A DNA stretch of 64,000 nt from an uncultured Gammaproteobacteria bacterium. GTDB lineage: Bacteria > Actinomycetota > Acidimicrobiia > Spongiisociales > SHLN01. Every line of letters begins with the position of its first letter. Within the stretch, counting starts at the first letter, position 1. Under the pieces are notes generated by a model. That model did not search any database, was not told the DNA's origin, and worked only from the letters and a program-made list of their open reading frames with translations. The stretch is taken from positions 5,618 to 69,617 of the forward strand of contig CAXMQV010000029.1 in NCBI GenBank assembly GCA_964195905.1, written 5' to 3'. Made by a program: the position numbers and the translations under genes. Below, piece after piece: positions 1-64,000 of the stretch.

Positions 1-283
1 CCGGGTCGATCCCGTTGATGGTCTCATGCAGCTTGTTTACCCGATCGGCGGTGGCGTCGGCTTCTTCTCTCGAGCCGAACGCAATGATGAGCTGCAGCTG
101 CACCGTGCGGATGAGCCGCTTCCACGGGTCGCGGGCATAGAAGCTGGTCTGGCGGGCGCCGGCGGACACGAGCGGGTGCGCCGCTTGCATGAGCAGGGCC
201 CGCGCACCACCGAACAAGGAGAACATCTCCTGGTTCACCTGCCAGAACAAGCTATCCGGCCCGAAATACCCCTCGTCGCTCAT
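1..283 (-). CDS. MpaB/DUF2236-type oxygenase family protein (N-terminal part; runs off the window start)
   Basis: Manual translation from ATG at 283 gives MSDEGYFGPDSLFWQVNQEMFSLFGGARALLMQAAHPLVSAGARQTSFYARDPWKRLIRTVQ...; the FGP.S..W..N and G.RALLMQ.AHP.V..G motifs are typical of this family. TATGTT lies 6 nt upstream. Not in the ORF track because there is no stop within the window. Confidence 0.85.
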   Translation of the reverse strand, partial: MSDEGYFGPDSLFWQVNQEMFSLFGGARALLMQAAHPLVSAGARQTSFYARDPWKRLIRTVQLQLIIAFGSREEADATADRVNKLHETINGIDP

Positions 284-362
284 TGCATGAACATAGGCAC
301 TGGTGGGCGCCAACCAAGAAGGCGTTCGGCTGCCAGCTACCAGCCCAATCCCGAGACCTGTC

Positions 363-2897
363 TTATTCGTACGAGATGGCTTCGAGGACGTTTGTCCGTG
401 CGCCCCGGAAGCTCGGCCAGATCGATGCAACCACTCCGCCGATAGCGGCCGCGATCACGTACTGGGTGAGCAGTTGGTACGGGAACCCGAAGGTGAGTCC
501 CTCGCTCTCGAGCGCTTTCACCATCGCCCATCCGAGCGCAATGCCGAGCACCAGGCCGAGCAAGGCTCCGTAGAGGGCGGTGATGACGGCCTCCCAGCGA
601 ATCATGCGCCGGACCTGGCGTCTGGTCATACCGACCGCCCGCAGCAGCCCGAGCTCGCGTTTTCGCTCGAAGATAGAAAGAGCGAGCGTGTTGGCGATCC
701 CGAGCAGGGCAATGATGATGGCGAGTAGCAGCAGTGCGTTGATCACTACGAGCAGGATGTCGATCTGCGACTTCTGGCTCTCGATGAACTCGGCCTGATT
801 GCTCAGTTCGACGTTGGGATAGTCCGTCAGGATGGCTTCAACGGCACCCCGACCGACGTCCGGATCGACACCGTCGGCCAGATTGACGAAGACCATGAAG
901 TCGAGCTTGTTCGAGAAGCGCTCGGCGAAGAACTCGTTGCCAATGAGAAAGGCGGACAAGCCTTCACCGAAGAAGGTGCCATCGACCTCGACCTGCTCGA
1001 CCCCGGTGAGCGGAAACTCCATGGTGATGGTGTCTCCGGCGGTGACGCCGAGGTCGGCCGCAGTGTCAAACTGGAGGAGAACCCCGCCGTCCGCCAGGCC
1101 CGCCACGCTGCCGGTCTGAACATCGGCCACGAACACGGCATCCAGAGTCGCAGGATCAACCGAGATGAGCTGGCGCTCCGAGCCATTTTCGTTCTTCCAG
1201 AATCCAAATCGCATGGGCGAGACCACGGCAACCTCTGGCAATTGGGAGATTCGCTCCGAAGCAGCCGGGCTCACACCCACCTGAGAAGGATCGGCGAACG
1301 CCGACGCCTGGATCTGAAAGTCGACGGTGCCGAAATTCTGGGTGATCTGCTCGGTTATTGACTGCTTGAGCGACGAGGCGAGGATTGCAACCATGCTCAC
1401 AACGGCGACGCCGATCATGAGGGCTGAGGCGGTAGCCGCTGTCCGACGGGGGCGTCGCACGGAGTTCTCGCGGGCGAGTGTCCCCGTCACGCCGAACACC
1501 ATGGGAAGCGGTGCACCGATGATGCGAGCGCTCCTGCGGGCGATGAGCGGCGAGAGCCCGGCCACACCGAAGAACAGGACCACGGCACCCAATCCAACGA
1601 GGGGAAGCGGGTTGTCGGTTGAGGTGAACAGCCCGACGAACAGAATCAACACGCCGAGCGCCGTCAAGGCCGAAGCCGCGATAGCCCGGTTCCGGAGTGA
1701 CTTCGGCCCGCCAACCGTAGCCTCGCTGATCGCCGCAACCGGCGGAATCCGGGACGCCTGGCGGGCGGGGATGACCGCCGAGAAGAGTGTCACCGCCATG
1801 CCGACCGTCATGCCGATGATCACCGTGTTTGGCCGGATGGTGAGCGGTCCCTGCGGGAAGCTCACCCCGGTCGCATCGAAGGCGGCCCTGATGAGGATCG
1901 TGAGGCCGATGCCACCCAAGACCCCGACCGCTGAGGCGATGAACCCGACGACGAGCGCCTCGATAACCACCATTCGGGTGACCTGTCGGGAAGTGGCGCC
2001 GATGGCCCGCAGCAGGGCCATCTCTTTCATGCGCTGGGCAATGATGATCGAGAACGTGTTGTAGATGATGAAGCTGCCGACCAGCACGGCGATGCCGGCG
2101 AAGACGAGCAGGGCGGTGCTGAGGAACCCGATGGCCTCCTGGAAGTCGGCCTGGTCGTCCTCGCTCTGCACCTCGGCGGTAACGGCCTCGAATCCTTCTG
2201 GGAGGACGTCGTTGACGCGGTCCACCAGCGTTTCGAGCGCCACCGAGCCGTCACCGACCGCCGAGACCGAGGCGTATTCGTTTGGCGCGTCGAAGACCCG
2301 GAACGCGGTTGGCTCGTCGAAGATGGCGATCGAGGCGCCGAGGATGTTGTCTTCGTCTCCAAATCCGGCGAGCCCGACGATCTCGAATTCCTCGGTACCG
2401 CTCACCAGGATGACTTTGACGGTCTGGCCGATGGAGAAGCCGGCCGTCGCGGCGGTGCCGGCGTCCACCATGACTTCTCCGGCGTTTTCGGGCGGCCGGC
2501 CCTCCTTGATGGTTACGGGCGTCAAATCCTCAGCTCCGGGGACCCATGAGAACCCGAAGGTTGGCGCCTGTCCTCCGACCGGCTCACCGTCGTTGTCAAT
2601 GAATTGAGCGAAGCCCTGCACGGTGCCGACCGCGTTCCCAATGCCGGGAACTGCCTTGACGTCATCGAGGACGTCGGCCGGGATGGGGACAACCTGGCCG
2701 GTGAACTCGGTCTCGCCTCGGACGTACAAATCCACGGAAGAATTGATCTCGTCGAAGAGGCCGCTGAACGCTCGATCGAGCGTGTCGGTGAAGACGAATG
2801 TGCCCGAGACGAACGCCACCCCGAGCACGATTGCAATGGCCGTCAGGCCGAGCCGCAGCTTGTGGGCGAGAACCCCTTTCCAGGCAAGTTTCAGCAT
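363..2897 (-). CDS. ABC transporter permease, FtsX/MacB-like (duplicated domain, about 844 aa)
   Basis: Start reassigned to MLKLAWKGVLAHKLRL (2897), next to the upstream ATPase stop. Two FtsX-type motifs (SIIIAQRMKEMALLRAIGAT; SIFERKRELGLLRAVGMTRRQVRRMIRWEA). Confidence 0.92.
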   Translation of the reverse strand: MLKLAWKGVLAHKLRLGLTAIAIVLGVAFVSGTFVFTDTLDRAFSGLFDEINSSVDLYVRGETEFTGQVVPIPADVLDDVKAVPGIGNAVGTVQGFAQFIDNDGEPVGGQAPTFGFSWVPGAEDLTPVTIKEGRPPENAGEVMVDAGTAATAGFSIGQTVKVILVSGTEEFEIVGLAGFGDEDNILGASIAIFDEPTAFRVFDAPNEYASVSAVGDGSVALETLVDRVNDVLPEGFEAVTAEVQSEDDQADFQEAIGFLSTALLVFAGIAVLVGSFIIYNTFSIIIAQRMKEMALLRAIGATSRQVTRMVVIEALVVGFIASAVGVLGGIGLTILIRAAFDATGVSFPQGPLTIRPNTVIIGMTVGMAVTLFSAVIPARQASRIPPVAAISEATVGGPKSLRNRAIAASALTALGVLILFVGLFTSTDNPLPLVGLGAVVLFFGVAGLSPLIARRSARIIGAPLPMVFGVTGTLARENSVRRPRRTAATASALMIGVAVVSMVAILASSLKQSITEQITQNFGTVDFQIQASAFADPSQVGVSPAASERISQLPEVAVVSPMRFGFWKNENGSERQLISVDPATLDAVFVADVQTGSVAGLADGGVLLQFDTAADLGVTAGDTITMEFPLTGVEQVEVDGTFFGEGLSAFLIGNEFFAERFSNKLDFMVFVNLADGVDPDVGRGAVEAILTDYPNVELSNQAEFIESQKSQIDILLVVINALLLLAIIIALLGIANTLALSIFERKRELGLLRAVGMTRRQVRRMIRWEAVITALYGALLGLVLGIALGWAMVKALESEGLTFGFPYQLLTQYVIAAAIGGVVASIWPSFRGARTNVLEAISYE

Positions 2898-2899
2898 GG

Positions 2900-3655
2900 C
2901 TAGCCCCCGAGCTCCTTCATCTTGTCGAGCACCGTCTCCTGGGTGGGGTCGTGAAGCTCCCCGACGACCTTGCCGTCGGCCAGGAAGACGATCCGATCGG
3001 CGTAGCTGGCGGCCGCCGGGTCGTGGGTGACCATGACAATGGTTTGGCCGAGGTCCTTGACCGCCTGCTCCATGAACCCGAGCAACTCGCCGGCCGATGT
3101 GGAGTCGAGGTTGCCGGATGGCTCGTCGGCGAAGATGATCTCGGGTCGGGAGACGAGCGCCCTGGCCGCCGCCACTCGCTGCTGTTGTCCACCAGACAGC
3201 TCGGTGGGCCGGTGGGAGAGCCGGTCGGCGAGCCCAACGGTCTCGACCACCTGCTGGTACCACGCTTCATCCGGGTCATCGCCGGCGATGTCGAGCGGCA
3301 AGGTGATGTTCTCAGCCGCGCTGAGGGTTGGGATCAGGTTGAAGGCCTGGAAGATGAACCCGACCTTCTCCCGTCGGAGAAGGGTGAGCTGGCGATCGTT
3401 GAGCGATCCGAGCTCGATATCACCGATGTATACCGAGCCGCGGGTGAGCTCATCGAGGCCGGCCACGCAATGGAGCAGGGTCGACTTGCCGGAACCCGAC
3501 GGGCCCATGATGGCGGTGAAACGACCGCGTTCGAATTCGACACTCAAACCGGCGAGGGCGTGGACTGCCGCATCACCGGTGCCGTAAGTCTTCTCGGCAT
3601 TCTCAACCCGGGCGGCCACGCGAGTAGCCGAGGCGAATTCAGTTGATGCGGTCAT
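2900..3655 (-). CDS. ABC transporter ATP-binding protein (LolD/MacB-like)
   Basis: Walker A GPSGSGKST, signature LSGGQQQRV, Walker B IIFADEP. Confidence 0.95.
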   Translation of the reverse strand: MTASTEFASATRVAARVENAEKTYGTGDAAVHALAGLSVEFERGRFTAIMGPSGSGKSTLLHCVAGLDELTRGSVYIGDIELGSLNDRQLTLLRREKVGFIFQAFNLIPTLSAAENITLPLDIAGDDPDEAWYQQVVETVGLADRLSHRPTELSGGQQQRVAAARALVSRPEIIFADEPSGNLDSTSAGELLGFMEQAVKDLGQTIVMVTHDPAAASYADRIVFLADGKVVGELHDPTQETVLDKMKELGG

Positions 3656-3780
3656 AGGAAGTTCCCTCCATCAAGGCGCTATTAGTTTCCCCCGGTCATC
3701 CCAAACGCTACCGCGAGCCGATCGACGAGTAGTCCTGAACCCTTCTCAAGAAACCGCCGCCTCCGGCCGATGAGAATCCG

Positions 3781-4443
3781 GTGAGCAACCCATTCGATTT
3801 TGACCATCCGGCGCCCTCCATTGAGGGTATCCGGGCCCGTATGGCGGCCACTCCCGACCTGGACGATCGTGGAGCACGCAGACCCTCGGCCATTTCCGTT
3901 CTCTTGAACCTTCTCGAGCAGCGGGACCGTCGTTCCGCCGAGCATGCCTTCCGGGTCGCCGAACTGGCTTCGATGCTGGGTATCCGCCTCGGGTTGGCTC
4001 CCGTGCAGGTAGCTCGGTTGCGGCTGGCCGCTTTGCTCCATGACGTTGGCAAGCTCAGCGTTCCAGACGAGGTTCTCGATAAGCCGGGTCCCCTCACCGA
4101 TGACGAGTGGCAGCGGGTTCGCAATCACCCCGAGTATGCGTTTCAGATGATCGCATCCTCCGTTCACCCCGAGGTTGCCGAGACCGTTCTCAAGCATTGC
4201 GAGAGAATCGATGGCAAGGGCTATCCGCACGGAGATAGTGGTGAGGAGATCCCCATTGCGTCGAGAATCCTCCTCGTCTCCGATGCCTACGACGCCATGC
4301 TCAGCCCCCGTCCCTATCGCTTGCCCCTCACGGCTGAAGAAGCGCTCATCAACATCCAGGCGGGCTCCGGCACCCAGTTCGACCCCGAGGTCGTTGCCGC
4401 CCTCACCGGCACCGCCGACGAAGAGGGCTGGGCGGCGGCCTAG
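3781..4443 (+). CDS. Stand-alone HD-GYP domain protein (putative c-di-GMP phosphodiesterase)
   Basis: LLHDVGK, H(C)ERIDGKGYP, DAYDAM..PRPYR. Confidence 0.88.
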   Translation: MSNPFDFDHPAPSIEGIRARMAATPDLDDRGARRPSAISVLLNLLEQRDRRSAEHAFRVAELASMLGIRLGLAPVQVARLRLAALLHDVGKLSVPDEVLDKPGPLTDDEWQRVRNHPEYAFQMIASSVHPEVAETVLKHCERIDGKGYPHGDSGEEIPIASRILLVSDAYDAMLSPRPYRLPLTAEEALINIQAGSGTQFDPEVVAALTGTADEEGWAAA

Positions 4444-4447
4444 CGGC

Positions 4448-4526
4448 CAGTTCACAGTTCACGGTCAGAGATAGCCGTTGACCGTTGACCGTTGGCTGTC
4501 AACTGTGAACTGTCAACTGTCTACTG
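4448..4526. repeat. Intergenic 7-bp tandem arrays (CAGTTCA x2; CCGTTGA/CTGTCAA-type x7)
   Basis: cagttca cagttca cggtca ... ccgttga ccgttga ccgttgg ctgtcaa ctgtgaa ctgtcaa ctgtcta. Confidence 0.9.
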
Positions 4527-4533
4527 TTTGGTC

Positions 4534-4932
4534 ATGACTGACAGTTCTCCTGAACGGGAAGCGGCTCGCAGGCCCGGGAACGTGCGGTTCCTGTCGCTCG
4601 GGCTCGGCCTGCTCTGGATCTTCCTCGCATTCAATAATTCGGCCCAGACCTACCACTTCGGGCCGCTCCTCGTTGCCGCCGCCGTCGCCATGAGCCACCG
4701 CAGCACCGGTTCCGGGCCGCTCTCAAACCCGGCTGCGCTCGGTGCGGCTGTTTCGGGGCTCACTAACGCGCTCATCGCTACCGGAATCCTGGCGTTCAAC
4801 GATCGCCTCGAAGGGTCCTCACTGCTCCCGTTCGGCGACGCCACCGTTGAGACGCTTCTGTTCGCATTTGCCGGCGCCGGGCTCGGGTTCTTGATCGGCA
4901 TATGGGGCCGCTGGAAGCCGGCTAAGGAGTAG
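4534..4932 (+). CDS. Hypothetical membrane protein (about 4 TM segments)
   Basis: Hydrophobic ORF. Start moved from 4492 (which translates the repeat) to ATG 4534, 6 nt after TACTGT. Ends 3 nt before SRAP. Confidence 0.7.
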   Translation: MTDSSPEREAARRPGNVRFLSLGLGLLWIFLAFNNSAQTYHFGPLLVAAAVAMSHRSTGSGPLSNPAALGAAVSGLTNALIATGILAFNDRLEGSSLLPFGDATVETLLFAFAGAGLGFLIGIWGRWKPAKE

Positions 4933-4935
4933 GAC

Positions 4936-5607
4936 ATGTGCGGACGATTCGTCCAGAGCGCTTCGGCCGACGATTACGCCCGCTACTTCGGGGCCGACAT
5001 CGTCAAGGCCGAGAGCCTTGCGGGCAATTACAACGTGGCGCCCACCGACCAGGTCTTTGCGGTGGCCGAACACGATGGCGACCGCATCCTCGGCAGCTTC
5101 GGCTGGGGGTTAGTCCCGCATTGGTCGAACGATCGCAGCCGGGCGGCCCGCTTCATCAACGCCCGGGCCGAAACGATCACCGAAAAGCCTGCCTTCCGTG
5201 ACTCCTTCAAGACGAAACGGTGCCTCATTCCCGCCGACGGCTTCTACGAGTGGACCCGGCGCGGCGATCTCAAGATTCCCCACTTCATCTTCATTGGAAC
5301 CCATGCTCCGATGGCCTTGGCCGGCGTCTGGGCTTCGTGGAAAGACCCGGCAAGTGATGAGTGGGTCAGGACCTGTTCGATTGTCACGACCCGCCCAAAT
5401 CAGTTCATGCGCCCAATCCATGACCGGATGCCTGCCCTGCTTTCCGAGCCGGTCTGGGACACCTGGCTCGACCGCGACAATCGCGACACCGAGCAACTGC
5501 GTTCGCTCCTGGTCCCGCCTCCCGAACCATTGCTCGAAACCTACGAAGTATCCACGGAAGTAAACAGCGTGAGGAACAACCGTCCCGAGCTGCTCCTCCC
5601 GGTTTAG
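4936..5607 (+). CDS. SOS response-associated peptidase (SRAP/YedK/HMCES family abasic-site protein)
   Basis: N-terminal MCGRF (catalytic Cys2), YNVAPT, FINARAET, GFYEW, HDRMP. Confidence 0.95.
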   Translation: MCGRFVQSASADDYARYFGADIVKAESLAGNYNVAPTDQVFAVAEHDGDRILGSFGWGLVPHWSNDRSRAARFINARAETITEKPAFRDSFKTKRCLIPADGFYEWTRRGDLKIPHFIFIGTHAPMALAGVWASWKDPASDEWVRTCSIVTTRPNQFMRPIHDRMPALLSEPVWDTWLDRDNRDTEQLRSLLVPPPEPLLETYEVSTEVNSVRNNRPELLLPV

Positions 5608-5609
5608 GA

Positions 5610-5637
5610 AGTTGACAGTTGACAGTTCACTGTTGAC
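5610..5637. repeat. 7-bp tandem array (AGTTGAC-type x4)
   Basis: agttgac agttgac agttcac tgttgac directly after the SRAP stop. Confidence 0.85.
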
Positions 5638-5663
5638 TAGAAAAGGCGAGACCGCCGGCGTAC

Positions 5664-5779
5664 TCCGAGGGGGAAGAAGCACCGGCGGCCCCGCACCGCC
5701 GCGGTTGGGCGGCGGCTGCGCTGCAGTGGTTACTGCGCTTCCTACAGCAAAACACCGGTGCTCTCCGAGCACCCCCGGA
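5664..5779. other. Multi-stem palindromic intergenic element (candidate structured RNA or REP-like unit)
   Basis: Stems agcaccgg(5678-85)/ccggtgct(5755-62), ccgccgc/gcggcgg (5696-5715), gcagt/actgc (5723-36), and an alternative ggtgctc/gagcacc (5757-73). Confidence 0.5.
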
Positions 5780-5872
5780 ACCGGTGATGGTTTGTGGTCC
5801 ACCCAGCGGGGCTAGTCCCGCGAATGAGTCCCTGCAGTCGGGGCCGCCGGCGCTCCCTACGATTGGCTGCTC

Positions 5873-6808
5873 ATGTTTCTCGCCTTTGCTTTGACTCTTG
5901 GCGGACTGGCTGTCCTCCCCCTGGCGGCAGACCGCTTCGTGGTGGCCGCCACCCGAATCAGTCGCAGTCTCGGCTTGTCCCCCATCCTGGTGGGTGCACT
6001 ACTTGTCGGTTTCGGAACCTCACTTCCCGAGATCGTGGTTTCCGGGTGGGCCGCGGCCAAAGGCGAAACGAGCTTCGCGGTCGCCAACGTGGTCGGCTCG
6101 AACGTTGCCAATCTGGCCCTCGTTCTCGGCGTCGCAGCTGTGATTCGACCGATAGTCGCCAGCCGGGGACTCATTCGGAAGGAAGGATCACTGGTTCTCA
6201 TTGTCACCCTCCTCTACGTCGTCCTTCACATCGATGGGGATATACAGAGGTGGGAAGGTGTGATTCTGCTGGTGGTGCTGGCCCTGGCGCTTGGCCTGCT
6301 CATCCGCTGGTCCGAATCGGGTTTGATAGAAGCCGAGGACGATGTTGGGCGGTTCGTTGCGGTTCGTCGCGAGCTCGCGATGGGTCTCATAACCATGACG
6401 ATCACGGTGGTGGCGGCCACCGTGCTCGTTGAGGGGGCGGAGCGTCTGGCCGTTGAGTTCGACATCCAGTCGGCCTTCATTGCCGCCACTCTCGTGGCGG
6501 TCGGCACCAGCCTGCCCGAGCTTGCCACCGCCGTTGCCGCCGTCCGCCGGCGTGAGGCAGATCTGGTGCTCGGAAACGTGCTCGGGTCGAACCTGTTCAA
6601 CGCGCTGGCAGTCGGTGGCATCGCCGGATTGGTCGGCCCCGGCGTTATCGACCCCGGATTCCGGGTCCTTCTTGTGGTCCTGCTCGGGATCACCGCCTTC
6701 ACGGGACTGCTAGGAGCAACGGGCAGCCGTTTGGTCCGATGGGAGGGATTCACTCTGCTGGGTGTCTTCTGCTTGTTCGTCTGGCTGGCCGGCTCGAACC
6801 TGGCGTAA
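5873..6808 (+). CDS. Calcium/sodium antiporter (CaCA superfamily, YrbG-like)
   Basis: Two alpha repeats: GFGTSLPE...VVGSNVAN and AVGTSLPE...VLGSNLFN. Confidence 0.93.
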   Translation: MFLAFALTLGGLAVLPLAADRFVVAATRISRSLGLSPILVGALLVGFGTSLPEIVVSGWAAAKGETSFAVANVVGSNVANLALVLGVAAVIRPIVASRGLIRKEGSLVLIVTLLYVVLHIDGDIQRWEGVILLVVLALALGLLIRWSESGLIEAEDDVGRFVAVRRELAMGLITMTITVVAATVLVEGAERLAVEFDIQSAFIAATLVAVGTSLPELATAVAAVRRREADLVLGNVLGSNLFNALAVGGIAGLVGPGVIDPGFRVLLVVLLGITAFTGLLGATGSRLVRWEGFTLLGVFCLFVWLAGSNLA

Positions 6809-6809
6809 A

Positions 6810-6938
6810 CAGCTACCAGCTACCAGCTGCCAGCTATCTGTCCTCGCGATTCCGCCCCCGGATGAGCGACGATGTGGTCCCCTCTGTGTGGCGTCAGTAC
6901 AGAGGGGAGGAGAACTGGTAGCTGGGAGCTGGTAGCTA
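6810..6938. repeat. Inverted pair of 7-bp arrays (CAGCTAC x4 ... CTGGTAG x3) enclosing a perfect 10-bp hairpin
   Basis: Arrays at 6810-6837 and 6915-6938 are reverse complements of each other; internal stem tcccctctgt(6878-87)/acagagggga(6899-6908). Confidence 0.85.
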
Positions 6939-6949
6939 TTGTGCCCGCC

Positions 6950-9685
6950 ATGACCGACCGTGACAGCGCGCTCCGAGCCGACATCCGGCGTCTCGGCACC
7001 AACCTCGGTGAGACCCTGGTTCGTCAGGTCGGGCCCGAGCTACTGTCGCTGGTTGAGGAGGTGCGGGCGATAACCAAGCGGCTCCGTAGCGAGGAGGATT
7101 CCGCTACCTCGGAGCTCGAAGAGGTCCTCGGCCGTCTCGACCTTGACACCACCATCAATCTCGTCAGGGCGTTCAGCGCGTTCTTCTTCCTCGCCAATGT
7201 CGCCGAGCAGACTCACCGGGTCAACGACCCGGCCTCCGGCACCGAGCCGGTCGATGACCCGCTTGCGGCGGCCGTCGACCGGATCCTCGAGGCAGACGTC
7301 GATCCCGCTCTAGTCGCCGACGTCATCTCACGTCTCGAGCTTCGGCCCGTGTTCACCGCCCATCCCACCGAGGCGGCCCGCCGGTCCCTGCTCACGAAGG
7401 TGGCCGACATCTCAGATCTCCTGACCGAGCGTGGCGATCCTCGTGTGACGGCGGCCCAGCAACGCCGCATCGATCGCCGGGTGAGTGAAATCATCGACCT
7501 CATGTGGCAGACCGATGAGCTCCGTCACGATCGGCCGACCCCTATCGACGAAGCTCGCTCAGCGGTGTACTACTTCGACGAGCTTTTCGAGGAGACAGTT
7601 GGGCCGTTGTCCGACACCCTCGACGAGCAGTTCGGGCGGCTGGGACGGCCACCCGGGCCCGACCAGTTCCCTATCCGGTTCGGGACCTGGGTGGGCGGAG
7701 ATAGGGACGGCAATCCGAATGTGACACCGGAGGTGACCGGTGAGGTGCTGGCCATCCAGCACGAGCACGGTCTCCGCAACCTCATCAAGGCGGTCGAGGA
7801 ACTGGCTGCGGAGCTCAGTGTCTCGGGCCGTCTGGTCGAGGCGTCACCAGCCCTGGAGGACTCTCTAGCGGAAGACCGGGCAGCGCTTCCCGAGGTGTTC
7901 GCTCGCTTTGGCGAGCTGAACGCTCGCGAGTCGCACCGCCTCAAATTGGCCTTCGTCCACCAGCGTCTTCACAACACGAGGCGGAGGTTCGAGGATGGCT
8001 CCCAGCACATCGCGAGCGTCGACTACCTGGACGGCGATGAGATGCTGGCCGACCTCCGGCTGATCTACGACTCGCTCATGGAGCGTCGCGGAGAGTTAAT
8101 CGCCGGCGGCTCGCTGACGCGGTTGATGCGACGTGTTGTCTGTTTCGGGTTCCGTCTCGCCACCATGGACATCCGGGAGGATGCCGGCCGGGTCCACGAT
8201 GTGGTCGCCGAGTTGTATGAACGGCTCGACGGTTCTTCCGATACGTACCTGGCGATGGATCGTCCGCAGCGGGCCGTCCTGCTGGCCGGTGAGCTGGAGA
8301 ACCGGCGTCCTCTGTCGAGCTCGCTGGTCGAACTGGCCGGGGACAATGGCTCCACCGTGGGAGCGTTTCGGGCCACCCGAAATGCGCTTGATACCTACGG
8401 CCCGGGGACGATCGAGAGCTTCATCCTGTCGATGACCGTGGCCGCCGATGACGTTCTGGCTGCGGCAGTGGTTGCGCGAGAGGCCGGTCTCATCGATATC
8501 CATGCCGGGGTGGCCCGAATCGGTTTCGTTCCACTCTTCGAGACCATCGGTGAGATCCGGGGTGGAGCCGCCAGCGTCGATGAGCTGCTCACGGTCCCCG
8601 CCTATCGGCAGATCGTCGCGCTGCGGGGAGATGTCCAGGAAGTGATGCTCGGATACTCGGACTCGAACAAGCACGGCGGGATAACCACCTCGCAGTGGGA
8701 GCTCTATCAGGCCACCCGCGCCATCAGAGACGTGGCGGCCCGGCACGGGGTGAAGCTGCGGTTCTTCCACGGCCGGGGGGGAACGGTTGGCCGGGGCGGC
8801 GGTCCAACCGGAGACGCCATCATGGCGCAGGCTTTCGGTACGGTCGACGCCGCCCTCAAGCTCACCGAACAGGGAGAGGTCATCGCCGACAAGTACGGGT
8901 TGCCGGCGCTCGCCTACCGCAACCTGGAGGTGGCGCTGGCAGCCGTCCTTGAGGCCTCCCTGCTCCATCGGACATCGCGGGCCGATGCCGCAACGCTGGC
9001 GCGCTGGTTCGATGTCATGGACACGATCTCGGACGCCGCCTTTGGCGCCTACCGGGCACTCGTCGACGATCCCGACCTCGTCCCGTATTTCCTGACCTCG
9101 ACTCCGGTCGAGGAACTCGGCGCGATGAACATCGGCTCTCGCCCCGCTCGACGACCCGGCACGGGCTCAGGCCTCGATGGATTGCGAGCCATTCCGTGGG
9201 TGTTCGGGTGGACGCAATCTCGCCAGGTGGTGCCGGGTTGGTACGGGGTGGGGACCGGACTGGAGGCGGCTCGCCTGGCCGGACACGGAGAAGTGATCGA
9301 TGAGATGTATGAGCGATGGTCGTTCTTCCGGACCTTCCTTTCCAACGTCGAGATGACACTCACCAAGACCGATCTCGCAGTGGCTGCCCGTTATGTCAAG
9401 CGGCTCGTCGACCCCGAGCATCAGCACGTGTTTGAGGACATCCGCAGCGAGTACCTGCGAACCGTCCAGGAAACGCTGGCGGTGACCGGGCAAGCGAACT
9501 TGCTCAACCGCAACCCGACTCTGGCCAGGACCCTGGCGGTTCGCGATGTCTACATCGACCCGATGAGCTTCGTACAGGTCGAATTGCTCGCCAAAGCCCG
9601 GGCCGGCGGCGGTGACGACCAGCTCCGAAGGGCCCTCCTGTCGACGGTGAACGGAATCGCAGCCGGCTTGCGCAACACGGGGTGA
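6950..9685 (+). CDS. ppc: Phosphoenolpyruvate carboxylase (bacterial type)
   Basis: VFTAHPTE, QEVMLGYSDSNK, FHGRGGTVGRGGGP, LRAIPWVFGWTQSR, C-terminal RNTG. Start at MTDRD, 7 nt after TATTGT. Confidence 0.97.
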   Translation: MTDRDSALRADIRRLGTNLGETLVRQVGPELLSLVEEVRAITKRLRSEEDSATSELEEVLGRLDLDTTINLVRAFSAFFFLANVAEQTHRVNDPASGTEPVDDPLAAAVDRILEADVDPALVADVISRLELRPVFTAHPTEAARRSLLTKVADISDLLTERGDPRVTAAQQRRIDRRVSEIIDLMWQTDELRHDRPTPIDEARSAVYYFDELFEETVGPLSDTLDEQFGRLGRPPGPDQFPIRFGTWVGGDRDGNPNVTPEVTGEVLAIQHEHGLRNLIKAVEELAAELSVSGRLVEASPALEDSLAEDRAALPEVFARFGELNARESHRLKLAFVHQRLHNTRRRFEDGSQHIASVDYLDGDEMLADLRLIYDSLMERRGELIAGGSLTRLMRRVVCFGFRLATMDIREDAGRVHDVVAELYERLDGSSDTYLAMDRPQRAVLLAGELENRRPLSSSLVELAGDNGSTVGAFRATRNALDTYGPGTIESFILSMTVAADDVLAAAVVAREAGLIDIHAGVARIGFVPLFETIGEIRGGAASVDELLTVPAYRQIVALRGDVQEVMLGYSDSNKHGGITTSQWELYQATRAIRDVAARHGVKLRFFHGRGGTVGRGGGPTGDAIMAQAFGTVDAALKLTEQGEVIADKYGLPALAYRNLEVALAAVLEASLLHRTSRADAATLARWFDVMDTISDAAFGAYRALVDDPDLVPYFLTSTPVEELGAMNIGSRPARRPGTGSGLDGLRAIPWVFGWTQSRQVVPGWYGVGTGLEAARLAGHGEVIDEMYERWSFFRTFLSNVEMTLTKTDLAVAARYVKRLVDPEHQHVFEDIRSEYLRTVQETLAVTGQANLLNRNPTLARTLAVRDVYIDPMSFVQVELLAKARAGGGDDQLRRALLSTVNGIAAGLRNTG

Positions 9686-9787
9686 ACGGCGCTCCGCGCC
9701 GGAGCCCAGAACGAACGACAGACGGCAGCAATCAACTAGTCGGTCAACGAAGGGGGCTCTTGCCCCAACGAAGTCCTGAGGACGAAG

Positions 9788-9811
9788 CTGTCAACTGTCA
9801 ACTGTGAACTG
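9788..9811. repeat. 7-bp tandem array (CTGTCAA-type x3)
   Basis: ctgtcaa ctgtcaa ctgtgaa ctg; same family as 4496-4526. Confidence 0.85.
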
Positions 9812-9831
9812 GGGAGGCGTAGACTTTCCTC

Positions 9832-10017
9832 ATGGAGCCGGAAAAGACCATCATCTGTGTCGAATGCGGGGGAACGGCTCATCTCTTGAGCCACCGGCCC
9901 GACGATGACCCGTTTCAGTCCGGAGACGTGGTGGCGTACACGTGTCCCGACTGCAATCACCGACTTGACATCGTCCTCGAAGAGGACGAAGAGGTCGGCG
10001 AGTTCGCCGGGCAGTAG
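9832..10017 (+). CDS. Small zinc-ribbon-like protein (61 aa)
   Basis: CVEC...CPDC and an acidic tail; TAGACT 6 nt before the ATG. Confidence 0.75.
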   Translation: MEPEKTIICVECGGTAHLLSHRPDDDPFQSGDVVAYTCPDCNHRLDIVLEEDEEVGEFAGQ

Positions 10018-10026
10018 AACTCCTTC

Positions 10027-10674
10027 ATGACTGACATGGGATTTCGCGATCGGCGCGACGCGGGCCGACAACTCGGCGTCGCCCTCGCCGACTACCGCGA
10101 TCGAAAGCCGCTCGTCGTTGGCCTCCCGCGCGGTGGGGTGGTGGTAGCCGCCGAGGTGGCCGCCGCCCTCGAAGCCGACCTCGACATCCTGGTGGTACGC
10201 AAGCTCGGCGCCCCCGGTCAACCCGAGCTCGGTCTGGGAGCTATTGCCGAAGGCGGAGTGCTGCTGTTGAACAAGCCACTCATGCGCCAGGTCCGGGTGA
10301 CGAAGGAACAGCTCCAATCGACAATCGATGCCGAAAACGAGGAGCTCAAGCGGCGACTGGAGACCTATCGCGGAGACCGCCAACCGATTGATGTGACAGA
10401 TCGGCTCGTCATCGTGGTCGACGATGGTCTCGCCACCGGTGGAACCGTCCGGGCTGCCGCCGGGGCCTTGCAACACCTCGGTGCCGGCTCCCTCGTTCTG
10501 GCCGTGCCGGTTGGAGCTCCGCGCACCGTCGAAGAGCTAGGTCCCCTCTTCGCCGACATCGTGTGCCTTGAAACCCCGGCTACCTTCTGGGCCATTGGCC
10601 AGTTCTACGCCGACTTTGCCCAGACAACCGATGACGAGGTTGTGCGCCTTCTGGCAGGTCGGACCGACGTCTGA
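10027..10674 (+). CDS. Phosphoribosyltransferase family protein
   Basis: FRDRRDAGRQL, LPRGGV, PRPP-binding loop VIVVDDGLATGGT. Confidence 0.92.
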   Translation: MTDMGFRDRRDAGRQLGVALADYRDRKPLVVGLPRGGVVVAAEVAAALEADLDILVVRKLGAPGQPELGLGAIAEGGVLLLNKPLMRQVRVTKEQLQSTIDAENEELKRRLETYRGDRQPIDVTDRLVIVVDDGLATGGTVRAAAGALQHLGAGSLVLAVPVGAPRTVEELGPLFADIVCLETPATFWAIGQFYADFAQTTDDEVVRLLAGRTDV

Positions 10675-10813
10675 ACATGTTCAGTTCACCGGCGTTGGGT
10701 CCGACCGTCCGAGCCTCGGGTCGAACTTCCTCCGGTTTGGCCGGGGGCAAGTGCCATTCGCCTCTGTTGAGCCGGGGACCGGCCGGTAGCGTCTGAACTG
10801 GAGAGGATTTGTT

Positions 10814-11260
10814 GTGTCAGAACTCGATCATGTGCTCGCGGCCGTCGACCTGGGAGAAAGCTCGGAGCCCGTCGTTAACTTTGCGGCCACCCTCGCCCGA
10901 GCGTCTGGCGCCGAACTCATCGCGCTCCACGTCATCTCGCCCGAGGAGCAAGAGGATCGCGCCGAGAATCCAGGAGATAGCCGGTTCGTCGATGTCATGG
11001 TCTCTGAGACCGAGAGAACGCTGCGCGACCTTGTCGCAGCATCGGCGACGGAGGATTTGGTGGTTCGCTGTATCGCCCTGACGGGTGACCCGGCGAGTGA
11101 AATCATCAAAGCGGGAGTGGAGACCGACAGCTTGCTTGTCATCGGAATGCGGCGGCGGTCCCGGGTCGGCAAATTCCTCCTGGGTAGCGACCTGCAGGAG
11201 ATGCTTCTGTCTACTTCCCGTCCAATCGTTGCCGTGCCGATTGGGCCCGACACCGCCTAG
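10814..11260 (+). CDS. Universal stress protein
   Basis: VLAAVD, LIALHV, G.P..EI, VIGMRRRS...LLGS. Confidence 0.9.
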   Translation: MSELDHVLAAVDLGESSEPVVNFAATLARASGAELIALHVISPEEQEDRAENPGDSRFVDVMVSETERTLRDLVAASATEDLVVRCIALTGDPASEIIKAGVETDSLLVIGMRRRSRVGKFLLGSDLQEMLLSTSRPIVAVPIGPDTA

Positions 11261-11280
11261 CCATCAGACTTCCCGGCGTT

Positions 11281-12039
11281 CTAGCCCACCGGGAATCCGG
11301 CCGCGGCGTAGGCGTCTGCGAACTCCACGAGGGTCGTAGCTGTTGGTCCGTTGTAGTCGGTGACGACCAGACCGATGATCGGGACATCGATCTGTAGCAC
11401 CGCCGGTTGTGTCAAAAGGGTGGCATACCTCTCCGGATACGTCTCGGCGATCCAGGTCCGGAAGTCGTTCACGATTGCGGGCCGGTCGGAACGGATGACG
11501 AAGACCGTATGGATCAGGCCGTCCTTGATTCCAACGCTCAGCCGGCCGAACGTTGCGCCCTGGGGTCCTGCCAACCGCTCCGACACCGCGTCGCGCAGCC
11601 TGTAGTCACATCGCAGCCATGAGTCATAGCCGGCCGGCTCTCCCGGGGCCGTAGGACGGGCAGTGCAATCACCGATTTCGGTTCGGGTCTCGAGGGTGTG
11701 CTGATACTCGATGAACTTGTCGAGTCGGTCGCCGAAGGGGGATACGTGCTCGATGTTGAGGAAGCTCCAGTACGTCGGCCACATGAGGATGGTGGGGTCC
11801 TCTATGAGGTTGCGGGCGCGGGCGATTTCGCCACCGTCGATGGCGGCAGCGAAGGCGCGCACCGTTCGTTCGTCATCGGGAGGCCGTCCAATCCATCGGG
11901 CGGCGGAGAAGATGCCCAATACCACGATCACCAACCCGACCGCCAATCCCACGGCGAGTATGGGCGAGGAATCCGAGACTGGAACCGCAACTTTGCCCAC
12001 CAGCTGAACCCCTGCATCATCGGAAGCTGGGCCGTTCAT
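11281..12039 (-). CDS. Hypothetical protein with a single N-terminal TM anchor
   Basis: 252 aa ORF filling the gap between USP and the amidohydrolase; hydrophobic ILAVGLAVGLVIVVLGIF. No family recognised. Confidence 0.6.
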   Translation of the reverse strand: MNGPASDDAGVQLVGKVAVPVSDSSPILAVGLAVGLVIVVLGIFSAARWIGRPPDDERTVRAFAAAIDGGEIARARNLIEDPTILMWPTYWSFLNIEHVSPFGDRLDKFIEYQHTLETRTEIGDCTARPTAPGEPAGYDSWLRCDYRLRDAVSERLAGPQGATFGRLSVGIKDGLIHTVFVIRSDRPAIVNDFRTWIAETYPERYATLLTQPAVLQIDVPIIGLVVTDYNGPTATTLVEFADAYAAAGFPVG

Positions 12040-12167
12040 CCCACCATGATGCCCATCGTTGCGCCTCTACGTGAGGCGGCTTCCCGGACCATCCGGGACG
12101 CCGGCAGGGCAGTGGCGGGAGGGCCGTGCGCCTGGCTAGCCTGGCCAAACCCAACCAGGAGAGTTCA

Positions 12168-13595
12168 GTGGGCCAGACCACCCGTATTCGCAATGGCATC
12201 ATCCAGACTCCGACCGGCCCGGTCGAGGCCGACGTGCTCATCGACGGTGAGAGAATCTCAGCGCTCCTGGGCAGGAATAGCGAGGCCGTTGCCGACACCG
12301 AAGTCGATGCGACCGGCCTGTGGGTGCTTCCCGGCCTTATCGACCTCCACGCCCACACCCGGGTGCCAGGCTATGAGTACAAGGAGGACTATCTGACCTC
12401 CTCCCGGGCCGCCGCCGTCGGTGGCTACACGACATACATCGATATGCCGAACGTCGAGCCGCCCACGACGACCGTGGAGCTGTTCGAGGAAAAGCGGGCA
12501 ATCGCCGCCGAGAATTGTCTCATCGACTGGGGCCATTTCGTAGGGCCCGTCCAGTTCGATCAAATCGAAGGGTTCGCCAAGGCCGGCGCCACCGGGTTCA
12601 AGATTTTTCAGGTCACCGGCGGCTACCCGCACGATCCCCGGCTTGCCCTCGACGATCCCGGCCGGCTCTATCAGACATTCCAGGCGATCGCCGATACGGG
12701 TCTCCCGTGCGTGGTGCATCCGTTTTCCCAGACGCTTTTCGAGTATCTCTATGAAGAGGCGTCGGCGGGCGGCGCGCCCCGAGATATCCATACGTTCAGT
12801 GCGGTCTATACGCGGGACATTGTGTGGCGCACCGCGGTCGCCATCCTGCTCGAACTGCAAAGGGACACAGGAGTACGGCTCCAGGTCGTCCACACGCACG
12901 CCCCGGGCAGCCTGCGTTTGCTGCGGCAAGCGAAAGCAGATGGCGTTGGGGTTACCGTCGCAGCCGATCCGAAGTACTTCCATCTCCGCGACGAGGACAT
13001 CAATGCCCAGGGAGCTCGGGCGATCCCGGGCGGCGCCGTCACCAAGGATCCGGCCCGGATGGAGGAGATCTGGCGGTCGATCGAAGACGGGACCATCGAC
13101 ATCATCGACTCCGACCATGCTCCTCACACGCTGGAGGACCTGAAGTTGATGGAGAAAGATCCGCTCGTCGGTCCATTTGGTGCTCCGCATTACGACCATC
13201 TCTTGTCGCTCATGCTCACCGACGTACGCAAAGGCAAGATGCGCTTGGAGCGGCTCGTCGAAATGTTGACCGAGACTCCGGCCCGAATCCTCGGCGTGTA
13301 TCCCGAGAAGGGCGCGGTCATGCCTGGCTCGCTGGCCGACATCGTGCTGGTCGACCCCAACAAGAAGGTGGTTCCCAGGGACGAGGAGATGGAGTCGAAG
13401 TCGGCGTGGACACCGTATGTGGACTGGGAGTTCACGGGGGCGGCCGTCATGACCATGCTACGCGGCACCGTCATCGCCAAGGACGGGAAACCAGTCGGTG
13501 AGCCAGGGTTCGGTCGGCACATCGCCGGGCGGGCCCAGGACTGGGCACCGCCTACCAAAAAGGCGCACCAGGGGATCTCGCTGCAGGTTCGATAG
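12168..13595 (+). CDS. Dihydroorotase/allantoinase-like cyclic amidohydrolase
   Basis: DLHAHTRVPG (HxH), AAAVGGYTT..DMPN, GFKIF (carbamylated Lys), VVH, SDHAPH. GTG start after RBS AGGAGAG. Confidence 0.88.
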   Translation: MGQTTRIRNGIIQTPTGPVEADVLIDGERISALLGRNSEAVADTEVDATGLWVLPGLIDLHAHTRVPGYEYKEDYLTSSRAAAVGGYTTYIDMPNVEPPTTTVELFEEKRAIAAENCLIDWGHFVGPVQFDQIEGFAKAGATGFKIFQVTGGYPHDPRLALDDPGRLYQTFQAIADTGLPCVVHPFSQTLFEYLYEEASAGGAPRDIHTFSAVYTRDIVWRTAVAILLELQRDTGVRLQVVHTHAPGSLRLLRQAKADGVGVTVAADPKYFHLRDEDINAQGARAIPGGAVTKDPARMEEIWRSIEDGTIDIIDSDHAPHTLEDLKLMEKDPLVGPFGAPHYDHLLSLMLTDVRKGKMRLERLVEMLTETPARILGVYPEKGAVMPGSLADIVLVDPNKKVVPRDEEMESKSAWTPYVDWEFTGAAVMTMLRGTVIAKDGKPVGEPGFGRHIAGRAQDWAPPTKKAHQGISLQVR

Positions 13596-13603
13596 CCGTC
13601 GTC

Positions 13604-14827
13604 TTACCCGCCGGGGAGCTCAGGGAGCCGGTGGATCAGCTCGGCCAGGAGGGCAGCCCGCGGGACGATGCTGTCGATTTCGATGTGCTCGTCGGCGGTC
13701 ATGAGCCCGCCCCCGAGTGGTCCGAGCCCATCGAGGGTCGTCGTCGTGGGTCGGCGGAAGGCTGAGCTGCCGGCGGCGGCCGATGCGAAGGCGTCGATTT
13801 CCACGTCGAGCTCGGTACCGATGTGACGGGCCAGGGAAAGCATGCGGTCGGTCTCCTCATCCCACACCACGCCCGGGCGGTGGCTGTGCATGTGAAATTC
13901 GATCTCAGCCCGCGAGCCACCGGCGACGTCTGCCGCGATCTCGCGCATCCGACCCGTCGTTTCCTCCCACTTCAGGAGTGCCCTGGTCCGGATATCGACG
14001 ACTGCCTCGGCCGATGCAGGCACGATGCTGCGGCGGCGACCGGCCCTGGCAATGGTCACCGTCACCAGCGTGCCGGACTCGGGATCGGAAAGAGCATTGA
14101 ACGCGAGGATGAGCCGAGCCAGGACTTCGAGAGCATTCACTCCTGTGTCGCGGGCGCTCCCGGTATGCGCCTCCAGACCGGTGATTCGCAGGGACCCCAC
14201 GCCAATATGACCGCGAGCGGCCATGAGCTTGCCTCCACGGCGGGCGCATTCCACACACAGGCACCAGTCGGCTCCGGCGGCGGCCTCCTCGATCACGGGT
14301 CGGGATCCCAGACTGCCGGCTTGCTCGTCGCCCGCCAGCACCAATGCGATGTCCGGTCGCTCGATCCCCAGCGCATGGAGAGCCTGCAGTGCCGCCACCA
14401 GCACGACGAGCCCGCCTTTCATGTCGGCAATCCCGGGGCCGTAGGCGCGTCCGGCCTCGATGCGAAATGGCGTGTCGGCCAGTGCCCCGACCGGAAAGGC
14501 GGTATCGAGGTCTCCGAGCAGCAGCAAGCGGCCCGGTTCGGCGCCCGCCGCGAATCCCGAGTACGTGGCTCCCAGGTCGGTATACGGGATGCCGGGGGAG
14601 AAAAGCTCCTCCAGCCACCGGAGTGATGGAGTGACCGGGCGCTGGGGTGTGGCCTCAAGCGAGAACCCGACCGGGGTCAGCTCGGTGGCCAGGGTGGCGG
14701 CGACCGCCGCTACGCCTGCTGGATGTGCCGCGTGGCTTTCGGTGATCACGAGTTGTTCGAGAAGCTCGAACAGACGGGTCCGCTCTCCCTTGAGCCACCC
14801 TGCTATTGCCTGCGCCTCGTTCCTCAC
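13604..14827 (-). CDS. M20/M25/M40 family protein (carboxypeptidase G2-like) with substituted metal ligands
   Basis: LLLGDLDT, GPGIADMKGG, GDEQAGS, CVEC, AHTG, GLGPLGGGLMTADEH. GTG start 7 nt after TAAGCT. Confidence 0.85.
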   Translation of the reverse strand: MRNEAQAIAGWLKGERTRLFELLEQLVITESHAAHPAGVAAVAATLATELTPVGFSLEATPQRPVTPSLRWLEELFSPGIPYTDLGATYSGFAAGAEPGRLLLLGDLDTAFPVGALADTPFRIEAGRAYGPGIADMKGGLVVLVAALQALHALGIERPDIALVLAGDEQAGSLGSRPVIEEAAAGADWCLCVECARRGGKLMAARGHIGVGSLRITGLEAHTGSARDTGVNALEVLARLILAFNALSDPESGTLVTVTIARAGRRRSIVPASAEAVVDIRTRALLKWEETTGRMREIAADVAGGSRAEIEFHMHSHRPGVVWDEETDRMLSLARHIGTELDVEIDAFASAAAGSSAFRRPTTTTLDGLGPLGGGLMTADEHIEIDSIVPRAALLAELIHRLPELPGG

Positions 14828-14893
14828 GGATGCGAGCTTAGGCTCTCAGCTCGTGGGCGGTAGGGTCCGTGTCACAATCGAGAAGGAGCAGCC

Positions 14894-15919
14894 ATGGCGA
14901 AGAAACCTGAGTTTGGGGTTCGTCTTCCGGTCGCTGGACCGCTGGCGAATACCGCCGATATCCGCCGCAGCGCGGTCAAAACCGAGGAGCTTGGATTTGA
15001 CGCGCTGTGGGTACATGACTTCCTGGCGTGGACCACGTTTCAGGACCAACACCACGTGTCCTGCGGATCGCGCGAGGCCGTGGAGGCAGCGGACGCCCCT
15101 CCCGTCTTTTTCGAGTCGCTCACCAACCTTGCATTCCTGGCCGGCATCACAAGCGAAATCCGCCTCGGCGTCGCCGTGCTGTGTCTGCCTTACCGCAATC
15201 CGATTGTGGCGGCCAAACAGGTCGCCAACATCGATGTTCTCAGCAATGGGCGGCTCATACTGGGCATTGGCACAGGGGCGCCGGCCAGTACCCACAATGT
15301 CGATTTTGAGGTCCTCGGGGTCGAACGAAAAACCAAGTACCACGTCACTCGCGACTACCTGCGGGCCATGAAGGCTGTCTGGACGGAGGACAATCCGTCA
15401 TATGAGGGCGAGTACTTCAGCTTCCCGGAGACCGAGATCTGGCCCAAGCCGGTCCAGAAGCCCTATCCGCCGATCTGGACCGGCGGCCACGGCCCCACCG
15501 CCATGGACATCACCGCCGAATTCTCCACCGGCTGGATTCCGCCCTGGATTCCGCCCGAGGAGTACCCCGAACGAATCCGCAGTCTCGATGAGCTGGCCGT
15601 CGAGAAGGGTCGGGGCGGGACCGAGTTCGATATTGCCACCGAGGTGTACGTGTCGCTCGCCGAATCACGCGATGAGGCGATTAGCTCTGCCGAAAAAACG
15701 CTCGGAGTTCTGACCGAAGGCTTCGATCACACCGCCACCCAGGATTCCATCGCGGCGGCCGGGCTCATCGGCAGCGCCGATGACATCGGCGAGAAGATCG
15801 GCAAGTACATCGAGGCCGGGGTCAATCACTACGAGATGAAGTTCATCTATCACACGGTCGACCATTTGCTGGAGCAGCTGGAACATTTCGCCTCGGCCGT
15901 CACGCCTGCGTTCCGCTAG
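14894..15919 (+). CDS. LLM class flavin/F420-dependent oxidoreductase (LLM1)
   Basis: GFDALWVHD, IRLGVAVLCLPYRNP, LSNGRLILGIGTG, PKPVQKPYPPIWTGG. Confidence 0.9.
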   Translation: MAKKPEFGVRLPVAGPLANTADIRRSAVKTEELGFDALWVHDFLAWTTFQDQHHVSCGSREAVEAADAPPVFFESLTNLAFLAGITSEIRLGVAVLCLPYRNPIVAAKQVANIDVLSNGRLILGIGTGAPASTHNVDFEVLGVERKTKYHVTRDYLRAMKAVWTEDNPSYEGEYFSFPETEIWPKPVQKPYPPIWTGGHGPTAMDITAEFSTGWIPPWIPPEEYPERIRSLDELAVEKGRGGTEFDIATEVYVSLAESRDEAISSAEKTLGVLTEGFDHTATQDSIAAAGLIGSADDIGEKIGKYIEAGVNHYEMKFIYHTVDHLLEQLEHFASAVTPAFR

Positions 15920-15936
15920 GTCAGGAAAGGAAACAC

Positions 15937-16920
15937 ATGAAATTTGCATGGTTGTGCAGCCACGAGTCCTATCAGCCCGAGGTCCTGGTCGATCAGGCGG
16001 TTCTTGCCGAACAAGTCGGGTTCGACGTGGTACTCGGCTCGGATCACTTTCACCCGTGGGTGGATGACACATCGGCGGCCGGGTTCGTCTGGTCCTGGTT
16101 TGGGGCGGTGGCGGCCCGAACCGACCACGTCGAGTTGGCCACGTCGGTTACCTGTCCGCTGTTTCACTATCACCCGGCCCTCATCGCCCAGGCGGCTGCC
16201 ACCGTCGACCGCCTCTCAGGCGGCCGGTTCATCCTCGGCGTTGGAACCGGTGAGAACATCAACGAGGGCCCGATGGGCTTCGAATTCCCCGGCTACAAGG
16301 AGCGCATCGGCCGCATGCAGGAGGCGCTGGAGATCATGCACCGGCTTTTCGATGGCGAGAAGCTTGATTTCGCCGGTGAGTACTACGTCGCCGATAAGGC
16401 GAAGCTGTACAGCCCGCCGATCAGCCGGATTCCGATTTGGATGGCGGCCGGAGGGCCGAAGTCGGCAACATTTGCCGGCGGGCATGCTGATGGCTTGATT
16501 ACGAGCGTCAAGGTCCCTGCCGAGACTCAGGAGAAGGTCATAGACCCGTTCCATGCCGGAACGAAGGAGGCTGGCAAGGAAGAAGGGCACATCATGGCCA
16601 CCCGCTGGTGTGTGCTGGCCGAGCACGATGACGAAGCGTGGGAAGCGCTCGGGAGCATGCGCGGCTTGCGCGCTCCGGGTCGACTGGAAGTGGTCGATCC
16701 GATGGTGCTGCGGGAGCGAGCCGACGAGATGGACCGCGATGAGATCCTCAGTAAGTACACGATCGTTTCGTCCATCGATGAGCTGTACGAGATGTACAAG
16801 CCGCTCGTCGAGATGGGCGCCGACTACGTAGCCATCCAGATCGCCAGCACCGACCCCGATCGGACGCTTGCGATGGTCGGATCCGAGCTGTTGCCGGAGT
16901 TACGCAAGCTCGCGGGATGA
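15937..16920 (+). CDS. LLM class F420-dependent oxidoreductase, FGD/G6PDH-like (LLM2)
   Basis: SDHFHPW, TSVTCP..YHPALIAQAAAT, LGVGTGENINE; these match the F420-dependent glucose-6-phosphate dehydrogenase-like subfamily. Confidence 0.88.
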   Translation: MKFAWLCSHESYQPEVLVDQAVLAEQVGFDVVLGSDHFHPWVDDTSAAGFVWSWFGAVAARTDHVELATSVTCPLFHYHPALIAQAAATVDRLSGGRFILGVGTGENINEGPMGFEFPGYKERIGRMQEALEIMHRLFDGEKLDFAGEYYVADKAKLYSPPISRIPIWMAAGGPKSATFAGGHADGLITSVKVPAETQEKVIDPFHAGTKEAGKEEGHIMATRWCVLAEHDDEAWEALGSMRGLRAPGRLEVVDPMVLRERADEMDRDEILSKYTIVSSIDELYEMYKPLVEMGADYVAIQIASTDPDRTLAMVGSELLPELRKLAG

Positions 16921-16946
16921 GGCTCGATCCGGGCCGGTGGGGATGA

Positions 16947-17642
16947 CTACGCGCTCGCTCCGCCGAGATAGACGGCAGCTGTGTCCGCCCCGATGACCGT
17001 GGCGTACTTCTGGTTGAGCTCGAACAGGTTGACCCGGTGTGAGGTTTCGCTCCGGTCGAACGTCGCCTCAGCGACGACGAACGGGTTGAGGTTGTAGGAA
17101 AAGGCATCAACCGAGCTCGCCCGAACGCATCCACTGGTGGATCCGCCTGCTAGCAGAACGGTGTCGACTCCCAACTGGATGAGCCACGTCACAAGCGGCG
17201 TCGCGAAGAAGACGCTCGGTTTCGATTTGGTGACTACGAGGTCGCCAGGCTGGGGAGCGATCTCGTCAACGATGTCGTGTGCGCGCGGGGACTCATCGAC
17301 GGTGCCCAGTTTGGAGGCCCATCCCCCGGCCTCTGCCCTGGTCGGCCTCGGCGCGTTGCGCGAGTAGACGACCGGCACTCCGGCTTGCCGGGCTTCGCTC
17401 GCCAGCCGGGCGATGTGATCGATCGCCTGCCAGGCCGGCTCACCACAGGCAAGCGGGTAGTGACCACCGCCCGACCGCTCCCCGGTGAATGCGTAGGTCA
17501 CATCCACGATGAGGAGGGCTGGGTGGGTGCCTGCCGAGGCAGTGCGGCCGTATCCGGCGGCCGCATAGGTCGCCAACTCTTCAGAGCTGAAGAGGCCGGC
17601 CGCCAGGCTTCCGACGTCGAAACCGGTGAGTGCTTCACTCAC
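16947..17642 (-). CDS. Isochorismatase-family cysteine amidohydrolase (NicF/N-carbamoylsarcosine amidase-like)
   Basis: D-K-C triad: LLIVDVTYAF, VTKSKPSVFFAT, GGSTSGCVRASSVDAFS. Confidence 0.9.
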   Translation of the reverse strand: MSEALTGFDVGSLAAGLFSSEELATYAAAGYGRTASAGTHPALLIVDVTYAFTGERSGGGHYPLACGEPAWQAIDHIARLASEARQAGVPVVYSRNAPRPTRAEAGGWASKLGTVDESPRAHDIVDEIAPQPGDLVVTKSKPSVFFATPLVTWLIQLGVDTVLLAGGSTSGCVRASSVDAFSYNLNPFVVAEATFDRSETSHRVNLFELNQKYATVIGADTAAVYLGGASA

Positions 17643-18607
17643 TGCTTGAGCTCGTCAAGGCCGGCTTCGGCGAGTAGCTCGAGCTGCTCGAGGTAGCGGG
17701 CGAAGTCGAGGCGAAGATCGAGCACGACATAGTCGAGTCCCCGTTCGGCGAACTTGGCGAGCTCGCGCTTGGCATCCTCGGGAGTGCCGGCAATGACCAG
17801 CCCCTCCAAGTCCTCGATCGTGCTGAAGGAACCGGAGGCCGGAGGCTTCCAGAACTTCGCCCCCGCCGAGCTTTGCGCCAGGGCCGCAACGTCGATGTTT
17901 TCGCGTGCCTTGCTCCGATCCCGATTCACGTTCACAATTGGCACCACTCCGACGGTGAGCTGCTTGCCGCTCTCGGCACTCTGCTCGTCGAGGTACTTGA
18001 GGCGGGCATCGAGGGTGGCGAGAGGGATGCGCCCCGGGAGCCAGCCGTCCATGTACTCCAGGCTGCGGCGGATCGATGCCTGGGTGGTGCCTCCGTATAC
18101 GAGCGGGATCGGGGCGACCGGTTTGGGTTCGAGGGTGATGTCCTCGAACTGGAATACTTCCCCCTGGTACGAGACGTTGTCCGACGACCACACCGCCCGC
18201 AGGATCTCCATGGTTTCAGCAAAGATCTGCTCCCGTTGCTCGCCATCGAGTCCGGCGGCGGCGAATTCGCGGGAATTGTTGCCGAGCCCGTACCCGGCAA
18301 TGACACGGCCGCCCGACAGTACGCTGAGGGCGGCCAGGTTCTGGGCCACCTTGAGAGGCCAGCGAATGGGTATGAGCACCGCGCTCCCCAGCTTCACCCG
18401 GGTCGTGACGGAACTGATCGCCGCCAGGGTCATGAGTGGTTCGATGAAGGTGATGTCGGTTCCCTCCATCCCATGCGGTGTCCAGAGGATGTGATCGCGC
18501 ACCCACAGCGAGTCGTAGCCCAATTCCTCGATTCGGCGGCTGCCATCGATGAGAGTCTCGATCGTGGCATGTTCGCCGAAGTGGGGGAGCAGCACTCCAA
18601 TTTCCAT
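17639..18607 (-). CDS. LLM class flavin/F420-dependent oxidoreductase (LLM3)
   Basis: MEIGVLLPHF, GYDSLWVRDH, VKLGSAVLIP, LSGGRVIAGYGLG; 4-nt overlap with the isochorismatase start. Confidence 0.9.
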   Translation of the reverse strand: MEIGVLLPHFGEHATIETLIDGSRRIEELGYDSLWVRDHILWTPHGMEGTDITFIEPLMTLAAISSVTTRVKLGSAVLIPIRWPLKVAQNLAALSVLSGGRVIAGYGLGNNSREFAAAGLDGEQREQIFAETMEILRAVWSSDNVSYQGEVFQFEDITLEPKPVAPIPLVYGGTTQASIRRSLEYMDGWLPGRIPLATLDARLKYLDEQSAESGKQLTVGVVPIVNVNRDRSKARENIDVAALAQSSAGAKFWKPPASGSFSTIEDLEGLVIAGTPEDAKRELAKFAERGLDYVVLDLRLDFARYLEQLELLAEAGLDELKQ

Positions 18608-18999
18608 CAGTTCTCCTCGGGTTCGTCGACGATGTGAAAGTCGTGACCGGCCGGTGCGTAGATCTCGATGAAGGCGGCGGTATCCGGTCCGGGATTGCTC
18701 GTGCCGTGCACCACCCCCGGCGGGATGAAAAGCACATCATTGGCCTCCAGCGTGGCGACAGCGCCTTCGACGTCAACCTCGATCACGCCGCTCAGGACGA
18801 TGTAGACGTTTTCGGCCTCCCGGTGGTAGTGGCGCGGCCCTGGCCCCGACCCCGGGGCCAGGTGGTTCACATGGACGTCGACGTTGCGGGCCCCTCCTTG
18901 CCCCTCATCGACGAGGCGGAAGCTCTCACCCCGATCGCCGCGCAGCGCTCGGCGCGGGGCACTCTCGAAAGACGTCAAGAATGGTGGCATGGTCCCCAT
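18607..18999 (-). CDS. Cupin domain protein
   Basis: PRHYHREAENVYIVLSG, GVVHGTSN (cupin His/Glu motifs). Confidence 0.88.
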   Translation of the reverse strand: MGTMPPFLTSFESAPRRALRGDRGESFRLVDEGQGGARNVDVHVNHLAPGSGPGPRHYHREAENVYIVLSGVIEVDVEGAVATLEANDVLFIPPGVVHGTSNPGPDTAAFIEIYAPAGHDFHIVDEPEEN

Positions 19000-19115
19000 C
19001 GTGCTCCAGTGATCATCGATAACAACCAGATTAGGCGCCGACCGCTGGCCGGCCGTTGCCGAGACGGGTCGACGCCCTGGCGGGTACAGTCAGTTCGTTC
19101 GCCAGGAGGTACACG

Positions 19116-20012
19116 TTGGAAACCGTCAGCTTCTTCTCGTCGCCCGGCGTCCCGCTGGTCGCCGATCTCTACCTTCCCGACTCCGAGCCTCCCGTATCCG
19201 GCCATCCGACGATCGTTGCCTGCCTGGGATGGGGGAGCGTCAAGGAGCTAATGGAGCCGTGGGGACAGGCACTGGCGGGAGCCGGCTATGCCGTCCTCAT
19301 TCCCGACTACCGGGGCTTCGGCGCCAGCGGGGGAACCCGCGGCCAGTGCTTCCCATCTGAACATATCGATGACATCCGGGCGGCTATCACCTTCGCCGGT
19401 GAGCGCGGTGGACTGGATGCCGGACGGCTTGCCCTGCTCGGCGTGAGTTATGGAGGAGCGATCGCCGTTGCCGCCGGGGGCGTGGACGAACGTCCGGCCG
19501 CCATCATTTCGATCGTGGGGTACGGCAGCGGCGAGCGTCACCTGCGGGCGGTGCGATCGCCGGAGCAGTGGACGGAGTTCCGGGCACGGCTGGCGGCCGA
19601 TAGAGACCACCGAGTACTCACGGGCCGGAGCGAGGACATCGATCCGGACGAGATCTTGCTGCGAGATGCAGAGGCTCGCGCCTGGCGCACCCGGGTCGAG
19701 GAGCAATACCCGCATATGGCGTTTCGCACCACGCTGGAATCGGCGGAGCGGATCATCGAGTTCCGACCGGAGCGCTCCCTGCCCTACGACCCTCCCAAAC
19801 CGATCTTGCTCATTCACGCCGGGGACGACACGATGGTTCCCGTCGAGGAGTCCCGGACAATGTGGGAGAGGGCCGTCGAACCCAAGCGTCTCGTCGTCAT
19901 TCCCGGAATCGGCCACCACGAGGTCCACGCCGGTGATGCCTTTCGCCAGGTGATCGGCTATGCCGACGAGTGGCTGCAAACTCATGTCGTTCGAGATCCC
20001 GGTCATGGGTGA
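19116..20012 (+). CDS. Alpha/beta fold hydrolase
   Basis: PDYRGFGASGG, nucleophile elbow GVSYGG, LIHAGDD, GHHE. TTG start 6 nt after AGGAGG. Confidence 0.88.
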   Translation: METVSFFSSPGVPLVADLYLPDSEPPVSGHPTIVACLGWGSVKELMEPWGQALAGAGYAVLIPDYRGFGASGGTRGQCFPSEHIDDIRAAITFAGERGGLDAGRLALLGVSYGGAIAVAAGGVDERPAAIISIVGYGSGERHLRAVRSPEQWTEFRARLAADRDHRVLTGRSEDIDPDEILLRDAEARAWRTRVEEQYPHMAFRTTLESAERIIEFRPERSLPYDPPKPILLIHAGDDTMVPVEESRTMWERAVEPKRLVVIPGIGHHEVHAGDAFRQVIGYADEWLQTHVVRDPGHG

Positions 20013-21006
20013 GTTCCCGGCCCGGTTCGGGCTCGTGTTGCCGCATTTCGGCTCCGGGCCTGACGCGGCCCATCTCCTCGATATTGCCCGGCAGGCAGAA
20101 ACTGCCGGGTTTGATTCGCTGTGGGTGCGTGATCGGTTGGTGGCTGGTGCACCCCACGGGCTACTGCTCGAAGCCGGCGGGACCACCTTCCTCGAGCCGC
20201 TGCTCACCTTGGCGGCCGTCGCCGCCGTCACCAATCGGATACATCTCGGCACCGCCGTGCTGTTGCCCAATCGGCATCCTTTGCGTCTGGCACAAGAGGT
20301 GGGAACGCTGTGGCGCCTCGCCCCCGAAAGGCTTCTCCTCGGGCTCGGGCTCGGGGTGGGACCCGGCAACTTTGAGCCGCTCGGATTCGACTACGACACC
20401 CGTCTCGAGCTCTTCGAGGAGATCGCCGAAGTCCTGCGAGGGCTGCCGGCGGCAGGTCCGCTCCACCATCAGGGAACCCACTTCTCATTCGAGGATCTCG
20501 AGATCAACCCGCAACCGGGCGCCCGGGTCCCGCTCTACTACGGCGGCGTAAGCCGAGCGGCGGTCCGCCGTGCCTTCGAGTGGGCCGACGGCTGGATCGC
20601 CGGCCGGCTACCGCACGACACGTTCCTATCCCGCATGCAACTGGTGAAGAGATATGAGGCCGATACCGGACGGAATCTCGACATTGCCACGATGCCTATC
20701 ACCCTGGTTGATGACGGTGACGGCCGCCACCTGGCAACTGCGCGCGAGGCGGTGGCGACGCTCGCCCGCAGCGCCGAGGGCGCTCGCGATTGGATCAAGC
20801 CGCCATCAGGCCGTTTCGAGACGGTCGATGATCTTTCGGGCCTGCTCATTTCGGGACCGCCGGATCGATGCGCCGGGCAGGTGGGAGCCATGCTCGAGGC
20901 GGGTGTGACCCACATCGTCTTCGATTTACGTCTCGTGTTCGACGATTTCGAACGCCAGATCGAACTGCTGGCCGGGCAGGTCATTCCGGCGTTCAGTGGA
21001 AGCTGA
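19984..21006 (+). CDS. LLM class flavin/F420-dependent oxidoreductase (LLM4; paralog of LLM3)
   Basis: FGLVLPHF, GFDSLWVRDR, IHLGTAVLLP, PLYYGG. The start may instead be ATG 20005. Confidence 0.88.
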   Translation: MSFEIPVMGEFPARFGLVLPHFGSGPDAAHLLDIARQAETAGFDSLWVRDRLVAGAPHGLLLEAGGTTFLEPLLTLAAVAAVTNRIHLGTAVLLPNRHPLRLAQEVGTLWRLAPERLLLGLGLGVGPGNFEPLGFDYDTRLELFEEIAEVLRGLPAAGPLHHQGTHFSFEDLEINPQPGARVPLYYGGVSRAAVRRAFEWADGWIAGRLPHDTFLSRMQLVKRYEADTGRNLDIATMPITLVDDGDGRHLATAREAVATLARSAEGARDWIKPPSGRFETVDDLSGLLISGPPDRCAGQVGAMLEAGVTHIVFDLRLVFDDFERQIELLAGQVIPAFSGS

Positions 21007-21039
21007 CCATGGGTTTTCGCCGATGAACCGAGAAGTCAG

Positions 21040-21068
21040 TTGCAGGATCGGGCAAGAGTTCATAATGT
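21040..21068 (+). promoter_or_regulatory. Putative housekeeping-sigma promoter of the ABC importer operon
   Basis: TTGCAG(21040-45)-17 nt-TAATGT(21063-68) in a relatively AT-rich gap. Confidence 0.45.
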
Positions 21069-21158
21069 GCCTCGAAGTCATGGGACCTTGGGAGGGGGTT
21101 TGACTTCCCCCCGGCAACTTGAAATAGCGGTCGCGTGATCGCCGAGAAAGGATTGTTC

Positions 21159-22298
21159 ATGAGGCGGATATCGAAACTGCTGGGCGTTTTTCTCGCCTTA
21201 GCCCTCATTGCTGCGGCTTGCGGCAGCGATGACAGCTCTTCCGACACCACGACCGCAGCCGGAGGGGGCGACGTCGAGCAAGTCTTCTTCATCCTCGACT
21301 GGGTGCCGAAAGGCCAGACATCGCCCTTCTACCTTGCCCTCGACAAAGGGTTCTGGGCCGATCGCGGCCTGGCGGTTCAGATCACTCGCGGGTTCGGATC
21401 CGGCGACACCTCCGCCCGCATCGGATTGGGTGAAGGCGACTTCGGGTTTGCCGGTGTGGGCGCGGTGATGCGCACGATCGCCGAGGGCCTGCCGCTCGTC
21501 GAGATCGCGGCCATTGCCTCGACTGCCCCGACCGCGGTGTTCGCCGACCCGGCGGCCGGAGTCTCGGGCGATAATCCGTCGAGCCTCGTTGGTCTTCGTG
21601 GTGCGGTCGACGCCGGTGACGAGAACGACCAGCTCTTCAAGGCATTCGCCGGTTCGGCCGGCATCGATTACGAGGGGGTCGACTGGCAGTACGTGGACGG
21701 TGCCGGCATCGGCTCCATCGCCTCGGGCCAGGCCGACTTTGTCATGGACTGGATCACGAATCTGCCCGAGTGGTGGCTGGCCGATCCTCCGATCGAGCCT
21801 GACACCTACTGGGTCGGTCGCGCCGTCGACATCTACGGCAATGGCCTCATCACCCGACCTGAGTTGCTCGAATCGAATCCCGACCTGGTCCGGCGCTTCG
21901 TTGAGGGCGCCCTGGCCGGCTACGAGTACGTGATCGAGGGTGGGGTGGCTGCCCACAACGAGTCGATCGATGCCCTCCTCAAGTACAACCCTGAGTTGAA
22001 GGAACAACCAAACGCCCGTGAATTCCATCTCGGGAACTTGCAGCTGTTCTTGACGCTCATGTTGACCGAGGACGTCAGAGACGACGGCATCGGTTACTTC
22101 GATCCGGATAAGAAGCAGCGGAGCCTCGACTTCATCAACGACTACCTGCTCGATTCGCCCTTGACGCTCGACCAGGCCTTCATTACGGACCTGATCATCG
22201 AGAAGGGCGATGTGAAGATCGATGACTTCGACGGAGCCAGGGCGCAACTGGCGACAGTGTTGGGGAGGGAGAACCCCCTCTCCGCGTTCCTGGAATAG
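21159..22298 (+). CDS. ABC transporter substrate-binding lipoprotein, NMT1/THI5/SsuA-like
   Basis: Lipobox LIAAAC; FILDWVPKGQTSPFYLALDKGFWADRGL; IYGNGLIT. ATG after RBS GAAAGGA. Confidence 0.9.
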   Translation: MRRISKLLGVFLALALIAAACGSDDSSSDTTTAAGGGDVEQVFFILDWVPKGQTSPFYLALDKGFWADRGLAVQITRGFGSGDTSARIGLGEGDFGFAGVGAVMRTIAEGLPLVEIAAIASTAPTAVFADPAAGVSGDNPSSLVGLRGAVDAGDENDQLFKAFAGSAGIDYEGVDWQYVDGAGIGSIASGQADFVMDWITNLPEWWLADPPIEPDTYWVGRAVDIYGNGLITRPELLESNPDLVRRFVEGALAGYEYVIEGGVAAHNESIDALLKYNPELKEQPNAREFHLGNLQLFLTLMLTEDVRDDGIGYFDPDKKQRSLDFINDYLLDSPLTLDQAFITDLIIEKGDVKIDDFDGARAQLATVLGRENPLSAFLE

Positions 22299-22313
22299 CT
22301 TGACGCACGTCGT

Positions 22314-22347
22314 GGGACCCCGCGCCGCTCTGCGGCGCGGGGTCTCC
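22314..22347 (+). other. GC-rich stem-loop between the SBP and ATPase genes (mRNA-stabilising or attenuating hairpin)
   Basis: gggaccccgcgccgc-tct-gcggcgcggggtctc. Confidence 0.65.
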
Positions 22348-22379
22348 GAGCCCCGAGGAATATCTGGAGGCATGCGCTA

Positions 22380-23207
22380 ATGGGCATCAAACTCGATCGC
22401 CTGGACAAGGTCTTCCAGACGGACGACCTGACCGTGCAGGCACTCCGTGACGTTTCTGCGGAGATCGGCGACAGCGAGTTCGTCTCCATCATCGGGCCGA
22501 GTGGATGTGGAAAGAGCACTCTGCTCCGGCTGGTTTCCGGCCTCCTTCCTCCAACTCAGGGAACCGTGTACCTTGACGGGACTCCGGTGGAGGGTCCGGC
22601 CGGAAACATCGGCTTCGTGTTCCAGGCTCCGACGCTCCTGAAGTGGCGGACGGTTTTCAGGAATGTCATGTTCCCGTACGAGGTGCTGGCTTCACAGCGC
22701 AAGGCGACCGGATCAAAGGAGGACTACGAGGACAGGGCGCGCATGCTGCTGAAGATGGCGGGTCTCGAGGACTTCCCCGACGCCTATCCCAAGCAACTGT
22801 CGGGCGGCATGCAGCAGCGGGTTTCGATTTGCCGGGCACTCATCCACGACCCCGAACTGCTGCTGATGGATGAGCCGTTCGGGGCCCTTGACGAGTTCAC
22901 TCGCGAAAGGATGAACGAAGAGCTGCTGAGAATCTGGCGCGAGACCCGCAAGACGGTGATCTTCGTGACCCACCACATCCCCGAAGCGGTCTTCCTGTCG
23001 GATCGGATTCTCGTGATGTCCCCCCGACCAGGCACCATTCTCGGCGAGGTGGTGGTCGACCTTCCCAGGCCCAGGATCGCCGAGATGCGCGAGAGCGTTG
23101 AATTTCTAGAACAGGTCGTAGCCACTCGCCATCTCATCGGTATCAGGCCGGGTGATGATTCGCTCAGCCCCGATTTCTCGTCGCCACTCAAGGACGGGAG
23201 CGGGTGA
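22380..23207 (+). CDS. ABC transporter ATP-binding protein (TauB/SsuB/NrtD family)
   Basis: GPSGCGKST, YPKQLSGGMQQR, LLLMDEPFGALD. Confidence 0.95.
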   Translation: MGIKLDRLDKVFQTDDLTVQALRDVSAEIGDSEFVSIIGPSGCGKSTLLRLVSGLLPPTQGTVYLDGTPVEGPAGNIGFVFQAPTLLKWRTVFRNVMFPYEVLASQRKATGSKEDYEDRARMLLKMAGLEDFPDAYPKQLSGGMQQRVSICRALIHDPELLLMDEPFGALDEFTRERMNEELLRIWRETRKTVIFVTHHIPEAVFLSDRILVMSPRPGTILGEVVVDLPRPRIAEMRESVEFLEQVVATRHLIGIRPGDDSLSPDFSSPLKDGSG

Positions 23208-23208
23208 G

Positions 23209-24015
23209 GTGAGCACGACGCTGAGCGATCCGGCCCGGGCGGAGGCCGGCGCTCCGATGCCGAGCAGGCGTACCGAGCAGATCCGCCGGTTCTCCGATCC
23301 GATCCTGTTCGCCGCGCTGTTCGTCTTCGGTTGGCAGGCCTTTGTGTGGATCTCCGGCTTCCATCCGGTTGTTCTTCCCCCTCCGGCACGCGTCTTCCGG
23401 ATCCTTGCTAACCAGGGCGATTTCCTGGTGGAAAACATGCTCGTGACGATGCGAACCATCGTCTGGGGCTTCGTCATCGGAGGCCTTCTCGGCTTCGTGG
23501 CCGGGGTCCTCATCAACTATTTCGAGCGCTTCCGCCGGGCCGTTTACCCGATCCTGGTGGCGCTGTATGTGATCCCCAAAGCCGTATTCATTCCGCTGTT
23601 CATTCTCTGGTGGGGAGTCGGACCGCTCTACAAGATCCTCGTGACGGTTCTGTTGGCATTCTTCCCCGTGACGGAGAACACCATCACCGGACTGCAGGGA
23701 GTGGATCGTGAGATGATGGAACTCACCCAGTCGCTCGGTGGCAGAAGGTGGTTCGCCTTCCGGAAGGTTGCCCTGCCTTTCTCGCTGCCCTTCATTCTGG
23801 CGGGTCTGCGAATCGGGCTCACCGAGGCGTTCATCGGGGGAGTCCTCAGCGAGATCCTGGTTCCCAGCACCGGGATCGGTTCCCGAATCGTCGAAGCCGC
23901 AGCCTTCTCCAATACCGAGTTCATCATCGCTTCGATCATGGTGGTGGCTTCGTTCGGCATAGCGGCGTACTTCCTGTTCCTGTGGATCGAGAAGAGGCTG
24001 ACATTTTGGCAGTGA
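23209..24015 (+). CDS. ABC transporter permease (SsuC/TauC family)
   Basis: VLPPP..V, IPKAVFIPLFILWWG, EAA-like loop, LPFILAGLRIG. Confidence 0.92.
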   Translation: MSTTLSDPARAEAGAPMPSRRTEQIRRFSDPILFAALFVFGWQAFVWISGFHPVVLPPPARVFRILANQGDFLVENMLVTMRTIVWGFVIGGLLGFVAGVLINYFERFRRAVYPILVALYVIPKAVFIPLFILWWGVGPLYKILVTVLLAFFPVTENTITGLQGVDREMMELTQSLGGRRWFAFRKVALPFSLPFILAGLRIGLTEAFIGGVLSEILVPSTGIGSRIVEAAAFSNTEFIIASIMVVASFGIAAYFLFLWIEKRLTFWQ

Positions 24016-24815
24016 TTCACGATTCCGTTGCGCCGCCCGGCCGGGCCCGGAAGATCGCCCGCCGCCTGTGGAACACGAGAGAGCTGCTGTTGACGCTGCT
24101 CGGGATTCTCGTGTTCTGGATCGTCATCATCGAGGTGCGAGATTTCCATCGCATCGTGCTCCCGTCTCCGGGCGCTGTTGTCGATGCGTTTACCGGCAAC
24201 CTCAGCGAGTATGCCAGCGCCGGCTTCATCACCTTCTACGAAATGATCCTCGGCTTCATCGCCGGCGGGGCGCTCGGCTTCTTCTCTGCGATCGGCATTT
24301 TCTATTCGCCGTTCCTGCGGAGATCCCTCTACCCGTTGCTGCTTGGCTTTCGAATCGTTCCCAAAGTGGCGTTCGTCCCGCTCTTTCTCGTGTGGTTCGG
24401 GATCGGGGTTGGAGTGAAGGTGGCGTTGGCATCCTTCGCGATCTTCTTCCTCATCCTCGTGCAAACGCTGCTCGGTCTCACCAGCGTCGAACCGGAGCTC
24501 GTCGAGCTCGGGCGCTCTCTGAAAATGAGCGAGCTTTCGCTACTCCGGCGTATCCGCCTCCCGGCGGCCCTCCCGGCGATCATGGTCGGGGTGAAGTTGG
24601 GAATCACCTACGCCCTTACCAACGTCGTGGTGGCTGAGATGGTGGTCGCAACCAACGGGCTCGGGTTTCTGGTAGTGGAAGCACGCTCGAAAATCAAGAC
24701 CGACGAGATGATCGCGGCCATCTTCGTCGTGGCGTTCATCGGGCTGATCGTGTACGCAGTCGGGTTGTGGGTAGAGCGAAAGGTCGTGTTCTGGTACGTG
24801 GAGGAGAACCGGTGA
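24012..24815 (+). CDS. ABC transporter permease (SsuC/TauC family), second subunit
   Basis: GTGA overlap with the previous stop; VLPSPGAV, VPKVAFVPLFLVWFG, RLPAALPAIMVGVK. Confidence 0.92.
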   Translation: MIHDSVAPPGRARKIARRLWNTRELLLTLLGILVFWIVIIEVRDFHRIVLPSPGAVVDAFTGNLSEYASAGFITFYEMILGFIAGGALGFFSAIGIFYSPFLRRSLYPLLLGFRIVPKVAFVPLFLVWFGIGVGVKVALASFAIFFLILVQTLLGLTSVEPELVELGRSLKMSELSLLRRIRLPAALPAIMVGVKLGITYALTNVVVAEMVVATNGLGFLVVEARSKIKTDEMIAAIFVVAFIGLIVYAVGLWVERKVVFWYVEENR

Positions 24816-24901
24816 CTTCTCATGCCTTAGGCTCCCATCTCTTACTGGACGTGTCGGGGCAGCCCTGAGCGGCCGCAGGCGGGATCGATGAAAGGAATCG
24901 C

Positions 24902-25897
24902 GTGACGCGCCTCTTTGAGACGCTCCGACACAAGTGGATCGCCCTCCCGGGGGTGTTTCTCGTTGCCATCGGCGCCGGGTTGTGGGGTACCGATGGATTG
25001 TTCCGCCGGGGGCTTGCGCTCGAGTTGCCGGCTGCAACCGTCGTGTTCTGGGAGCACCTGATCCTTGTCATGATCACGGCGCCTCTGATCGTCCGGTTCT
25101 ACCGGACCCGCCCGCGGCTTGCGCCACGCGACATAGTCGCCCTGCTGCTGGTCGGAGTCGGAGCATCGGCGGTAGCCACGATGCTCTTCACAGAGGCATT
25201 TAGCTATGGGAATCCGACCACACCTCTGCTCCTTCAGAAGCTGCAGCCCGTGGTTGCCATTCTCGGCGCATACGTGCTTCTGCGGGAAAGGCTCCTGCCG
25301 AGATACGGCGTGTATTTCCTCCTGGCCGTGGGAAGCGCATATCTCATTTCCTTCTCGGACCCGTCCAATGTGAGCGTCAATCAGCTGGCACCGGCGCTCC
25401 TTGCCATTGGAGCGGCGTCGCTGTGGGGACTCGGGACAGTGCTCGGACGGCACCTCACTGCCAAGATCGAGCCGAATCAGCTGACGGCCCTGCGTTTCGC
25501 AATAGGCCTGCCGGCAACCGCTCTCATCGTCGGCTGGCGGGGAGAAACGAGCATCGCCACCGGCATCGGCTTCGGAGACTTCGGGACTCTTGTGGCGCTG
25601 GCGCTCATCCCCGGCCTCGCCGCTCTTGCGATCTACTACCGGGGCCTCTCCGGGACGCCCGCGTCCGCGGCGACGCTCGCCGAATTGGCCTTCCCGCTCA
25701 CGGCGATCCTCATCGGTTGGGCCGTGTTCGACACCGTGCCCACCCGTACCCAATGGCTGGGAATCACCGTCCTGGCAGTGACAATTCTTACGATGAGCCG
25801 GGCTGCCCGGCAGACCCCCGAGGCTCTCGGCGTGCGGGGTCCAGGGAGTGCGGTGAGCAGCCAACTGAGGCCGGGATCCGAGCAAGGCGCCGCCTAG
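24902..25897 (+). CDS. DMT/EamA family transporter
   Basis: About 10 hydrophobic segments in two repeats; LQKLQPVVAILGAYVLLRERL. Confidence 0.85.
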   Translation: MTRLFETLRHKWIALPGVFLVAIGAGLWGTDGLFRRGLALELPAATVVFWEHLILVMITAPLIVRFYRTRPRLAPRDIVALLLVGVGASAVATMLFTEAFSYGNPTTPLLLQKLQPVVAILGAYVLLRERLLPRYGVYFLLAVGSAYLISFSDPSNVSVNQLAPALLAIGAASLWGLGTVLGRHLTAKIEPNQLTALRFAIGLPATALIVGWRGETSIATGIGFGDFGTLVALALIPGLAALAIYYRGLSGTPASAATLAELAFPLTAILIGWAVFDTVPTRTQWLGITVLAVTILTMSRAARQTPEALGVRGPGSAVSSQLRPGSEQGAA

Positions 25898-26081
25898 CTC
25901 TTCTTGACAGGACCGACCCATGATCGGCGTCCCCGTTGGAACGAACTCTGAACGCCATGCCCCACCGTTTCTGTCGGTCGTGGTTTCCGGATGTTGCGCG
26001 GTATGAGAAATAGGCGGCGGTCCCGGCACGACGTCGCGCCTGCGTGGGCGGTCGAAGTGCGGGCCCCATTCGCTCCGGGCT

Positions 26082-26627
26082 CTAGCGCTCCACCTCGGCC
26101 ACCAGGGCGGCGAGCAGCCGCTCGATCTGGTCGCGGTGCCGCTCATTGATCAGATTCAGTTCTTCGTCGAACTGGTCTGAGGCGTGGCTGATCATCACCG
26201 TCGGACTGATCACAACTCGCATGCGGTTGTGCGTGAGAATCTGACGAAGATGCGCCTGGGCGTAGGCGGTTCCGAGGCGCCCGCCGGCTCCCATGATCGC
26301 CGCCGGTTTGCCGTCGAGCGGCGATTCGGATCCCCGCGACGCCCAATCGATGGCGTTCTTCATGACGCCGGGAATCGACCAGTTGTACTCCGGCGATGCG
26401 AACAGGATGGCGTCGGCCCGGTCGAGCTGTGCTCGCATCGACACCACGGCGTCTGGCAATCCCTCGTGTTTCTCGACGTCGTGGTTGTACAGGGGCACGT
26501 CGGCGTACTCGACGATGTCGAGCTTCGTGTTGTCGGGGAGGATGGACTGAGCCGCCCGCAGCAGGGCCGTGTTGTACGAGCCCTGCCGCAGGCTGCCCGA
26601 AAGCCCTGCGATGTGGATGGTGCTCAC
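26082..26627 (-). CDS. NAD(P)H-dependent FMN reductase (ChrR/SsuE family)
   Basis: GSLRQGSYN, SPEYNWSIPGVMKNAIDWASR. Confidence 0.93.
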   Translation of the reverse strand: MSTIHIAGLSGSLRQGSYNTALLRAAQSILPDNTKLDIVEYADVPLYNHDVEKHEGLPDAVVSMRAQLDRADAILFASPEYNWSIPGVMKNAIDWASRGSESPLDGKPAAIMGAGGRLGTAYAQAHLRQILTHNRMRVVISPTVMISHASDQFDEELNLINERHRDQIERLLAALVAEVER

Positions 26628-27187
26628 TGCTGAGCGACTAGCTGCGCCTCGATCTCCAGCTTGAAGACTTCCGAAACGAGGACGCCGCCGCCGTCGAGGG
26701 GCACGTTCCAGCTGAGACCGAAATCATGGCGGTTGAACTCACCGGACGCGGAAAAGGCCGACTTGGCATTGCCCCACGGGTCGGTGACGACACCGAGGAA
26801 CTCGAGCTCGAGGCTCACCGGGTTGGTCTTGCCGATGATGGTGAGATCACCCTTGAGGGCCCAGGAGGCGCCATCTTGCGTGATGCTGGTGCTCCTGAAC
26901 GTGACGGTCGGATGGTTCTCGACGTCGAGAAAATCGGCGGAGCGCAGGTGACCATCCCGGTCCTCTGCCCCGGTCGTGATGGAATCAGCCTGCATGGTCA
27001 ATTCCACAGATGATTGGGTGGGGTCTTCGGCGACGGTCACGGTGCCCTCGTACTCGGCGAAGTGGCCGCGTACCTTGGTAACCATGAGATGGCGGGCGAC
27101 CGCCTCGATCTTGGAGTGGGAGGGGTCAATGGTGTAGACCCCGGCGGCCGGAAGGGCGCGCCCTTCGGTGCTGGACGTGTCGGTCAC
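26624..27187 (-). CDS. YceI family protein
   Basis: YTIDPSHS, RHLMVTKVRG, RDGHLRSADFLD, RHDFGLSWN. Confidence 0.93.
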   Translation of the reverse strand: MTDTSSTEGRALPAAGVYTIDPSHSKIEAVARHLMVTKVRGHFAEYEGTVTVAEDPTQSSVELTMQADSITTGAEDRDGHLRSADFLDVENHPTVTFRSTSITQDGASWALKGDLTIIGKTNPVSLELEFLGVVTDPWGNAKSAFSASGEFNRHDFGLSWNVPLDGGGVLVSEVFKLEIEAQLVAQQ

Positions 27188-27262
27188 GAGTTCTCCTGTT
27201 GTGGTTGTGGCAGCTGCAACTCGCGTGCCAGACCGGCTATTCCCCTGGATGGGCGCAGGATC

Positions 27263-28186
27263 TCAGGTGCCGGGCTTGACAATCCGCTGGCCGGCCAATG
27301 AACCGATGAGTTCGACGATGAGCTCGGCGGTCTGGTTCTGATCATCGAGGATCGGATTGACCTCGGTGAACTCGGCCGAGGTGATGATGTCGGCCTCAGA
27401 CAGCAGCTCCATCATGAGGTGGCTCTCCCGATAGGTGAACCCGCCGATCACCGGTGTGCCGGTGCCGGGGGCGTGCCGGGGGTCGATGGCGTCAGCGTCG
27501 AAAGAAAGGTGGACGTGCTCGATACCGCCGGCTGTCAGCACCGAGAATGACTCCTCCATGATCGACTGGATGCCGCGCAGGTCGACATCGTGCATCGTGA
27601 AGTACGTGATCTTGGATGCCCGCAGGCGCTCGGCCTCGGCGCTGTCGACGCTCCGTAGTCCGATGATGACCGTGTGATCTTCGATCGCTTTCGGGCTCAC
27701 GCCCGCCACATTGACGAGCGCGTTCGGACCGTCGCCGAGGATGGCGGCCACCGGCATCCCGTGGATGTTTCCGCTCGGGCTGGACTCAGGCGTGTTGTAG
27801 TCGGCGTGGGCGTCGATCCACAGCAAGCCCTGGCGACGCTCAACCGCGGCGACCCCGCCCATCGTCCCGACGGCGACCGAGTGGTCTCCACCGATGACCA
27901 GCGGGAAGCTGCCCGCTAGAACTGACGCCTCCACCACGGTCGCCAGCGACTCGGAGTCTCGGACGACCGACTCGAGGAATCGAGCCGATGGGTCCCCCTC
28001 CTCGGCGGTCGCCATCGTGGCGCAATCGATGTTGCCGCGGTCCACCACGTCGTACCCGAGGGCTTGGAGGCGCTGGATGACTCCGGCGACGCGCACCGCG
28101 CTCGGTCCCATGTCGACACCGCGGTGGATCTGGCCGAGGTCCTGAGGCGCCCCGATCAACTCGATGGTGGGTTTCGATTTGAGCAT
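27263..28186 (-). CDS. rocF: Arginase
   Basis: GVDMGP, GGDHS, WIDAHADYN..SPSGNIHGMP, SFDADAIDP..APGTGTPV. Start moved to MLKSK, 6 nt after TACTCT; the ORF-track extension translates the repeat. Confidence 0.93.
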   Translation of the reverse strand: MLKSKPTIELIGAPQDLGQIHRGVDMGPSAVRVAGVIQRLQALGYDVVDRGNIDCATMATAEEGDPSARFLESVVRDSESLATVVEASVLAGSFPLVIGGDHSVAVGTMGGVAAVERRQGLLWIDAHADYNTPESSPSGNIHGMPVAAILGDGPNALVNVAGVSPKAIEDHTVIIGLRSVDSAEAERLRASKITYFTMHDVDLRGIQSIMEESFSVLTAGGIEHVHLSFDADAIDPRHAPGTGTPVIGGFTYRESHLMMELLSEADIITSAEFTEVNPILDDQNQTAELIVELIGSLAGQRIVKPGT

Positions 28187-28201
28187 GGGGGCAGAGTAGG
28201 C

Positions 28202-28285
28202 CCGCCCACCGCCCACCGTCGACCGCCCACCGTCGACCGACTGCCGACTGCCGACTGCCGACTGCCGACCGCCGACCGCCGACCG
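28202..28285. repeat. 12-unit 7-bp tandem array (CCGCCCA/CCGTCGA/CCGACTG/CCGACCG)
   Basis: 12 in-register CCG-NNNN units between the divergent arginase and lipoprotein genes. Confidence 0.92.
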
Positions 28286-28356
28286 CATACTGCCCGCTGC
28301 TTGCTGTCCACTGCCTCCACTGGAACGTATCCGGCCCGGCTGCGTAGGGTTCCCCT

Positions 28357-29085
28357 ATGAAGCGAGGCGTATTCCTGGTCGTTGTTGCCCTGTTGCTTGC
28401 TGCTTGCAGTAATGGTGACGCCGACCCCACGACCACTCCGGTGGCGTCGGCTAGTACCACGACGAGTATTGGGACCGTTGCCGTAACCACCACGACTGCG
28501 CCCGTCGTGGCCGGCGCGACGACTACCACCGTCGGTGGCGCCGACGAGACGACCACAACGACGGTGGGAGCTTCCGACACCACGACCACCACCGCCGGAG
28601 CGACGGCCACCACCCCAGCCGCCGTACCCGCCACGTTTGCCATCAGCCGGGTCGTGTTCGGGGGCGAGGGGTATGTGGCCGTCACCAACGTCGGAGGCAC
28701 GACCGGCAACCTCGAGGGGTGGCAGCTCTGCCAGCGCCCTGGCTATTACCGGATCGGGTCCATCGATGTCGCTCCCGGCGAGACGGTTCGGTTCACGGGC
28801 AAGGCCGTCGAAGGTCTGACGGGCCAGGTCATCGACGCCGGGGGCCGGTTTGGACAGTTGAGCGCGGCAAACGGAGAGATCGGCCTCTATGTGGACAACA
28901 ACTTCGCGAGTGCCTCGTCGATCCGCAGCTACGTCGAGTGGGGATCGTCCGATCATGGACGCAGCTCGGTGGCCGTTGAGGCCGGCATCTGGATTGCCGG
29001 CGGGTTCGTCCGATCCGAGGGTGCTCCTGGCTTGGCCGCCACCGTCGGCCTCCCTACCAGCCCGTCTGACTGGGCAACTTCCTAG
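28357..29085 (+). CDS. Lipoprotein with Thr-rich linker and lamin-tail-like C-terminal domain
   Basis: Lipobox LLAAC; about 70 aa T/A/V-rich linker; ISRV..GYVAVTNVG...LEGWQLC...GEIGLY...SYVEWG. Confidence 0.75.
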   Translation: MKRGVFLVVVALLLAACSNGDADPTTTPVASASTTTSIGTVAVTTTTAPVVAGATTTTVGGADETTTTTVGASDTTTTTAGATATTPAAVPATFAISRVVFGGEGYVAVTNVGGTTGNLEGWQLCQRPGYYRIGSIDVAPGETVRFTGKAVEGLTGQVIDAGGRFGQLSAANGEIGLYVDNNFASASSIRSYVEWGSSDHGRSSVAVEAGIWIAGGFVRSEGAPGLAATVGLPTSPSDWATS

Positions 29086-29127
29086 CAACAAGCCGGGTTG
29101 CTAGCGCCTCAAGCCGGAGCAGAGATC

Positions 29128-29706
29128 TCAGCCCTCGTCGTCGGTTCCGTGGTCGTGGTCTTCGTCCTCGTCGTCCATGCTGGCGTCGTCCTCTCCGCCG
29201 TCATTCTGGTGGTCGTCCTGGTGCTCATCTGCGCCCATCTCGTGGCCGCTGTCCATCTCGTGAGCCATGACGCCGGCGATGGTGAGTGGGCTTGACATGC
29301 CTTGCTCGTAGTGGCCGGGGAGGAGGCAGGCGACCATGTCGAACACGGAATGCTCGTCAAACACCACTTCGAGGGTTTCGGTCTGCCTGGGGCAGACGAG
29401 CAGCCACCCTACGCCGTCCTCGTCCTCTCCCCCCGACCCGGTGTGACCCTCGTGGCCTTCGGCTACGTGTGCCTCGGCACCCGACGTGGTCGTGAGCCGG
29501 AATTCGTGGGCCACGGAGCCACGGTTCTCGACCACGAACTTGACGTGATCTCCCGCTTCGAACGACAGGCTGGTCGGCTCGATCGTGAACTCGGTGAGAA
29601 CCACATTCACCACTCGCACCTCGTCCTCAGCGAGAGCGGCTCCGGTGGGCTCGTTACCGAACAGGAACGGCGCCGCCAGCAAAACCAGAAACAGCGCTCC
29701 GATCAC
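29128..29706 (-). CDS. Secreted cupredoxin (plastocyanin/azurin-like) with His/Asp-rich tail
   Basis: Signal/TM segment, NRGSVAHEF, type-1 Cu motif CLLPGHYEQGM, tail HEMDSGHEM...HDHG. Confidence 0.85.
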   Translation of the reverse strand: MIGALFLVLLAAPFLFGNEPTGAALAEDEVRVVNVVLTEFTIEPTSLSFEAGDHVKFVVENRGSVAHEFRLTTTSGAEAHVAEGHEGHTGSGGEDEDGVGWLLVCPRQTETLEVVFDEHSVFDMVACLLPGHYEQGMSSPLTIAGVMAHEMDSGHEMGADEHQDDHQNDGGEDDASMDDEDEDHDHGTDDEG

Positions 29707-29851
29707 TACCAGGCTGCGAAACAGGACACGTTCACCGCCCTCGAAGATCTGATGGGGGTTCGTGGGCGTCGACTCCGGTAATCCTCCAGACGGCTGCGTT
29801 CTGAGACCTCAACAATACGTGATATGCGCCAGTGGCGAAGACAGCTCGCTC

Positions 29852-29872
29852 CTGTTGGCTGTTGGCTGTTGA
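29852..29872. repeat. 7-bp tandem array (CTGTTGG x3)
   Basis: ctgttgg ctgttgg ctgttga, ending 8 nt before TAGCTT. Confidence 0.75.
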
Positions 29873-29892
29873 CCATCGTGTAGCTTCACGGC

Positions 29893-30936
29893 ATGACCAC
29901 ATACCGGGCACTCAGGCTCGTTGCTCAGAACGCACCCCTCGTTGAAGCCGACCTCCCGGTTCCCGAGCTGGCGACCGGTGAGGCACTCGTCTCCGTGCAG
30001 GCGGCCGGTATTTGTCGGTCAGATGTTCACTACCTCCAGGGCAGCCCGAAGCTGCCTCCCCTTCCCCGAACGCTCGGCCACGAAGTTGCCGGTGTTGTTG
30101 ACGCCCTCGGCCCAAACCCGCCCGCCGGGGTCACGGAGGGTCTTCGGGTGGGGATCCACTATCAGACAAGTTGTGGGATCTGTCGGCATTGCCTGGCCGG
30201 CAACGACCAGTTCTGTGTGAGCGGGCAGATGATCGGCAACGGCCGGGACGGCGGCTACGCCGAGAAGATCGTCATCCCCGCCCGCAACCTCGTGGCTATC
30301 CCCGACGGGGTCGCCATCGAGCACGCCGCCGTCATGATGTGCTCCTCGGCCACCTCGTTCCATGCCCTCCGCAAGGCCCGGCTCCAACCAGGGGAGCGGG
30401 TGGCGGTCTTCGGCCTGGGAGGCCTGGGCCAGTCGGCGGTGCAATTGGCGCTGGCGCTCGGGTCGGCCGCCGTCTACGCAGTCGACCTCAATCCCGCCAA
30501 GGTGGCACTGGCCGCCCACTACGGCGCTATCCCCGTCGCCGGGGGGAACGAGGCGGTCGAGATGATCACGGCCGACTCGGGTGGTGTCGATGTTGCCCTC
30601 GAGCTGGTGGGCCTGGCCGAGACGATGCGCCAGGCCGTCGGCGTGCTCGGCCCGCAAGGGCGGGCGGCCGCGGTCGGGCTGGCCGAAGAGCCATTCCTGA
30701 TCGATGCCTACGAGGACCTGGTGTTGCGCGAGGCCGAGATCATCGGGGTATCAGATCACCTGGCTTCGGAGCTGGCGCCGTTGCTCGACATCGCGGCGCG
30801 GGGCGATCTCGATCTGTCCCTGGTCGTGAACAAGCAGATCCCGCTTGATGCCGGTCCGGTTAATCAGGCACTCGACGACCTCGCCGCCTTCGGCGACGAG
30901 GTTCGGACTGTCATCGTCCCGTTCCCCCCGGATTAG
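29893..30936 (+). CDS. Zinc-binding alcohol dehydrogenase (MDR family)
   Basis: GICRSD, GHEVAG, CGICRHC....DQFC, GLGGLG. Confidence 0.93.
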   Translation: MTTYRALRLVAQNAPLVEADLPVPELATGEALVSVQAAGICRSDVHYLQGSPKLPPLPRTLGHEVAGVVDALGPNPPAGVTEGLRVGIHYQTSCGICRHCLAGNDQFCVSGQMIGNGRDGGYAEKIVIPARNLVAIPDGVAIEHAAVMMCSSATSFHALRKARLQPGERVAVFGLGGLGQSAVQLALALGSAAVYAVDLNPAKVALAAHYGAIPVAGGNEAVEMITADSGGVDVALELVGLAETMRQAVGVLGPQGRAAAVGLAEEPFLIDAYEDLVLREAEIIGVSDHLASELAPLLDIAARGDLDLSLVVNKQIPLDAGPVNQALDDLAAFGDEVRTVIVPFPPD

Positions 30937-30938
30937 CC

Positions 30939-32675
30939 ATGACGACCAGGGCTCATATCATCGCGGCGCTCACCGAGCTCCAGACCCTGATGACACTGGA
31001 GGAGGGCAGCCCGCAGGCCTTTCGGGTTCGGGCCTATGACAACGCCATCCAGGGTCTCGAGAGCAGCACCTCCGATATCGCCGCACTTTCCGAGCGCGAG
31101 CTCGTTGCCCTGAAGGGAGTCGGCAAGGCCACGGCGGGCAAGATCCGTGAGCTCATCGAGACGGGCTCGATCCGCAAGCTCGATGGACTGCGAGAGAAGT
31201 ATCCGCCCGAATTCGTCAATCTGACCCGCATCCCCGGGTTGGGGCCCAAGACGCTCGTCATGCTGCGGGATCGGCTCGACATCCAGAACCTCGACGACCT
31301 CAAGGCCGCCCTCGCCGCCGAGGAGTTGCGGGATCTGCCCGGGCTCGGTCAGAAGAGCGAGGAGAAGATCTCCCACGCCATCGAGCGACTCGGACTGCAT
31401 GGCAAGGACACCCGCACGCCCATCGTCGAGGCTCTTCCGCTGGCCCGTGCCGTTGTCGCCGAGCTTCTTGAACTACCCGAGGTGCGACGGGCCGACTATT
31501 GCGGAAGCCTGCGTCGATTCCGGGAGGACATCGGCGATATCGACATTCTCGTGTCGTCCACCAGGCCCGACCCGGTGATGGAGCACTTCACGACCATGCC
31601 CGAGGTGGCCGAAATCATCGGGAGGGGGGAGACGAAGAGCTCGGTGGTGACCCGCCGGGGAATCCAGGTGGATCTACGGGTGGTACGGCCGGCCGAATAC
31701 GGAGCCGCTCTCCTCTACTTCACGGGCTCCAAGACACACAACATCCACCTTCGCCAGCTCGCCATGGACCGCGGGTGGCTGCTCAACGAGTATGGCCTGT
31801 CGAATGTGGAAACCGGCGAGGTCGTGGCCTCCAAGACAGAGAAGGACATCTACGGGGCGCTCGACCTGCCGCTGATCTCGCCGACGCTGCGAGAGGACGG
31901 CGGAGAAGTTGAGCGGGCCGTGGCCGGCGAGCTGCCCAAACTCGTGCAATTGGTGGACATCAAGGGAGATCTCCACTACCACACCGACCTGTCCGGTGAC
32001 GGCCGGGAGCCCCTCGCCGCGATGGTCGGGGCGGCGGCCGCCCGCGGTTATTCCTATCTCGCCATCACCGACCACGGCGAGGATCTCACCATCAACGGGG
32101 CTTCCCGAAGCCAGATGCTTACCCAGCGCAAGCAGATCGCCCGCCTCCAGGAGAAGTACCCCGACCTGCACCTGTTGCACGGGTGCGAGTTGAACATCGG
32201 GCGGGACGGGTCGGTCGACTACGACCTCGACTTCGTGCTCGGATTCGACTGGACGGTGGCCAGCGTCCACTCGTACTTCGATCTCGACGCCAACCAGCAG
32301 ACCGAACGGGTACTCCAGGCCATGGCCAACCCGGCAGTCAGCGCCATCGGGCACCTCTCGGGCCGCTACATCGGCCGGAGACCCGGCATCGACCTCGACC
32401 TGGAGGCGGTCATGGAGGCAGCGGCTGCGACCGGCACGGCGATCGAGATCAACGGCGCCCTCCAGCGCCTCGATGCCACCCCGGAAGCGATCCGGATCGG
32501 CATCAAGCACGGCGTCACGTTCGTCATCGACACCGACTCGCACCACTCGAGCGAGCTCGGCCGCATGGAGTACGGGGTCCTGAATGCTCAGCGGGGCTGG
32601 GTGGAGCGTTCGATGGTGGCCAACACCTGGCCGACGGCCAGGTTCCTGAAATGGGCGGCCGCCAAGCGCGGGTAG
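30939..32675 (+). CDS. polX: DNA polymerase X / PHP 3'-5' exonuclease
   Basis: HhH repeats (GVGKATA, GLGPK, GLGQK), GSLRR...GDIDIL, VDLR, YFTGSK; PHP domain DLHYHT, TDH, DTDSH. Confidence 0.95.
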   Translation: MTTRAHIIAALTELQTLMTLEEGSPQAFRVRAYDNAIQGLESSTSDIAALSERELVALKGVGKATAGKIRELIETGSIRKLDGLREKYPPEFVNLTRIPGLGPKTLVMLRDRLDIQNLDDLKAALAAEELRDLPGLGQKSEEKISHAIERLGLHGKDTRTPIVEALPLARAVVAELLELPEVRRADYCGSLRRFREDIGDIDILVSSTRPDPVMEHFTTMPEVAEIIGRGETKSSVVTRRGIQVDLRVVRPAEYGAALLYFTGSKTHNIHLRQLAMDRGWLLNEYGLSNVETGEVVASKTEKDIYGALDLPLISPTLREDGGEVERAVAGELPKLVQLVDIKGDLHYHTDLSGDGREPLAAMVGAAAARGYSYLAITDHGEDLTINGASRSQMLTQRKQIARLQEKYPDLHLLHGCELNIGRDGSVDYDLDFVLGFDWTVASVHSYFDLDANQQTERVLQAMANPAVSAIGHLSGRYIGRRPGIDLDLEAVMEAAAATGTAIEINGALQRLDATPEAIRIGIKHGVTFVIDTDSHHSSELGRMEYGVLNAQRGWVERSMVANTWPTARFLKWAAAKRG

Positions 32676-32723
32676 CTCGCAAGACGCGACGAACCGTCGC
32701 TTCGACATCCGCCGCGGTGTTGG

Positions 32724-33486
32724 CTAGGAACCCACCAGCCCGTCTCGAATCAATTTCAGCCCGAGGACAAGAAGCGACCCGTACACGAAACGAAAGAAGA
32801 TCGTCTCGTCGATCCGGTGGTGCAGCCATGCACCAAGAAGAATCCCCAGTGGGGCCAGGGGGGCCAACACGAGCGAGGTGGCAAGATTCGAGCCGTCGAA
32901 CTGACCGAGCCAGGCGTACGGACCCAGCTTGAACCAGTTGACAGCAAAGAAGAAGGCCACAGTCGTCGCCTGAAACGTTGCCTTGTCGGGCCGTTGCGAG
33001 AGGAGGTACACGCTGAGAGGCGGTCCGCCGGCGTGGACACTGAAGCTGGTAAACCCGGCAAGAGTGGACCAGAACGTCCCCCGCCCGAAGCTCGGCTCGC
33101 GAGGTGGCCCCGGCTCGCGGCTGAGCCACCAGCGAAGCGAGAACACCAGCGCGATGATGCCCACCATCGCACGCAAAGCATCCGGCGACATCAGGTCGAA
33201 CGTAACCAGGCCGATAGCGATGCCGAGAACGGCTCCCGGAGCTGTGGTGACGAGATTGCGAGCATCCCAGAGCCTCCAGTAGGGGCGTAGCGCAGTCGCA
33301 TCCATCAGCATCAAGATGGGGCAGCAGAATCGCCGCGGCGCTGACCGGATCGATGGTGAGCGACATGAGAGGCACGGCCACCAACCCGATCCCGCCGGCG
33401 ACGCCCCCCTTGGCGATGCCGAGGATGAGGACGGCCACGACGGCGCTCAGATAGAACCAGGGATCATGGCTCGGCAGCAGCGACAT
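32724..33486 (-). pseudogene. TauE/SafE sulfite-exporter family protein interrupted by a +1 frameshift
   Basis: N-part MSLLPSHDPW..GIAKGGVAGGIGLVAVPLMSL..AAAILLP continues in another frame as ILMLMD...HAGGPP..KLGPY. There is an extra C in CCCC (+ strand GGGG, 33318-33321). Confidence 0.85.
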
Positions 33487-33691
33487 CGACACGTCACAGT
33501 CTCGCACCGACAGACCGGATCTAGAACTCGCTTGGACCGGCTCCGAGTCCTCAGCGGATCCACCGTTGGGGCAGGCCGCCTCCGCAACCCATTCGGCTGG
33601 ATGCAGAACCGTATTGTGGATCTCGACACGTCATGCGCCCTTCTCCAAGTGGTGAACCGCCGCAGATCGGGCAAGGCCGACCGGGATCGGC

Positions 33692-34105
33692 CTATTCCTC
33701 CCCTGACCTCCATCCGCTCCACCTGGTGACGGAGATGCTGATCACAGGTCCGTGGGGTGGCCGATCGTGGTACTGCTCGTAACGCCTGACGAGGAGGTCG
33801 ACGGCTGCGGCGTGATCTCTCCCCGACTCGAAGATCGAAGCTGTCCCGTCGGCGCGAACCCACCAGAGTCGTCCCCAGTCATCGCTGTAGAAGTCGGCCA
33901 ACACAGACACCGCGGAATTGGCTTCGATATTGGCCAACCGTTTGAGTCGGCTGCTGCGCTTGGGTTTGTGATCGACGCTGCTGACGATGGTGTTGCCACT
34001 GACGGCGAACACGATGGGAACAAGGTGAGGTCCCGTTGCCCCGATCGTGGCGAGGTGGGCTACGGGTTGGGTCGAGAACAGATGCCTGCAGACTTCGGGT
34101 TCCAC
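33692..34105 (-). CDS. PPOX-class probable F420-dependent enzyme (Rv0121-like)
   Basis: PVAHLAT...PHLVPIVFA...VDHKPK...RLANIEAN..DDWGRLWWVRADG. GTG start 7 nt after TAGGTT. Confidence 0.88.
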   Translation of the reverse strand: MEPEVCRHLFSTQPVAHLATIGATGPHLVPIVFAVSGNTIVSSVDHKPKRSSRLKRLANIEANSAVSVLADFYSDDWGRLWWVRADGTASIFESGRDHAAAVDLLVRRYEQYHDRPPHGPVISISVTRWSGWRSGEE

Positions 34106-34195
34106 ACGTCGCAACCTACCCGATGGTCAGGTAAGCGCAGGGCGGGCCGGTCCGGCCCAACTTCGCCTGTCCTCGTAGGGGGGTCACTCCTGCGG

Positions 34196-34933
34196 TCAGA
34201 GGTGCTCTAGACGACGCGTGACGGACTCGGCCAGCGCCCGATTCGTCGTCACGACCGGAATCCTCAGGTGCGCCTCCAGATCCTCCAGTAGCTGGGCCGT
34301 GGAGAGGGCGGTGCAGGAAATCACCAAGGCTTCGACGTTGCCGAACTCCGCTCCGTCGATCGCCTCGTAGATCGAGGCCGGTGCAACGTCCGAGGGCACA
34401 TACCCGGTCGGTACCCGCAGCCGGAGGTCGGCGGCGACCGTGATTCGTCCCTTCTCGAGGAGGCCGGCGAGCGCCTGGTGGGTCTCCGAGGCGTAGGGGG
34501 TGACCAGAGCAATGCGCTCCACCGAGCGTTCGGTGAGACTCTCGACGGAGGCGGATATCGGCTCGACCGCCGTAGCCCCGGGCAGGCTCCCTTCAACGAT
34601 CTCGGTCAATCGGGCCGGGCCGATCGCCACCGCCGCACTAGCGCAGGCCACCGCCACCAGCGAGCACCGCGTCGATAGCGACGCAGCACCTCGACGAAAC
34701 GCTTCACCCATATGCCCGAACCCGTCAAGGGTGAGCGCCGGGGGCATGCCGACGCGCGTGGCCAGCATCTCGATGTCCCGACTCGCGAGGAAGGTGCCGA
34801 TCTCTCCGGCCACAACTCGGTCTTCGCTCAACGCCAACAAGCCGATGACCGGTCGAGCGGCTTCCACTCCGACCGAGACCACAGAATCGATGTCTGCGGT
34901 TCGACCGTCGCCCAGGTGTGTCTTCGCCATCAC
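34196..34933 (-). CDS. Asp/Glu racemase superfamily protein (maleate isomerase/EutA-like)
   Basis: IGLLALSED, two-Cys catalytic pair VACAS and ISCTAL, PVVTTNRA. Confidence 0.8.
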   Translation of the reverse strand: MMAKTHLGDGRTADIDSVVSVGVEAARPVIGLLALSEDRVVAGEIGTFLASRDIEMLATRVGMPPALTLDGFGHMGEAFRRGAASLSTRCSLVAVACASAAVAIGPARLTEIVEGSLPGATAVEPISASVESLTERSVERIALVTPYASETHQALAGLLEKGRITVAADLRLRVPTGYVPSDVAPASIYEAIDGAEFGNVEALVISCTALSTAQLLEDLEAHLRIPVVTTNRALAESVTRRLEHL

Positions 34934-34952
34934 AGCTCAACTCTACGAGTCG

Positions 34953-34978
34953 GCTGAGGGTTCAGTTGCACCCTCAGC
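34953..34978. other. Perfect 9-bp inverted repeat just upstream of the racemase-like gene promoter
   Basis: gctgagggt-tcagttgc-accctcagc. Confidence 0.5.
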
Positions 34979-35090
34979 GGGCGAGGCGACGCTCCAAGGA
35001 CCGGGCATGCTGCCACCGACATCCGCCTATCAGTTGGAGATACTCGGTTAGAACGTATCGACCTCGAGCCGGGTACGTTTTCTGAGGGGC

Positions 35091-35119
35091 TTGTCAAAGA
35101 TTAAACATACGTATAGGCT
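35091..35119 (+). promoter_or_regulatory. Sigma70-type promoter for a leaderless tetR transcript
   Basis: TTGTCA(35091-96)-17 nt-TAGGCT(35114-19)-7 nt-ATG(35127). Confidence 0.75.
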
Positions 35120-35126
35120 ATTGAAC

Positions 35127-35815
35127 ATGAGTTCAGGAGTCGCTCCCATCTCGGTCGACGATCGCACGGCCAAAGCTCGAATCCGCGACGCGGCGATCGA
35201 GTGCTTTGCCGAGCACGGGCTCGCCGCCACCACCGCTCGCAAGGTGGCCGCGGCTGCCAGGGTGTCTCCGGGATTGGTCATCCACCATTTCGGATCGATG
35301 GACGGTCTGCGGGCCGCCTGCGATGAGTATGTCGTTGCCACGATTCGGGACTACAAGACGGAGGCTATGGCCGAGGGCCCCGGCCTCGACTTGCTGGCAG
35401 CCCTCCGACACGCACCGACTGAATCGCTGATGGGGTATCTGGCCACGGTGCTCCATGACGACTCGCCACTGGTGGCCAAACTGGTCGATGATCTGGTCGC
35501 CGACGCCGAGGCTTACCTCCAGTTGGGAGTAGAGACGGGGATGGTGCGGCCTACCTCCAATCCGCGCGACCGGGCGGCAGTATTGGTCCTGTGGTCGCTG
35601 GGCGCGCTGGCGCTGCACCACCACGTACAACGGATATTGGGGGTCGACCTCACCGACCCCGACATCGTGGCCGACCAATCAATCGCCGCCTATGCCGCAC
35701 CGGCCTATGAGATTTTCAACGAAGGGATCATCAGCGAGGCCTTCGCCCCGCAGGTGAACGAGGCTTTCCGGAACCCTTCAGCTCAGAAACCAACCAGAGA
35801 CAGCAAGGAACCGAC

Positions 35816-35819
<4 letters not shown>
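35127..35819 (+). CDS. TetR family transcriptional regulator
   Basis: RIRDAAIECFAEHG...VAAAARVSPGLVIHHFGSMDGL. Confidence 0.93.
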
Positions 35820-36717
<898 letters not shown>

Positions 36718-36718
<1 letters not shown>

Positions 36719-38376
36719 TGCTGGCAACAGTTGTCACCAAGACCTTTCTCGACCGGTGGAAGGGAGCCGCCATCGGGGCGGCCGCCCTGGCCATCATGTT
36801 CTTTTTCGGGATGGCGGTCTACCGCGACATAGACCTTGCCGTGTACACGGATCTTCCCGAGGCGCTTCGATCCCTTATGAACATCCCGGCCGATGCCGAC
36901 GTCGGCGCCCTGGCCTACGGCGCCATCTATAGCTCGTACGGGGCCCTCACTCTCGCCGCACTGGCGCTGTCGATGGGCTCGGCATCGATCGCCGGCGAGG
37001 AACGCAACGGCACCATGGGGTTGTTGCTCGGCAACCCGAAGAGCCGCACCTACATCCTCGTGTCCAAAGCGGCCAACATCACGATCCTGAGCGCCCTCGG
37101 CGCGTTGATCCTCTGGGTGGCCGGCATCGTGGTGCCCGACATTCTGAATGTCGACGTGACCGGCATCCAGGTCGGCGCCCTGGTATTTCACATGTTCGTA
37201 ATCGCGGTGTTCCACGGGTTCCTGGCCATGGCGATCGGCGCCTGGACCGGGAAGAGCTCGATGGCATCCGGAGTGACGGCCGGTGTGATGATGATTTCAT
37301 TCTTCGCCGTCGGTCTGCTCCCGCTCGTAGACAGTCTGAAGAACGGGGTCAAGGCGTTCCCCTGGTACTACTACAGCGGCGCCAACCCCCACATCAACGG
37401 AATCGACTGGGGCCATCTGGTGGTGCTGTTCGTGGGGATCGGTCTCCTGGCAGCGCTCGCCGTGCTCGGCGTGAATCGACGCGATCTGAGGAGCCAGACC
37501 ACCCGCGTCAGCCTCGTCGATCGGCTGCGGGCCTACCCCCTGACGAAGAAGATCGTGGATCGCCTGGCCGGTTCGGCCCGGGTCTCCCGGATCTGGGTGA
37601 AGACGGCTTCGGAGAACCAGGGCATCCTCATAGTGGTCGCCTACGTGATGTTCCTCGTGATGGGGCTGCTCATCGGCCCGATGTACACGTTCATCGACGA
37701 AGCTCTCGTCAGACTTGCCGACGCATTCCCTGAGGAACTGCTGGCCATGTTCGGTGGCGGTGACATGTCGACGCCCGAGGGCTTCTACCAGGTCGAGACG
37801 TTCGGCCTGATGGTTCCGATTGCCTTCATGGTGGTCACGGTGACGATCGGGGCCCGGGCGCTGGCCGGAGAGGAAGCCAACCGAACTATGGGCCTGCTTC
37901 TTGCCAACCCCATCAAGCGCTCTACGGTCGTGCTCGAGAAGACCATCGCGATGATCGTCCAGGCGGCAATCGTGGCGATCGCCCTGTTCGCCGGCGTGGT
38001 CGGGGGCTCGATGCTGGGAGGTCTCGGCATGAGCCCGCTCAATATCGCGGCTGCCACATTCTTGGGAACACTGATCGGCCTCGTATTCGGGGCGCTGGCA
38101 TTGGCCCTCAGTGCTGGGACCGGCCGTACCAGGGTGGCGATCTACGGCACCATCGGCACGGCCCTTGCCCTCTATGTGGCCAACGGGTTCCTTCCGTTTA
38201 GCGAAGGGTTGGAGGGTCTCACAAAGTGGGGCCCATTCCACTACTACCTGAGCAGTGATCCGCTGCTGAACGGGATGAATTGGGGCCATGCAGCCGTGCT
38301 TCTCGGACTGTTCGTTGCTCTAGTCGCCGCCGCCGTCATGCTGTTTGATCGGCGTGACCTGAGACAATCCGGCTGA
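36718..38376 (+). CDS. ABC-2 type permease with two tandem permease domains
   Basis: The motif IAGEERNGTMGLLLGNP / LAGEEANRTMGLLLANP occurs twice; both halves end in RRDLR. Confidence 0.9.
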
Positions 38377-38382
38377 ACGGCG

Positions 38383-39048
38383 TCAGCAAACCGTCCCCGG
38401 CTCGCAGAACAGCGCCTCGCCGGTCGTCTCGTACTTGGTGAGCAGCCAGTCGGACAGCATCGGGAGCAGTTGCTCGGCTGATACGTAGCCCCTTGTGACG
38501 ACGCCGTATTCCTCTCCGTCTCGCACGATGAGGGTCGGAAATCCTGTTGCTCCGTACGAGCGGGCTTCGGCGAAGTCCCGCCAGGCGGCCTTCCGCCACT
38601 CGTCGGATGCCAGCATCTCGCTGAACTTGGTTCGATCGACATCGAAGCCTTCGAGCAGGGCCGGGTACACGGCCGAATCGGTGATGTCGACACCTTCGGC
38701 GTAGAAGGCCTGCTGGAGACGGGTATGAAACCGGAGCGTATCCCCTGGGCTCAGTTCCCGCATGACGGCCACCGCGATGGCCGGAGTCTCGGTGTCGTAC
38801 ACCCATCCGTCGCGGCGCTCGAGGAACCCGTGGTCGAAGGGCTGGCCGGATGCGTGGGCGACCTGTTCCCAATGGTGGGCGAGCGTGGCGGCCACCCGAT
38901 CGTCGAGGGCTTCACCCTCGGATCCGGGCCGAAGGCCACCCACGACCACCCGGATCGGGATGTCGTAGACCTCGGTCATGCGCTCGAGCACCGGAGCAAA
39001 CCCCCAGCACCACGAACACATCGGATCACCGACGTAGATGAATTCCAT
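38383..39048 (-). CDS. DsbA family protein (FrnE-like)
   Basis: YVGDPMCSWCWGF, GATGFPTL. Confidence 0.9.
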   Translation of the reverse strand: MEFIYVGDPMCSWCWGFAPVLERMTEVYDIPIRVVVGGLRPGSEGEALDDRVAATLAHHWEQVAHASGQPFDHGFLERRDGWVYDTETPAIAVAVMRELSPGDTLRFHTRLQQAFYAEGVDITDSAVYPALLEGFDVDRTKFSEMLASDEWRKAAWRDFAEARSYGATGFPTLIVRDGEEYGVVTRGYVSAEQLLPMLSDWLLTKYETTGEALFCEPGTVC

Positions 39049-39092
39049 AATGGGGGAACCCAGTCGGGGGTGGGACCTATTCCGTTGCCTGA

Positions 39093-39140
39093 TCAGACCC
39101 CAGACCAGGCTTCTTGCTGGGGACCGGGGACTGGGGACCG
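39093..39140. repeat. GGGGAC-type 7-bp element (CAGACCCCAGAC ... CTTGCTGGGGACCGGGGACTGGGGAC)
   Basis: Nearly the same layout as 52997-53065. Confidence 0.75.
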
Positions 39141-39141
39141 T

Positions 39142-39993
39142 CTACCGCTTCGGTACCGAAACCCTCTTCGGTCTCTTGATCCCGATTCCGAGCAGGATTT
39201 CGCGGCGAAGCGATCGAGACCCGCTCGCCAACCCAACGTAGGCGATCGTCCAGGCAATCAGGCCGGTGATGAGTCCGGTGCGGGCCGGGTCGTAAACGAG
39301 GCCTGACGCCGTTGCGTAGGCGATCACGATGACCGGAAGAGAAACGAGAGAAGCCGCCTGTTGGGCAGCAGCCGCGCTCTGTACTCGTGCCGAGATCCGC
39401 ACGATGAGAGAGAGGGCAATGGCGATGGCGGGAGGTACGACCCAGAGAATGAGGACCCACCACCCCGTCGTGGGGAAGAACCAACCTCCAAGCCTCGGTC
39501 CCACGATGAGGTTGACGAGCAGCGAGTAGACCCCGAACCCGATGAGGGTTGCGCCGTAGCCGGGGATCAGGGCGGCGAGCAACTTGCCTGCGTACAACTC
39601 CCGCTCGGTAATGGGGGAGTGGGCGAGGAACTCACCGGTACCCCGTTCGCGCTCGCCAACGATGGTGTTCGAGCCGACGGCGGCGGCGATGGTGAGCGGC
39701 ACCACCACTGCGATGGGGGCGAGTAGATAGACGGCGATGGCGAAAGCGGCTCTCGCTTCGGGCGTGTCGCCCTGAATGTTCTCCTGGATCGTGAGCGGCA
39801 AAGTCTCGAGCACTGTGCCGATCTGATTGACCACCTGGCTGCTCTGCGCCGAGGCGACGACATTGAGGGCCACTATGGGCACCACTACAAAGAACAGAGC
39901 TGCGAGCAGTCCGAGCGGCAGCCAGTAGTCCCGGCTCTTGGCGAGCTGCCGCAAATCGGTACGGGCTACGGCCCAGACCCGGTGCCAATTCAC
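39142..39993 (-). CDS. ABC-2 type transporter permease
   Basis: AVARTDLRQL, IVGERERGTGEFLAHSP. Confidence 0.88.
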   Translation of the reverse strand: MNWHRVWAVARTDLRQLAKSRDYWLPLGLLAALFFVVVPIVALNVVASAQSSQVVNQIGTVLETLPLTIQENIQGDTPEARAAFAIAVYLLAPIAVVVPLTIAAAVGSNTIVGERERGTGEFLAHSPITERELYAGKLLAALIPGYGATLIGFGVYSLLVNLIVGPRLGGWFFPTTGWWVLILWVVPPAIAIALSLIVRISARVQSAAAAQQAASLVSLPVIVIAYATASGLVYDPARTGLITGLIAWTIAYVGLASGSRSLRREILLGIGIKRPKRVSVPKR

Positions 39994-40928
39994 GACCTCA
40001 CCTCGTCCTTCTCGCCGCGTCTGTGCCGTTGCATCTCGAAGTACAGCGCTTCGAGCGTTGGCTGGATTGGTTCCACCCGGGTGAGCCGGGCCCCGCCTGC
40101 TACGAGGGTGGCGACGATGTCGGGTAGGCGATCCAGATTGTCCAGTTCGGCGGTGACATGACCATTGAAAGTGGCTGACACCACGCCATCGAGATTGGAG
40201 AGGATCGAGAGGTCGGTGCGATCCTCGGCGTCGAAGTGGACCCGATTGTCGCGCCAGTACTGCTCGGCCAGGTGGTCAGGATGCCCGGCCACCCAGGCAT
40301 GACCTTCGTTCATGAGGACCACCTGGTCGGCGATTCCCTCGGCCTCGTGCAGAAGGTGAGTGCACATCACGATGGTGCGACCCTTCCCGGCCATGTCCCT
40401 GATGAGGTCAAGCACCGCCCTGGCCGACTCCGGGTCGAGCCCGGCCGTGGGCTCATCGAGCAACAGGATGGTCGGGTCGTGGAGGATGGCCCTGGCCAGT
40501 GCCAGCCGGGTCCGCATTCCCGTGGAGTACCCGCCTACCTCTTGATCGAGGGCGTGCCCGATGTCGAACCGCTCGGCGGCCGATTCGATGGGGGCGGTTG
40601 GCCCGAGCTCCCACAATTTGGCGGCGAATTGGAGGTTTTCCAGGCCGGTCAGCCGGTCATAGAAGGCGGCTTTCGGGGGCACCACCCCGCTGATCCGGCG
40701 GATCTCGTTGCCGTCGATGCGCGGGTCCATTCCGAGGATCTTGATGGTTCCGGCGTCTGCCTGGAGCGCCCCGGTCGCCAACCGAACTGTGGTGGTCTTT
40801 CCCGCTCCGTTTGGGCCGAGCAGAACGGCAACCGACCCGGGCTGAATGTCGAGGTCGAGGTCCTGCACGGCGTCGATGCTTCCGAAGCTCCGGCCGACGC
40901 GCGTGAAGGAGATAGCTGTGTCACGCAT
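39990..40928 (-). CDS. ABC-2 type transporter ATP-binding protein
   Basis: Start MRDTAISF; GPNGAGKTT, YSTGMR, LLLDEPTAGLDP. Confidence 0.93.
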   Translation of the reverse strand: MRDTAISFTRVGRSFGSIDAVQDLDLDIQPGSVAVLLGPNGAGKTTTVRLATGALQADAGTIKILGMDPRIDGNEIRRISGVVPPKAAFYDRLTGLENLQFAAKLWELGPTAPIESAAERFDIGHALDQEVGGYSTGMRTRLALARAILHDPTILLLDEPTAGLDPESARAVLDLIRDMAGKGRTIVMCTHLLHEAEGIADQVVLMNEGHAWVAGHPDHLAEQYWRDNRVHFDAEDRTDLSILSNLDGVVSATFNGHVTAELDNLDRLPDIVATLVAGGARLTRVEPIQPTLEALYFEMQRHRRGEKDEVRS

Positions 40929-41105
40929 AGGGATTCTCCATCGGCAGGAACGGTAGTTGTGTTGAGGGGGTGGCGCCGCCTTCGGCGTTGCTTGCGACTT
41001 GCTACGAGGGATTCTGGCAAACAGCATCGGCTCGCGGGCGAGAACAGATAGCCGAGGACCTGCCGAGGCTCGGCGCCGGAGCCTGCTGGGACCTACGCTT
41101 CCCCC

Positions 41106-41819
41106 ATGTCCGACCAACCCCTCTTCCGCTTCGATTCGGTCTCGGTTGTCGGGTCGTCCGGGGTTCGCCTCGGCAATGTGACACTCGACGTCGCAGCCGC
41201 GGGGATTACCGTCCTGGTCGGTCCGAGCGGTTCGGGCAAAAGCACGCTGCTCCGACTCTGCAATCGGCTCGAGGTGCCCTCGAGCGGGACTGTCCAGTAC
41301 CGGGGTCGCCCGCTGTCGGAGTTCGATCCGCTCCAACTGCGGCGCCAGGTCGGGATGGTGTTCCAGCGTCCGGTTCTCTTTGCCGGGAGCGTACGAGACA
41401 ACCTGGCCGAAGCCGACGGTGGCGCCGGACAATCCGACCTCGAGGAGGCCCTTGAGAGGGCCGCTCTCGAAGGGTCGTTTCTCGATCGGCCGGCCGGTGA
41501 ACTTTCCGGTGGCGAAGCGCAGCGAGTGTGCCTGGCCCGTGCCCTCGTCGCCCAGCCGGGGGCCCTGCTCATGGATGAGCCGACATCGTCGCTCGACGGG
41601 GCGGCGGTCTCCCGGTTGGAGCAACTGGCTCGCCGACTGGCGGACGCCGGGACCCCCGTTATCTGGGTCACCCATGACCTCGGGCAGATGCGGCGTATCG
41701 CCGACCGCGTGGCGGTTCTTATCGCAGGATCGCTGCGATTTCTCGGTGAGCCCGGGCAGCTGGAATCAGGCGGGGATCACGAATTGACAAAGTTCCTGGA
41801 GGATGCGGATGCCGGGTGA
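41106..41819 (+). CDS. ABC transporter ATP-binding protein (FetA-like)
   Basis: GPSGSGKST, LRRQVGMVFQ, LSGGEAQR, LLMDEPTS; ATG 6 nt after TACGCT. Confidence 0.9.
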   Translation: MSDQPLFRFDSVSVVGSSGVRLGNVTLDVAAAGITVLVGPSGSGKSTLLRLCNRLEVPSSGTVQYRGRPLSEFDPLQLRRQVGMVFQRPVLFAGSVRDNLAEADGGAGQSDLEEALERAALEGSFLDRPAGELSGGEAQRVCLARALVAQPGALLMDEPTSSLDGAAVSRLEQLARRLADAGTPVIWVTHDLGQMRRIADRVAVLIAGSLRFLGEPGQLESGGDHELTKFLEDADAG

Positions 41820-42612
41820 CGCAGAATTCCTCGCTGGTGACGTCGACTTTGTCGGCCTGGCCGCCTCTCTTGTCATGGTCGTCGTGGCGCTGGTCCTCTC
41901 CCGCTGGAACCGGCTTGGTATCGAACGAGGCATCGGCGTTGCCGTCGTGCGGGCGCTGGTTCAATTGCTCGGGATCGGAGCGGTGCTGGCCTTCATCCTC
42001 AACCCCGACCGGTCGCTGGCGTTGTCGTGGTTCTGGGTGCTTGTCATGTTGCTGTTCTCGGCCGTCGTGCTGTCACGGCGAGCAGGCGAAGTACCGGGCC
42101 TGTTCCCGATCGGGCTGGGGGCATTCACGGCGGCGGCGGTGGTGACACTCGGCGTCATCTTCGGTCTCGGTATCTTTCCGCTCGAAGCCCGGGCGCTCGT
42201 TCCTTTGGCCGGGATGATGATCGGGAACTCCATGAACGCCACCGTGGTGGTGGCCAGGCGGGTGGTGGAGGAGCTGCGAGACAAGCGAGACGAGGTCGAA
42301 GCTCGCCTGGCGCTCGGCCAGTCCTCCCGCCGGGCATCTCTTCCGTATGTCAGATCGGCGATCCGGACTGCGCTGACGCCGCAGGTCGAGACGACGAAGG
42401 GGGTCGGCCTCGTGTTTCTCCCCGGCGCCATGACCGGGCTCATCCTGGCCGGGGTCGACCCGGTTGATGCGGTCAAAGTCCAGGCGGCAATCATGTTCCT
42501 CATACTCGGTTCGGTCGCCACAACCACCACCGTGGTCGGCTTCGGCACCGCCGCCCGCCTCTTCACACCCGATCACCGGCTGGTGCAGCTAGACCGCCCG
42601 GCGGGAACGTAA
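41809..42612 (+). CDS. UPF0014/FetB-like ABC permease
   Basis: RALVQL, PLAGMMIGNSM, EARLALG, PGAMTGLILAGVDP..AVKVQ. Confidence 0.9.
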   Translation: MPGDAEFLAGDVDFVGLAASLVMVVVALVLSRWNRLGIERGIGVAVVRALVQLLGIGAVLAFILNPDRSLALSWFWVLVMLLFSAVVLSRRAGEVPGLFPIGLGAFTAAAVVTLGVIFGLGIFPLEARALVPLAGMMIGNSMNATVVVARRVVEELRDKRDEVEARLALGQSSRRASLPYVRSAIRTALTPQVETTKGVGLVFLPGAMTGLILAGVDPVDAVKVQAAIMFLILGSVATTTTVVGFGTAARLFTPDHRLVQLDRPAGT

Positions 42613-42613
42613 G

Positions 42614-42905
42614 AGGTCACCGGTCACCGGTCAGAAGAATCGAGGACTCGATCGCAGATTGCGGCCACCTTCAGGCGGGTGAGGGTGGCCAACTATGGCT
42701 TCTGGTAGTGGCGTTGGTCGGCGACTCGTTTGCTTCGTTTCAGCAGTGAGTTCCTGATGTTTCGTCGTCATTCTCGTGCTGGGATCGACCCTCCCCTAAC
42801 CCCGCCCGCTCCGCTTCGCTCCACGGGAGGGGAAATCGCACCCGCTCGGAACGCGGTGGCAGGCAGCGAAAGGGCTGGTGACTGGTGACCGGTGACCGGT
42901 GACCG
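42614..42905. repeat. Composite intergenic element bounded by inverted 7-bp arrays (CGGTCAC x3 / CCGGTGA x4) with an internal REP-like palindrome
   Basis: Arrays at 42614-34 and 42875-905 are reverse complements; internal cctcccctaacccc...cttcgct...gggagggg at about 42789-42833. Confidence 0.75.
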
Positions 42906-42923
42906 TTTAGGCGGCTCCGCCGC

Positions 42924-44159
42924 CTAAACCTCTACTTTGTCCCTTTTACCGATGACCACGATGCCGTTGTCCGAGATCGTGTAGCGCTCGCGGTCGGCTT
43001 CCAGATCGACGCCGATCTGGGCGCCTTCGGGGACCTCGACGTTCTTGTCGAGGATGGCCCGGCGCACGACGGCCCCGCGGCCGACTCTGACGCTGTCGAG
43101 CAGTACGGAATCCTCTACCTCGGCGTAGGAGTTGACGCGGACCAGCGGGGATAGGACAGACCGTCGCACGGTGCCGCCGCTGATGATGACGCCGTCGCTG
43201 AGCAGCGAATTGAGGGCCATGCCGGTACGGCCTGGTTCCTCGTGGACCGTTTTGGCCGGCGGGAGCGGTGTGTTGGCGGTGTAGATCGGCCATTCCTGGT
43301 TGTACAGGCTGAAGGTTGGCTCAACCGCCAGCAGATCCATCGTGGCGTCGTAGTAGCTGTCGAGGGTTCCAACGTCCCGCCAATACCCGCGCTCGCGGGC
43401 GTGGATTCCTGGAACATCGAAGGCGGCGAAATCATGCACCCGGGCCAGACCGTCCTTGACGAGGCTCGGGATGATGTTGCCGCCGATGTCGTGTCTGGAC
43501 TTCTCGTCGGCGGCATCGGTGTTGACCGTGTCGACGAGGACATCGCGGTCAAACAGGTAGTTCCCCATGGACACATAGGCCATGGTCGGGTCGTTGGGAA
43601 GGGACGGGGGATCGGATGGCTTCTCGAGGAAGTCGACGATCTTGCCGGACTCGTCTGCCTTGATAACTCCGAAATCGCTCGCTTGCTCGATCGGTACCCG
43701 GGTGGCAGCGACCGTCACGCCGGCTCCCGAATCCAGGTGCTCACCGAGCATGTAGCGGGGGTTCATCCGGTAGATGTGGTCGGCCCCGAATACGAAGACC
43801 TGATCGGGATCCTCATCTACCAGGATGTTGAGGTTCTGGAAGATGGCGTCGGCCGAACCTGCGAACCAGCGCGGCCCGCGGCGCATCTGGGCGGGAACGG
43901 CGGCCACATAATGGCCGAGGATGGGCGACAGCCGCCAGGTGGTAGCGAGGTGGCGATCGAGGCTGTGGCTCTTGTACTGGGTCAGGACGACGATCCGCAC
44001 GATGCGGGCGTTGACCAGATTGGAGAGTGCGAAGTCGATGAGGCGGTAGCGCCCGCCGAAGGGAACGGCCGGTTTGGCACGGTCCCGCGTCAGTGGATGG
44101 AGTCGCTTTCCTTCGCCACCTGCGAGCACCATGGCCATGAGCTTGGGACGACTTGCCAT
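42924..44159 (-). CDS. glgC: Glucose-1-phosphate adenylyltransferase
   Basis: [47 protein letters not shown]; ATG 7 nt after TAGCTT. Confidence 0.96.
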
Positions 44160-44217
44160 GCCCCCCAAGCTAGCGAGCGCCGGACCGCAGTGAGAGGCAG
44201 GGGAGTAGGTTCACATC

Positions 44218-44928
44218 GTGACCGATTCTCAATTCCCCGTTGTCGACCGGGGCTCTGTTCCCGTGCTCAGCATGGATCAGATGCGGGAGGTCGACCGGAT
44301 CATGATCGAGGACCTCCACATCGAGCTCATTCAGATGATGGAGAACGCCGGTCGCAATCTCGCTCGACTCGCCTATCGGCGATTCAATCCCGCAACCGTT
44401 CTGGTGTTGGCCGGGTCAGGGGGCAACGGAGGAGGAGGCATGGTGGCGGCTCGCCACCTCTTCAACTGGGGGGTCGGCGTCTCGGTGGTGCTCGGCCAGG
44501 AGCGAGATCGGGTCGGCCCGGTTCCCGCCCACCAGCTAGAAGTGCTCGATCGGATGGGTGTGCCTGTGATCGAGGAGCCGGTGCCGGCCGATCTCGTGAT
44601 CGACGCCCTCATCGGCTATTCGTTGCGGGGCAACCCGCGGGGCCGGGTTGCCGATCTGATCGAATGGACTGTCAGCCTGGCCGGCCCGGTGCTGTCGCTC
44701 GACACACCAAGCGGACTGAACGTCACAACCGGGGTAGCCGGCGTGCCAAGCGTCTCGGCCACCGCCACGCTTACCCTGGCGGCCCCCAAGACCGGCCTCT
44801 TCGACCAGGGTCAGGTCGGCGACCTCTACCTGGCCGACATCTCGGTACCCCCCGCGGTGTATGACGGGTTCGGGATGGAGATGCCCGTCGACGTGTTTGG
44901 TGCGGACACGGTGGTCCGACTCGGTTAG
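44218..44928 (+). CDS. nnrE: NAD(P)H-hydrate epimerase (stand-alone YjeF N-terminal domain)
   Basis: QMMENAGR, GSGGNGGGGMVAARHL, VIDALIG, LSLDTPSG. Confidence 0.9.
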   Translation: MTDSQFPVVDRGSVPVLSMDQMREVDRIMIEDLHIELIQMMENAGRNLARLAYRRFNPATVLVLAGSGGNGGGGMVAARHLFNWGVGVSVVLGQERDRVGPVPAHQLEVLDRMGVPVIEEPVPADLVIDALIGYSLRGNPRGRVADLIEWTVSLAGPVLSLDTPSGLNVTTGVAGVPSVSATATLTLAAPKTGLFDQGQVGDLYLADISVPPAVYDGFGMEMPVDVFGADTVVRLG

Positions 44929-46571
44929 GGCTTCCCGGTTGCCGTAGGCTTGTTGGCAGGCTTCCTGGTAGTCGCCTGCTTTGACGCGGCGCCCGTCTTC
45001 CGGGCGGCCGGTTTTTTTTCTCCGGTCGCAGCCGTCTGCTTGGCCGCCGACTTCTTGGTGGCAGCCTTCGGCTTGGGAGTGGCCGCCTCCGTCTTCGCTC
45101 TGGCGGCGGGTTTCGCCTTGGCGGCCGCCGCTTGAGCGGTCTTCTTGACCCGGGCCGGCTTTGGCTTGGCGGCGTGGACCAGCTCGCTGAAGGATTCGTC
45201 GAGATAGTCCAGGAACCGGTCGAGATCGGTTACCGAATCCGAATCGGCCACCACCCCCCAGGCGATCTCGCCCTTGTAGGAGAACAGAGCGATGCCGACG
45301 CCATGGTTAGTCCACAGCGGCACCATCGGATACTGAACCTCGAGCATGGCGTCGAGGAAGTAAATGGGGATCTGCGGCCCGGGAACATTGGTGACCGTCA
45401 TGTTGAACGGCCGCACGTTGGTGCCGGCCAGCCGCATCGCTGAGGTGAGGATGGTCGACGGCGTCCATGAGGTCGCCTGCACCAGAAGCGAGGCGCCGAG
45501 GGCCTGGTTGGTCGCTTTCAGCTCCTCGGTGTCTTCGGCGACCCGGCGATATCTCTGTCGGGGGGTTGCCAAGTCGATCGGCAGGTCCAGCAGCCACATG
45601 GCGACTTGATTGCCGAGGCTCTGGTCGCCCTCGCTCCGGACACTCACCGGAGCCATGACCCGAAAATCGAGGTGATCCACCGCCGTGTCGTGGGCCAGGA
45701 GGTACTTGCGGACGGCTCCGGCCACCGTCGAGAGCACGACGTCGTTGATGGTGCCGCCGAAGGCGTTCTTGATCGACTTCGCATCCGCCAGGTCGACCTT
45801 CATCCATTTGAATTCCCGGTTTGGCCCGATCCGGGCGTTGAGGGGAGTCCGGGAGGCGTTCTTGAGCCAGCCTGCTCCCAGTGCTTTGCCCATGGCTCGC
45901 ACCCGGGTGTCTACCTCTCCGGCCACGCCGGTGACGCTGTCGCTCAGATGGCGAAAGCTGCGCAATGCCCGGAGTGGCATGGCAACCCGCCGGACGGCTT
46001 CGTCGGCGAGCAACTCGGCCTTGGATGGGCTCGGCCGGGGCTCGTATGGCTCGATCGGGCCAACTTCGGTGATCGGGAACGGTGCCAGCAGCTCCCTCAT
46101 GAGGTCGACGCCCGCCATCCCGTCGATCATGCAGTGGTGGACCTTCGTGATCATCGCGATGCTGTCGTCTTTGAACCCGTCCACGATCCAGACTTCCCAC
46201 AGCGGTCGGAATCGGTCGAGCTTCTGCGAGAAGATGATCCCGGTGAGACGCTGCAGTTCGACGTCGTCGCGTTCCTCGGTAAGGGTGGCCCGGCGAACGT
46301 GATAGTCGATGTCGAAGAAGGCGTCGTCCACCCAGACGGGATGCTCCTCGATTGGGATCCAATCGAGCACCTGGCGGTAGCGGGGGATCCGGTGCAGCTT
46401 GGACTCGATGTGAGCTTTGACGCGATCAATGTCCACCGATCCGTCGGGGGCGCGCAGCCCGCCGGGCGCGAACTTCATGACGCCGGCGACGTGGAAATGG
46501 GCATTGCGGTCTTCCATCGCCAGGAAGGTGCTGTCGAGGAACGAAAGCCTCTCGTAGTGCGTGTCTGTCAA
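44925..46571 (-). CDS. Wax ester synthase/diacylglycerol acyltransferase with an Ala/Lys/Pro-rich C-terminal tail
   Basis: RLSFLDSTFL, LDRFRPLWE, HHCMIDG catalytic motif, TINDV, VTNVPGP; TTG start after AAGGAG. Confidence 0.93.
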   Translation of the reverse strand: MTDTHYERLSFLDSTFLAMEDRNAHFHVAGVMKFAPGGLRAPDGSVDIDRVKAHIESKLHRIPRYRQVLDWIPIEEHPVWVDDAFFDIDYHVRRATLTEERDDVELQRLTGIIFSQKLDRFRPLWEVWIVDGFKDDSIAMITKVHHCMIDGMAGVDLMRELLAPFPITEVGPIEPYEPRPSPSKAELLADEAVRRVAMPLRALRSFRHLSDSVTGVAGEVDTRVRAMGKALGAGWLKNASRTPLNARIGPNREFKWMKVDLADAKSIKNAFGGTINDVVLSTVAGAVRKYLLAHDTAVDHLDFRVMAPVSVRSEGDQSLGNQVAMWLLDLPIDLATPRQRYRRVAEDTEELKATNQALGASLLVQATSWTPSTILTSAMRLAGTNVRPFNMTVTNVPGPQIPIYFLDAMLEVQYPMVPLWTNHGVGIALFSYKGEIAWGVVADSDSVTDLDRFLDYLDESFSELVHAAKPKPARVKKTAQAAAAKAKPAARAKTEAATPKPKAATKKSAAKQTAATGEKKPAARKTGAASKQATTRKPANKPTATGKP

Positions 46572-46651
46572 GCTGGACTCCTTATCCCCTGATCGTACTC
46601 CGCACCCACACCGAGGTTCCAGGAGGGATAGGGTTGTTATCGGAAGGAATC

Positions 46652-47029
46652 ATGACCGAGTTCACCATTCATCTCGCCAATCGTCCGGGCCAGTTGGCCG
46701 GGCTCGCCAAAATCATGTCAGACGGCGGCGTCAACATCGACGCCCTTGCCGCATTCGGTCTCGACGACATCGGTGTAGTGCGGATGGTCGTAAGCGACGC
46801 CGAGAGCGCTCGACGAGTCATCACCGAAGCCGGCCTCGTCGCCGAAGAACGCAGGGTCCTCACGACGGTGTTGTCGCATCGGCCGGGTGCCCTCGCCGCA
46901 TTGACTCAGAGCCTGGCCGAGGCGGGAGTCAACATTGACGGCATGTACGTGCTTCATTCGCATGAGGACGAGATCGAGCTGGCCATCGCGGTGGCCGACG
47001 AGGATGCCGCCAGGGCCGTCATCGCGTAA
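46652..47029 (+). CDS. ACT domain protein (two tandem ACT repeats)
   Basis: NRPGQLAGLAKIMSDGGVNID and HRPGALAALTQSLAEAGVNID. Confidence 0.88.
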   Translation: MTEFTIHLANRPGQLAGLAKIMSDGGVNIDALAAFGLDDIGVVRMVVSDAESARRVITEAGLVAEERRVLTTVLSHRPGALAALTQSLAEAGVNIDGMYVLHSHEDEIELAIAVADEDAARAVIA

Positions 47030-47075
47030 CCGGCTTCACCCGCCGCATGCGACGGGGCACTAACTTGTGCCCATC

Positions 47076-48251
47076 ATGAGCGAATCCCTCGTCCGCGCTG
47101 CCATCGAAAGCCTGCTCGCCGAGCACGACCCGGCGACCCTCCCACCCGAGGATTTCTGGGAGGCCCAGTACGACGCCGGTCTGGCCTGGGTCCACTTCGA
47201 CGAGGGTTTTGGTGGGCTGGGGGCGGGTCCCGCCATGCAGCAGCTCGTCGATCGGGAGCTGGAGGCGGCAGGCTCCACCCGCGATAATCTCGCCAGCAAT
47301 CTCATCGGAATCGGAATGGGCGGTCCGACCATCCACGCCTTCGGCACCGACGAGCAGAAACGCCGCTACCTGCGCCCGATGTTTTCGAACCGGGAGATCT
47401 GGTGTCAGCTGTTCTCGGAGCCGGGGGCCGGCAGTGACGTGGCAGGCCTCGCCGCCCGCGCCACCCGCGACGGCGATGAGTGGGTTGTGAACGGTCAGAA
47501 AGTCTGGACCACTATCGCTCATCTATCCCGATGGGGGATGCTGGTCGTCCGGACAGATCCTGAGGCCCCGAAACACCAGGGCATGACGTACTTCATTCTC
47601 GATATGCAGGCTCCCGGCATCGAGGTCCGACCGTTGCGTCAGATGACCGGCGAGGCCGAGTTCAACGAGGTCTATCTGACCGACGTGCGGATTCCCGACG
47701 CGGATCGGCTCGGGGCAGTCGGTGACGGATGGCGGGTCGCACTGACGACCCTCATGAACGAGCGGGTGGCGATCGGGTCGATCGTGCGACCGCGCCAGAG
47801 CGGACCGATCGGCGAAGCAGTGGAGCTCTGGAAGGAGCGGGGGGGCGACAGTCCCGCCGACCGTGACGCTCTCACCAAACTGTGGATCGAGGCCGAAGTC
47901 AATCGCCTGACGGCCATCAGGGCCGGGCAGAACCGGTCGAAGGGGACGCCGGGCCCAGAGGGCTCGACGGGCAAGCTGCAAGGAGCCGAGCTCAACAAGA
48001 AGATCTATGAATGGGCCGTCAATTTCATGGGGCCGGAGGCAATGCTCTTCCCCTCCTATGAGTACCGGGCGCCAGACGAGTTCCAGGCCGAACGGGATAT
48101 CCGTTGGTCGTTCCTTCGTTCTCGAGCGAACTCCATCGAAGGCGGCACGACCGAGATCATGAAGAACATCCTCGGCGAGCGAGTGCTTGGTCTCCCCGGC
48201 GAGCCCCGTACCGACAAGGACCTGCCGTGGTCCGAGGTCCCACGGAACTGA
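47076..48251 (+). CDS. Acyl-CoA dehydrogenase family protein
   Basis: WCQLFSEPGAGSD, NGQKVWT, EFNEV, IEGGTTEI. Confidence 0.94.
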   Translation: MSESLVRAAIESLLAEHDPATLPPEDFWEAQYDAGLAWVHFDEGFGGLGAGPAMQQLVDRELEAAGSTRDNLASNLIGIGMGGPTIHAFGTDEQKRRYLRPMFSNREIWCQLFSEPGAGSDVAGLAARATRDGDEWVVNGQKVWTTIAHLSRWGMLVVRTDPEAPKHQGMTYFILDMQAPGIEVRPLRQMTGEAEFNEVYLTDVRIPDADRLGAVGDGWRVALTTLMNERVAIGSIVRPRQSGPIGEAVELWKERGGDSPADRDALTKLWIEAEVNRLTAIRAGQNRSKGTPGPEGSTGKLQGAELNKKIYEWAVNFMGPEAMLFPSYEYRAPDEFQAERDIRWSFLRSRANSIEGGTTEIMKNILGERVLGLPGEPRTDKDLPWSEVPRN

Positions 48252-48252
48252 C

Positions 48253-49254
48253 GTGGACCGCACGAAACTCGTCGACCTCATTGATGCGAGCGACTCCGAC
48301 GGCCTGATCCGATTCATCGACGGCCTTTGTGCGGCCCGGGAATGGGAGGGACTGATTGAGGTGCGCGAGCGATGCCTCCAGGCCGAGTCGCGGGGCAGGC
48401 AGCTCTTCGGTGTCGTTCAATTTGTCGACTATCGCCAGGCGCTTGAAGCGCCCGGCGAGGTGGCAGCCGAGGTTGTGCGCGACGGGGCAGGCCGGTTCGC
48501 GCTGGGGCCGCTCTGGGAGGTGGCAGCATCGACCCACACCTGGGAGCAGATCGGGCCCCATCTCGAATCCCCACGCATGCGGACGCTGGTGGCTGCCGAA
48601 CGGGCCTTGCGGGGCGACAGGGTTGTCGGGGATTTCGATCTCGAGCTGCTCGGAACGCCTCTTGAGCTCATGGCGTGGGAGCCGCCCTATCCGGCCGCGA
48701 CCTATCGCTCCGATCGAGCCGACTTCCCAGCCCCGGATCCGATTCCCTTCGAGGCGGTCAATCCGGCCGAGGAGGCAGCTCGCGCCGATGACCCCGACAG
48801 CGAGGACGCACTGTTCGGGCTCGTGCGGACCTGGGTGGAAGAGTCAAACGGCATGGCGCATATCGTCACGGTTGAGGGATCGGCGACCGATGCGATCACG
48901 GCTGCCGCGTCGGGTCCGGCTGAGGGTGCCAGGGTGGCGTTTGGTGACGCGCTGGCGATGATGGGATGGGCCGGTGCCAACGGCGGCGCCTATGGGTCAA
49001 GACGGGGTGGTCCGGTCGGGCGCTCGGGGGCGTGGGCGGCGGTGGCCGCCATCGCCGACATCGAATGGCCTCCCGACCCGGCCGAAGTCGAGTCTGCCGG
49101 CTCCCGCCTTGACTGGTGGCTGTGGAAGCCACACCGCCAATTGGGCGGATGGCATCTCGGGCTCGCAGTTGCCGACCCGTCCGACTCCCTCGCCTGGGCT
49201 ATCAGCGGACACGATGAGTTGAACGAAGAGGCGGCACCGGAAGGTGCCAGCTAG
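48253..49254 (+). CDS. Conserved-looking hypothetical protein
   Basis: 333 aa ORF with coding-like composition, 1 nt after the ACAD stop; no catalytic motif recognised. Confidence 0.7.
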   Translation: MDRTKLVDLIDASDSDGLIRFIDGLCAAREWEGLIEVRERCLQAESRGRQLFGVVQFVDYRQALEAPGEVAAEVVRDGAGRFALGPLWEVAASTHTWEQIGPHLESPRMRTLVAAERALRGDRVVGDFDLELLGTPLELMAWEPPYPAATYRSDRADFPAPDPIPFEAVNPAEEAARADDPDSEDALFGLVRTWVEESNGMAHIVTVEGSATDAITAAASGPAEGARVAFGDALAMMGWAGANGGAYGSRRGGPVGRSGAWAAVAAIADIEWPPDPAEVESAGSRLDWWLWKPHRQLGGWHLGLAVADPSDSLAWAISGHDELNEEAAPEGAS

Positions 49255-49276
49255 GGTTTCGCCTGTTCAGCCCGCC

Positions 49277-49807
49277 ATGGAGAACCGCGATATGGAACCG
49301 ATTTCCGAACAACCAGACGACCAGATCGACCTCGATCTGGCCACTCCCGTCAGTCGGCTCGGAGCCCGGGCCATCGACACCATGATCGGGCTGCTCGTCT
49401 ACGTGGTGCTGTTCGTCCTTGTCATTCGGCTCAACGACATCGACCTCGTTGTCGACGACCCGAGTGAGGTCGACATCCCCGCAGGCGGACAGCTCATCCT
49501 TCAGTGGCTCCCGGTCGTAATCTGGGGTCTGTACGAGGTGCCGCTCACCTACCTGCGGGGCCAGACCCTGGGGAAGATGGTGACCAAGATCAAGGTCATT
49601 GCCGTCGATGGGGACCTTCCACCCGTACGGAGCGCCTCTGCCATCCGGTGGTCGGTGCTGGCGATTCCTACGATTCTCATCCCAAATTACGGCCTGTTCA
49701 TCACACTGGTCATGGGCCTGTGGTTCCTGATCGACGCGAAACGCCAGGGGTTTCACGACAAGGCGGCCCGTACCTACGTGGTGAAGGCGTCGCCGCCCAC
49801 GCTCTGA
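49277..49807 (+). CDS. RDD family protein
   Basis: RLGARAID, GQTLGKM, RQGFHDKAARTYVV. Confidence 0.9.
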   Translation: MENRDMEPISEQPDDQIDLDLATPVSRLGARAIDTMIGLLVYVVLFVLVIRLNDIDLVVDDPSEVDIPAGGQLILQWLPVVIWGLYEVPLTYLRGQTLGKMVTKIKVIAVDGDLPPVRSASAIRWSVLAIPTILIPNYGLFITLVMGLWFLIDAKRQGFHDKAARTYVVKASPPTL

Positions 49808-49883
49808 GAGTTGAGGCCTTTGACCCTGCTCGAATCATCCAGGGCTGGGGTAGTGTGAGCGTGAAGCGAACGAGAGGCGTTGC

Positions 49884-51014
49884 GTGGACATTTTCGACCG
49901 ACCGGACCTCGACAATCTTCTGAAAACACAGGCCGGGCCCTGTGTTTCGATCTTTCTACCGACCGAACGGGCAGGCCGCGAGGTCCAGCAGAACCCGATC
50001 CGGCTCAAGAACCTTCTCAAGGAGGCAGAGCATCGTCTGAAGGATCTGGGAGTCCGCGGGGTGGAATCGATCACGAAGCCGGCCCACGACCTCGTGACCG
50101 ACGGCTCGTTCTGGCGGCACCAGGGTGATGGTCTCGCACTGTTCCTGGCCCCCGAGTTCGCTGAGTCCTACACGCTGCCGGTCGTGTTCGAGGAACTGGC
50201 GGTGGTCGCCGACCAATTTCATCTCAAGCCGATGCTGCCCATGATGAGCTCGGGCGAGCACTTCTACGTGCTCGGCCTCAGCCAGAAGTACGTGAAGCTG
50301 TTCAGGGGCGGTCGCTACTCGGTCGGTGAGGTACGTCTCTCGGGCGTTCCAGCCACCTTGAGCGAGGCGCTCCAATACGACGATCGCGAGCCCTCGCTTC
50401 AATCGCACAGCGGCGGGGGAGCGCGCGCCATCTTCCACGGCCAGGGTCTCGGAAAGGATGACCCGAAGGACGACATCAAGCGCTACTTCCGTCTCATCGA
50501 CAGCGGCCTCCATGAGATCCTGAAGGATGAGCGGGCTCCGCTCGTATTGGCAGGCGTCGACTACCTGCTCCCGCTCTACCGAGAGGTCACCGAATACCCG
50601 CACGTCCTACCCGATGGGGTAGTGGGGAGCCCCGAGCGGGTCAGCACCGAGGAACTTCACTCCCGGGCATGGGAAATCGTTTCTCCGCTGTTCGATCGCG
50701 ACTGCGAGAACGCCAAAGCCCGCTACCTGGCCGTCGCCGACACCCCAACGGGGACGGCCGACGTCAAGCGGGCGATACGGGCGGCTCACCAGGGCAGGGT
50801 CGAAACGCTGTTCGTGGCGATTGGCAAACACCTGTGGGGCACGTGGGATGAGGTCACTGAAGCGATCCACCTGCACGACGGACCCGAGTCCGGCGACATG
50901 GATCTGCTCGATGCTGCCGCAGCCCAGGCTTGGCTGCGCGGTGGAGCCGTCTTCGCCGTGCCACCCGACGAAGTCCCCGGCGGAGGCCGCCTGGCGGCGG
51001 TGCTTCGATACTGA
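49884..51014 (+). CDS. Bacterial archaeo-eukaryotic release factor 1-like protein (baeRF family 3/7-like)
   Basis: GPCVSIFLPT...NPIRLKNLL, FHLKPML, APLVLAG, GRVETLFV, DLLD.AA, AAVLRY; family recalled from motifs. Confidence 0.82.
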   Translation: MDIFDRPDLDNLLKTQAGPCVSIFLPTERAGREVQQNPIRLKNLLKEAEHRLKDLGVRGVESITKPAHDLVTDGSFWRHQGDGLALFLAPEFAESYTLPVVFEELAVVADQFHLKPMLPMMSSGEHFYVLGLSQKYVKLFRGGRYSVGEVRLSGVPATLSEALQYDDREPSLQSHSGGGARAIFHGQGLGKDDPKDDIKRYFRLIDSGLHEILKDERAPLVLAGVDYLLPLYREVTEYPHVLPDGVVGSPERVSTEELHSRAWEIVSPLFDRDCENAKARYLAVADTPTGTADVKRAIRAAHQGRVETLFVAIGKHLWGTWDEVTEAIHLHDGPESGDMDLLDAAAAQAWLRGGAVFAVPPDEVPGGGRLAAVLRY

Positions 51015-51081
51015 GAGGTCCTCGGAGGGGAGAGCGGAGGCCGTGCTTGCGCTTGTTTCCCGCTGAGAGTGTCTTCTGTTT

Positions 51082-51131
51082 ATCCCCGCTCCGGGGGGAG
51101 AGAGCAGACCCCCCTGTCTCTTCGCGGGGAT
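51082..51131. repeat. REP-like palindrome between the convergent baeRF and ATL genes
   Basis: atccccgc(51082-89)/gcggggat(51124-31) with internal G6/C6. Confidence 0.65.
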
Positions 51132-51153
51132 CGGGCAGCGGGCAGCGGCGAAG

Positions 51154-51426
51154 CTACCGGCCTCCCGCCACTCTGCCGTTCCGTACCTCAACTCCTTCGG
51201 CCCGCAGCAGCTTTGCCTGGCGCTCCTCGCCGCCGGGGACGAGGCGGCCGTTGGCCGCTACCACCCGCCACCAGGGCAGTCCGTCGGTGTGTTTAAGGAG
51301 GTTGCCGACGGCGCGAGCGGCGCCTGGGTATCCGGCTTGTTCGGCTACTTCGCCGTAGCTGACAACCTCGCCCGGCCGGAGCCCCTCCAGGACGTTGATC
51401 GCCGCGGTGGTGAACGCCTCGCCCAC
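51154..51426 (-). CDS. Alkyltransferase-like (ATL) protein, MGMT family
   Basis: VSYGEVA, AARAVG, PWWRV (Trp in place of the catalytic Cys of PCHR). Confidence 0.9.
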   Translation of the reverse strand: MGEAFTTAAINVLEGLRPGEVVSYGEVAEQAGYPGAARAVGNLLKHTDGLPWWRVVAANGRLVPGGEERQAKLLRAEGVEVRNGRVAGGR

Positions 51427-51436
51427 TGCTCGTCAG

Positions 51437-51501
51437 TCCCCCCGCCGGAGGCGGGGGGAAGGTACCGCCACCGAAGCGAAGTGGAGGTGGGGGTAGGGGG
51501 G
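51437..51501. repeat. REP-like palindromic element upstream of ATL
   Basis: tccccccgcc-gga-ggcgggggga (perfect 10 bp), followed by a segment whose reverse complement (cccccctacccccacctccacttcgct) resembles 42789-42813. Confidence 0.65.
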
Positions 51502-51503
51502 CA

Positions 51504-52064
51504 TTACTCTGCCGCTTCGGCCTTCTCGCCCGGTCGCCAGAAGGTGGCCAACTGAAGGGCCGAAACCACTACCGCCCCGGCCACGAAGATCACTCCGACC
51601 CAGGCATCGAAGGTGTGGTCGATGCCGATCTGGTAGTCGAGAGACCAATCGCCGGGACCGGCGATCGCCAGCGCTGAGGCGGTGAAGGCCAGGCTGGCCA
51701 CATACTCCCAACCCTCGACATCGATGCCCTCTTTCATGAAGGCCGTGATGAAGAAGCCGGCCGGACGGTGCACCGTCCAGAACGCCACCGCCATGATCCC
51801 CACCACGCCGGCCGCGGCCAGGCTGTTGACCAGGCCGAGGATCAGCAAGAGGCCGGCGCCGATCTCGGTCGCAGTGGACATGAGCCATTGGAGGGGGGCC
51901 TGCTTGAACCCGAGCCAGGCAAACCAGTTGGTCGTCTTCTCCCGGCCCCGGGCGTGTTTGATTCCGTGAGCGAGAAAAATCGCCCCCAGTCCCAGTCGCA
52001 GGACCAGCATCGCCAGGTTGAACGCATCGTCGTGCACAGCAGCCTCCTCGGGCTTGGTTGTCAT
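51504..52064 (-). CDS. DoxX family membrane protein
   Basis: LRLGLGAIFLAHG, EIGAGLLLILGL, GWEY, GPGDWSLD; the start could be GTG 52037 after GAGGAGG. Confidence 0.88.
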   Translation of the reverse strand: MTTKPEEAAVHDDAFNLAMLVLRLGLGAIFLAHGIKHARGREKTTNWFAWLGFKQAPLQWLMSTATEIGAGLLLILGLVNSLAAAGVVGIMAVAFWTVHRPAGFFITAFMKEGIDVEGWEYVASLAFTASALAIAGPGDWSLDYQIGIDHTFDAWVGVIFVAGAVVVSALQLATFWRPGEKAEAAE

Positions 52065-52163
52065 CGAAACGATGACCCGGCACCGTTTTCTTCCCGGTGC
52101 ATGGGGAACATCATGCCGATCGCCTTGGTTGGGTGTCAACAAGACCCGAGAGGAAGCACTGTC

Positions 52164-52979
52164 ATGGCCGATTCCCTGCCGCCCCTGCCCGAGAACTTCG
52201 AGCCCACCCGGGCGACGCTCCATGCCTATGCGCACGCGGTCGGGGCGATCCCTCGCGTCCACGCCGAAGCCCATGACAAGTGGTGGCACGTGAGCTTGAA
52301 GGTCACCGCCCGCGGGCTCGAGACCGATGTCATGAGTCTCCCCGATGGCGGCACCTTCAGTCTGCGAATGGACTTCGAGACCCATGAACTAGTAGTTGAC
52401 GCCGACGAGGAGACCAGGATCGCGATGGCCGATGGCATCACAGGAACCGAGATGGGTGATCGCCTCATTGCGGCGGTGGCGGCCCTCGGCTTGCACGGCG
52501 AGTACAACCGCGAGAAGTTCGAGAACGATGACGTCCGTGAGTATGACCCGGCCACGGCCGCCACCTACTTCGCAGCCGCCACCATCGTCGATCAGGTATT
52601 CAAGGAGCACCTCGGCTCGCTAGAGGGCGAAGTGAGTCAGGTCCAGCTCTGGCCGCACAACTTTGACCTTGCTTGCGAATGGTTCGGCACCCGGGTCGAG
52701 ACCCACGAGGAGGAGGGAGTGGTCACCGAGTATCCGTCGCAACTCAATCTCGGCTTATATCCCGCCGGTCGACCGTACTTCTACTCCAACCCCTGGCCCT
52801 TCGAGGCAGACAAGCTGCTGGGAACGCCGCTTCCCCACGGTGCCGAGTGGCACACCGAAGGCTGGGAAGGCTCCATCCTCTACTACGACCAGCTGGCCGG
52901 CGACCCCGACGGCCTCACCAAACTCGCCGAGTTCGCCAAGGCCGTGTTCGAGGCGGCCTCACCCATCCTTACGGCATAG
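52164..52979 (+). CDS. DUF5996-like protein
   Basis: TRATLH....VG...WWHVSLKVTARGL, QLWPHNFDLA, PYFYSNPWP; family assignment from recall. Confidence 0.72.
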   Translation: MADSLPPLPENFEPTRATLHAYAHAVGAIPRVHAEAHDKWWHVSLKVTARGLETDVMSLPDGGTFSLRMDFETHELVVDADEETRIAMADGITGTEMGDRLIAAVAALGLHGEYNREKFENDDVREYDPATAATYFAAATIVDQVFKEHLGSLEGEVSQVQLWPHNFDLACEWFGTRVETHEEEGVVTEYPSQLNLGLYPAGRPYFYSNPWPFEADKLLGTPLPHGAEWHTEGWEGSILYYDQLAGDPDGLTKLAEFAKAVFEAASPILTA

Positions 52980-52996
52980 GAGACCCAGCTAGAGAA

Positions 52997-53065
52997 GTCC
53001 CCAGACCCCAGACGGAGCGGGCCATCTTCTCTTGCTGGGGACCGGGGACTCGGGACTGGGGACTG
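52997..53065. repeat. GGGGAC-type inverted 7-bp element between convergent genes
   Basis: gtccccagaccccagac ... cttgctggggaccggggactcgggactggggactg. Confidence 0.78.
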
Positions 53066-53074
53066 ATTGACCGG

Positions 53075-55495
53075 TTACTCCACCAGCCGAAGCGTTCCCG
53101 GCAGGTCCATCTTCCACATGCGGCGTACCGTCAGGAGCGGGGCAAGCGTGACGACGACCACTCCCATGATCACCACCGCCACGAGGGTGCTGGTCCCGAT
53201 GAGCGCATGAAGTCCGAAGTCGGGCAACGTCTCGGGAAGGAGCACCTGGGTCATCCACCACACTATGGCGAAGCCGCCGGCCACGCCGACGATGGTGGCC
53301 AGGATGCCGATGACCAGGCTCTCGACCACGGCCATTCGCAGCGCGGTTCGCACCTTGACCCCAAAGGCAAACATGGTGGCGTGCTCGCGGGCCCGTGACT
53401 CCAGGTTGATGGAAGCCGTGTTGAAGGCGATGAGCAGGGCCAGCAACAGCACGACCATCACCATCATCTGGATGATGCCGAGCATCTCGTTGAAGGCGTC
53501 CCGCACGGCGTCGGTCACCGCCGTGACCGACTGAACCGATGTCACCTGTTCATATGGGAAGAGCGCTTGCTGTATGTCGGCGGTCGTGAAGCCGGTGGCG
53601 GGGAGGAGGTTCATCCCGTTGGTGGCTCCCACCAGATTGAAGAGCCCGGCCTGGGATAGGTCCATGTAAGCCAGGCTGCGTACCGGGTGGGGATGAGTCG
53701 CCATGACCGGCACCTCGGTTTCCACGAAAGCGAAGGATGTGAGCCCGGCTCGTTGCGGGTGCCGGAGCGTCACAACATCTCCAACCGAGACCGCCAGGTC
53801 GGCGGCCGCCTTCTCGCTGAGGATGATCCCGCCATCCGAGGCCAGCTCCCCTCTTGCCATGGTCGGGATCCACATTCCGTCGGAAAGATCGGCGACCTCA
53901 ATGAAGACGTCGATGTCCTCTTCGGCAACGATCGAGCCGACCATTGTCAGAAGCGGCTCGGCTGTGGCGACCGCCTCACTCCCTTCTATGGCCTGTACCT
54001 CCGGCGAGTCGATGAGCCGGAATCCGTCAAGGCCCACGCTGACCCGGGCCGGCTCTTTGCCGACCGATTCGGCTTCGGCCGTGTCCACCGCATCGAACAC
54101 CGAGTCCATGATGCCGAGGAAGCCGACCAGGACGGTGAGGGCGGCGGCGATTCCGAAAATCGTCAGGGCAGTGCGACGCGGGGTGCGCCGCAGGTTTCGA
54201 AACGGGATGACGGCGAAGCTGTTGCCGACGGTGCGGCGCCGCCCCGTCATCGAACCGCGACCGGTGAGGTCCGGTCGGATGGCCTCGATCGGGCTGACCC
54301 GTACGGCCCGCCAGACCGGGATGGCCGACGCCACGAACGGCACCACCAATCCAATCACCGCCACCCTGGCGAACACTGCGTACTGGAAATCGGTTAGCCA
54401 GACCGGGAGCGGAATGAAATCGGCGAAGATGCCGGCCATGGCATTGCCGATGAGTGTTCCCACCCCGATGCCGAGCGCAACACCGAGGACGGCGATCTGA
54501 GCGCTCACCAGCAGGGGCCGGAACGCCAGCACCCGGGGCCGAATACCGAGCGCCATCCCGATCCCGATTTCGCGCCGTTGCTGTTCGGCGAGCCGATGGA
54601 TGAGGTTGAAGGCGGCTCCGACCGCACCTGCGAACAGCAGAAATGCGAGGGCGTTGAACATCGCCTGGTCCTGGTCGATGTCGGTGGTGAGAGACGTGTA
54701 GGAGAGGTTGTCGTCGCGGGTCAGCACCGTGGCCCCGACCGGGAGCGATGTGAGCGCGGTCTCGAGCTCCGCCTGCACTTGATCACGATCGGCGTCCTCG
54801 GCCAGCGTCAGTACGAGATTGTTGATCCCATTTGGCAGTCCGGCCAGGTCCTGGGCGGTTTCGAGGGTGGTGAACAACGCCGCGAACGTTGCCTCGGTCA
54901 TGAACATCCCGCCTTCGGGGGCAACCGCGAAGTACTCGGGCGTGGTCGACTGGGCCACGTACTCGACCGTCCGCCCTCCGCTCACCTGCAGCTCGCCGGT
55001 ATCCGGGAGCTCGTAGAACCGGGCGAAGCTCCGCTCGACCATGACACGCGGCTGGCCGGCGTCGTCGGCGGTGAGGAGCCGCCCGGTATGGGCGAAGTGG
55101 GCACCGACCTCGGGGCGACCTTCCGAGAAATCGGATCCGGTGATCTCGCCCCGGCTGAGAACGATCTCGTCCCCGCTGGATGCGTCGACCTGGGTCGAGA
55201 TGATGAGCCGCTCCTCCGTGCCGGTGATGGAGGCTGCGCTCGGTATCGCTGTTACGAGGGCGGCGATGTCCCCTTCCTCGACGAAGCTGCCGGTGGCGAG
55301 GTCGACCCGCAGGTCGTACATCGCCAGGTCCCGGTAGTTGAGGTCATAGGAGTCCCGTCGCCACTCGGCCGTCGAGGTCAGTCCGGCGTAGCCACCGGTG
55401 CCGATGGCGATGACGAGCGCGATGGCCAGCACCTTGGCCCAGTGCGATCGGAGATCGCGCCACGACCAGCGGAGCAGCAATCGAAGTGTTCTCAT
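53075..55495 (-). CDS. ABC transporter permease, FtsX/MacB-like
   Basis: QQRREIGIGMALG and REHATMFAFGV FtsX motifs; 806 aa. Confidence 0.9.
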   Translation of the reverse strand: MRTLRLLLRWSWRDLRSHWAKVLAIALVIAIGTGGYAGLTSTAEWRRDSYDLNYRDLAMYDLRVDLATGSFVEEGDIAALVTAIPSAASITGTEERLIISTQVDASSGDEIVLSRGEITGSDFSEGRPEVGAHFAHTGRLLTADDAGQPRVMVERSFARFYELPDTGELQVSGGRTVEYVAQSTTPEYFAVAPEGGMFMTEATFAALFTTLETAQDLAGLPNGINNLVLTLAEDADRDQVQAELETALTSLPVGATVLTRDDNLSYTSLTTDIDQDQAMFNALAFLLFAGAVGAAFNLIHRLAEQQRREIGIGMALGIRPRVLAFRPLLVSAQIAVLGVALGIGVGTLIGNAMAGIFADFIPLPVWLTDFQYAVFARVAVIGLVVPFVASAIPVWRAVRVSPIEAIRPDLTGRGSMTGRRRTVGNSFAVIPFRNLRRTPRRTALTIFGIAAALTVLVGFLGIMDSVFDAVDTAEAESVGKEPARVSVGLDGFRLIDSPEVQAIEGSEAVATAEPLLTMVGSIVAEEDIDVFIEVADLSDGMWIPTMARGELASDGGIILSEKAAADLAVSVGDVVTLRHPQRAGLTSFAFVETEVPVMATHPHPVRSLAYMDLSQAGLFNLVGATNGMNLLPATGFTTADIQQALFPYEQVTSVQSVTAVTDAVRDAFNEMLGIIQMMVMVVLLLALLIAFNTASINLESRAREHATMFAFGVKVRTALRMAVVESLVIGILATIVGVAGGFAIVWWMTQVLLPETLPDFGLHALIGTSTLVAVVIMGVVVVTLAPLLTVRRMWKMDLPGTLRLVE

Positions 55496-55505
55496 TTCAC
55501 ACCCC

Positions 55506-56204
55506 CTACCAATGGAGTTCGGCGACCGGGGCCTTCCCGCCGGCGGGAGGACCGTCGCTCACGATGTGACCGCTCGACAACTCGACGACCCGGTCGGCCA
55601 TGCGGGAGATCTCCCGGTTGTGGGTCACGACCAGCACCGCCTGGCCGTTCCCAGCCTGTGCCTGCAGAAGCTCGAGAATCTGGACGCCGGTCTCGAAGTC
55701 GAGCTCGCCGGTCGGCTCGTCGCACAACATGATGGGATTGCCGGTGGCGAGGGCCCGGGCGATGCCGACCCGTTGCTGCTCCCCGCCGGACAGCTCGTGG
55801 GGGAACCGGGCTCCCTTGTTGCCGAGTCCGACGCTTTCGAGGATTTCGTCCGGGTCGGCGTCGGATCCGGCCGCATCGATCCCGAACAGCACGTTTTCTC
55901 TGGTCGTGAGACCGGGAAAGAGATTGAAGGCCTGGAAGATGAAGCTGACGGTCCCGGCCCGGAAATCGAACAACTTGCCACGGGAGGCGGCGGTGATATC
56001 GACGCCATTGACCCGAACCAGCCCACTGGTGGCGGTGTCGAGCGCGCCCACGATGTTGAGCAGCGTCGTCTTACCGCTTCCCGATGGCCCGAGGACGACG
56101 ACGAACTCGCCTTCGGAAACCATCATCTCGACATCTGCCAGCGCCGTGACCGCCAGTTCGCCTTCCCCGTACCGCTTGGTTACGTCTTTGAGTTCAATCA
56201 GCAT
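55506..56204 (-). CDS. ABC transporter ATP-binding protein (LolD/MacB-like)
   Basis: Start MLIELKD; GPSGSGKTT, LSGGEQQRV, LCDEPTG. Confidence 0.94.
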   Translation of the reverse strand: MLIELKDVTKRYGEGELAVTALADVEMMVSEGEFVVVLGPSGSGKTTLLNIVGALDTATSGLVRVNGVDITAASRGKLFDFRAGTVSFIFQAFNLFPGLTTRENVLFGIDAAGSDADPDEILESVGLGNKGARFPHELSGGEQQRVGIARALATGNPIMLCDEPTGELDFETGVQILELLQAQAGNGQAVLVVTHNREISRMADRVVELSSGHIVSDGPPAGGKAPVAELHW

Positions 56205-56208
56205 GTCA

Positions 56209-56676
56209 CTACCTCGATTCGGAATCCCGCTCGTCGAGGAACCTGTCAACGAGGATCGGATACTCGGCGGCGAACCAGGAATACACGTCGTAGAGCTCTT
56301 GCAGGTGGGGTCGGGCGATTTCGCGATCGGCGAAACGGGTGAGGGCCCGTTCGGCCATGTCACGGGCGGCGGTCAGGGCGTCGACCCGGCGTCGCACCAG
56401 GCTGAGGATGGCCCCGTGGTGGATGGTGAAATGGTCGCGGCGCTCCCCGGACAGCCGAATACGATCGACCAACCCGAGAGAGATGAGGACCCGGGTGGCG
56501 GTACTGATGGCACTGGGTGAGGCGTCTAGCGCTTCCGCGAGACCGGCCGCTGATGACTGTTCGGCATCGACGATCAGCAGGTAGCCCCACACCCGACCGG
56601 TCATCCGACCGTACCCGAGCCGTTCGAATAGGGCCCCCATCTCCTCAACGAACGTCAGCTCAGCCCGCTCTACCAT
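56209..56676 (-). CDS. MarR/GbsR-like transcriptional regulator
   Basis: FVEEMGALFERLGYGRMTGRVWGYLLI, LAEAL.AS.SAISTATR.L...GLV.R. Confidence 0.85.
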   Translation of the reverse strand: MVERAELTFVEEMGALFERLGYGRMTGRVWGYLLIVDAEQSSAAGLAEALDASPSAISTATRVLISLGLVDRIRLSGERRDHFTIHHGAILSLVRRRVDALTAARDMAERALTRFADREIARPHLQELYDVYSWFAAEYPILVDRFLDERDSESR

Positions 56677-56703
56677 CAGTCGCTCTCCTCTATCTTTCGA
56701 ACT

Positions 56704-56719
56704 TTCAGTATCTACGGAA
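56704..56719. promoter_or_regulatory. Candidate operator of the GbsR-like regulator
   Basis: Imperfect palindrome TTCAGTA-TC-TACGGAA next to CGGAATG direct repeats, about 30 nt upstream of the regulator start. Confidence 0.45.
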
Positions 56720-56871
56720 TGTTCGGAATGTAGTAGAGGAAAAAGTCCCAATCGGCCCCCGAGTTCCCGTAGTCGGGACCGACGGTTGAGCCTCTAGCTC
56801 TCCCGACCCCGGCAGTGGGCGGCAGGCCTTTGGGCTGCTTGCGGCAACCCATCGGGTTGCCGGGGCGATTT

Positions 56872-56896
56872 CGGTGGGCGGTGGGCGGTGGGCGGT
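56872..56896. repeat. 7-bp tandem array (CGGTGGG x3)
   Basis: cggtggg cggtggg cggtggg cggt abutting TAAGCT upstream of nhaP. Confidence 0.8.
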
Positions 56897-56910
56897 AAGC
56901 TGCTTCGCCC

Positions 56911-58593
56911 ATGGACCTACCGCTAGTCGCCGCCGAATCCCAGCTTCTCGATTCCGAGGTTGCCATCGTCCTGCTGCTGGCCATCGCCGCGGTTGTTGCC
57001 GTGGCCGTCCGACGGGTCCGTATTCCCTACACGGTGGCGCTCGTGGTTGCGGGTCTCGGTCTGGCGTTCATCCCGGAGGGCTCGCCCATTCAGATCGACA
57101 TCAGTGCCGACCTCATCCTGGCCGTCCTCGTACCCCCACTGCTGTTCGAGGCGACCGTGCACATCTCGTGGGGCCGGCTGCGGCGTGACCTGGCGCCGGT
57201 TCTCCTGTTTGCCCTGGTGGGCACGCTGATCGGCGCCTTCCTGGTCGGGGGACTGGTGTATCGCTTTGTCGATGGGGTGCCGTGGGCGGCGGCCGTTGCT
57301 TTCGGAGCACTGATCTCGGCCACCGACCCGGTCGCCGTCATTGCTTTCTTCCGCTCTATCGGGGTGTCGAAACGACTCACGATCCTCGTCGAGGGGGAGA
57401 GCCTGTTCAACGACGGCGTTGCCTTCGTCGTTTTCATCATCGCCCTGGCCGCCGCCGCCCCGGGTGCCACCTTCTCATTGAGCGATGCCATCGGTCAGTT
57501 CCTCATTGACGCAGCCGGTGGCTTGGGAATTGGGCTTGTGCTCGGATATGTCGTCTCATCGCTCATCTTGAAGAACCTCGACGATCACCTCATCGAGACC
57601 GTGGTTACGGTCGCCCTCGCGTTCGGGTCCTACCTGCTGGCCGAGGAATTCGGAGCCATCTTCGATCTGGCCGATGTCCACATGAGCGGGATCCTGGCAG
57701 TGGTGGCGGCCGGTCTCACGGTCGGAAACATCGGTCTTCGCAACACCTCGCCGACGACCCGGCTCACGCTGGAGAACTTCTGGGAATTCCTTGCCTTCGT
57801 TGCCAACTCACTCGTCTTCTTGTTGCTCGGCCTTCGTATCTCGATCGGCCAACTGTGGGATCACGCTGATGCCATCCTCGTGGCAGTACTGGCCATCCAG
57901 GTGACCCGGCTCATTGTCGTATATGGCTTGGGGACGTTGCACGGCCTCGTCCAACCGGAACGCAAGGTGCCGCGGCCCTACCAGCACGTCATGTTCTGGG
58001 GCGGGCTGCGCGGAGCCATCTCGGTAGCGCTTGCTCTCAGCCTTGTTGCCGAGGAGACCAGCCTGGGAGTAGACCTGGTGTCGACCCTTCAGGTGATGAC
58101 CTTTGGGGTCGTGCTCTTCACGCTGCTCGTGCAGGGTCTCTCGATCGAGCGGCTCATCACGCGGCTCGGATTGGCGGCCAAGCCTCAGGAGCGGACCGAA
58201 CAGCAGCGCCAGCAAGCCCGCATCTATGCCCAGCAGGCCGGAATAGACGAGCTGGCCCGGCTCCATGAGCAGGGGGTTCTGTTCAGCGACCTGTACGAGG
58301 CCATGGCCGAGCTCTACCGGGGCGAGCTGACTCGTGACCGGGAGGAACTGAGCGATCATCTGCGCCGCCATCCCGAGCTCGAGACCGACATGTATCTCCA
58401 CGCCCGGGCCGACACCCTCCGGGCAGAGCGCAGCGCATTGCAGGATGCGGCCCGGCGCGGGCTCATAGCCGATGACGTTCTGACCGACCTGATCGGCGAG
58501 ATCAACGACCACCTGGCCGCCCTCGAATTCATAGAGAGCGATGCCCGTCAAGGGGAGATCATCGTGCGTGAGGAGCCGGGTAGCGATGCCTGA
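56911..58593 (+). CDS. Na+/H+ antiporter, CPA1 family (NhaP-like)
   Basis: VPPLLFEA, FGALISATDPVAV, EGESLFNDG, HMSGILAVV, WGGLRGAIS. Confidence 0.94.
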   Translation: MDLPLVAAESQLLDSEVAIVLLLAIAAVVAVAVRRVRIPYTVALVVAGLGLAFIPEGSPIQIDISADLILAVLVPPLLFEATVHISWGRLRRDLAPVLLFALVGTLIGAFLVGGLVYRFVDGVPWAAAVAFGALISATDPVAVIAFFRSIGVSKRLTILVEGESLFNDGVAFVVFIIALAAAAPGATFSLSDAIGQFLIDAAGGLGIGLVLGYVVSSLILKNLDDHLIETVVTVALAFGSYLLAEEFGAIFDLADVHMSGILAVVAAGLTVGNIGLRNTSPTTRLTLENFWEFLAFVANSLVFLLLGLRISIGQLWDHADAILVAVLAIQVTRLIVVYGLGTLHGLVQPERKVPRPYQHVMFWGGLRGAISVALALSLVAEETSLGVDLVSTLQVMTFGVVLFTLLVQGLSIERLITRLGLAAKPQERTEQQRQQARIYAQQAGIDELARLHEQGVLFSDLYEAMAELYRGELTRDREELSDHLRRHPELETDMYLHARADTLRAERSALQDAARRGLIADDVLTDLIGEINDHLAALEFIESDARQGEIIVREEPGSDA

Positions 58594-59023
58594 CGTCGTG
58601 TGCGCCATCCGGGGTGGCCCCGGGAGCTACCAGACGAGACTGGTCGCCCTCCAGCAAGCTGCCGAGACGGGGGTCGCGGTCCACTTCGTGTCCGTCGTCG
58701 ACCCGATTGCCTATGGGCCGCTCCACGAAGGAGAGCAGCATGCCATCCGCGCCGAGATGGCGTGGCGGGACGTTGCACTGGCCAGAGCAACGGCCGCCCA
58801 TGCCGAGCTGCAGGACGTCCGGTTCACGGTGACGGTTCGAGTCGGCGAGCTTGCCGAGACCATCGCCGGGTTCGCGCGGGAGATGGAGGCCGGTTCGATC
58901 CTCATCGGCAACCCGCGTGCCGCCGCCGACGCGGTTCTGGTCGACGATGCAGCCGCCAAGTTCGTCGATGGTCTCCACCAAAGGACCGGACTCCCGGTCT
59001 TCATGGTGGGATCGGCCGGGTAG
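58586..59023 (+). CDS. Universal stress protein-like
   Basis: Overlaps the nhaP stop; VVCAIRGG, VHFVSVVD, VRVGELAETI, ILIGNPR. Confidence 0.75.
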   Translation: MPDVVCAIRGGPGSYQTRLVALQQAAETGVAVHFVSVVDPIAYGPLHEGEQHAIRAEMAWRDVALARATAAHAELQDVRFTVTVRVGELAETIAGFAREMEAGSILIGNPRAAADAVLVDDAAAKFVDGLHQRTGLPVFMVGSAG

Positions 59024-59128
59024 CGGAGGGTTCCAGGTCCCTACCCGATCGACAAGATCGTCTCCTAGGGGACCGGGACCGGCGATGGACCGCGAAACGC
59101 TCCCGACAGGGTGAAGTCGAACACGAAA

Positions 59129-59144
59129 TCGAACATACGTTCGA
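59129..59144. promoter_or_regulatory. LexA (SOS) box, Gram-positive/actinobacterial type
   Basis: Perfect TCGAAC-ATAC-GTTCGA, immediately upstream of -10 TAGTGT (59146-51) and dinB ATG (59158); a weaker overlapping site lies at 59117-59132. Confidence 0.9.
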
Positions 59145-59157
59145 CTAGTGTGTGTCT

Positions 59158-60405
59158 ATGGCAGCGGCGGCCACGATTCTCCATGCCGATCTCGATGCCT
59201 TCTATGCATCGGTCGAGCAGCTCCTCGATCCGTCGTTGCGCGGGAAGCCGATTGCCGTCGGCGGTGGAGTGGTGCTGGCGGCGTCGTACGAAGCGAAGGC
59301 CTTCGGTGTCCGTGGTGGCATGCCGGGGCGATTAGCGCGGCAGCTCTGCCCACACCTTCGCTTCGTCGGCGGTCACTACCGGGAGTACCAGCGCCTCGGC
59401 GATGCCGCCATCGAAGTCATGCGCGACTTCACCCCGCTCATCGAGCGTATCTCGATCGACGAAGCGTTTGCCGAAGTTGCCGGCTCCGTCCATCTGTTTG
59501 GGGCTCCTGTCGACATGGCAGCGACTATTCGCAGGCGGGTTCGGGATGAGGTAGGTCTGCCCATCTCGGTCGGCGTGGCCCGGACCAAGCACCTGGCCAA
59601 GATTGCATCCCAGGTCGCCAAGCCGGATGGCCTGGTCGTAGTTCAGCCCGACACCGAGCTCGACTTCCTGCACGACTTGCCGGTGGAGCTCATGTGGGGA
59701 GTCGGTCCGGTCACGAGAGCGCGGCTGGCCGAAATAGGAGTCCTGACCATCGGGCAGCTGGCCGAGACACCGGGCCGTTCCCTGGAGCGACTGCTCGGCC
59801 GGGCGGTCGGCGGCAAGCTGGGGGCTCTGGCCTGGAATCGGGACCCGCGGGAAATCGAGACCCATCACCGGGCCCGGTCGGTGAGTGCCCAGTCGGCGCT
59901 CGGTAAGAAACCGGCGACGGAGGATGTTGTCGAACCCACCGTGCGGCATCTGGCCGATCGGGTAGCCAGCCGGATGCGGGCCAAATCGAAGGTGGGGCGG
60001 ACCGTGACCGTCCGGGTCCGGTTCGCCGACCTCCGTGCCGTCACCCGATCGGTGACGCTGTCGGCGGCCATCTCAGCGACCTCGATCCTCGCCGAGGTCG
60101 CCGCCGACCTGGTTGCGGCCGCCCTGGATGATCACCCGGACGAGAGGGTGATATCGCTGTTGGCGATTGCCGTTTCTCACCTCGAGAACGACGCGGCTCT
60201 CCAGCTGGAGCTCCCCTTCGAGCTCGAAGACGAGGAACGCCGTCCCGGGACCGAGAAGGGTGCAGCCCGTTGGGTCCTCGATCGGGCCGTCGACGCGGTC
60301 CGGGACAAGTTCGGCCGGGAGTCGGTTGGCTACGGCTCGGTCGCATTGCGCGATGGTGGGTCGGTGCCCGACGACTTCCGCGAGCTGGCTGAGAAAGAGT
60401 TGTAG
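59158..60405 (+). CDS. dinB: DNA polymerase IV (Y family)
   Basis: HADLDAFYAS, AASYEAK.FGV, SIDEAF, AKIASQVAKPDG, LMWGVG. Confidence 0.96.
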   Translation: MAAAATILHADLDAFYASVEQLLDPSLRGKPIAVGGGVVLAASYEAKAFGVRGGMPGRLARQLCPHLRFVGGHYREYQRLGDAAIEVMRDFTPLIERISIDEAFAEVAGSVHLFGAPVDMAATIRRRVRDEVGLPISVGVARTKHLAKIASQVAKPDGLVVVQPDTELDFLHDLPVELMWGVGPVTRARLAEIGVLTIGQLAETPGRSLERLLGRAVGGKLGALAWNRDPREIETHHRARSVSAQSALGKKPATEDVVEPTVRHLADRVASRMRAKSKVGRTVTVRVRFADLRAVTRSVTLSAAISATSILAEVAADLVAAALDDHPDERVISLLAIAVSHLENDAALQLELPFELEDEERRPGTEKGAARWVLDRAVDAVRDKFGRESVGYGSVALRDGGSVPDDFRELAEKEL

Positions 60406-60411
60406 AGCCGG

Positions 60412-61803
60412 CTAGCTGAGAGGGGCCAGGAGGGGAACCCGGACCTCGAAGCGGGCGCCGCCCGCGGCCGATGCGGCGGCTGCGACGGTTCCGCCGTGGG
60501 CAGTCGTTACCGCGTGTACCAGGGCGAGGCCGAGACCCGATCCGCCGTCGTCGCGAGCGCGAGCGGTTTCGAGTCGGACGAAGCGCTCGAAGATACGGGA
60601 ACGCTCCGCTTCGGGAATGCCCGGCCCATCGTCTTCCACCACCAGGACGGCCTCATCGCCCTCGATGCCGAGCGAGATCGCAACCCTGCTCCGAGCGTGC
60701 CGGAGCGCGTTGTCCACGAGATTGCGAACGAGGCGGGTCAATTGACGGACGTCGCCGCCCACCCGCACGGCTTCGACCTTTCCCACGTCTATCTCGAGGG
60801 AGTGAGGACGAGCCGCCTCCATGAAGACGATGTCATCCAGGTCGACCTCGCCGTCTCCGGCGGCGGGGTTCTCGTCGAGCCGGGCCATCAGCAGCAGGTC
60901 GTCGACGAGACTGCCGAGCCGTTCCTGTTCCTCAAGCACGACCCGCGCCGTGTCCTCCCAGTCCGTCTTGTCAGGATGGGCCAGGGCCACCTCGAGCATC
61001 ACTTTGCTGGTGGCAACGGGATTGCGAAGCTCGTGTGAGGCGTCCGAAACAAATTGCTGCTGTCGGCCTCGACCTGCCTTGAGCCGGTCGAGCATGGTGT
61101 TCATGGTGTGGGCGAGGTGAGCTACTTCATCCCGGCTGGTGGGAACCGGGACCCGCTCGTCGAGCCGGTCGTCGGTGATGCGCTCTACCTGGCTCGTGAT
61201 GGCGGCAACAGGGCGAAATGCGCGGCCGGTCACGAACCACGTCATGGTTCCTACGCCGGCAACGAGGAGCGGCACAACCAGCCACAGGATGTCGCGGAGG
61301 GCGTTCACTCCGGCCTGTACGGGCTGCAGCGGTGATGAAGCGGTCAAGGTGAGTGTGCCCTGCGCCAGCTCGACCGGAAGGGTCACGATGGTCACGTCAC
61401 CGACGGCGAGGGTGTCGCCGGGGTTGAATGGACCGCTCTCGACGATCAGACCCGTCGGTGCACCGGGCGGCACGAAGCCGTCCTCCAGCACTCCGCTGGC
61501 GAATAGGACGTCGGGTGTCCCGGCCACCAGGCTCCCGAACTCGTCCAGGAGGGTGACCGTGCCGCCGCCGGCGCCAAACGGCAGGAAGGATCCGCTGTCG
61601 ATCATTGCGTCGAAAGCCTCGAGGTCTCGGGCGAGGATTTCGAGCTCAGCCAGGTCTTGCGCCTCGAGGTCCTCGATCCAGGCCGCCTCGGCCCGGTTGA
61701 TCAGGAACCAGCCCCCGAAGAGCATCACCACTGCGAACAGGACTGTCACGCCGGTGGTGACCCGGCCTCGCACCGATCCGAACCATGCCATTGTCGCTCT
61801 CAT
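60412..61803 (-). CDS. Sensor histidine kinase (HAMP-HisKA-HATPase)
   Basis: Two TM segments, HAMP, SDASHELRNP, NLVDNA, DDGPGI, GSGLGL; ATGA overlap with the response regulator. Confidence 0.94.
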   Translation of the reverse strand: MRATMAWFGSVRGRVTTGVTVLFAVVMLFGGWFLINRAEAAWIEDLEAQDLAELEILARDLEAFDAMIDSGSFLPFGAGGGTVTLLDEFGSLVAGTPDVLFASGVLEDGFVPPGAPTGLIVESGPFNPGDTLAVGDVTIVTLPVELAQGTLTLTASSPLQPVQAGVNALRDILWLVVPLLVAGVGTMTWFVTGRAFRPVAAITSQVERITDDRLDERVPVPTSRDEVAHLAHTMNTMLDRLKAGRGRQQQFVSDASHELRNPVATSKVMLEVALAHPDKTDWEDTARVVLEEQERLGSLVDDLLLMARLDENPAAGDGEVDLDDIVFMEAARPHSLEIDVGKVEAVRVGGDVRQLTRLVRNLVDNALRHARSRVAISLGIEGDEAVLVVEDDGPGIPEAERSRIFERFVRLETARARDDGGSGLGLALVHAVTTAHGGTVAAAASAAGGARFEVRVPLLAPLS

Positions 61804-62468
61804 GCCACCACCCGATATCCGACCCCACGGATCGTCTGAATCGAGTCGGTGCCGAACGGGCGGTCGACCTTCTTGCGGACATAGCCGACGTAGACCTCGA
61901 GCACGTTGGAGGGACCAAAGAAGTCCAGGCCCCACACCCGGTCGATGAGTTCCTGCTTGGTCACCACCCGGTCCGGGGCGGTGACGAGCGCTTCGAGCAG
62001 CGAGAACTCACGGGGCGTGAGATGGATGGCGGTTGTTCCGCGCCGACATTCCCTCGTGGCCGGGTCGAGGGTGAGGTCGCCGACTGTCAGGGAGGCGGGA
62101 CGGACGGTGGTTCCCCGTCGAATGAGAGCTCTGAGGCGGGCGAGCAGGACCACGAATGAGAAGGGCTTGGTGAGGTAGTCGTCGGCGCCAGTATCCAGGC
62201 CTTCGGCTTCGTCGTACTCGCCATCCTTGGCGGTGAGCATGAGGACCGGCGTCCACACATCCTCCTGGCGGAGAGTCTCACAGACCCGATAGCCGTTCAT
62301 TCCGGGAAGCATGATGTCGAGGACGATGGCGTCGAACTGCCCTTCCCGGGCACGCCACAAGCCTTCATCTCCATCGTGGGCGATCTCGACGTCGTACCCC
62401 TCGGCCTGGAGCCCATGGGCAACCGCCGTCGCCAGATTCACTTCATCTTCCACAACCAGCACGCGCAT
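61800..62468 (-). CDS. OmpR-family response regulator
   Basis: VLVVEDE, VLDIMLP, LTAKD, GADDYLTKPF, VYVGYVRKK, RGVGY. Confidence 0.96.
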   Translation of the reverse strand: MRVLVVEDEVNLATAVAHGLQAEGYDVEIAHDGDEGLWRAREGQFDAIVLDIMLPGMNGYRVCETLRQEDVWTPVLMLTAKDGEYDEAEGLDTGADDYLTKPFSFVVLLARLRALIRRGTTVRPASLTVGDLTLDPATRECRRGTTAIHLTPREFSLLEALVTAPDRVVTKQELIDRVWGLDFFGPSNVLEVYVGYVRKKVDRPFGTDSIQTIRGVGYRVVA

Positions 62469-62493
62469 GCTCCCCAGTATCGCCTGCCGGTTG

Positions 62494-62545
62494 TGAGAGA
62501 ACGCTGAGAACGATGAGAACTCCCTCAGGCTTTCTCACGGTTCTC
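62494..62545. promoter_or_regulatory. Candidate response-regulator binding repeats in a divergent promoter
   Basis: GAGAAC x3 with 9-nt period (62497, 62506, 62515) and inverted TTCTCA/GTTCTC (62532, 62540). Confidence 0.55.
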
Positions 62546-62619
62546 TAATCACCCATTTGGCAAGGTGTTCGAGACAGACATCGAGATGACCGGCCGACGA
62601 GGCCAATCAGGAGACCGAC

Positions 62620-63222
62620 ATGATCATGAGACCACTCCGCTTGCTCGCTCTGATGGGAGCGATCCTTCTCAGCCTGGCTGCCTGTGGAGGTGACTCGGGG
62701 ACGACCGCCCCCACCCTGCCCAGCCTGAGCGACACATCGGCCGAGGGACCATCCGACACCACGACGACGACGGTGGCCGTCGATCCCGAGGTGGCATTCC
62801 AGGAGTACGCCGCCTGTATGCGCGAGCACGGCGTCGAGATGCCCGATCCCGATACCTCGGGTGACGGGGGCGTGATCACGATTGGCGGCGAGGGTTTGGA
62901 CATCGAAGCCATGGACGAGGCCGCCAAGGCATGCGACCCGATCCTCGAGGGTGCTTTCGGTGAATTCGAGATGTCCCCGGAACAAGAGGCCGAGATCCGT
63001 GACCAGGAACTCGCTCTCGCCCGGTGCATGCGCGACAACGGTGTCGACTGGCCGGACCCCACCGGCGACTTCGGATCCGGTGGTGCCGTGATCGACCTCG
63101 GAGACGCCGACCCCGAGACTGTGAACGCCGCCATGGAAACCTGTTCGAAGGAGGTGTTCGGCGGCTCTGGCGGCCTCGTCATCGGTGGCGGGTCAGCGGT
63201 GGGCGGGGGATCGACACCGTGA
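62620..63222 (+). CDS. Lipoprotein with duplicated CMRxxGVxxPDP domain
   Basis: Lipobox LAAC; repeats ACMREHGVEMPDP / RCMRDNGVDWPDP. Confidence 0.82.
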   Translation: MIMRPLRLLALMGAILLSLAACGGDSGTTAPTLPSLSDTSAEGPSDTTTTTVAVDPEVAFQEYAACMREHGVEMPDPDTSGDGGVITIGGEGLDIEAMDEAAKACDPILEGAFGEFEMSPEQEAEIRDQELALARCMRDNGVDWPDPTGDFGSGGAVIDLGDADPETVNAAMETCSKEVFGGSGGLVIGGGSAVGGGSTP

Positions 63223-64000
63223 CCGGCATGACCCGTTTCGCCTCCGTGGGCCTTGCCGTTGTCGCCCTCGGGGCCGGGGCGTTGTGGATGACCAGCTCCT
63301 CAGAAGCCCCGGCCGCTTCCAGCACTCTGGCGGGCGGAGGGGAGATGGCCTCAGATACCGTCACCCGCCAGACCCTGCAGCAGGCGGAGGAATTCTCAGG
63401 CTCGCTCGGCTACGGCGAGAGTTTCAGCCTCCCCGGCCAGGCGGCCGGCACGGTCACCTGGGTTCCGGACAAGGGAGCAGTGCTGCGCCCCGGCGATCTC
63501 CTCTACAAGGTCGACGAGCGTTCGACCTACTGGGCTCAGGGCGACCTGCCCATGTATCGGAGCCTGGGGTCGGGATCTGAGGGCGTCGACGTCGAGCAAC
63601 TCCAGCAGTTCCTGAAGGACCAGGACTACCTGGGCACCGACTTCGAAGTAGACGGAAAATTCGGCACCGGTACTCGCAACGCGGTCAAGGCCTGGCAAGG
63701 CGACAACGACCTCGACAAGACCGGACGGATCGATGCTTCCCAGCTGCTGTATCTCCCCCACGAGACGCTGCGGGTCGCCACGATTCCACGAATCGGCGAG
63801 CCGGCCGTGGGTGGCGTCATCGATGTCACCGCCCCCGACCTGTTTGTTTCCCTGGAGGTAGGGGCTCGCAAGAAGAGGGTCTTCGAAGGCTCCCCGACCA
63901 TCGAAGTCGAGATGGCCGACGGGACTCGCCACCCGGCTACGGTCGACACAATTACCGCCCAACAGTCCCAGGACCCCTTCGGAGAACAGCAGTACCGGAT
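63219..64000 (+). CDS. Peptidoglycan-binding domain / periplasmic-adaptor-like protein (truncated by the window end)
   Basis: GTGA overlap; manual translation VTGMTRFASVGLAVVALG...GTVTWVP..G.VL..GD.LYKVDE...GDLPMYRSL..G.EG.DVEQLQ...DGKFG.GTRNAVKAWQ; no stop before 64000. Confidence 0.85.
   Translation, partial: MTGMTRFASVGLAVVALGAGALWMTSSSEAPAASSTLAGGGEMASDTVTRQTLQQAEEFSGSLGYGESFSLPGQAAGTVTWVPDKGAVLRPGDLLYKVDERSTYWAQGDLPMYRSLGSGSEGVDVEQLQQFLKDQDYLGTDFEVDGKFGTGTRNAVKAWQGDNDLDKTGRIDASQLLYLPHETLRVATIPRIGEPAVGGVIDVTAPDLFVSLEVGARKKRVFEGSPTIEVEMADGTRHPATVDTITAQQSQDPFGEQQYR

Follow-up and report, generated by a model that had tools for sequence, protein, structure and literature searches.

A 13-gene block that probably imports and breaks down a small nitrogen-containing ring compound with cofactor F420

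What would an uncultured marine Acidimicrobiia-like bacterium do with 13 adjacent genes that combine an importer, four LLM oxidoreductases and a set of hydrolases? The genes occupy positions 12168-24815 of the window, which is the whole stretch of 64,000 nucleotides that was analysed. A sequence-only reading had seen in them a system for the uptake and catabolism of a heteroaromatic compound, and the gene families that it named (Table 1) are borne out by Pfam, NCBIfam and gene calls made independently on identical contigs. The block probably takes up a small ring compound that contains nitrogen and degrades it with the rare cofactor F420. A heteroaromatic nature of this compound is not supported; the evidence points towards a cyclic amide, ureide or imide, and we read the block as an accessory, horizontally exchangeable nutrient-scavenging island that may act on a polar compound of this kind (probability about 0.5). 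Candidate substrates would be such types as hydantoin-, dihydropyrimidine-, dihydroorotate-, glutarimide- or pyridone-like compounds. Nitrogen scavenging is assumed as the role of the block; a nitrogen-control site or regulator for it was looked for and not found.

Table 1. Features of the block and of the segment inserted or deleted with it (positions in the window)
Feature	Positions	Strand	Basis or remark
Usp gene	10814-11260	+	lies in the indel segment that holds g01-g13
252-aa membrane-anchored protein	11281-12039	-	lies in the indel segment that holds g01-g13
g01 cyclic amidohydrolase	12168-13595	+	Pfam Amidohydro_1
g02 M20 protein	13604-14827	-	Pfam Peptidase_M20 + M20_dimer
g03 (LLM1) F420-type LLM oxidoreductase	14894-15919	+	TIGR03619
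g04 (LLM2) FGD/FSD-like F420-dependent dehydrogenase	15937-16920	+	TIGR03557
g05 isochorismatase-family cysteine hydrolase	16947-17642	-	Pfam Isochorismatase
g06 (LLM3) F420-type LLM	17639-18607	-	TIGR03619
g07 small monocupin	18607-18999	-	Pfam Cupin_2
g08 alpha/beta-fold serine hydrolase	19116-20012	+	Pfam Hydrolase_4, Abhydrolase_1, Peptidase_S15
g09 (LLM4) lineage-specific duplicate of LLM3	19960-21006	+	TIGR03619, just under cut-off
g10 NMT1/THI5-type substrate-binding lipoprotein	21159-22298	+	Pfam NMT1
GC-rich hairpin, g10/g11 intergenic	22299-22379	+	GGGACCCCGCGCCGCTCTGCGGCGCGGGGTCTC, taken straight from the window
g11 ABC ATPase, NitT/TauT type	22380-23207	+	Pfam ABC_tran
g12 ABC permease	23209-24015	+	Pfam BPD_transp_1
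g13 ABC permease	24012-24815	+	Pfam BPD_transp_1

The overlaps and spacings, taken from the coordinates, divide the block into five transcription units of alternating orientation, as had been claimed. Overlaps of 4 nt (g05/g06 and g12/g13) and 1 nt (g06/g07) occur together with gaps of 1 nt (g11/g12) and 17 nt (g03/g04). The g08/g09 overlap ranges from 8 to 53 nt according to the start chosen, and the 29 nt first reported applies only from the ATG at 19984. The hairpin behind g10 may act as a partial terminator. A domain search found no HTH or regulator domain within or adjoining the block, in keeping with the earlier view that it has no local regulator. The catalytic motifs of g01, g05, g07 and g08 are intact.

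The block is a real unit that is inherited together. Four genomes of the same genus (G001, G004, G005 and G006) lack it whole and keep the flanking backbone of PEPC, phosphoribosyltransferase, FMN reductase, YceI and arginase genes; at the empty site in G001, only 86 nt lie between phosphoribosyltransferase and EamA. An orthologue of g05 is absent from all seven same-genus genomes, six of which give no match and one only a paralogue at 33% identity. No fewer than six independent contigs, from metagenomes or MAGs, share the gene order at 64-92% identity. All 13 genes in order are carried by L116 and L120 (65-92% identity), and order-conserving subsets by L118, L115, L117, L119 and G009 (L018). 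This joint absence and the synteny on unrelated contigs place the unit beyond chance, and the proposed co-occurrence in other genomes is thereby found. The 252-aa protein beside it has no match in Pfam or NCBIfam, and its homologues (53-59% identity) adjoin the cluster in L116 and L120.

As a single set, the 13 genes hold together in the host lineage but are not indivisible. The pair g03/g04 is missing from L115 and L117, g09 from L115, L118 and L119, and g01/g02 from one relative. This modularity means that more than one pathway may be encoded. It also feeds a reading of the block as two or three independent modules that happen to be neighbours, a hydantoinase-type g01-g02 (with or without g03-g04) and an importer-linked g05-g13 for another compound. 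The alternating orientation of the units would suit such a patchwork, as would the L113 MAG, which has g05-g13 without g01-g04 and no g01 orthologue in its genome, and L025, with ABC genes, g01, g02 and an LLM3-like gene and neither cupin nor isochorismatase. However, the lineage of the window gains or loses the block as a whole, and L115 and L117, without g03/g04, still keep g01/g02 directly beside g05. In L113, the amidohydrolase and M20 genes are replaced by genes for HyuA/HyuB, a molybdenum hydroxylase and RidA, and the ATP-dependent HyuA/HyuB adjoin the core at the usual place of g01/g02. Across phyla, no gene is found beside LLM3-like genes more often than a g01-like amidohydrolase. We consider unrelated modules unlikely.

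The island reading leans on F420, and here the F420 side of the earlier flavin/F420 suggestion is well supported by family models, co-occurrence and gene neighbourhood. Against the TIGR03619 cut-off of 166.9 bits, a model of the 'subfamily_domain' kind, g03 scores 187.0 and g06 176.4, while g09 falls 1.2 bits short at 165.7. The dehydrogenase g04 reaches 232.3 bits on TIGR03557 (cut-off 210.4), and no gene of the block is better conserved (91-92%). Among solved structures it is closest to F420 glucose-6-phosphate dehydrogenase (186 bits), followed by Adf (184) and fHMAD (168). The alignment with FGD1, Adf and fHMAD is full length with the catalytic residues kept; the His/Trp motif SDHFHPW, the Glu of GTGE and basic residues at the three phosphate-pocket positions are present. 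The tree places g03 (88-91% identical in L018, L116, L118 and L120) in a clade of its own, sister to the LLM3-like family. The LLM3 protein g06, 74-89% identical in related contigs, is proposed to be the central redox enzyme both of the block and of a wider family, whose VRDH motif is present in 90 of 91 sequences. With 41% identity to g06, a sister position to the island LLM3 clade (support 0.97) and Arg at the conserved His position, g09 is an optional, lineage-specific duplicate of LLM3.

The host carries the genes to make F420: cofD next to cofE, and a gene like fbiC. LLM3-like genes go with cofD. Of 24 carriers, the majority without an Actinomycetota label, 19 have cofD above cut-off and two more have it as contig-end fragments, as against only 3 of 14 control genomes. 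One alphaproteobacterial order has cofD in 4 of 41 genomes and an LLM3-like gene in a single one of the 41, which also has cofD, 2 kb away, at a locus that further includes cofC, cofE, an FGD-like LLM and 6-phosphogluconolactonase. In total, five distinct loci have F420 synthesis genes no more than 10 kb from an LLM3-like gene.

A different chemistry would make the LLMs FMNH2 monooxygenases, either RutA-like oxygenases of amide bonds or Baeyer-Villiger enzymes (type II), in an O2-dependent ring cleavage whose peracid or lactone products are hydrolysed by a RutB-like g05 and a RutD-like or lactonase g08, with reduced flavin from a nearby FMN reductase. An NADPH-dependent FMN reductase is indeed encoded at 26082-26627, lactonase is the best named family of g08, g08 and g09 overlap, RidA genes, of the RutC family, are found with the core in L113 and L138, and the superfamilies of RutA, RutB and RutD are matched by the LLM, isochorismatase and alpha/beta hydrolase. 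The matches are, however, far from the Rut enzymes, at 38-45 bits for RutA against a cut-off of 498 and 58 for RutB against 378. The LLMs, at 322-348 aa, score above or near the F420-LLM cut-offs, and LLM3-like genes follow the occurrence of cofD in other phyla and in some loci lie close to genes of F420 synthesis. The FMN reductase is part of the backbone of the genus: relatives without the block keep it, and the syntenic contigs do not have it. This FMN chemistry is rather improbable.

An older core lies within the F420-linked island, namely an LLM3-type LLM beside a cyclic amidohydrolase and an alpha/beta-fold protein. In 78 loci with an LLM3 homologue at 40-54% identity, a g01-like amidohydrolase is found within 2 kb in 46, a g08-like alpha/beta-fold gene within 2 kb in 44, and a NitT/TauT ATPase within 8 kb in 33. 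In Amycolatopsis and Mycolicibacterium the core genes show translational coupling and have GntR/FCD regulators and NMT1 importers close by. Instead of GxSxG, the distant alpha/beta-fold partners carry GxGTGG, so that the job of g08 may differ from theirs. Genes for a molybdenum hydroxylase, an Amidohydro_2 decarboxylase-type protein and RidA give relatives an N-heterocycle context.

Among the hydrolases, g01 is proposed as the ring-opening enzyme. Among solved structures, the Arthrobacter L-hydantoinase 1GKR matches it best (233 bits, full length, all metal ligands aligned), and HxH, the carboxylated-Lys position, two His and SDH are present; orthologues on related contigs are 85-88% identical. 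Its scores fall short of the allantoinase cut-off (250.8 vs 357.85 bits) and of the dihydropyrimidinase one (213.1 vs 393.25). The M20 protein g02 adjoins g01 in every case and had been taken for a carbamoylase, which we reject. It is CPG2-like (carboxypeptidase G2, 116-118 bits), stands outside the carbamoylase clade, and has three of five metal ligands replaced (D106, Q169 and M376 for His, Glu and His), invariantly across eight orthologues down to 46% identity. The likelier enzyme for removing a carbamoyl or amide group is g05, which has N-carbamoylsarcosine amidohydrolases as its nearest characterised relatives (112.5 bits) and is also related to putative maleamate amidases; 3OT4/3UAO (111 bits) and 4L07 (91) are further solved relatives. 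Its candidate triad of Asp47, Lys and Cys172 is invariant in three aligned orthologues, and homologues about 40% identical in the same order are paired with cyclic amidohydrolases at 11 loci. The cupin g07 has a 3-His-1-Glu site (HxH..E...H; His57, His59, Glu63 and His98 invariant in nine orthologues), and its predicted structure (pLDDT 89) retrieves only generic monocupins with Foldseek. A GVSYG nucleophile elbow, Asp and His are present in g08, for which 7QJM (190.8 bits) is the best solved relative and lactonase UilS (146 bits, cut-off 400) the closest named family.

From these parts we infer an order of steps. The lipoprotein g10, which has a signal peptide and a LAAC lipobox, would take up the compound with the NitT/TauT-type importer g11-g13. 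The TIGR03619-type LLMs would then transfer hydride from F420H2 so as to reduce the ring or a conjugated side group, by saturation or in another way, with g06 as the core enzyme and the duplicate g09 and g03 as optional additions; the FGD-like g04 would regenerate F420H2, probably from a sugar phosphate. The L-hydantoinase-like metallo-amidohydrolase g01 would open the reduced ring, and g05 would release the carbamoyl or amide group so formed as NH3, perhaps together with CO2. The roles of g07, g08 and the M20 variant g02 are guesses; the serine hydrolase and metal cupin might act on a side group or on the ring-cleavage product.

The importer admits two further readings. In an ssu/tau-type scavenging of organosulfur compounds, the NitT/TauT importer, SsuD-like LLMs and an SsuE-like FMN reductase would convert sulfonates to sulfite. 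The neighbouring FMN_red gene is SsuE-like in family, g10 is of the NMT1 family, and the ATPase and permeases most resemble Sao, Tau, Ssu and Nrt systems (g11 matches SaoA, taurine and nitrate ATPases best, g12 and g13 are SaoP/SsuC/TauC-like, all under cut-offs). The SsuD/SfnG matches are weak, with 86 bits for g03 against 518 for SsuD; the LLMs are F420-linked, the reductase lies outside the block, and desulfonation leaves three amide hydrolases and a cupin without a role. The solved relatives of g10 are ThiY-type and THI5 proteins only (51, 48 and 43 bits), with no SsuA or TauA match among solved structures, and sulfonate use is highly improbable. Scarcely credible is a ThiXYZ/YlmB-type salvage of thiamine pyrimidine, where a ThiY-like g10 imports formylaminopyrimidine (its binding protein 3IX1 is among the nearest solved relatives of g10) and the M20 protein deformylates it, as YlmB is a deformylase of the M20 family: the g10 match is only 48-51 bits, no TPP riboswitch or other Rfam match lies in 9000-29000, TenA and ThiD genes are absent, the M20 metal site is altered, and salvage needs no four LLMs, hydantoinase-like enzyme or amidase.

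How, then, does the block compare with described pathways? None of its 13 genes reaches the NCBIfam equivalog threshold of a named pathway enzyme, and a literature search did not find the combination described, in agreement with the sequence-only reading. A pyrimidine substrate is unlikely, and uracil and thymine with it, since the same genome has a separate cluster with a true dihydropyrimidinase, a TIGR03842-LLM and methylmalonate-semialdehyde dehydrogenase. The logic of the Rut system, also invoked, survives in part: the LLM, isochorismatase and alpha/beta hydrolase of the block are like those of Rut only at the level of superfamily.

The 13-gene block is read here as an accessory island for the uptake of a cyclic amide, ureide or imide and for its F420H2-dependent reductive, then hydrolytic, breakdown, a reading to which we give a probability of about one half. 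Under this scheme, the ABC importer (g10 to g13) would bring in the compound. The luciferase-like oxidoreductase (LLM) g06, with or without its companions g09 and g03, would transfer hydride, and the fourth LLM, g04, would regenerate F420H2. The cyclic amidohydrolase g01, possibly together with the M20 protein g02, would open the ring, the isochorismatase-family enzyme g05 would free NH3, possibly with CO2, and the alpha/beta hydrolase g08 and the cupin g07 would perform side reactions. The parts of the block are ordinary superfamilies and its chemical logic has precedents. A literature search found no published description of this gene set, in line with the sequence-only reading, which did not recognize the combination as a described pathway.

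The claimed gene content is real. Pfam and NCBIfam scans of the open reading frames (ORFs) return the same 13 families, the same genes are called on identical public contigs, including the start of g01 at 12168, and plausible ribosome-binding sites lie at the start codons. The five coupled units and the lack of a local regulator, both claimed earlier, also stand. Short overlaps or gaps join the genes within units (overlaps of 4 nt for g05/g06, 1 nt for g06/g07, 4 nt for g12/g13 and 8-53 nt for g08/g09, depending on the start chosen), the remaining junctions are convergent or divergent, and domain scans detect no regulator domain inside or beside the block. Rfam gives zero matches across 9000-29000 at E ≤ 1. 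The aligned orthologous intergenic regions contain no shared operator, and their sole conserved element is TACAGT before g08. It lies within GGTACAGTC, which is found in the window and in five other contigs. In L113, a contig of an Acidimicrobiia MAG, the conserved element reads CTACAGTC. Elsewhere the spacer has diverged among the contigs; judged by its letters, TACAGT resembles a -10 promoter hexamer. Within the importer genes, a strong GC-rich hairpin is a possible partial terminator, which would increase the amount of binding protein relative to transporter.

Coordinates of the features discussed; positions without a locus name are those of the window
Feature	Position	Strand	Remark
Block, g01-g13	12168-24815		13 genes
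Insertion/deletion segment	10814-24815		Usp gene to second permease, about 14.2 kb
252-aa protein	11281-12039	-	one predicted membrane helix, residues 26-51
g02	13604-14827	-	M20 protein
Conserved element	19095-19105		5' of the alpha/beta hydrolase gene g08
Hairpin	22299-22379		directly after binding-protein gene g10, before ATPase gene g11
Flavin reductase	26082-26627		only one nearby; backbone, outside the block
226-aa ORF	L018:5456-6136	-	genome G009
L044 locus	L044:889-14910		Alphaproteobacteria MAG
C69 cluster	L148:1319-10295		contig C69, same genome as the window

The window sits on contig C29 of a 2.7-Mb MAG, which is about 90% complete; among named genomes in public collections, an Acidimicrobiia MAG is its closest relative. 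The flanking backbone is retained in four genomes of the same genus and consists of PEP carboxylase, phosphoribosyltransferase, FMN reductase, YceI, arginase, alcohol dehydrogenase and PolX. All four are without the whole stretch that the window has between the phosphoribosyltransferase and the EamA or FMN-reductase genes, and the phosphoribosyltransferase-EamA spacing is only 86 nt in one of them (G001). Because these genomes keep the backbone without the segment that runs from the Usp gene to the second permease, that segment is a single insertion/deletion. Cluster membership of EamA, FMN reductase, YceI and arginase was weighed and ruled out, since all four are part of the genus backbone; the arginase scores as a true RocF (284.7 bits, cut-off 227.6). 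The same segment holds the 252-aa protein, which has no Pfam or NCBIfam match and a poor structure model (pLDDT 52). Homologues at 53-59% identity, with two invariant Cys, stand beside the cluster in contigs L116 and L120, at opposite ends.

The g05 orthologue is absent from all seven same-genus genomes, six giving no match and one only a 33% paralogue, and is present at 67% identity in one genome from another genus of the same family. That genome has an 8.3-kb contig (L018) with g01 to g07 in the same order, at 66-92% identity. A metagenome scan recovered L116 and L120, two contigs on which the complete set of 13 keeps its order (65-92% identity), and also several shorter versions. L118 is without LLM4 (g09), L119 is without the alpha/beta hydrolase and LLM4, and L115 and L117 are without LLM1 and LLM2 (g03 and g04), L115 being without LLM4 as well; in L115 and L117, g05 directly abuts the M20-amidohydrolase pair. 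The Acidimicrobiia MAG that carries L001/L113 keeps g05 to g13 at 56-81% identity. In place of g01 to g04, L113 has HyuA/HyuB, another LLM, a three-subunit molybdenum hydroxylase, an Amidohydro_2 protein and three multi-RidA proteins, and its genome contains no g01 orthologue, the top match being 32%. Wherever a contig with g01 and g02 is long enough, the importer, cupin, LLM3 (g06), isochorismatase-like, M20 and amidohydrolase genes occur together, usually along with the alpha/beta hydrolase. Plasmids gave no match to g06 (tblastn, E ≤ 1e-30), and look-ups by exact protein returned no entry. The expectation that the 13 families co-cluster in other genomes is thus confirmed, and the block is very probably a real unit. 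It is a modular one, in which LLM1/LLM2 and LLM4 are each missing from some variants.

Two observations concern the closest syntenic copy. Its genome (G009) has an extra 226-aa ORF, without Pfam match, between LLM2 and the isochorismatase-like gene, which are only 26 nt apart in the window. The MAG, L018/L023 (CAXMOO010000116.1), is recorded as 'uncultured Gammaproteobacteria bacterium', and in a genome collection it falls into the family of the window's genome; the label looks wrong.

Among the solved relatives of g01, the ATP-independent L-hydantoinase 1GKR is by far the best (233 bits), followed by an allantoinase (159). The match to 1GKR is full-length, and the HxH motif, the carboxylated-Lys position, two His and the SDH Asp all align. 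Nonetheless, g01 is below the equivalog cut-offs for allantoinase (AllB TIGR03178, 250.8 against 357.85), dihydropyrimidinase (TIGR02033, 213.1 against 393.25), dihydroorotase and hydantoin-5-propionate amidohydrolase. For g05, the top solved relatives are N-carbamoylsarcosine amidohydrolases (112 and 79 bits), and they also include 3OT4/3UAO and 4L07, isochorismatase-family proteins which we take to be maleamate amidohydrolases. RutB and biuret hydrolase score far lower against g05. Its candidate triad (Asp47, Lys and Cys172) is invariant in three aligned orthologues, and in the same order, g05 homologues of about 40% identity adjoin cyclic amidohydrolases in 11 loci. Because of these relatives, this pairing and the HyuA/HyuB substitution in L113, the logic of the block would be that a cyclic amide is opened and a carbamoyl or amide group is then removed by a cysteine hydrolase.

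The M20 protein g02 was earlier taken for a carbamoylase, an assignment which the comparison does not support. It is CPG2-like (116-118 bits), its best families are glutamate carboxypeptidase-like, and no carbamoylase family is among the best 25 NCBIfam matches listed. Three metal ligands of CPG2 differ in g02, which has Asp at the position of His112, Gln at that of Glu176 and Met at that of His385; the catalytic Glu, bridging Asp and Glu200 remain. Eight orthologues, reaching down to 46% identity, all show these replacements, and the site is therefore a conserved variant and not a product of decay. The cupin g07 has invariant His57, His59, Glu63 and His98 and a good structure model (pLDDT 89), for which Foldseek returned only generic monocupins. 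The alpha/beta hydrolase g08 bears GVSYG together with Asp and His.

The NitT/TauT-type importer is complete and contiguous, comprising the binding protein g10, the ATPase g11 and the permeases g12 and g13. The binding protein is a lipoprotein with a lipobox. Its only solved relatives are ThiY-type and THI5 proteins (43-51 bits); it has no SsuA or TauA match in the PDB and no NCBIfam match. The ATPase and the permeases are NitT/TauT-like, and none of them reaches an equivalog cut-off. These relationships are compatible with a heterocyclic ligand.

Review and classification papers (PMC8518648; PMC6279831) provide no simple sequence marker that parts F420 from FMN LLMs. Several independent lines are in favor of F420, which the LLMs of the block probably use. 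Against TIGR03619 (cut-off 166.9), g03 (187.0) and g06 (176.4) are above and g09 (165.7) is 1.2 bits short, and g04 is above TIGR03557 (232.3, cut-off 210.4). End to end, g04 aligns with FGD1 and keeps the SDHFxPW His/Trp motif and the catalytic Glu, and it scores 198 bits against the FGD equivalog, below the cut-off of 420. It has basic residues (Lys, Arg for Lys, Lys for Arg) at three positions that Nguyen et al. (2017) reportedly assigned to phosphate binding in Rh-FGD1. The sequence-only reading had tied its proposal to F420 synthesis in the host, and such genes are found, namely cofD (270 bits, above cut-off), a cofE homologue directly downstream and an fbiC-like ORF of 822 aa (CofH domain, 490.9 bits). 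More widely, cofD is above cut-off in 19 of 24 genomes with an LLM3-like gene (a homologue of g06), most of them not labelled Actinomycetota, with two more having contig-end fragments, compared with 3 of 14 controls. F420 synthesis genes are rare in the order to which one alphaproteobacterial carrier belongs: 4 of 41 genomes contain cofD, and a single one of the 41 contains an LLM3-like gene. This single genome is among the four with cofD, and the distance between its two genes is 2 kb. Its locus (L044) comprises, in order, cofC, cofE, an FGD-like LLM, ABC genes, a CobW GTPase, an NMT1 binding protein, an alpha/beta-fold gene, the LLM3-like gene, 6-phosphogluconolactonase, cofD and an IclR regulator. 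At five distinct loci, no more than 10 kb separates F420 synthesis genes from an LLM3-like gene; one of these loci, in a marine actinobacterium, has an F420-ligase gene between two LLM2-like genes. Published work divides F420 LLMs into dehydrogenases that reduce F420 and reductases that use F420H2 (PMC6279831). By this division, we infer that g04 would be a dehydrogenase which recharges F420H2, and that g03, g06 and g09 would be reductases.

Beyond the island, LLM3-like genes occur in a deeper association. A search seeded with an alignment of LLM3 orthologues returned 80 loci from many phyla. The two closest, which are the related contigs described above, were set aside, leaving 78 loci with LLM3 identity of 40-54% for a tblastn census of neighbours. 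Because contig ends cut many loci, the counts are lower bounds: the LLM3-like gene has a g01-like amidohydrolase no more than 2 kb away in at least 46 of the 78, a g08-like alpha/beta-fold gene within 2 kb in at least 44, a NitT/TauT-type ATPase within 8 kb in at least 33, and LLM2-like, LLM1-like, isochorismatase-like and M20 genes occur in at least 22, 13, 5 and 1, respectively. The census replaced an all-against-all ORF clustering, which was dropped as its many conserved clusters contained overlapping frames of single stretches, a pattern that antisense or shadow ORFs of GC-rich DNA would give. Carriers of the association, both MAGs and genomes, are labelled Actinomycetota, Chloroflexota, Acidobacteria, Binatia and Alphaproteobacteria, and LLM3-like genes are also present in halophilic archaea. 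The cultivable genera Amycolatopsis, Mycolicibacterium, Nocardioides, Actinomadura and Pseudonocardia are among the carriers. In the first two, the order is alpha/beta-fold, amidohydrolase, LLM, with 4-nt overlaps or a 1-nt gap, and genes nearby include a GntR/FCD regulator, NMT1-ABC or Tct transporters, class II aldolase-family genes, a molybdenum hydroxylase and a fumarase/aspartase-class lyase.

In the tree, LLM4 is sister of the island LLM3 clade (support 0.97) inside a 95-member LLM3-like family, and is a lineage-specific duplicate; LLM1 forms a sister clade and LLM2 a separate family. The HP and SDHAPH signatures are common to g01 and the amidohydrolases of distant loci, and the LLMs have VRDH in common. 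The distant alpha/beta-fold partners (L025-L102) carry GSGTGG, GTGTGG or GIGTGG at the expected GxSxG nucleophile elbow, keep the His and Asp positions, and may not be serine hydrolases. Their GxGTGG contrasts with the GVSYG of g08, and therefore g08 and its distant homologues may not share a reaction.

Many soil and marine bacteria make F420, yet, to our knowledge, few physiological substrates of F420 enzymes have been established outside methanogens and mycobacteria. The block ties a hydantoinase-like ring opener, an amidase related to N-carbamoylsarcosine amidohydrolase and an importer to F420-type LLMs, and in relatives, F420 synthesis genes are also tied to the set. This is a clean, testable link between F420 and the catabolism of nitrogen ring compounds, and the unusual M20 partner is one point of interest. 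A bolder and rather doubtful extension is that LLM3-type enzymes, with their near-constant amidohydrolase and alpha/beta-fold neighbours, form an undescribed, widespread F420H2 route that dismantles N-heterocycles or cyclic amides, of which the marine island would be a self-contained version with its own importer, an FGD-like F420H2 generator and a new mononuclear-type M20 partner. If true, it would provide one concrete physiological reason for F420 in many non-methanogenic environmental microbes. The block itself would add to the ways in which dissolved organic nitrogen is turned over in marine sediments. Since the association occurs in cultivable actinomycete genera, the question is directly testable at the bench.

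Known pathways were weighed as alternative identities of the block. The block shares the logic of the reductive pyrimidine pathway (PydA/PydB/PydC), in which the ring is reduced, opened by a cyclic amidohydrolase and then relieved of its carbamoyl group. The likeness to reductive pyrimidine logic, proposed earlier, stands at that level; against it, g01 fails the dihydropyrimidinase cut-off. Additionally, a second cluster that combines a cyclic amidohydrolase with an F420 LLM lies elsewhere in the same genome, on contig C69. Its genes are those of an ABC importer, an alpha/beta hydrolase, a true dihydropyrimidinase (549.6 bits, cut-off 393), a TIGR03842 F420-dependent LLM (546, cut-off 295) and a methylmalonate-semialdehyde dehydrogenase of the CoA-acylating kind (753 bits), and the stretch shows no canonical dihydropyrimidine dehydrogenase. 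Given this separate cluster, the block is probably not an ordinary pyrimidine route, and the island therefore most likely serves another substrate.

The Rut pathway (RutA-G of Escherichia coli) was also invoked, and three shared superfamilies, LLM, isochorismatase-like and alpha/beta hydrolase, do occur together, with RidA in relatives. The scores are an order of magnitude under the equivalog cut-offs (RutA 38.5-45.4 bits against 498.3, RutB 58.2 against 377.95), and the block is probably not a Rut system. Unlike in Rut, the LLMs are F420-type and probably not FMN monooxygenases, and no flavin reductase lies inside the block. No RidA-family domain was detected in any protein scanned in or beside the block, and two RidA queries from related loci gave no genome match covering at least half their length. 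The AllB score of g01 gives no support to the allantoin pathway. The block is probably not an ssu/tau sulfonate system, given its SsuD score (86.3 bits against 518.2) and the lack of an SsuA/TauA match to g10. Thiamine pyrimidine salvage (ThiXYZ) is improbable too, as the block contains no TenA/ThiD domains and, the Rfam scan being empty, 9000-29000 has no TPP riboswitch.

The hyu genes of Arthrobacter aurescens encode the L-hydantoinase HyuH and the L-N-carbamoylase HyuC. The block resembles them in the full-length match of g01 to HyuH at every metal ligand, in the neighbouring M20 gene and in a dedicated importer within the cluster. It differs in that g01 and HyuH are only about one-third identical, no racemase is present, and the M20 protein, CPG2-like with three ligands replaced, is not of the carbamoylase/allantoate-amidohydrolase type; the four F420-type LLMs, the cysteine hydrolase, the cupin and the alpha/beta hydrolase are extra. 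In the creatinine/N-methylhydantoin route, an ATP-dependent N-methylhydantoinase (HyuA/HyuB family) is followed by N-carbamoylsarcosine amidohydrolase. An isochorismatase-family cysteine hydrolase acting after hydantoin ring opening is the shared element, and the L113 core stands beside HyuA/HyuB. However, g05 scores only 79-112 bits, and the block has a metal-dependent cyclic amidohydrolase instead of HyuA/HyuB, lacks creatinine deaminase and sarcosine oxidase, and has redox enzymes which the creatinine route does not need.

Like FGD/FSD (PMC6279831), g04 passes TIGR03557 and keeps the His, Trp, Glu and basic phosphate-pocket residues. The L044 locus further resembles this system in having an FGD-like LLM, 6-phosphogluconolactonase and cofC/D/E next to an LLM3-like gene. 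Unlike in FGD, two pocket residues of g04 are swapped, Lys to Arg and Arg to Lys. NpdC and NpdI of picrate and dinitrophenol degradation are LLM-type F420H2 enzymes that place hydride onto an electron-poor ring. The block is without the nitroaromatic genes of those systems, and molybdenum hydroxylases, found beside the core in L113 and L108, are likewise missing from it. By reaction logic, NpdC and NpdI would be a precedent for an LLM-catalysed F420H2 hydride step in the block. The hxn nicotinate route of Aspergillus nidulans employs an ene-reductase, a ketoreductase, a cyclic imidase and an amidase, and its sequence of reduction, cyclic imidase and amidase to dismantle a pyridone ring would, by the same kind of logic, be a precedent for reduction followed by hydrolysis.

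Follow-up and report, generated by a model that had tools for sequence, protein, structure and literature searches.

M20 enzymes are the textbook co-catalytic di-zinc hydrolases and include carboxypeptidase G2 (CPG2, glucarpidase), the antibiotic target DapE, the aminoacylases and the biocatalytic carbamoylases. The stretch of DNA analysed here (64,000 nucleotides, called the window below) encodes an M20 protein in which part of the usual metal site is replaced, and this raises the question of whether such a protein is still an enzyme and what kind of site it would use.

To place the protein among its relatives, we compared it with domain models, curated families and solved structures. The reading frame, which an earlier note made from the sequence had described as intact, contains zero internal stops and has a GC3 of 0.77. 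Its product passes the Pfam gathering cut-offs of PF01546 Peptidase_M20 (4e-21, 76.2 bits against 24.6) and PF07687 M20_dimer (4e-13, 49.8 bits against 21). The closest solved relative is CPG2 (1cg2; phmmer E 2e-32), a match that rises to E 8e-59 with a profile of 60 homologous sequences while the alignment is unchanged. An AF2 model made from the 60-sequence alignment (pLDDT 95.4, pTM 0.93) found CPG2 as the top Foldseek match (E 1e-33, TM 0.77), followed by PepT, PahZ2, DapE and ArgE, and the DapE, PepT and ArgE matches each had a probability of 1.0. The model and these matches indicate that the two-domain alpha/beta fold of CPG2 and DapE is present. Every curated NCBIfam cut-off was nevertheless missed: the best score was 211.2 bits against 349 for NF004788 (glutamate carboxypeptidase / CPG2), and NF005602 (183 against 357) and NF005678 (141 against 386) were missed as well. 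A carbamoylase model was not among the 25 best NCBIfam matches, and the database names of the relatives are only "M20/M25/M40 family metallo-hydrolase" or "glutamate carboxypeptidase". The protein is probably cytoplasmic, since no signal peptide is evident at its N-terminus.

The residue correspondences with CPG2 were taken from two alignments that agree, the phmmer alignment of the single sequence to 1cg2 and that of the 60-sequence profile. The CPG2 fragment in our own alignments was rebuilt from HMMER output and its numbering is off by one near His385, which does not affect the correspondence. GDLDT aligns with SHMDT of CPG2 (His112 > Asp106), ADMKGG with ADDKGG (the bridging Asp141 kept as Asp135), GDEQ with TDEE (the catalytic Glu175 kept as Glu168, and Glu176 > Gln169), VEC with FEP (Glu200 kept as Glu193) and GGGLMT with GFGYHS (His385 > Met376, in a column framed by the invariant G372 and E380). 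These are the replacements and retentions that the earlier note had read from the motifs, and the codons GAC, CAA and ATG that it gave for the three changes were confirmed. A single-base sequencing error is impossible for Met376, because the change from His to Met takes three base changes. Where the family has five di-metal ligands (His, bridging Asp, Glu, Glu/Asp and His), this protein has D-D-Q-E-M and retains just Asp135 and Glu193. It is thus an M20 member by fold and domain models, yet it lacks the set of five ligands that characterizes the family. The codons concerned and the genes around them are listed in Table 1.

Table 1. Features of the window discussed in the text, with positions counted from its first nucleotide.
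Feature	Position	Strand	Remarks
L-hydantoinase-like cyclic amidohydrolase, 489 aa	12126..13595	+	Pfam Amidohydro_1; converges on the M20 gene, stop codons 8 bp apart
Type-A M20 gene, 407 aa, GTG start	13604..14827	-	CPG2-like catalytic and dimerisation domains, D-D-E-Q-E-M site
Codon ATG, M376, replaces CPG2 ligand His385	13700..13702	-	Type A has Met (99%), canonical relatives His (100%)
A351-A352-G353-S354 loop, replaces canonical GG[ST]D	13766..13777	-	Clade compared with canonical relatives
H316-R317, clade-invariant His before the Arg aligned with CPG2 R324	13877..13882	-	Clade compared with canonical relatives
Codons GAA-TGC, E193 (ligand Glu200, kept) and C194 (replaces Pro201)	14246..14251	-	Type A has Cys (100%), other sequences Pro, Ser, Ala or Met
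Codons GAG-CAA, E168 (general base, kept) and Q169 (replaces ligand Glu176)	14321..14326	-	Type A has Gln (99%), canonical relatives Glu (100%)
Codon GAC, D135, bridging Asp141 of CPG2, kept	14423..14425	-	Alignment to CPG2 and clade comparison
Codon GAC, D106, replaces CPG2 ligand His112	14510..14512	-	Type A has Asp (100%), canonical relatives His (100%)
LLM1, F420-type luciferase-like oxidoreductase	14894..15919	+	TIGR03619 above cut-off; divergent from the M20 gene, 66-bp spacer
LLM2	15937..16920	+	TIGR03557 family
Isochorismatase-family hydrolase	16947..17642	-	Weak RutB and biuret-hydrolase likeness
LLM3	17639..18607	-	TIGR03619 family
Small cupin, 130 aa	18607..18999	-	Cupin_2 in the syntenic loci L003, L004 and L005
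Alpha/beta hydrolase, S15/S33-like	19056..20012	+	
LLM4	19960..21006	+	
NMT1-type binding protein, ABC ATPase and two permeases	21135..24815	+	Start of the last ORF uncertain

In DapE the ligands pair as {H67, D100, E163} and {D100, E135, H349}. The mono-zinc form of that enzyme is reported, in work by Nocek and colleagues from 2010, to be active and to have the first site (His67/Asp100/Glu163) filled before the second. By analogy with this pairing, it was right to state, as the earlier note did, that the second site has lost its non-bridging ligands and that the first has become all-carboxylate. The mono-zinc DapE structures 3isz and 4o23, both among the Foldseek matches of our model, are a precedent for an M20 protein that works with the first site alone, and its counterpart here is D106/D135/E193. 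DapE, however, has the complete set of five ligands and is able to take up a second zinc, whereas in the present protein the second site has been removed at the gene level and the first has Asp instead of His. Table 2 of PMC13058870 lists the five metal-binding residues of HiDapE without site assignment, together with the roles of other DapE residues, including the Asp that orients the His ligand (D108 in our protein).

The next step was to determine how far these substitutions are shared. A search of 5.8 billion proteins returned 1036 matches at E <= 1e-10, and the best 120 of the 1036 were typed for the six positions that correspond to CPG2 His112, Asp141, Glu175, Glu176, Glu200 and His385. 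The pattern D-D-E-Q-E-M was found in 118 of these 120 homologues, at 43-84% identity; the two exceptions are one sequence with Leu for Met and one that is incomplete. Such consistency excludes a chance pattern. An exhaustive HMMER scan of 1.84 billion cluster representatives revealed a sharp boundary, with the DDEQEM clade dominating the top 25 or so, and every full-length sequence among these best representatives has the D/Q/M triad. Beneath these representatives, the canonical HDEEEH pattern was carried by 111 of the 150 listed, an HDEEEC group had 10 members, and intermediates were represented by two HDEQEM proteins (P0130, P0132) and one HDEEEL protein (P0135). Comparison with orthologues gave a dN/dS of 0.16-0.25 for the gene, which is under purifying selection. 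The D/Q/M triad is therefore fixed in a monophyletic clade that spans several phyla, as the homologue alignment proposed in the earlier note was meant to reveal, and the decaying singleton among close homologues with H/E/H that it had also considered is not what we found. We refer to the DDEQEM clade as type A and to the HDEQEM proteins as type B.

The remaining pocket was examined by comparing 126 type-A members with 104 canonical relatives. E168, D135, E193, D108, K137 and E380 are kept invariant or nearly so, and so are H221 and R280 of the dimerisation domain (CPG2 H229 and R288) and R317 (CPG2 R324). The general base E168, aligned with CPG2 E175, is conserved in 100% of the clade and the oxyanion residue H221 in 98%. 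Other positions switched relative to the canonical proteins and are each fixed in at least 96% of type A: Pro201 > Cys194 (100%), Gly323 > His316 (100%), Asn275 > Ser267 and the GG[ST]D loop, which became AAGS (A352 in 96%). Trp287, Thr377 and an inserted segment with an invariant Trp71 reach the same level of fixation and also set the clade apart, and His32 is clade-specific and conserved in 92% of the members. A 26-position active-site signature is identical in 94 sequences, and the protein of the window carries its modal form, with all of the clade markers (D106, Q169, M376, C194, H316, the AAGS loop, the W71 insert and R265-R266-S267).

Direct comparison with CPG2 (M20A, 27% identity) summarizes these relations. 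Both proteins have the two-domain architecture, the bridging Asp, the catalytic Glu, Glu200, His229, Arg288 and Arg324, and type A differs by His112>Asp, Glu176>Gln, His385>Met, Pro201>Cys, GGTD>AAGS and Asn275>Ser, by an extra segment of about 20 residues around Trp71 and by the lack of an evident signal peptide. The earlier note had also asked whether other residues, such as the His of ADEH, fill the ligand positions. That residue, H381, is absent from the positions conserved in at least 90% of type A and was judged unlikely as a substitute ligand on this ground; C194, H316 and in most members H32, which are specific to the clade, could take part in the site.

The phylogenetic tree of 87 sequences (IQ-TREE, quick search, LG+C20, midpoint rooting; the row B_L024, a poorly trimmed ORF with an extremely long branch, is disregarded) recovered type A as monophyletic with an SH-aLRT of 99 and the protein of the window inside it. 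Type B is its sister group (support 97), and the two are joined with a support of 92. Outward from them come the HDEEEL protein (98), the HDEEEC group (92) and, outermost, the canonical HDEEEH proteins. From this order it follows that the Asp/Glu176/His385 site was lost first, through His > Cys > Leu/Met and then Glu > Gln. The change of His112 to Asp came only later, on one branch with Pro201 > Cys and GGSD > AAGS. Type B shares with type A the Trp71 insert, the Arg-Arg motif, His316, Gln169 and Met376, and differs from it in keeping His112, the GGSD loop and Asn275 and in lacking Cys194. The HDEEEC group (P0138, P0139, P0143, P0146, P0150, P0156, P0159, P0175, P0199 and P0262) is a sizeable CPG2-like sister group that has Cys for the last His ligand and Gln where canonical proteins have Asn275. 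Full-text literature searches brought up no publication that deals with such a substituted M20 clade or with the gene cluster described below, and no family model or solved structure was found that covers type A. The clade is a widespread, uncharacterised branch of M20, and its type B, HDEEEC and HDEEEL relatives are uncharacterised too.

In the window, the M20 gene is part of a gene block that spans about 12.7 kb. Its convergent neighbour has the Arthrobacter L-hydantoinase 1gkr as best PDB match (E 5e-68; the next match has 2e-45) and stays under every NCBIfam equivalog cut-off, with 251 against 358 bits for allantoinase and lower scores than required for DHOase and hydantoinase too. By eye, its HxH, Lys and SDHAPH ligand motifs are kept. 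Four luciferase-like (F420/flavin) paralogues occur in this one cluster, between 14894 and 21006. A phosphoribosyltransferase (PyrR/UPRTase-like, weak match) is encoded just upstream of the cluster at 10027-10674 (+), and further genes on this flank are ordinary: PEP carboxylase at 6872-9685 (+), a Na/Ca exchanger at 5873-6808 (+) and SRAP (SOS-response-associated peptidase) at 4936-5607 (+).

The context of the gene elsewhere was surveyed in 36 non-redundant type-A loci, all from metagenome-assembled genomes (MAGs). An orthologue of the amidohydrolase, 53-94% identical to the copy in the window, was present in 18 of the 36 loci, upstream or downstream of the M20 gene and on either strand. The paired loci belong to Acidimicrobiia and other Actinomycetota, Chloroflexota, Dormibacterota and an unclassified bacterial MAG (L031). 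Across phyla the amidohydrolase was more conserved than its M20 partner, which showed 40-84% identity. At an Armatimonadota locus (L033) no amidohydrolase was seen within a right flank of a mere 570 bp. Gene pairing of the hydantoinase/carbamoylase type is seen in 16 of the 36 loci, spread over four phyla, where the two genes are within 400 bp of each other. The same pairing logic is known from the HyuC/AmaB L-N-carbamoylases and the M20 beta-ureidopropionases, which are paired with hydantoinases or dihydropyrimidinases; unlike type A, both of these enzyme groups belong to another M20 branch and have canonical His-rich ligands.

Luciferase-like and cupin genes are usually found near the amidohydrolase-paired type-A gene. 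An LLM1 orthologue is divergent from the M20 gene in L001, L003, L004, L009, L011-L014, L016 and L037, and tblastn identified the divergent copy as LLM1 in the Acidimicrobiia loci; the copy present in distant loci of other phyla was assigned as LLM3-like. The operon of L002 consists of amidase, amidohydrolase, M20 and isochorismatase genes. The cluster of L005 additionally has RidA and an NCS1 permease, and a DHO_dh gene and the NCS1 permease flank it. Together with the phosphoribosyltransferase of the window, these flanks give a hint of pyrimidine-like substrates.

A second context was detected in Rokubacteria/Methylomirabilota, Burkholderiales and others, in which type A forms a tandem operon with type B. 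Such tandems occur in 11 loci (L040, L007, L017-L021, L024-L026 and L030), and type B begins 30-150 bp downstream of type A. In L040 (7712-11616) and L007 the operon starts with a 430-aa DapE/ArgE-like M20 gene; its stop and the start of the next gene, type A, overlap by 4 nt, and type B comes third. This first paralogue seems to be without the last His ligand. In L040, the one tandem locus whose Pfam annotation is complete, an Opp-type ABC importer precedes the operon. Operons with three M20 genes may encode a heteromeric M20 system.

Within the class of the window's genome, type A was detected in two of 301 genomes (this genome and one other), and the two further genomes sampled from the genus both lack it. 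These counts rule out a lineage-typical gene. Type A is a patchily distributed accessory trait, and the cluster probably arrived by horizontal transfer as an accessory island. The window's genome, a MAG of 147 contigs that is 90% complete, has four further M20 genes, all distant from type A, and a tblastn search found no type-B gene in it.

The reading that we prefer, with chances that we put at about even, is that type A is an active mononuclear amidohydrolase which would use its D/D/E site on the ring-opened product of the neighbouring enzyme. An active enzyme is favoured because the catalytic Glu is invariant, the pocket is remodelled and the adjacency to the hydantoinase-like gene is conserved, and also because the D/D/E triad is retained under purifying selection. 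The earlier note had left the choice between a mononuclear or non-Zn enzyme and a pseudo-enzyme; that proposal held against the objections tested, and gene context and pocket now tip it towards the enzyme. For metal occupancy, metal identity, catalysis and substrate we infer the following scheme from the sequences. Type A would have abandoned the co-catalytic two-zinc centre, its second site (Asp141/Glu176/His385) being abolished by Gln169 and Met376, while the first site would persist as the all-carboxylate triad Asp106/Asp135/Glu193. Such a triad should favour a metal that is harder than zinc or otherwise unlike it (Mn, Fe, Mg or Co), perhaps with help from the new invariant Cys194. Glu168 would remain the general base, in a pocket completed by two residues of the dimerisation domain, His221 and Arg280. 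Type A would then be similar to a DapE with one metal, but with harder ligands, and would act on its neighbour's product in the way known from classical hydantoinase/carbamoylase pairs. The substrate would most likely be an N-carbamoyl or N-acyl ring-opened product of the adjacent L-hydantoinase-like enzyme, and both enzymes may be part of a cluster for the catabolism of imported N-heterocycles, with the F420/flavin LLM oxidoreductases and the NMT1-type ABC importer.

Several observations count against a mononuclear enzyme. Three of the five canonical ligands are gone, and with Asp in place of His and the second metal lost the site could equally be metal-free. D108 is invariant in type A although its partner His has disappeared. 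The M20 and hydantoinase-like genes of the window are convergent and not co-transcribed, and type A is transcribed together with two further M20 genes in other lineages, which fits a non-catalytic subunit too.

That last arrangement leads to the first alternative, which we hold to be rather improbable: type A could be a pseudo-enzyme that serves as a substrate-binding, scaffold or regulatory partner of an M20 subunit, as in an A/B heterodimer, or of the neighbouring amidohydrolase. An M20 heterodimer has been proposed for AbgA/AbgB. The loss of three ligands and the tight A-B tandems in the 11 loci of Rokubacteria, Burkholderiales and others agree with such a role, as does the completion of M20 active sites across the dimer interface given in Table 2 of PMC13058870. 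The lack of a type-B paralogue in the 90% complete genome of the window speaks against it, however, and type B itself is without the second metal site. Moreover, type A keeps invariant the Glu of the general base, the bridging Asp, Glu193, the oxyanion His and the Arg residues that bind carboxylate, and its pocket acquired further invariant positions, a pattern that would be unusual in a mere scaffold.

The second alternative keeps the enzyme and changes its mechanism, and we regard it as less probable still. The site would be metal-free or would bind metal only in the presence of substrate, with a Cys194 thiol and Glu168 (and Lys137) in catalysis, or the reaction would be non-hydrolytic. Cys194 is fully conserved in type A only, directly follows the ligand Glu193 and arises on the same branch as His112>Asp, and neither Glu168 nor Lys137 varies. 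In a related enzyme, the M28 aminopeptidase of Aeromonas, the residue that follows the corresponding ligand is part of the lining of the substrate pocket. The fold matches include 5-nitroanthranilate aminohydrolase, an M20 enzyme in which metal and substrate bind together. Lys137, however, is equally conserved in the canonical di-zinc relatives, and a metal explains the three carboxylates kept at ligand positions more simply. A broader form of this idea, to which we give the same small chance, is that type A switched its catalytic strategy and became either a metal-free Cys194/Glu168(/Lys137) hydrolase or a mononuclear Mn/Fe enzyme with chemistry new to M20. If so, the series HDEEEH > HDEEEC > HDEEEL > HDEQEM > DDEQEM would preserve the evolutionary intermediates, including obligate A/B heteromers, and a Cys194 hydrolase would be convergent with the nitrilase-superfamily carbamoylases, which use Glu-Lys-Cys catalysis.

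Finally, a sequencing or assembly error, a singleton or a dying pseudogene, to which the unusual residues alone and the fragmented MAG might point, has almost no probability, being refuted by the homologue conservation (the same residues in more than 100 independent assemblies), the scan of cluster representatives, a dN/dS well under 1, the intact frame with its GC3 of 0.77 and the three-base codon change at Met376.

Taken as an active mononuclear amidohydrolase, type A becomes a candidate for a new decarbamoylase or deacylase, with an L-hydantoinase-like enzyme as its partner, and the candidate pair comes from uncultured Acidimicrobiia, Chloroflexota and Rokubacteria. The automatic names "glutamate carboxypeptidase" and "M20 metallo-hydrolase" are probably wrong in detail for these genes. 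The living intermediates allow a stepwise reconstruction of how the metal site was lost, and the clade offers a natural test of how far M20 catalysis needs two metals.
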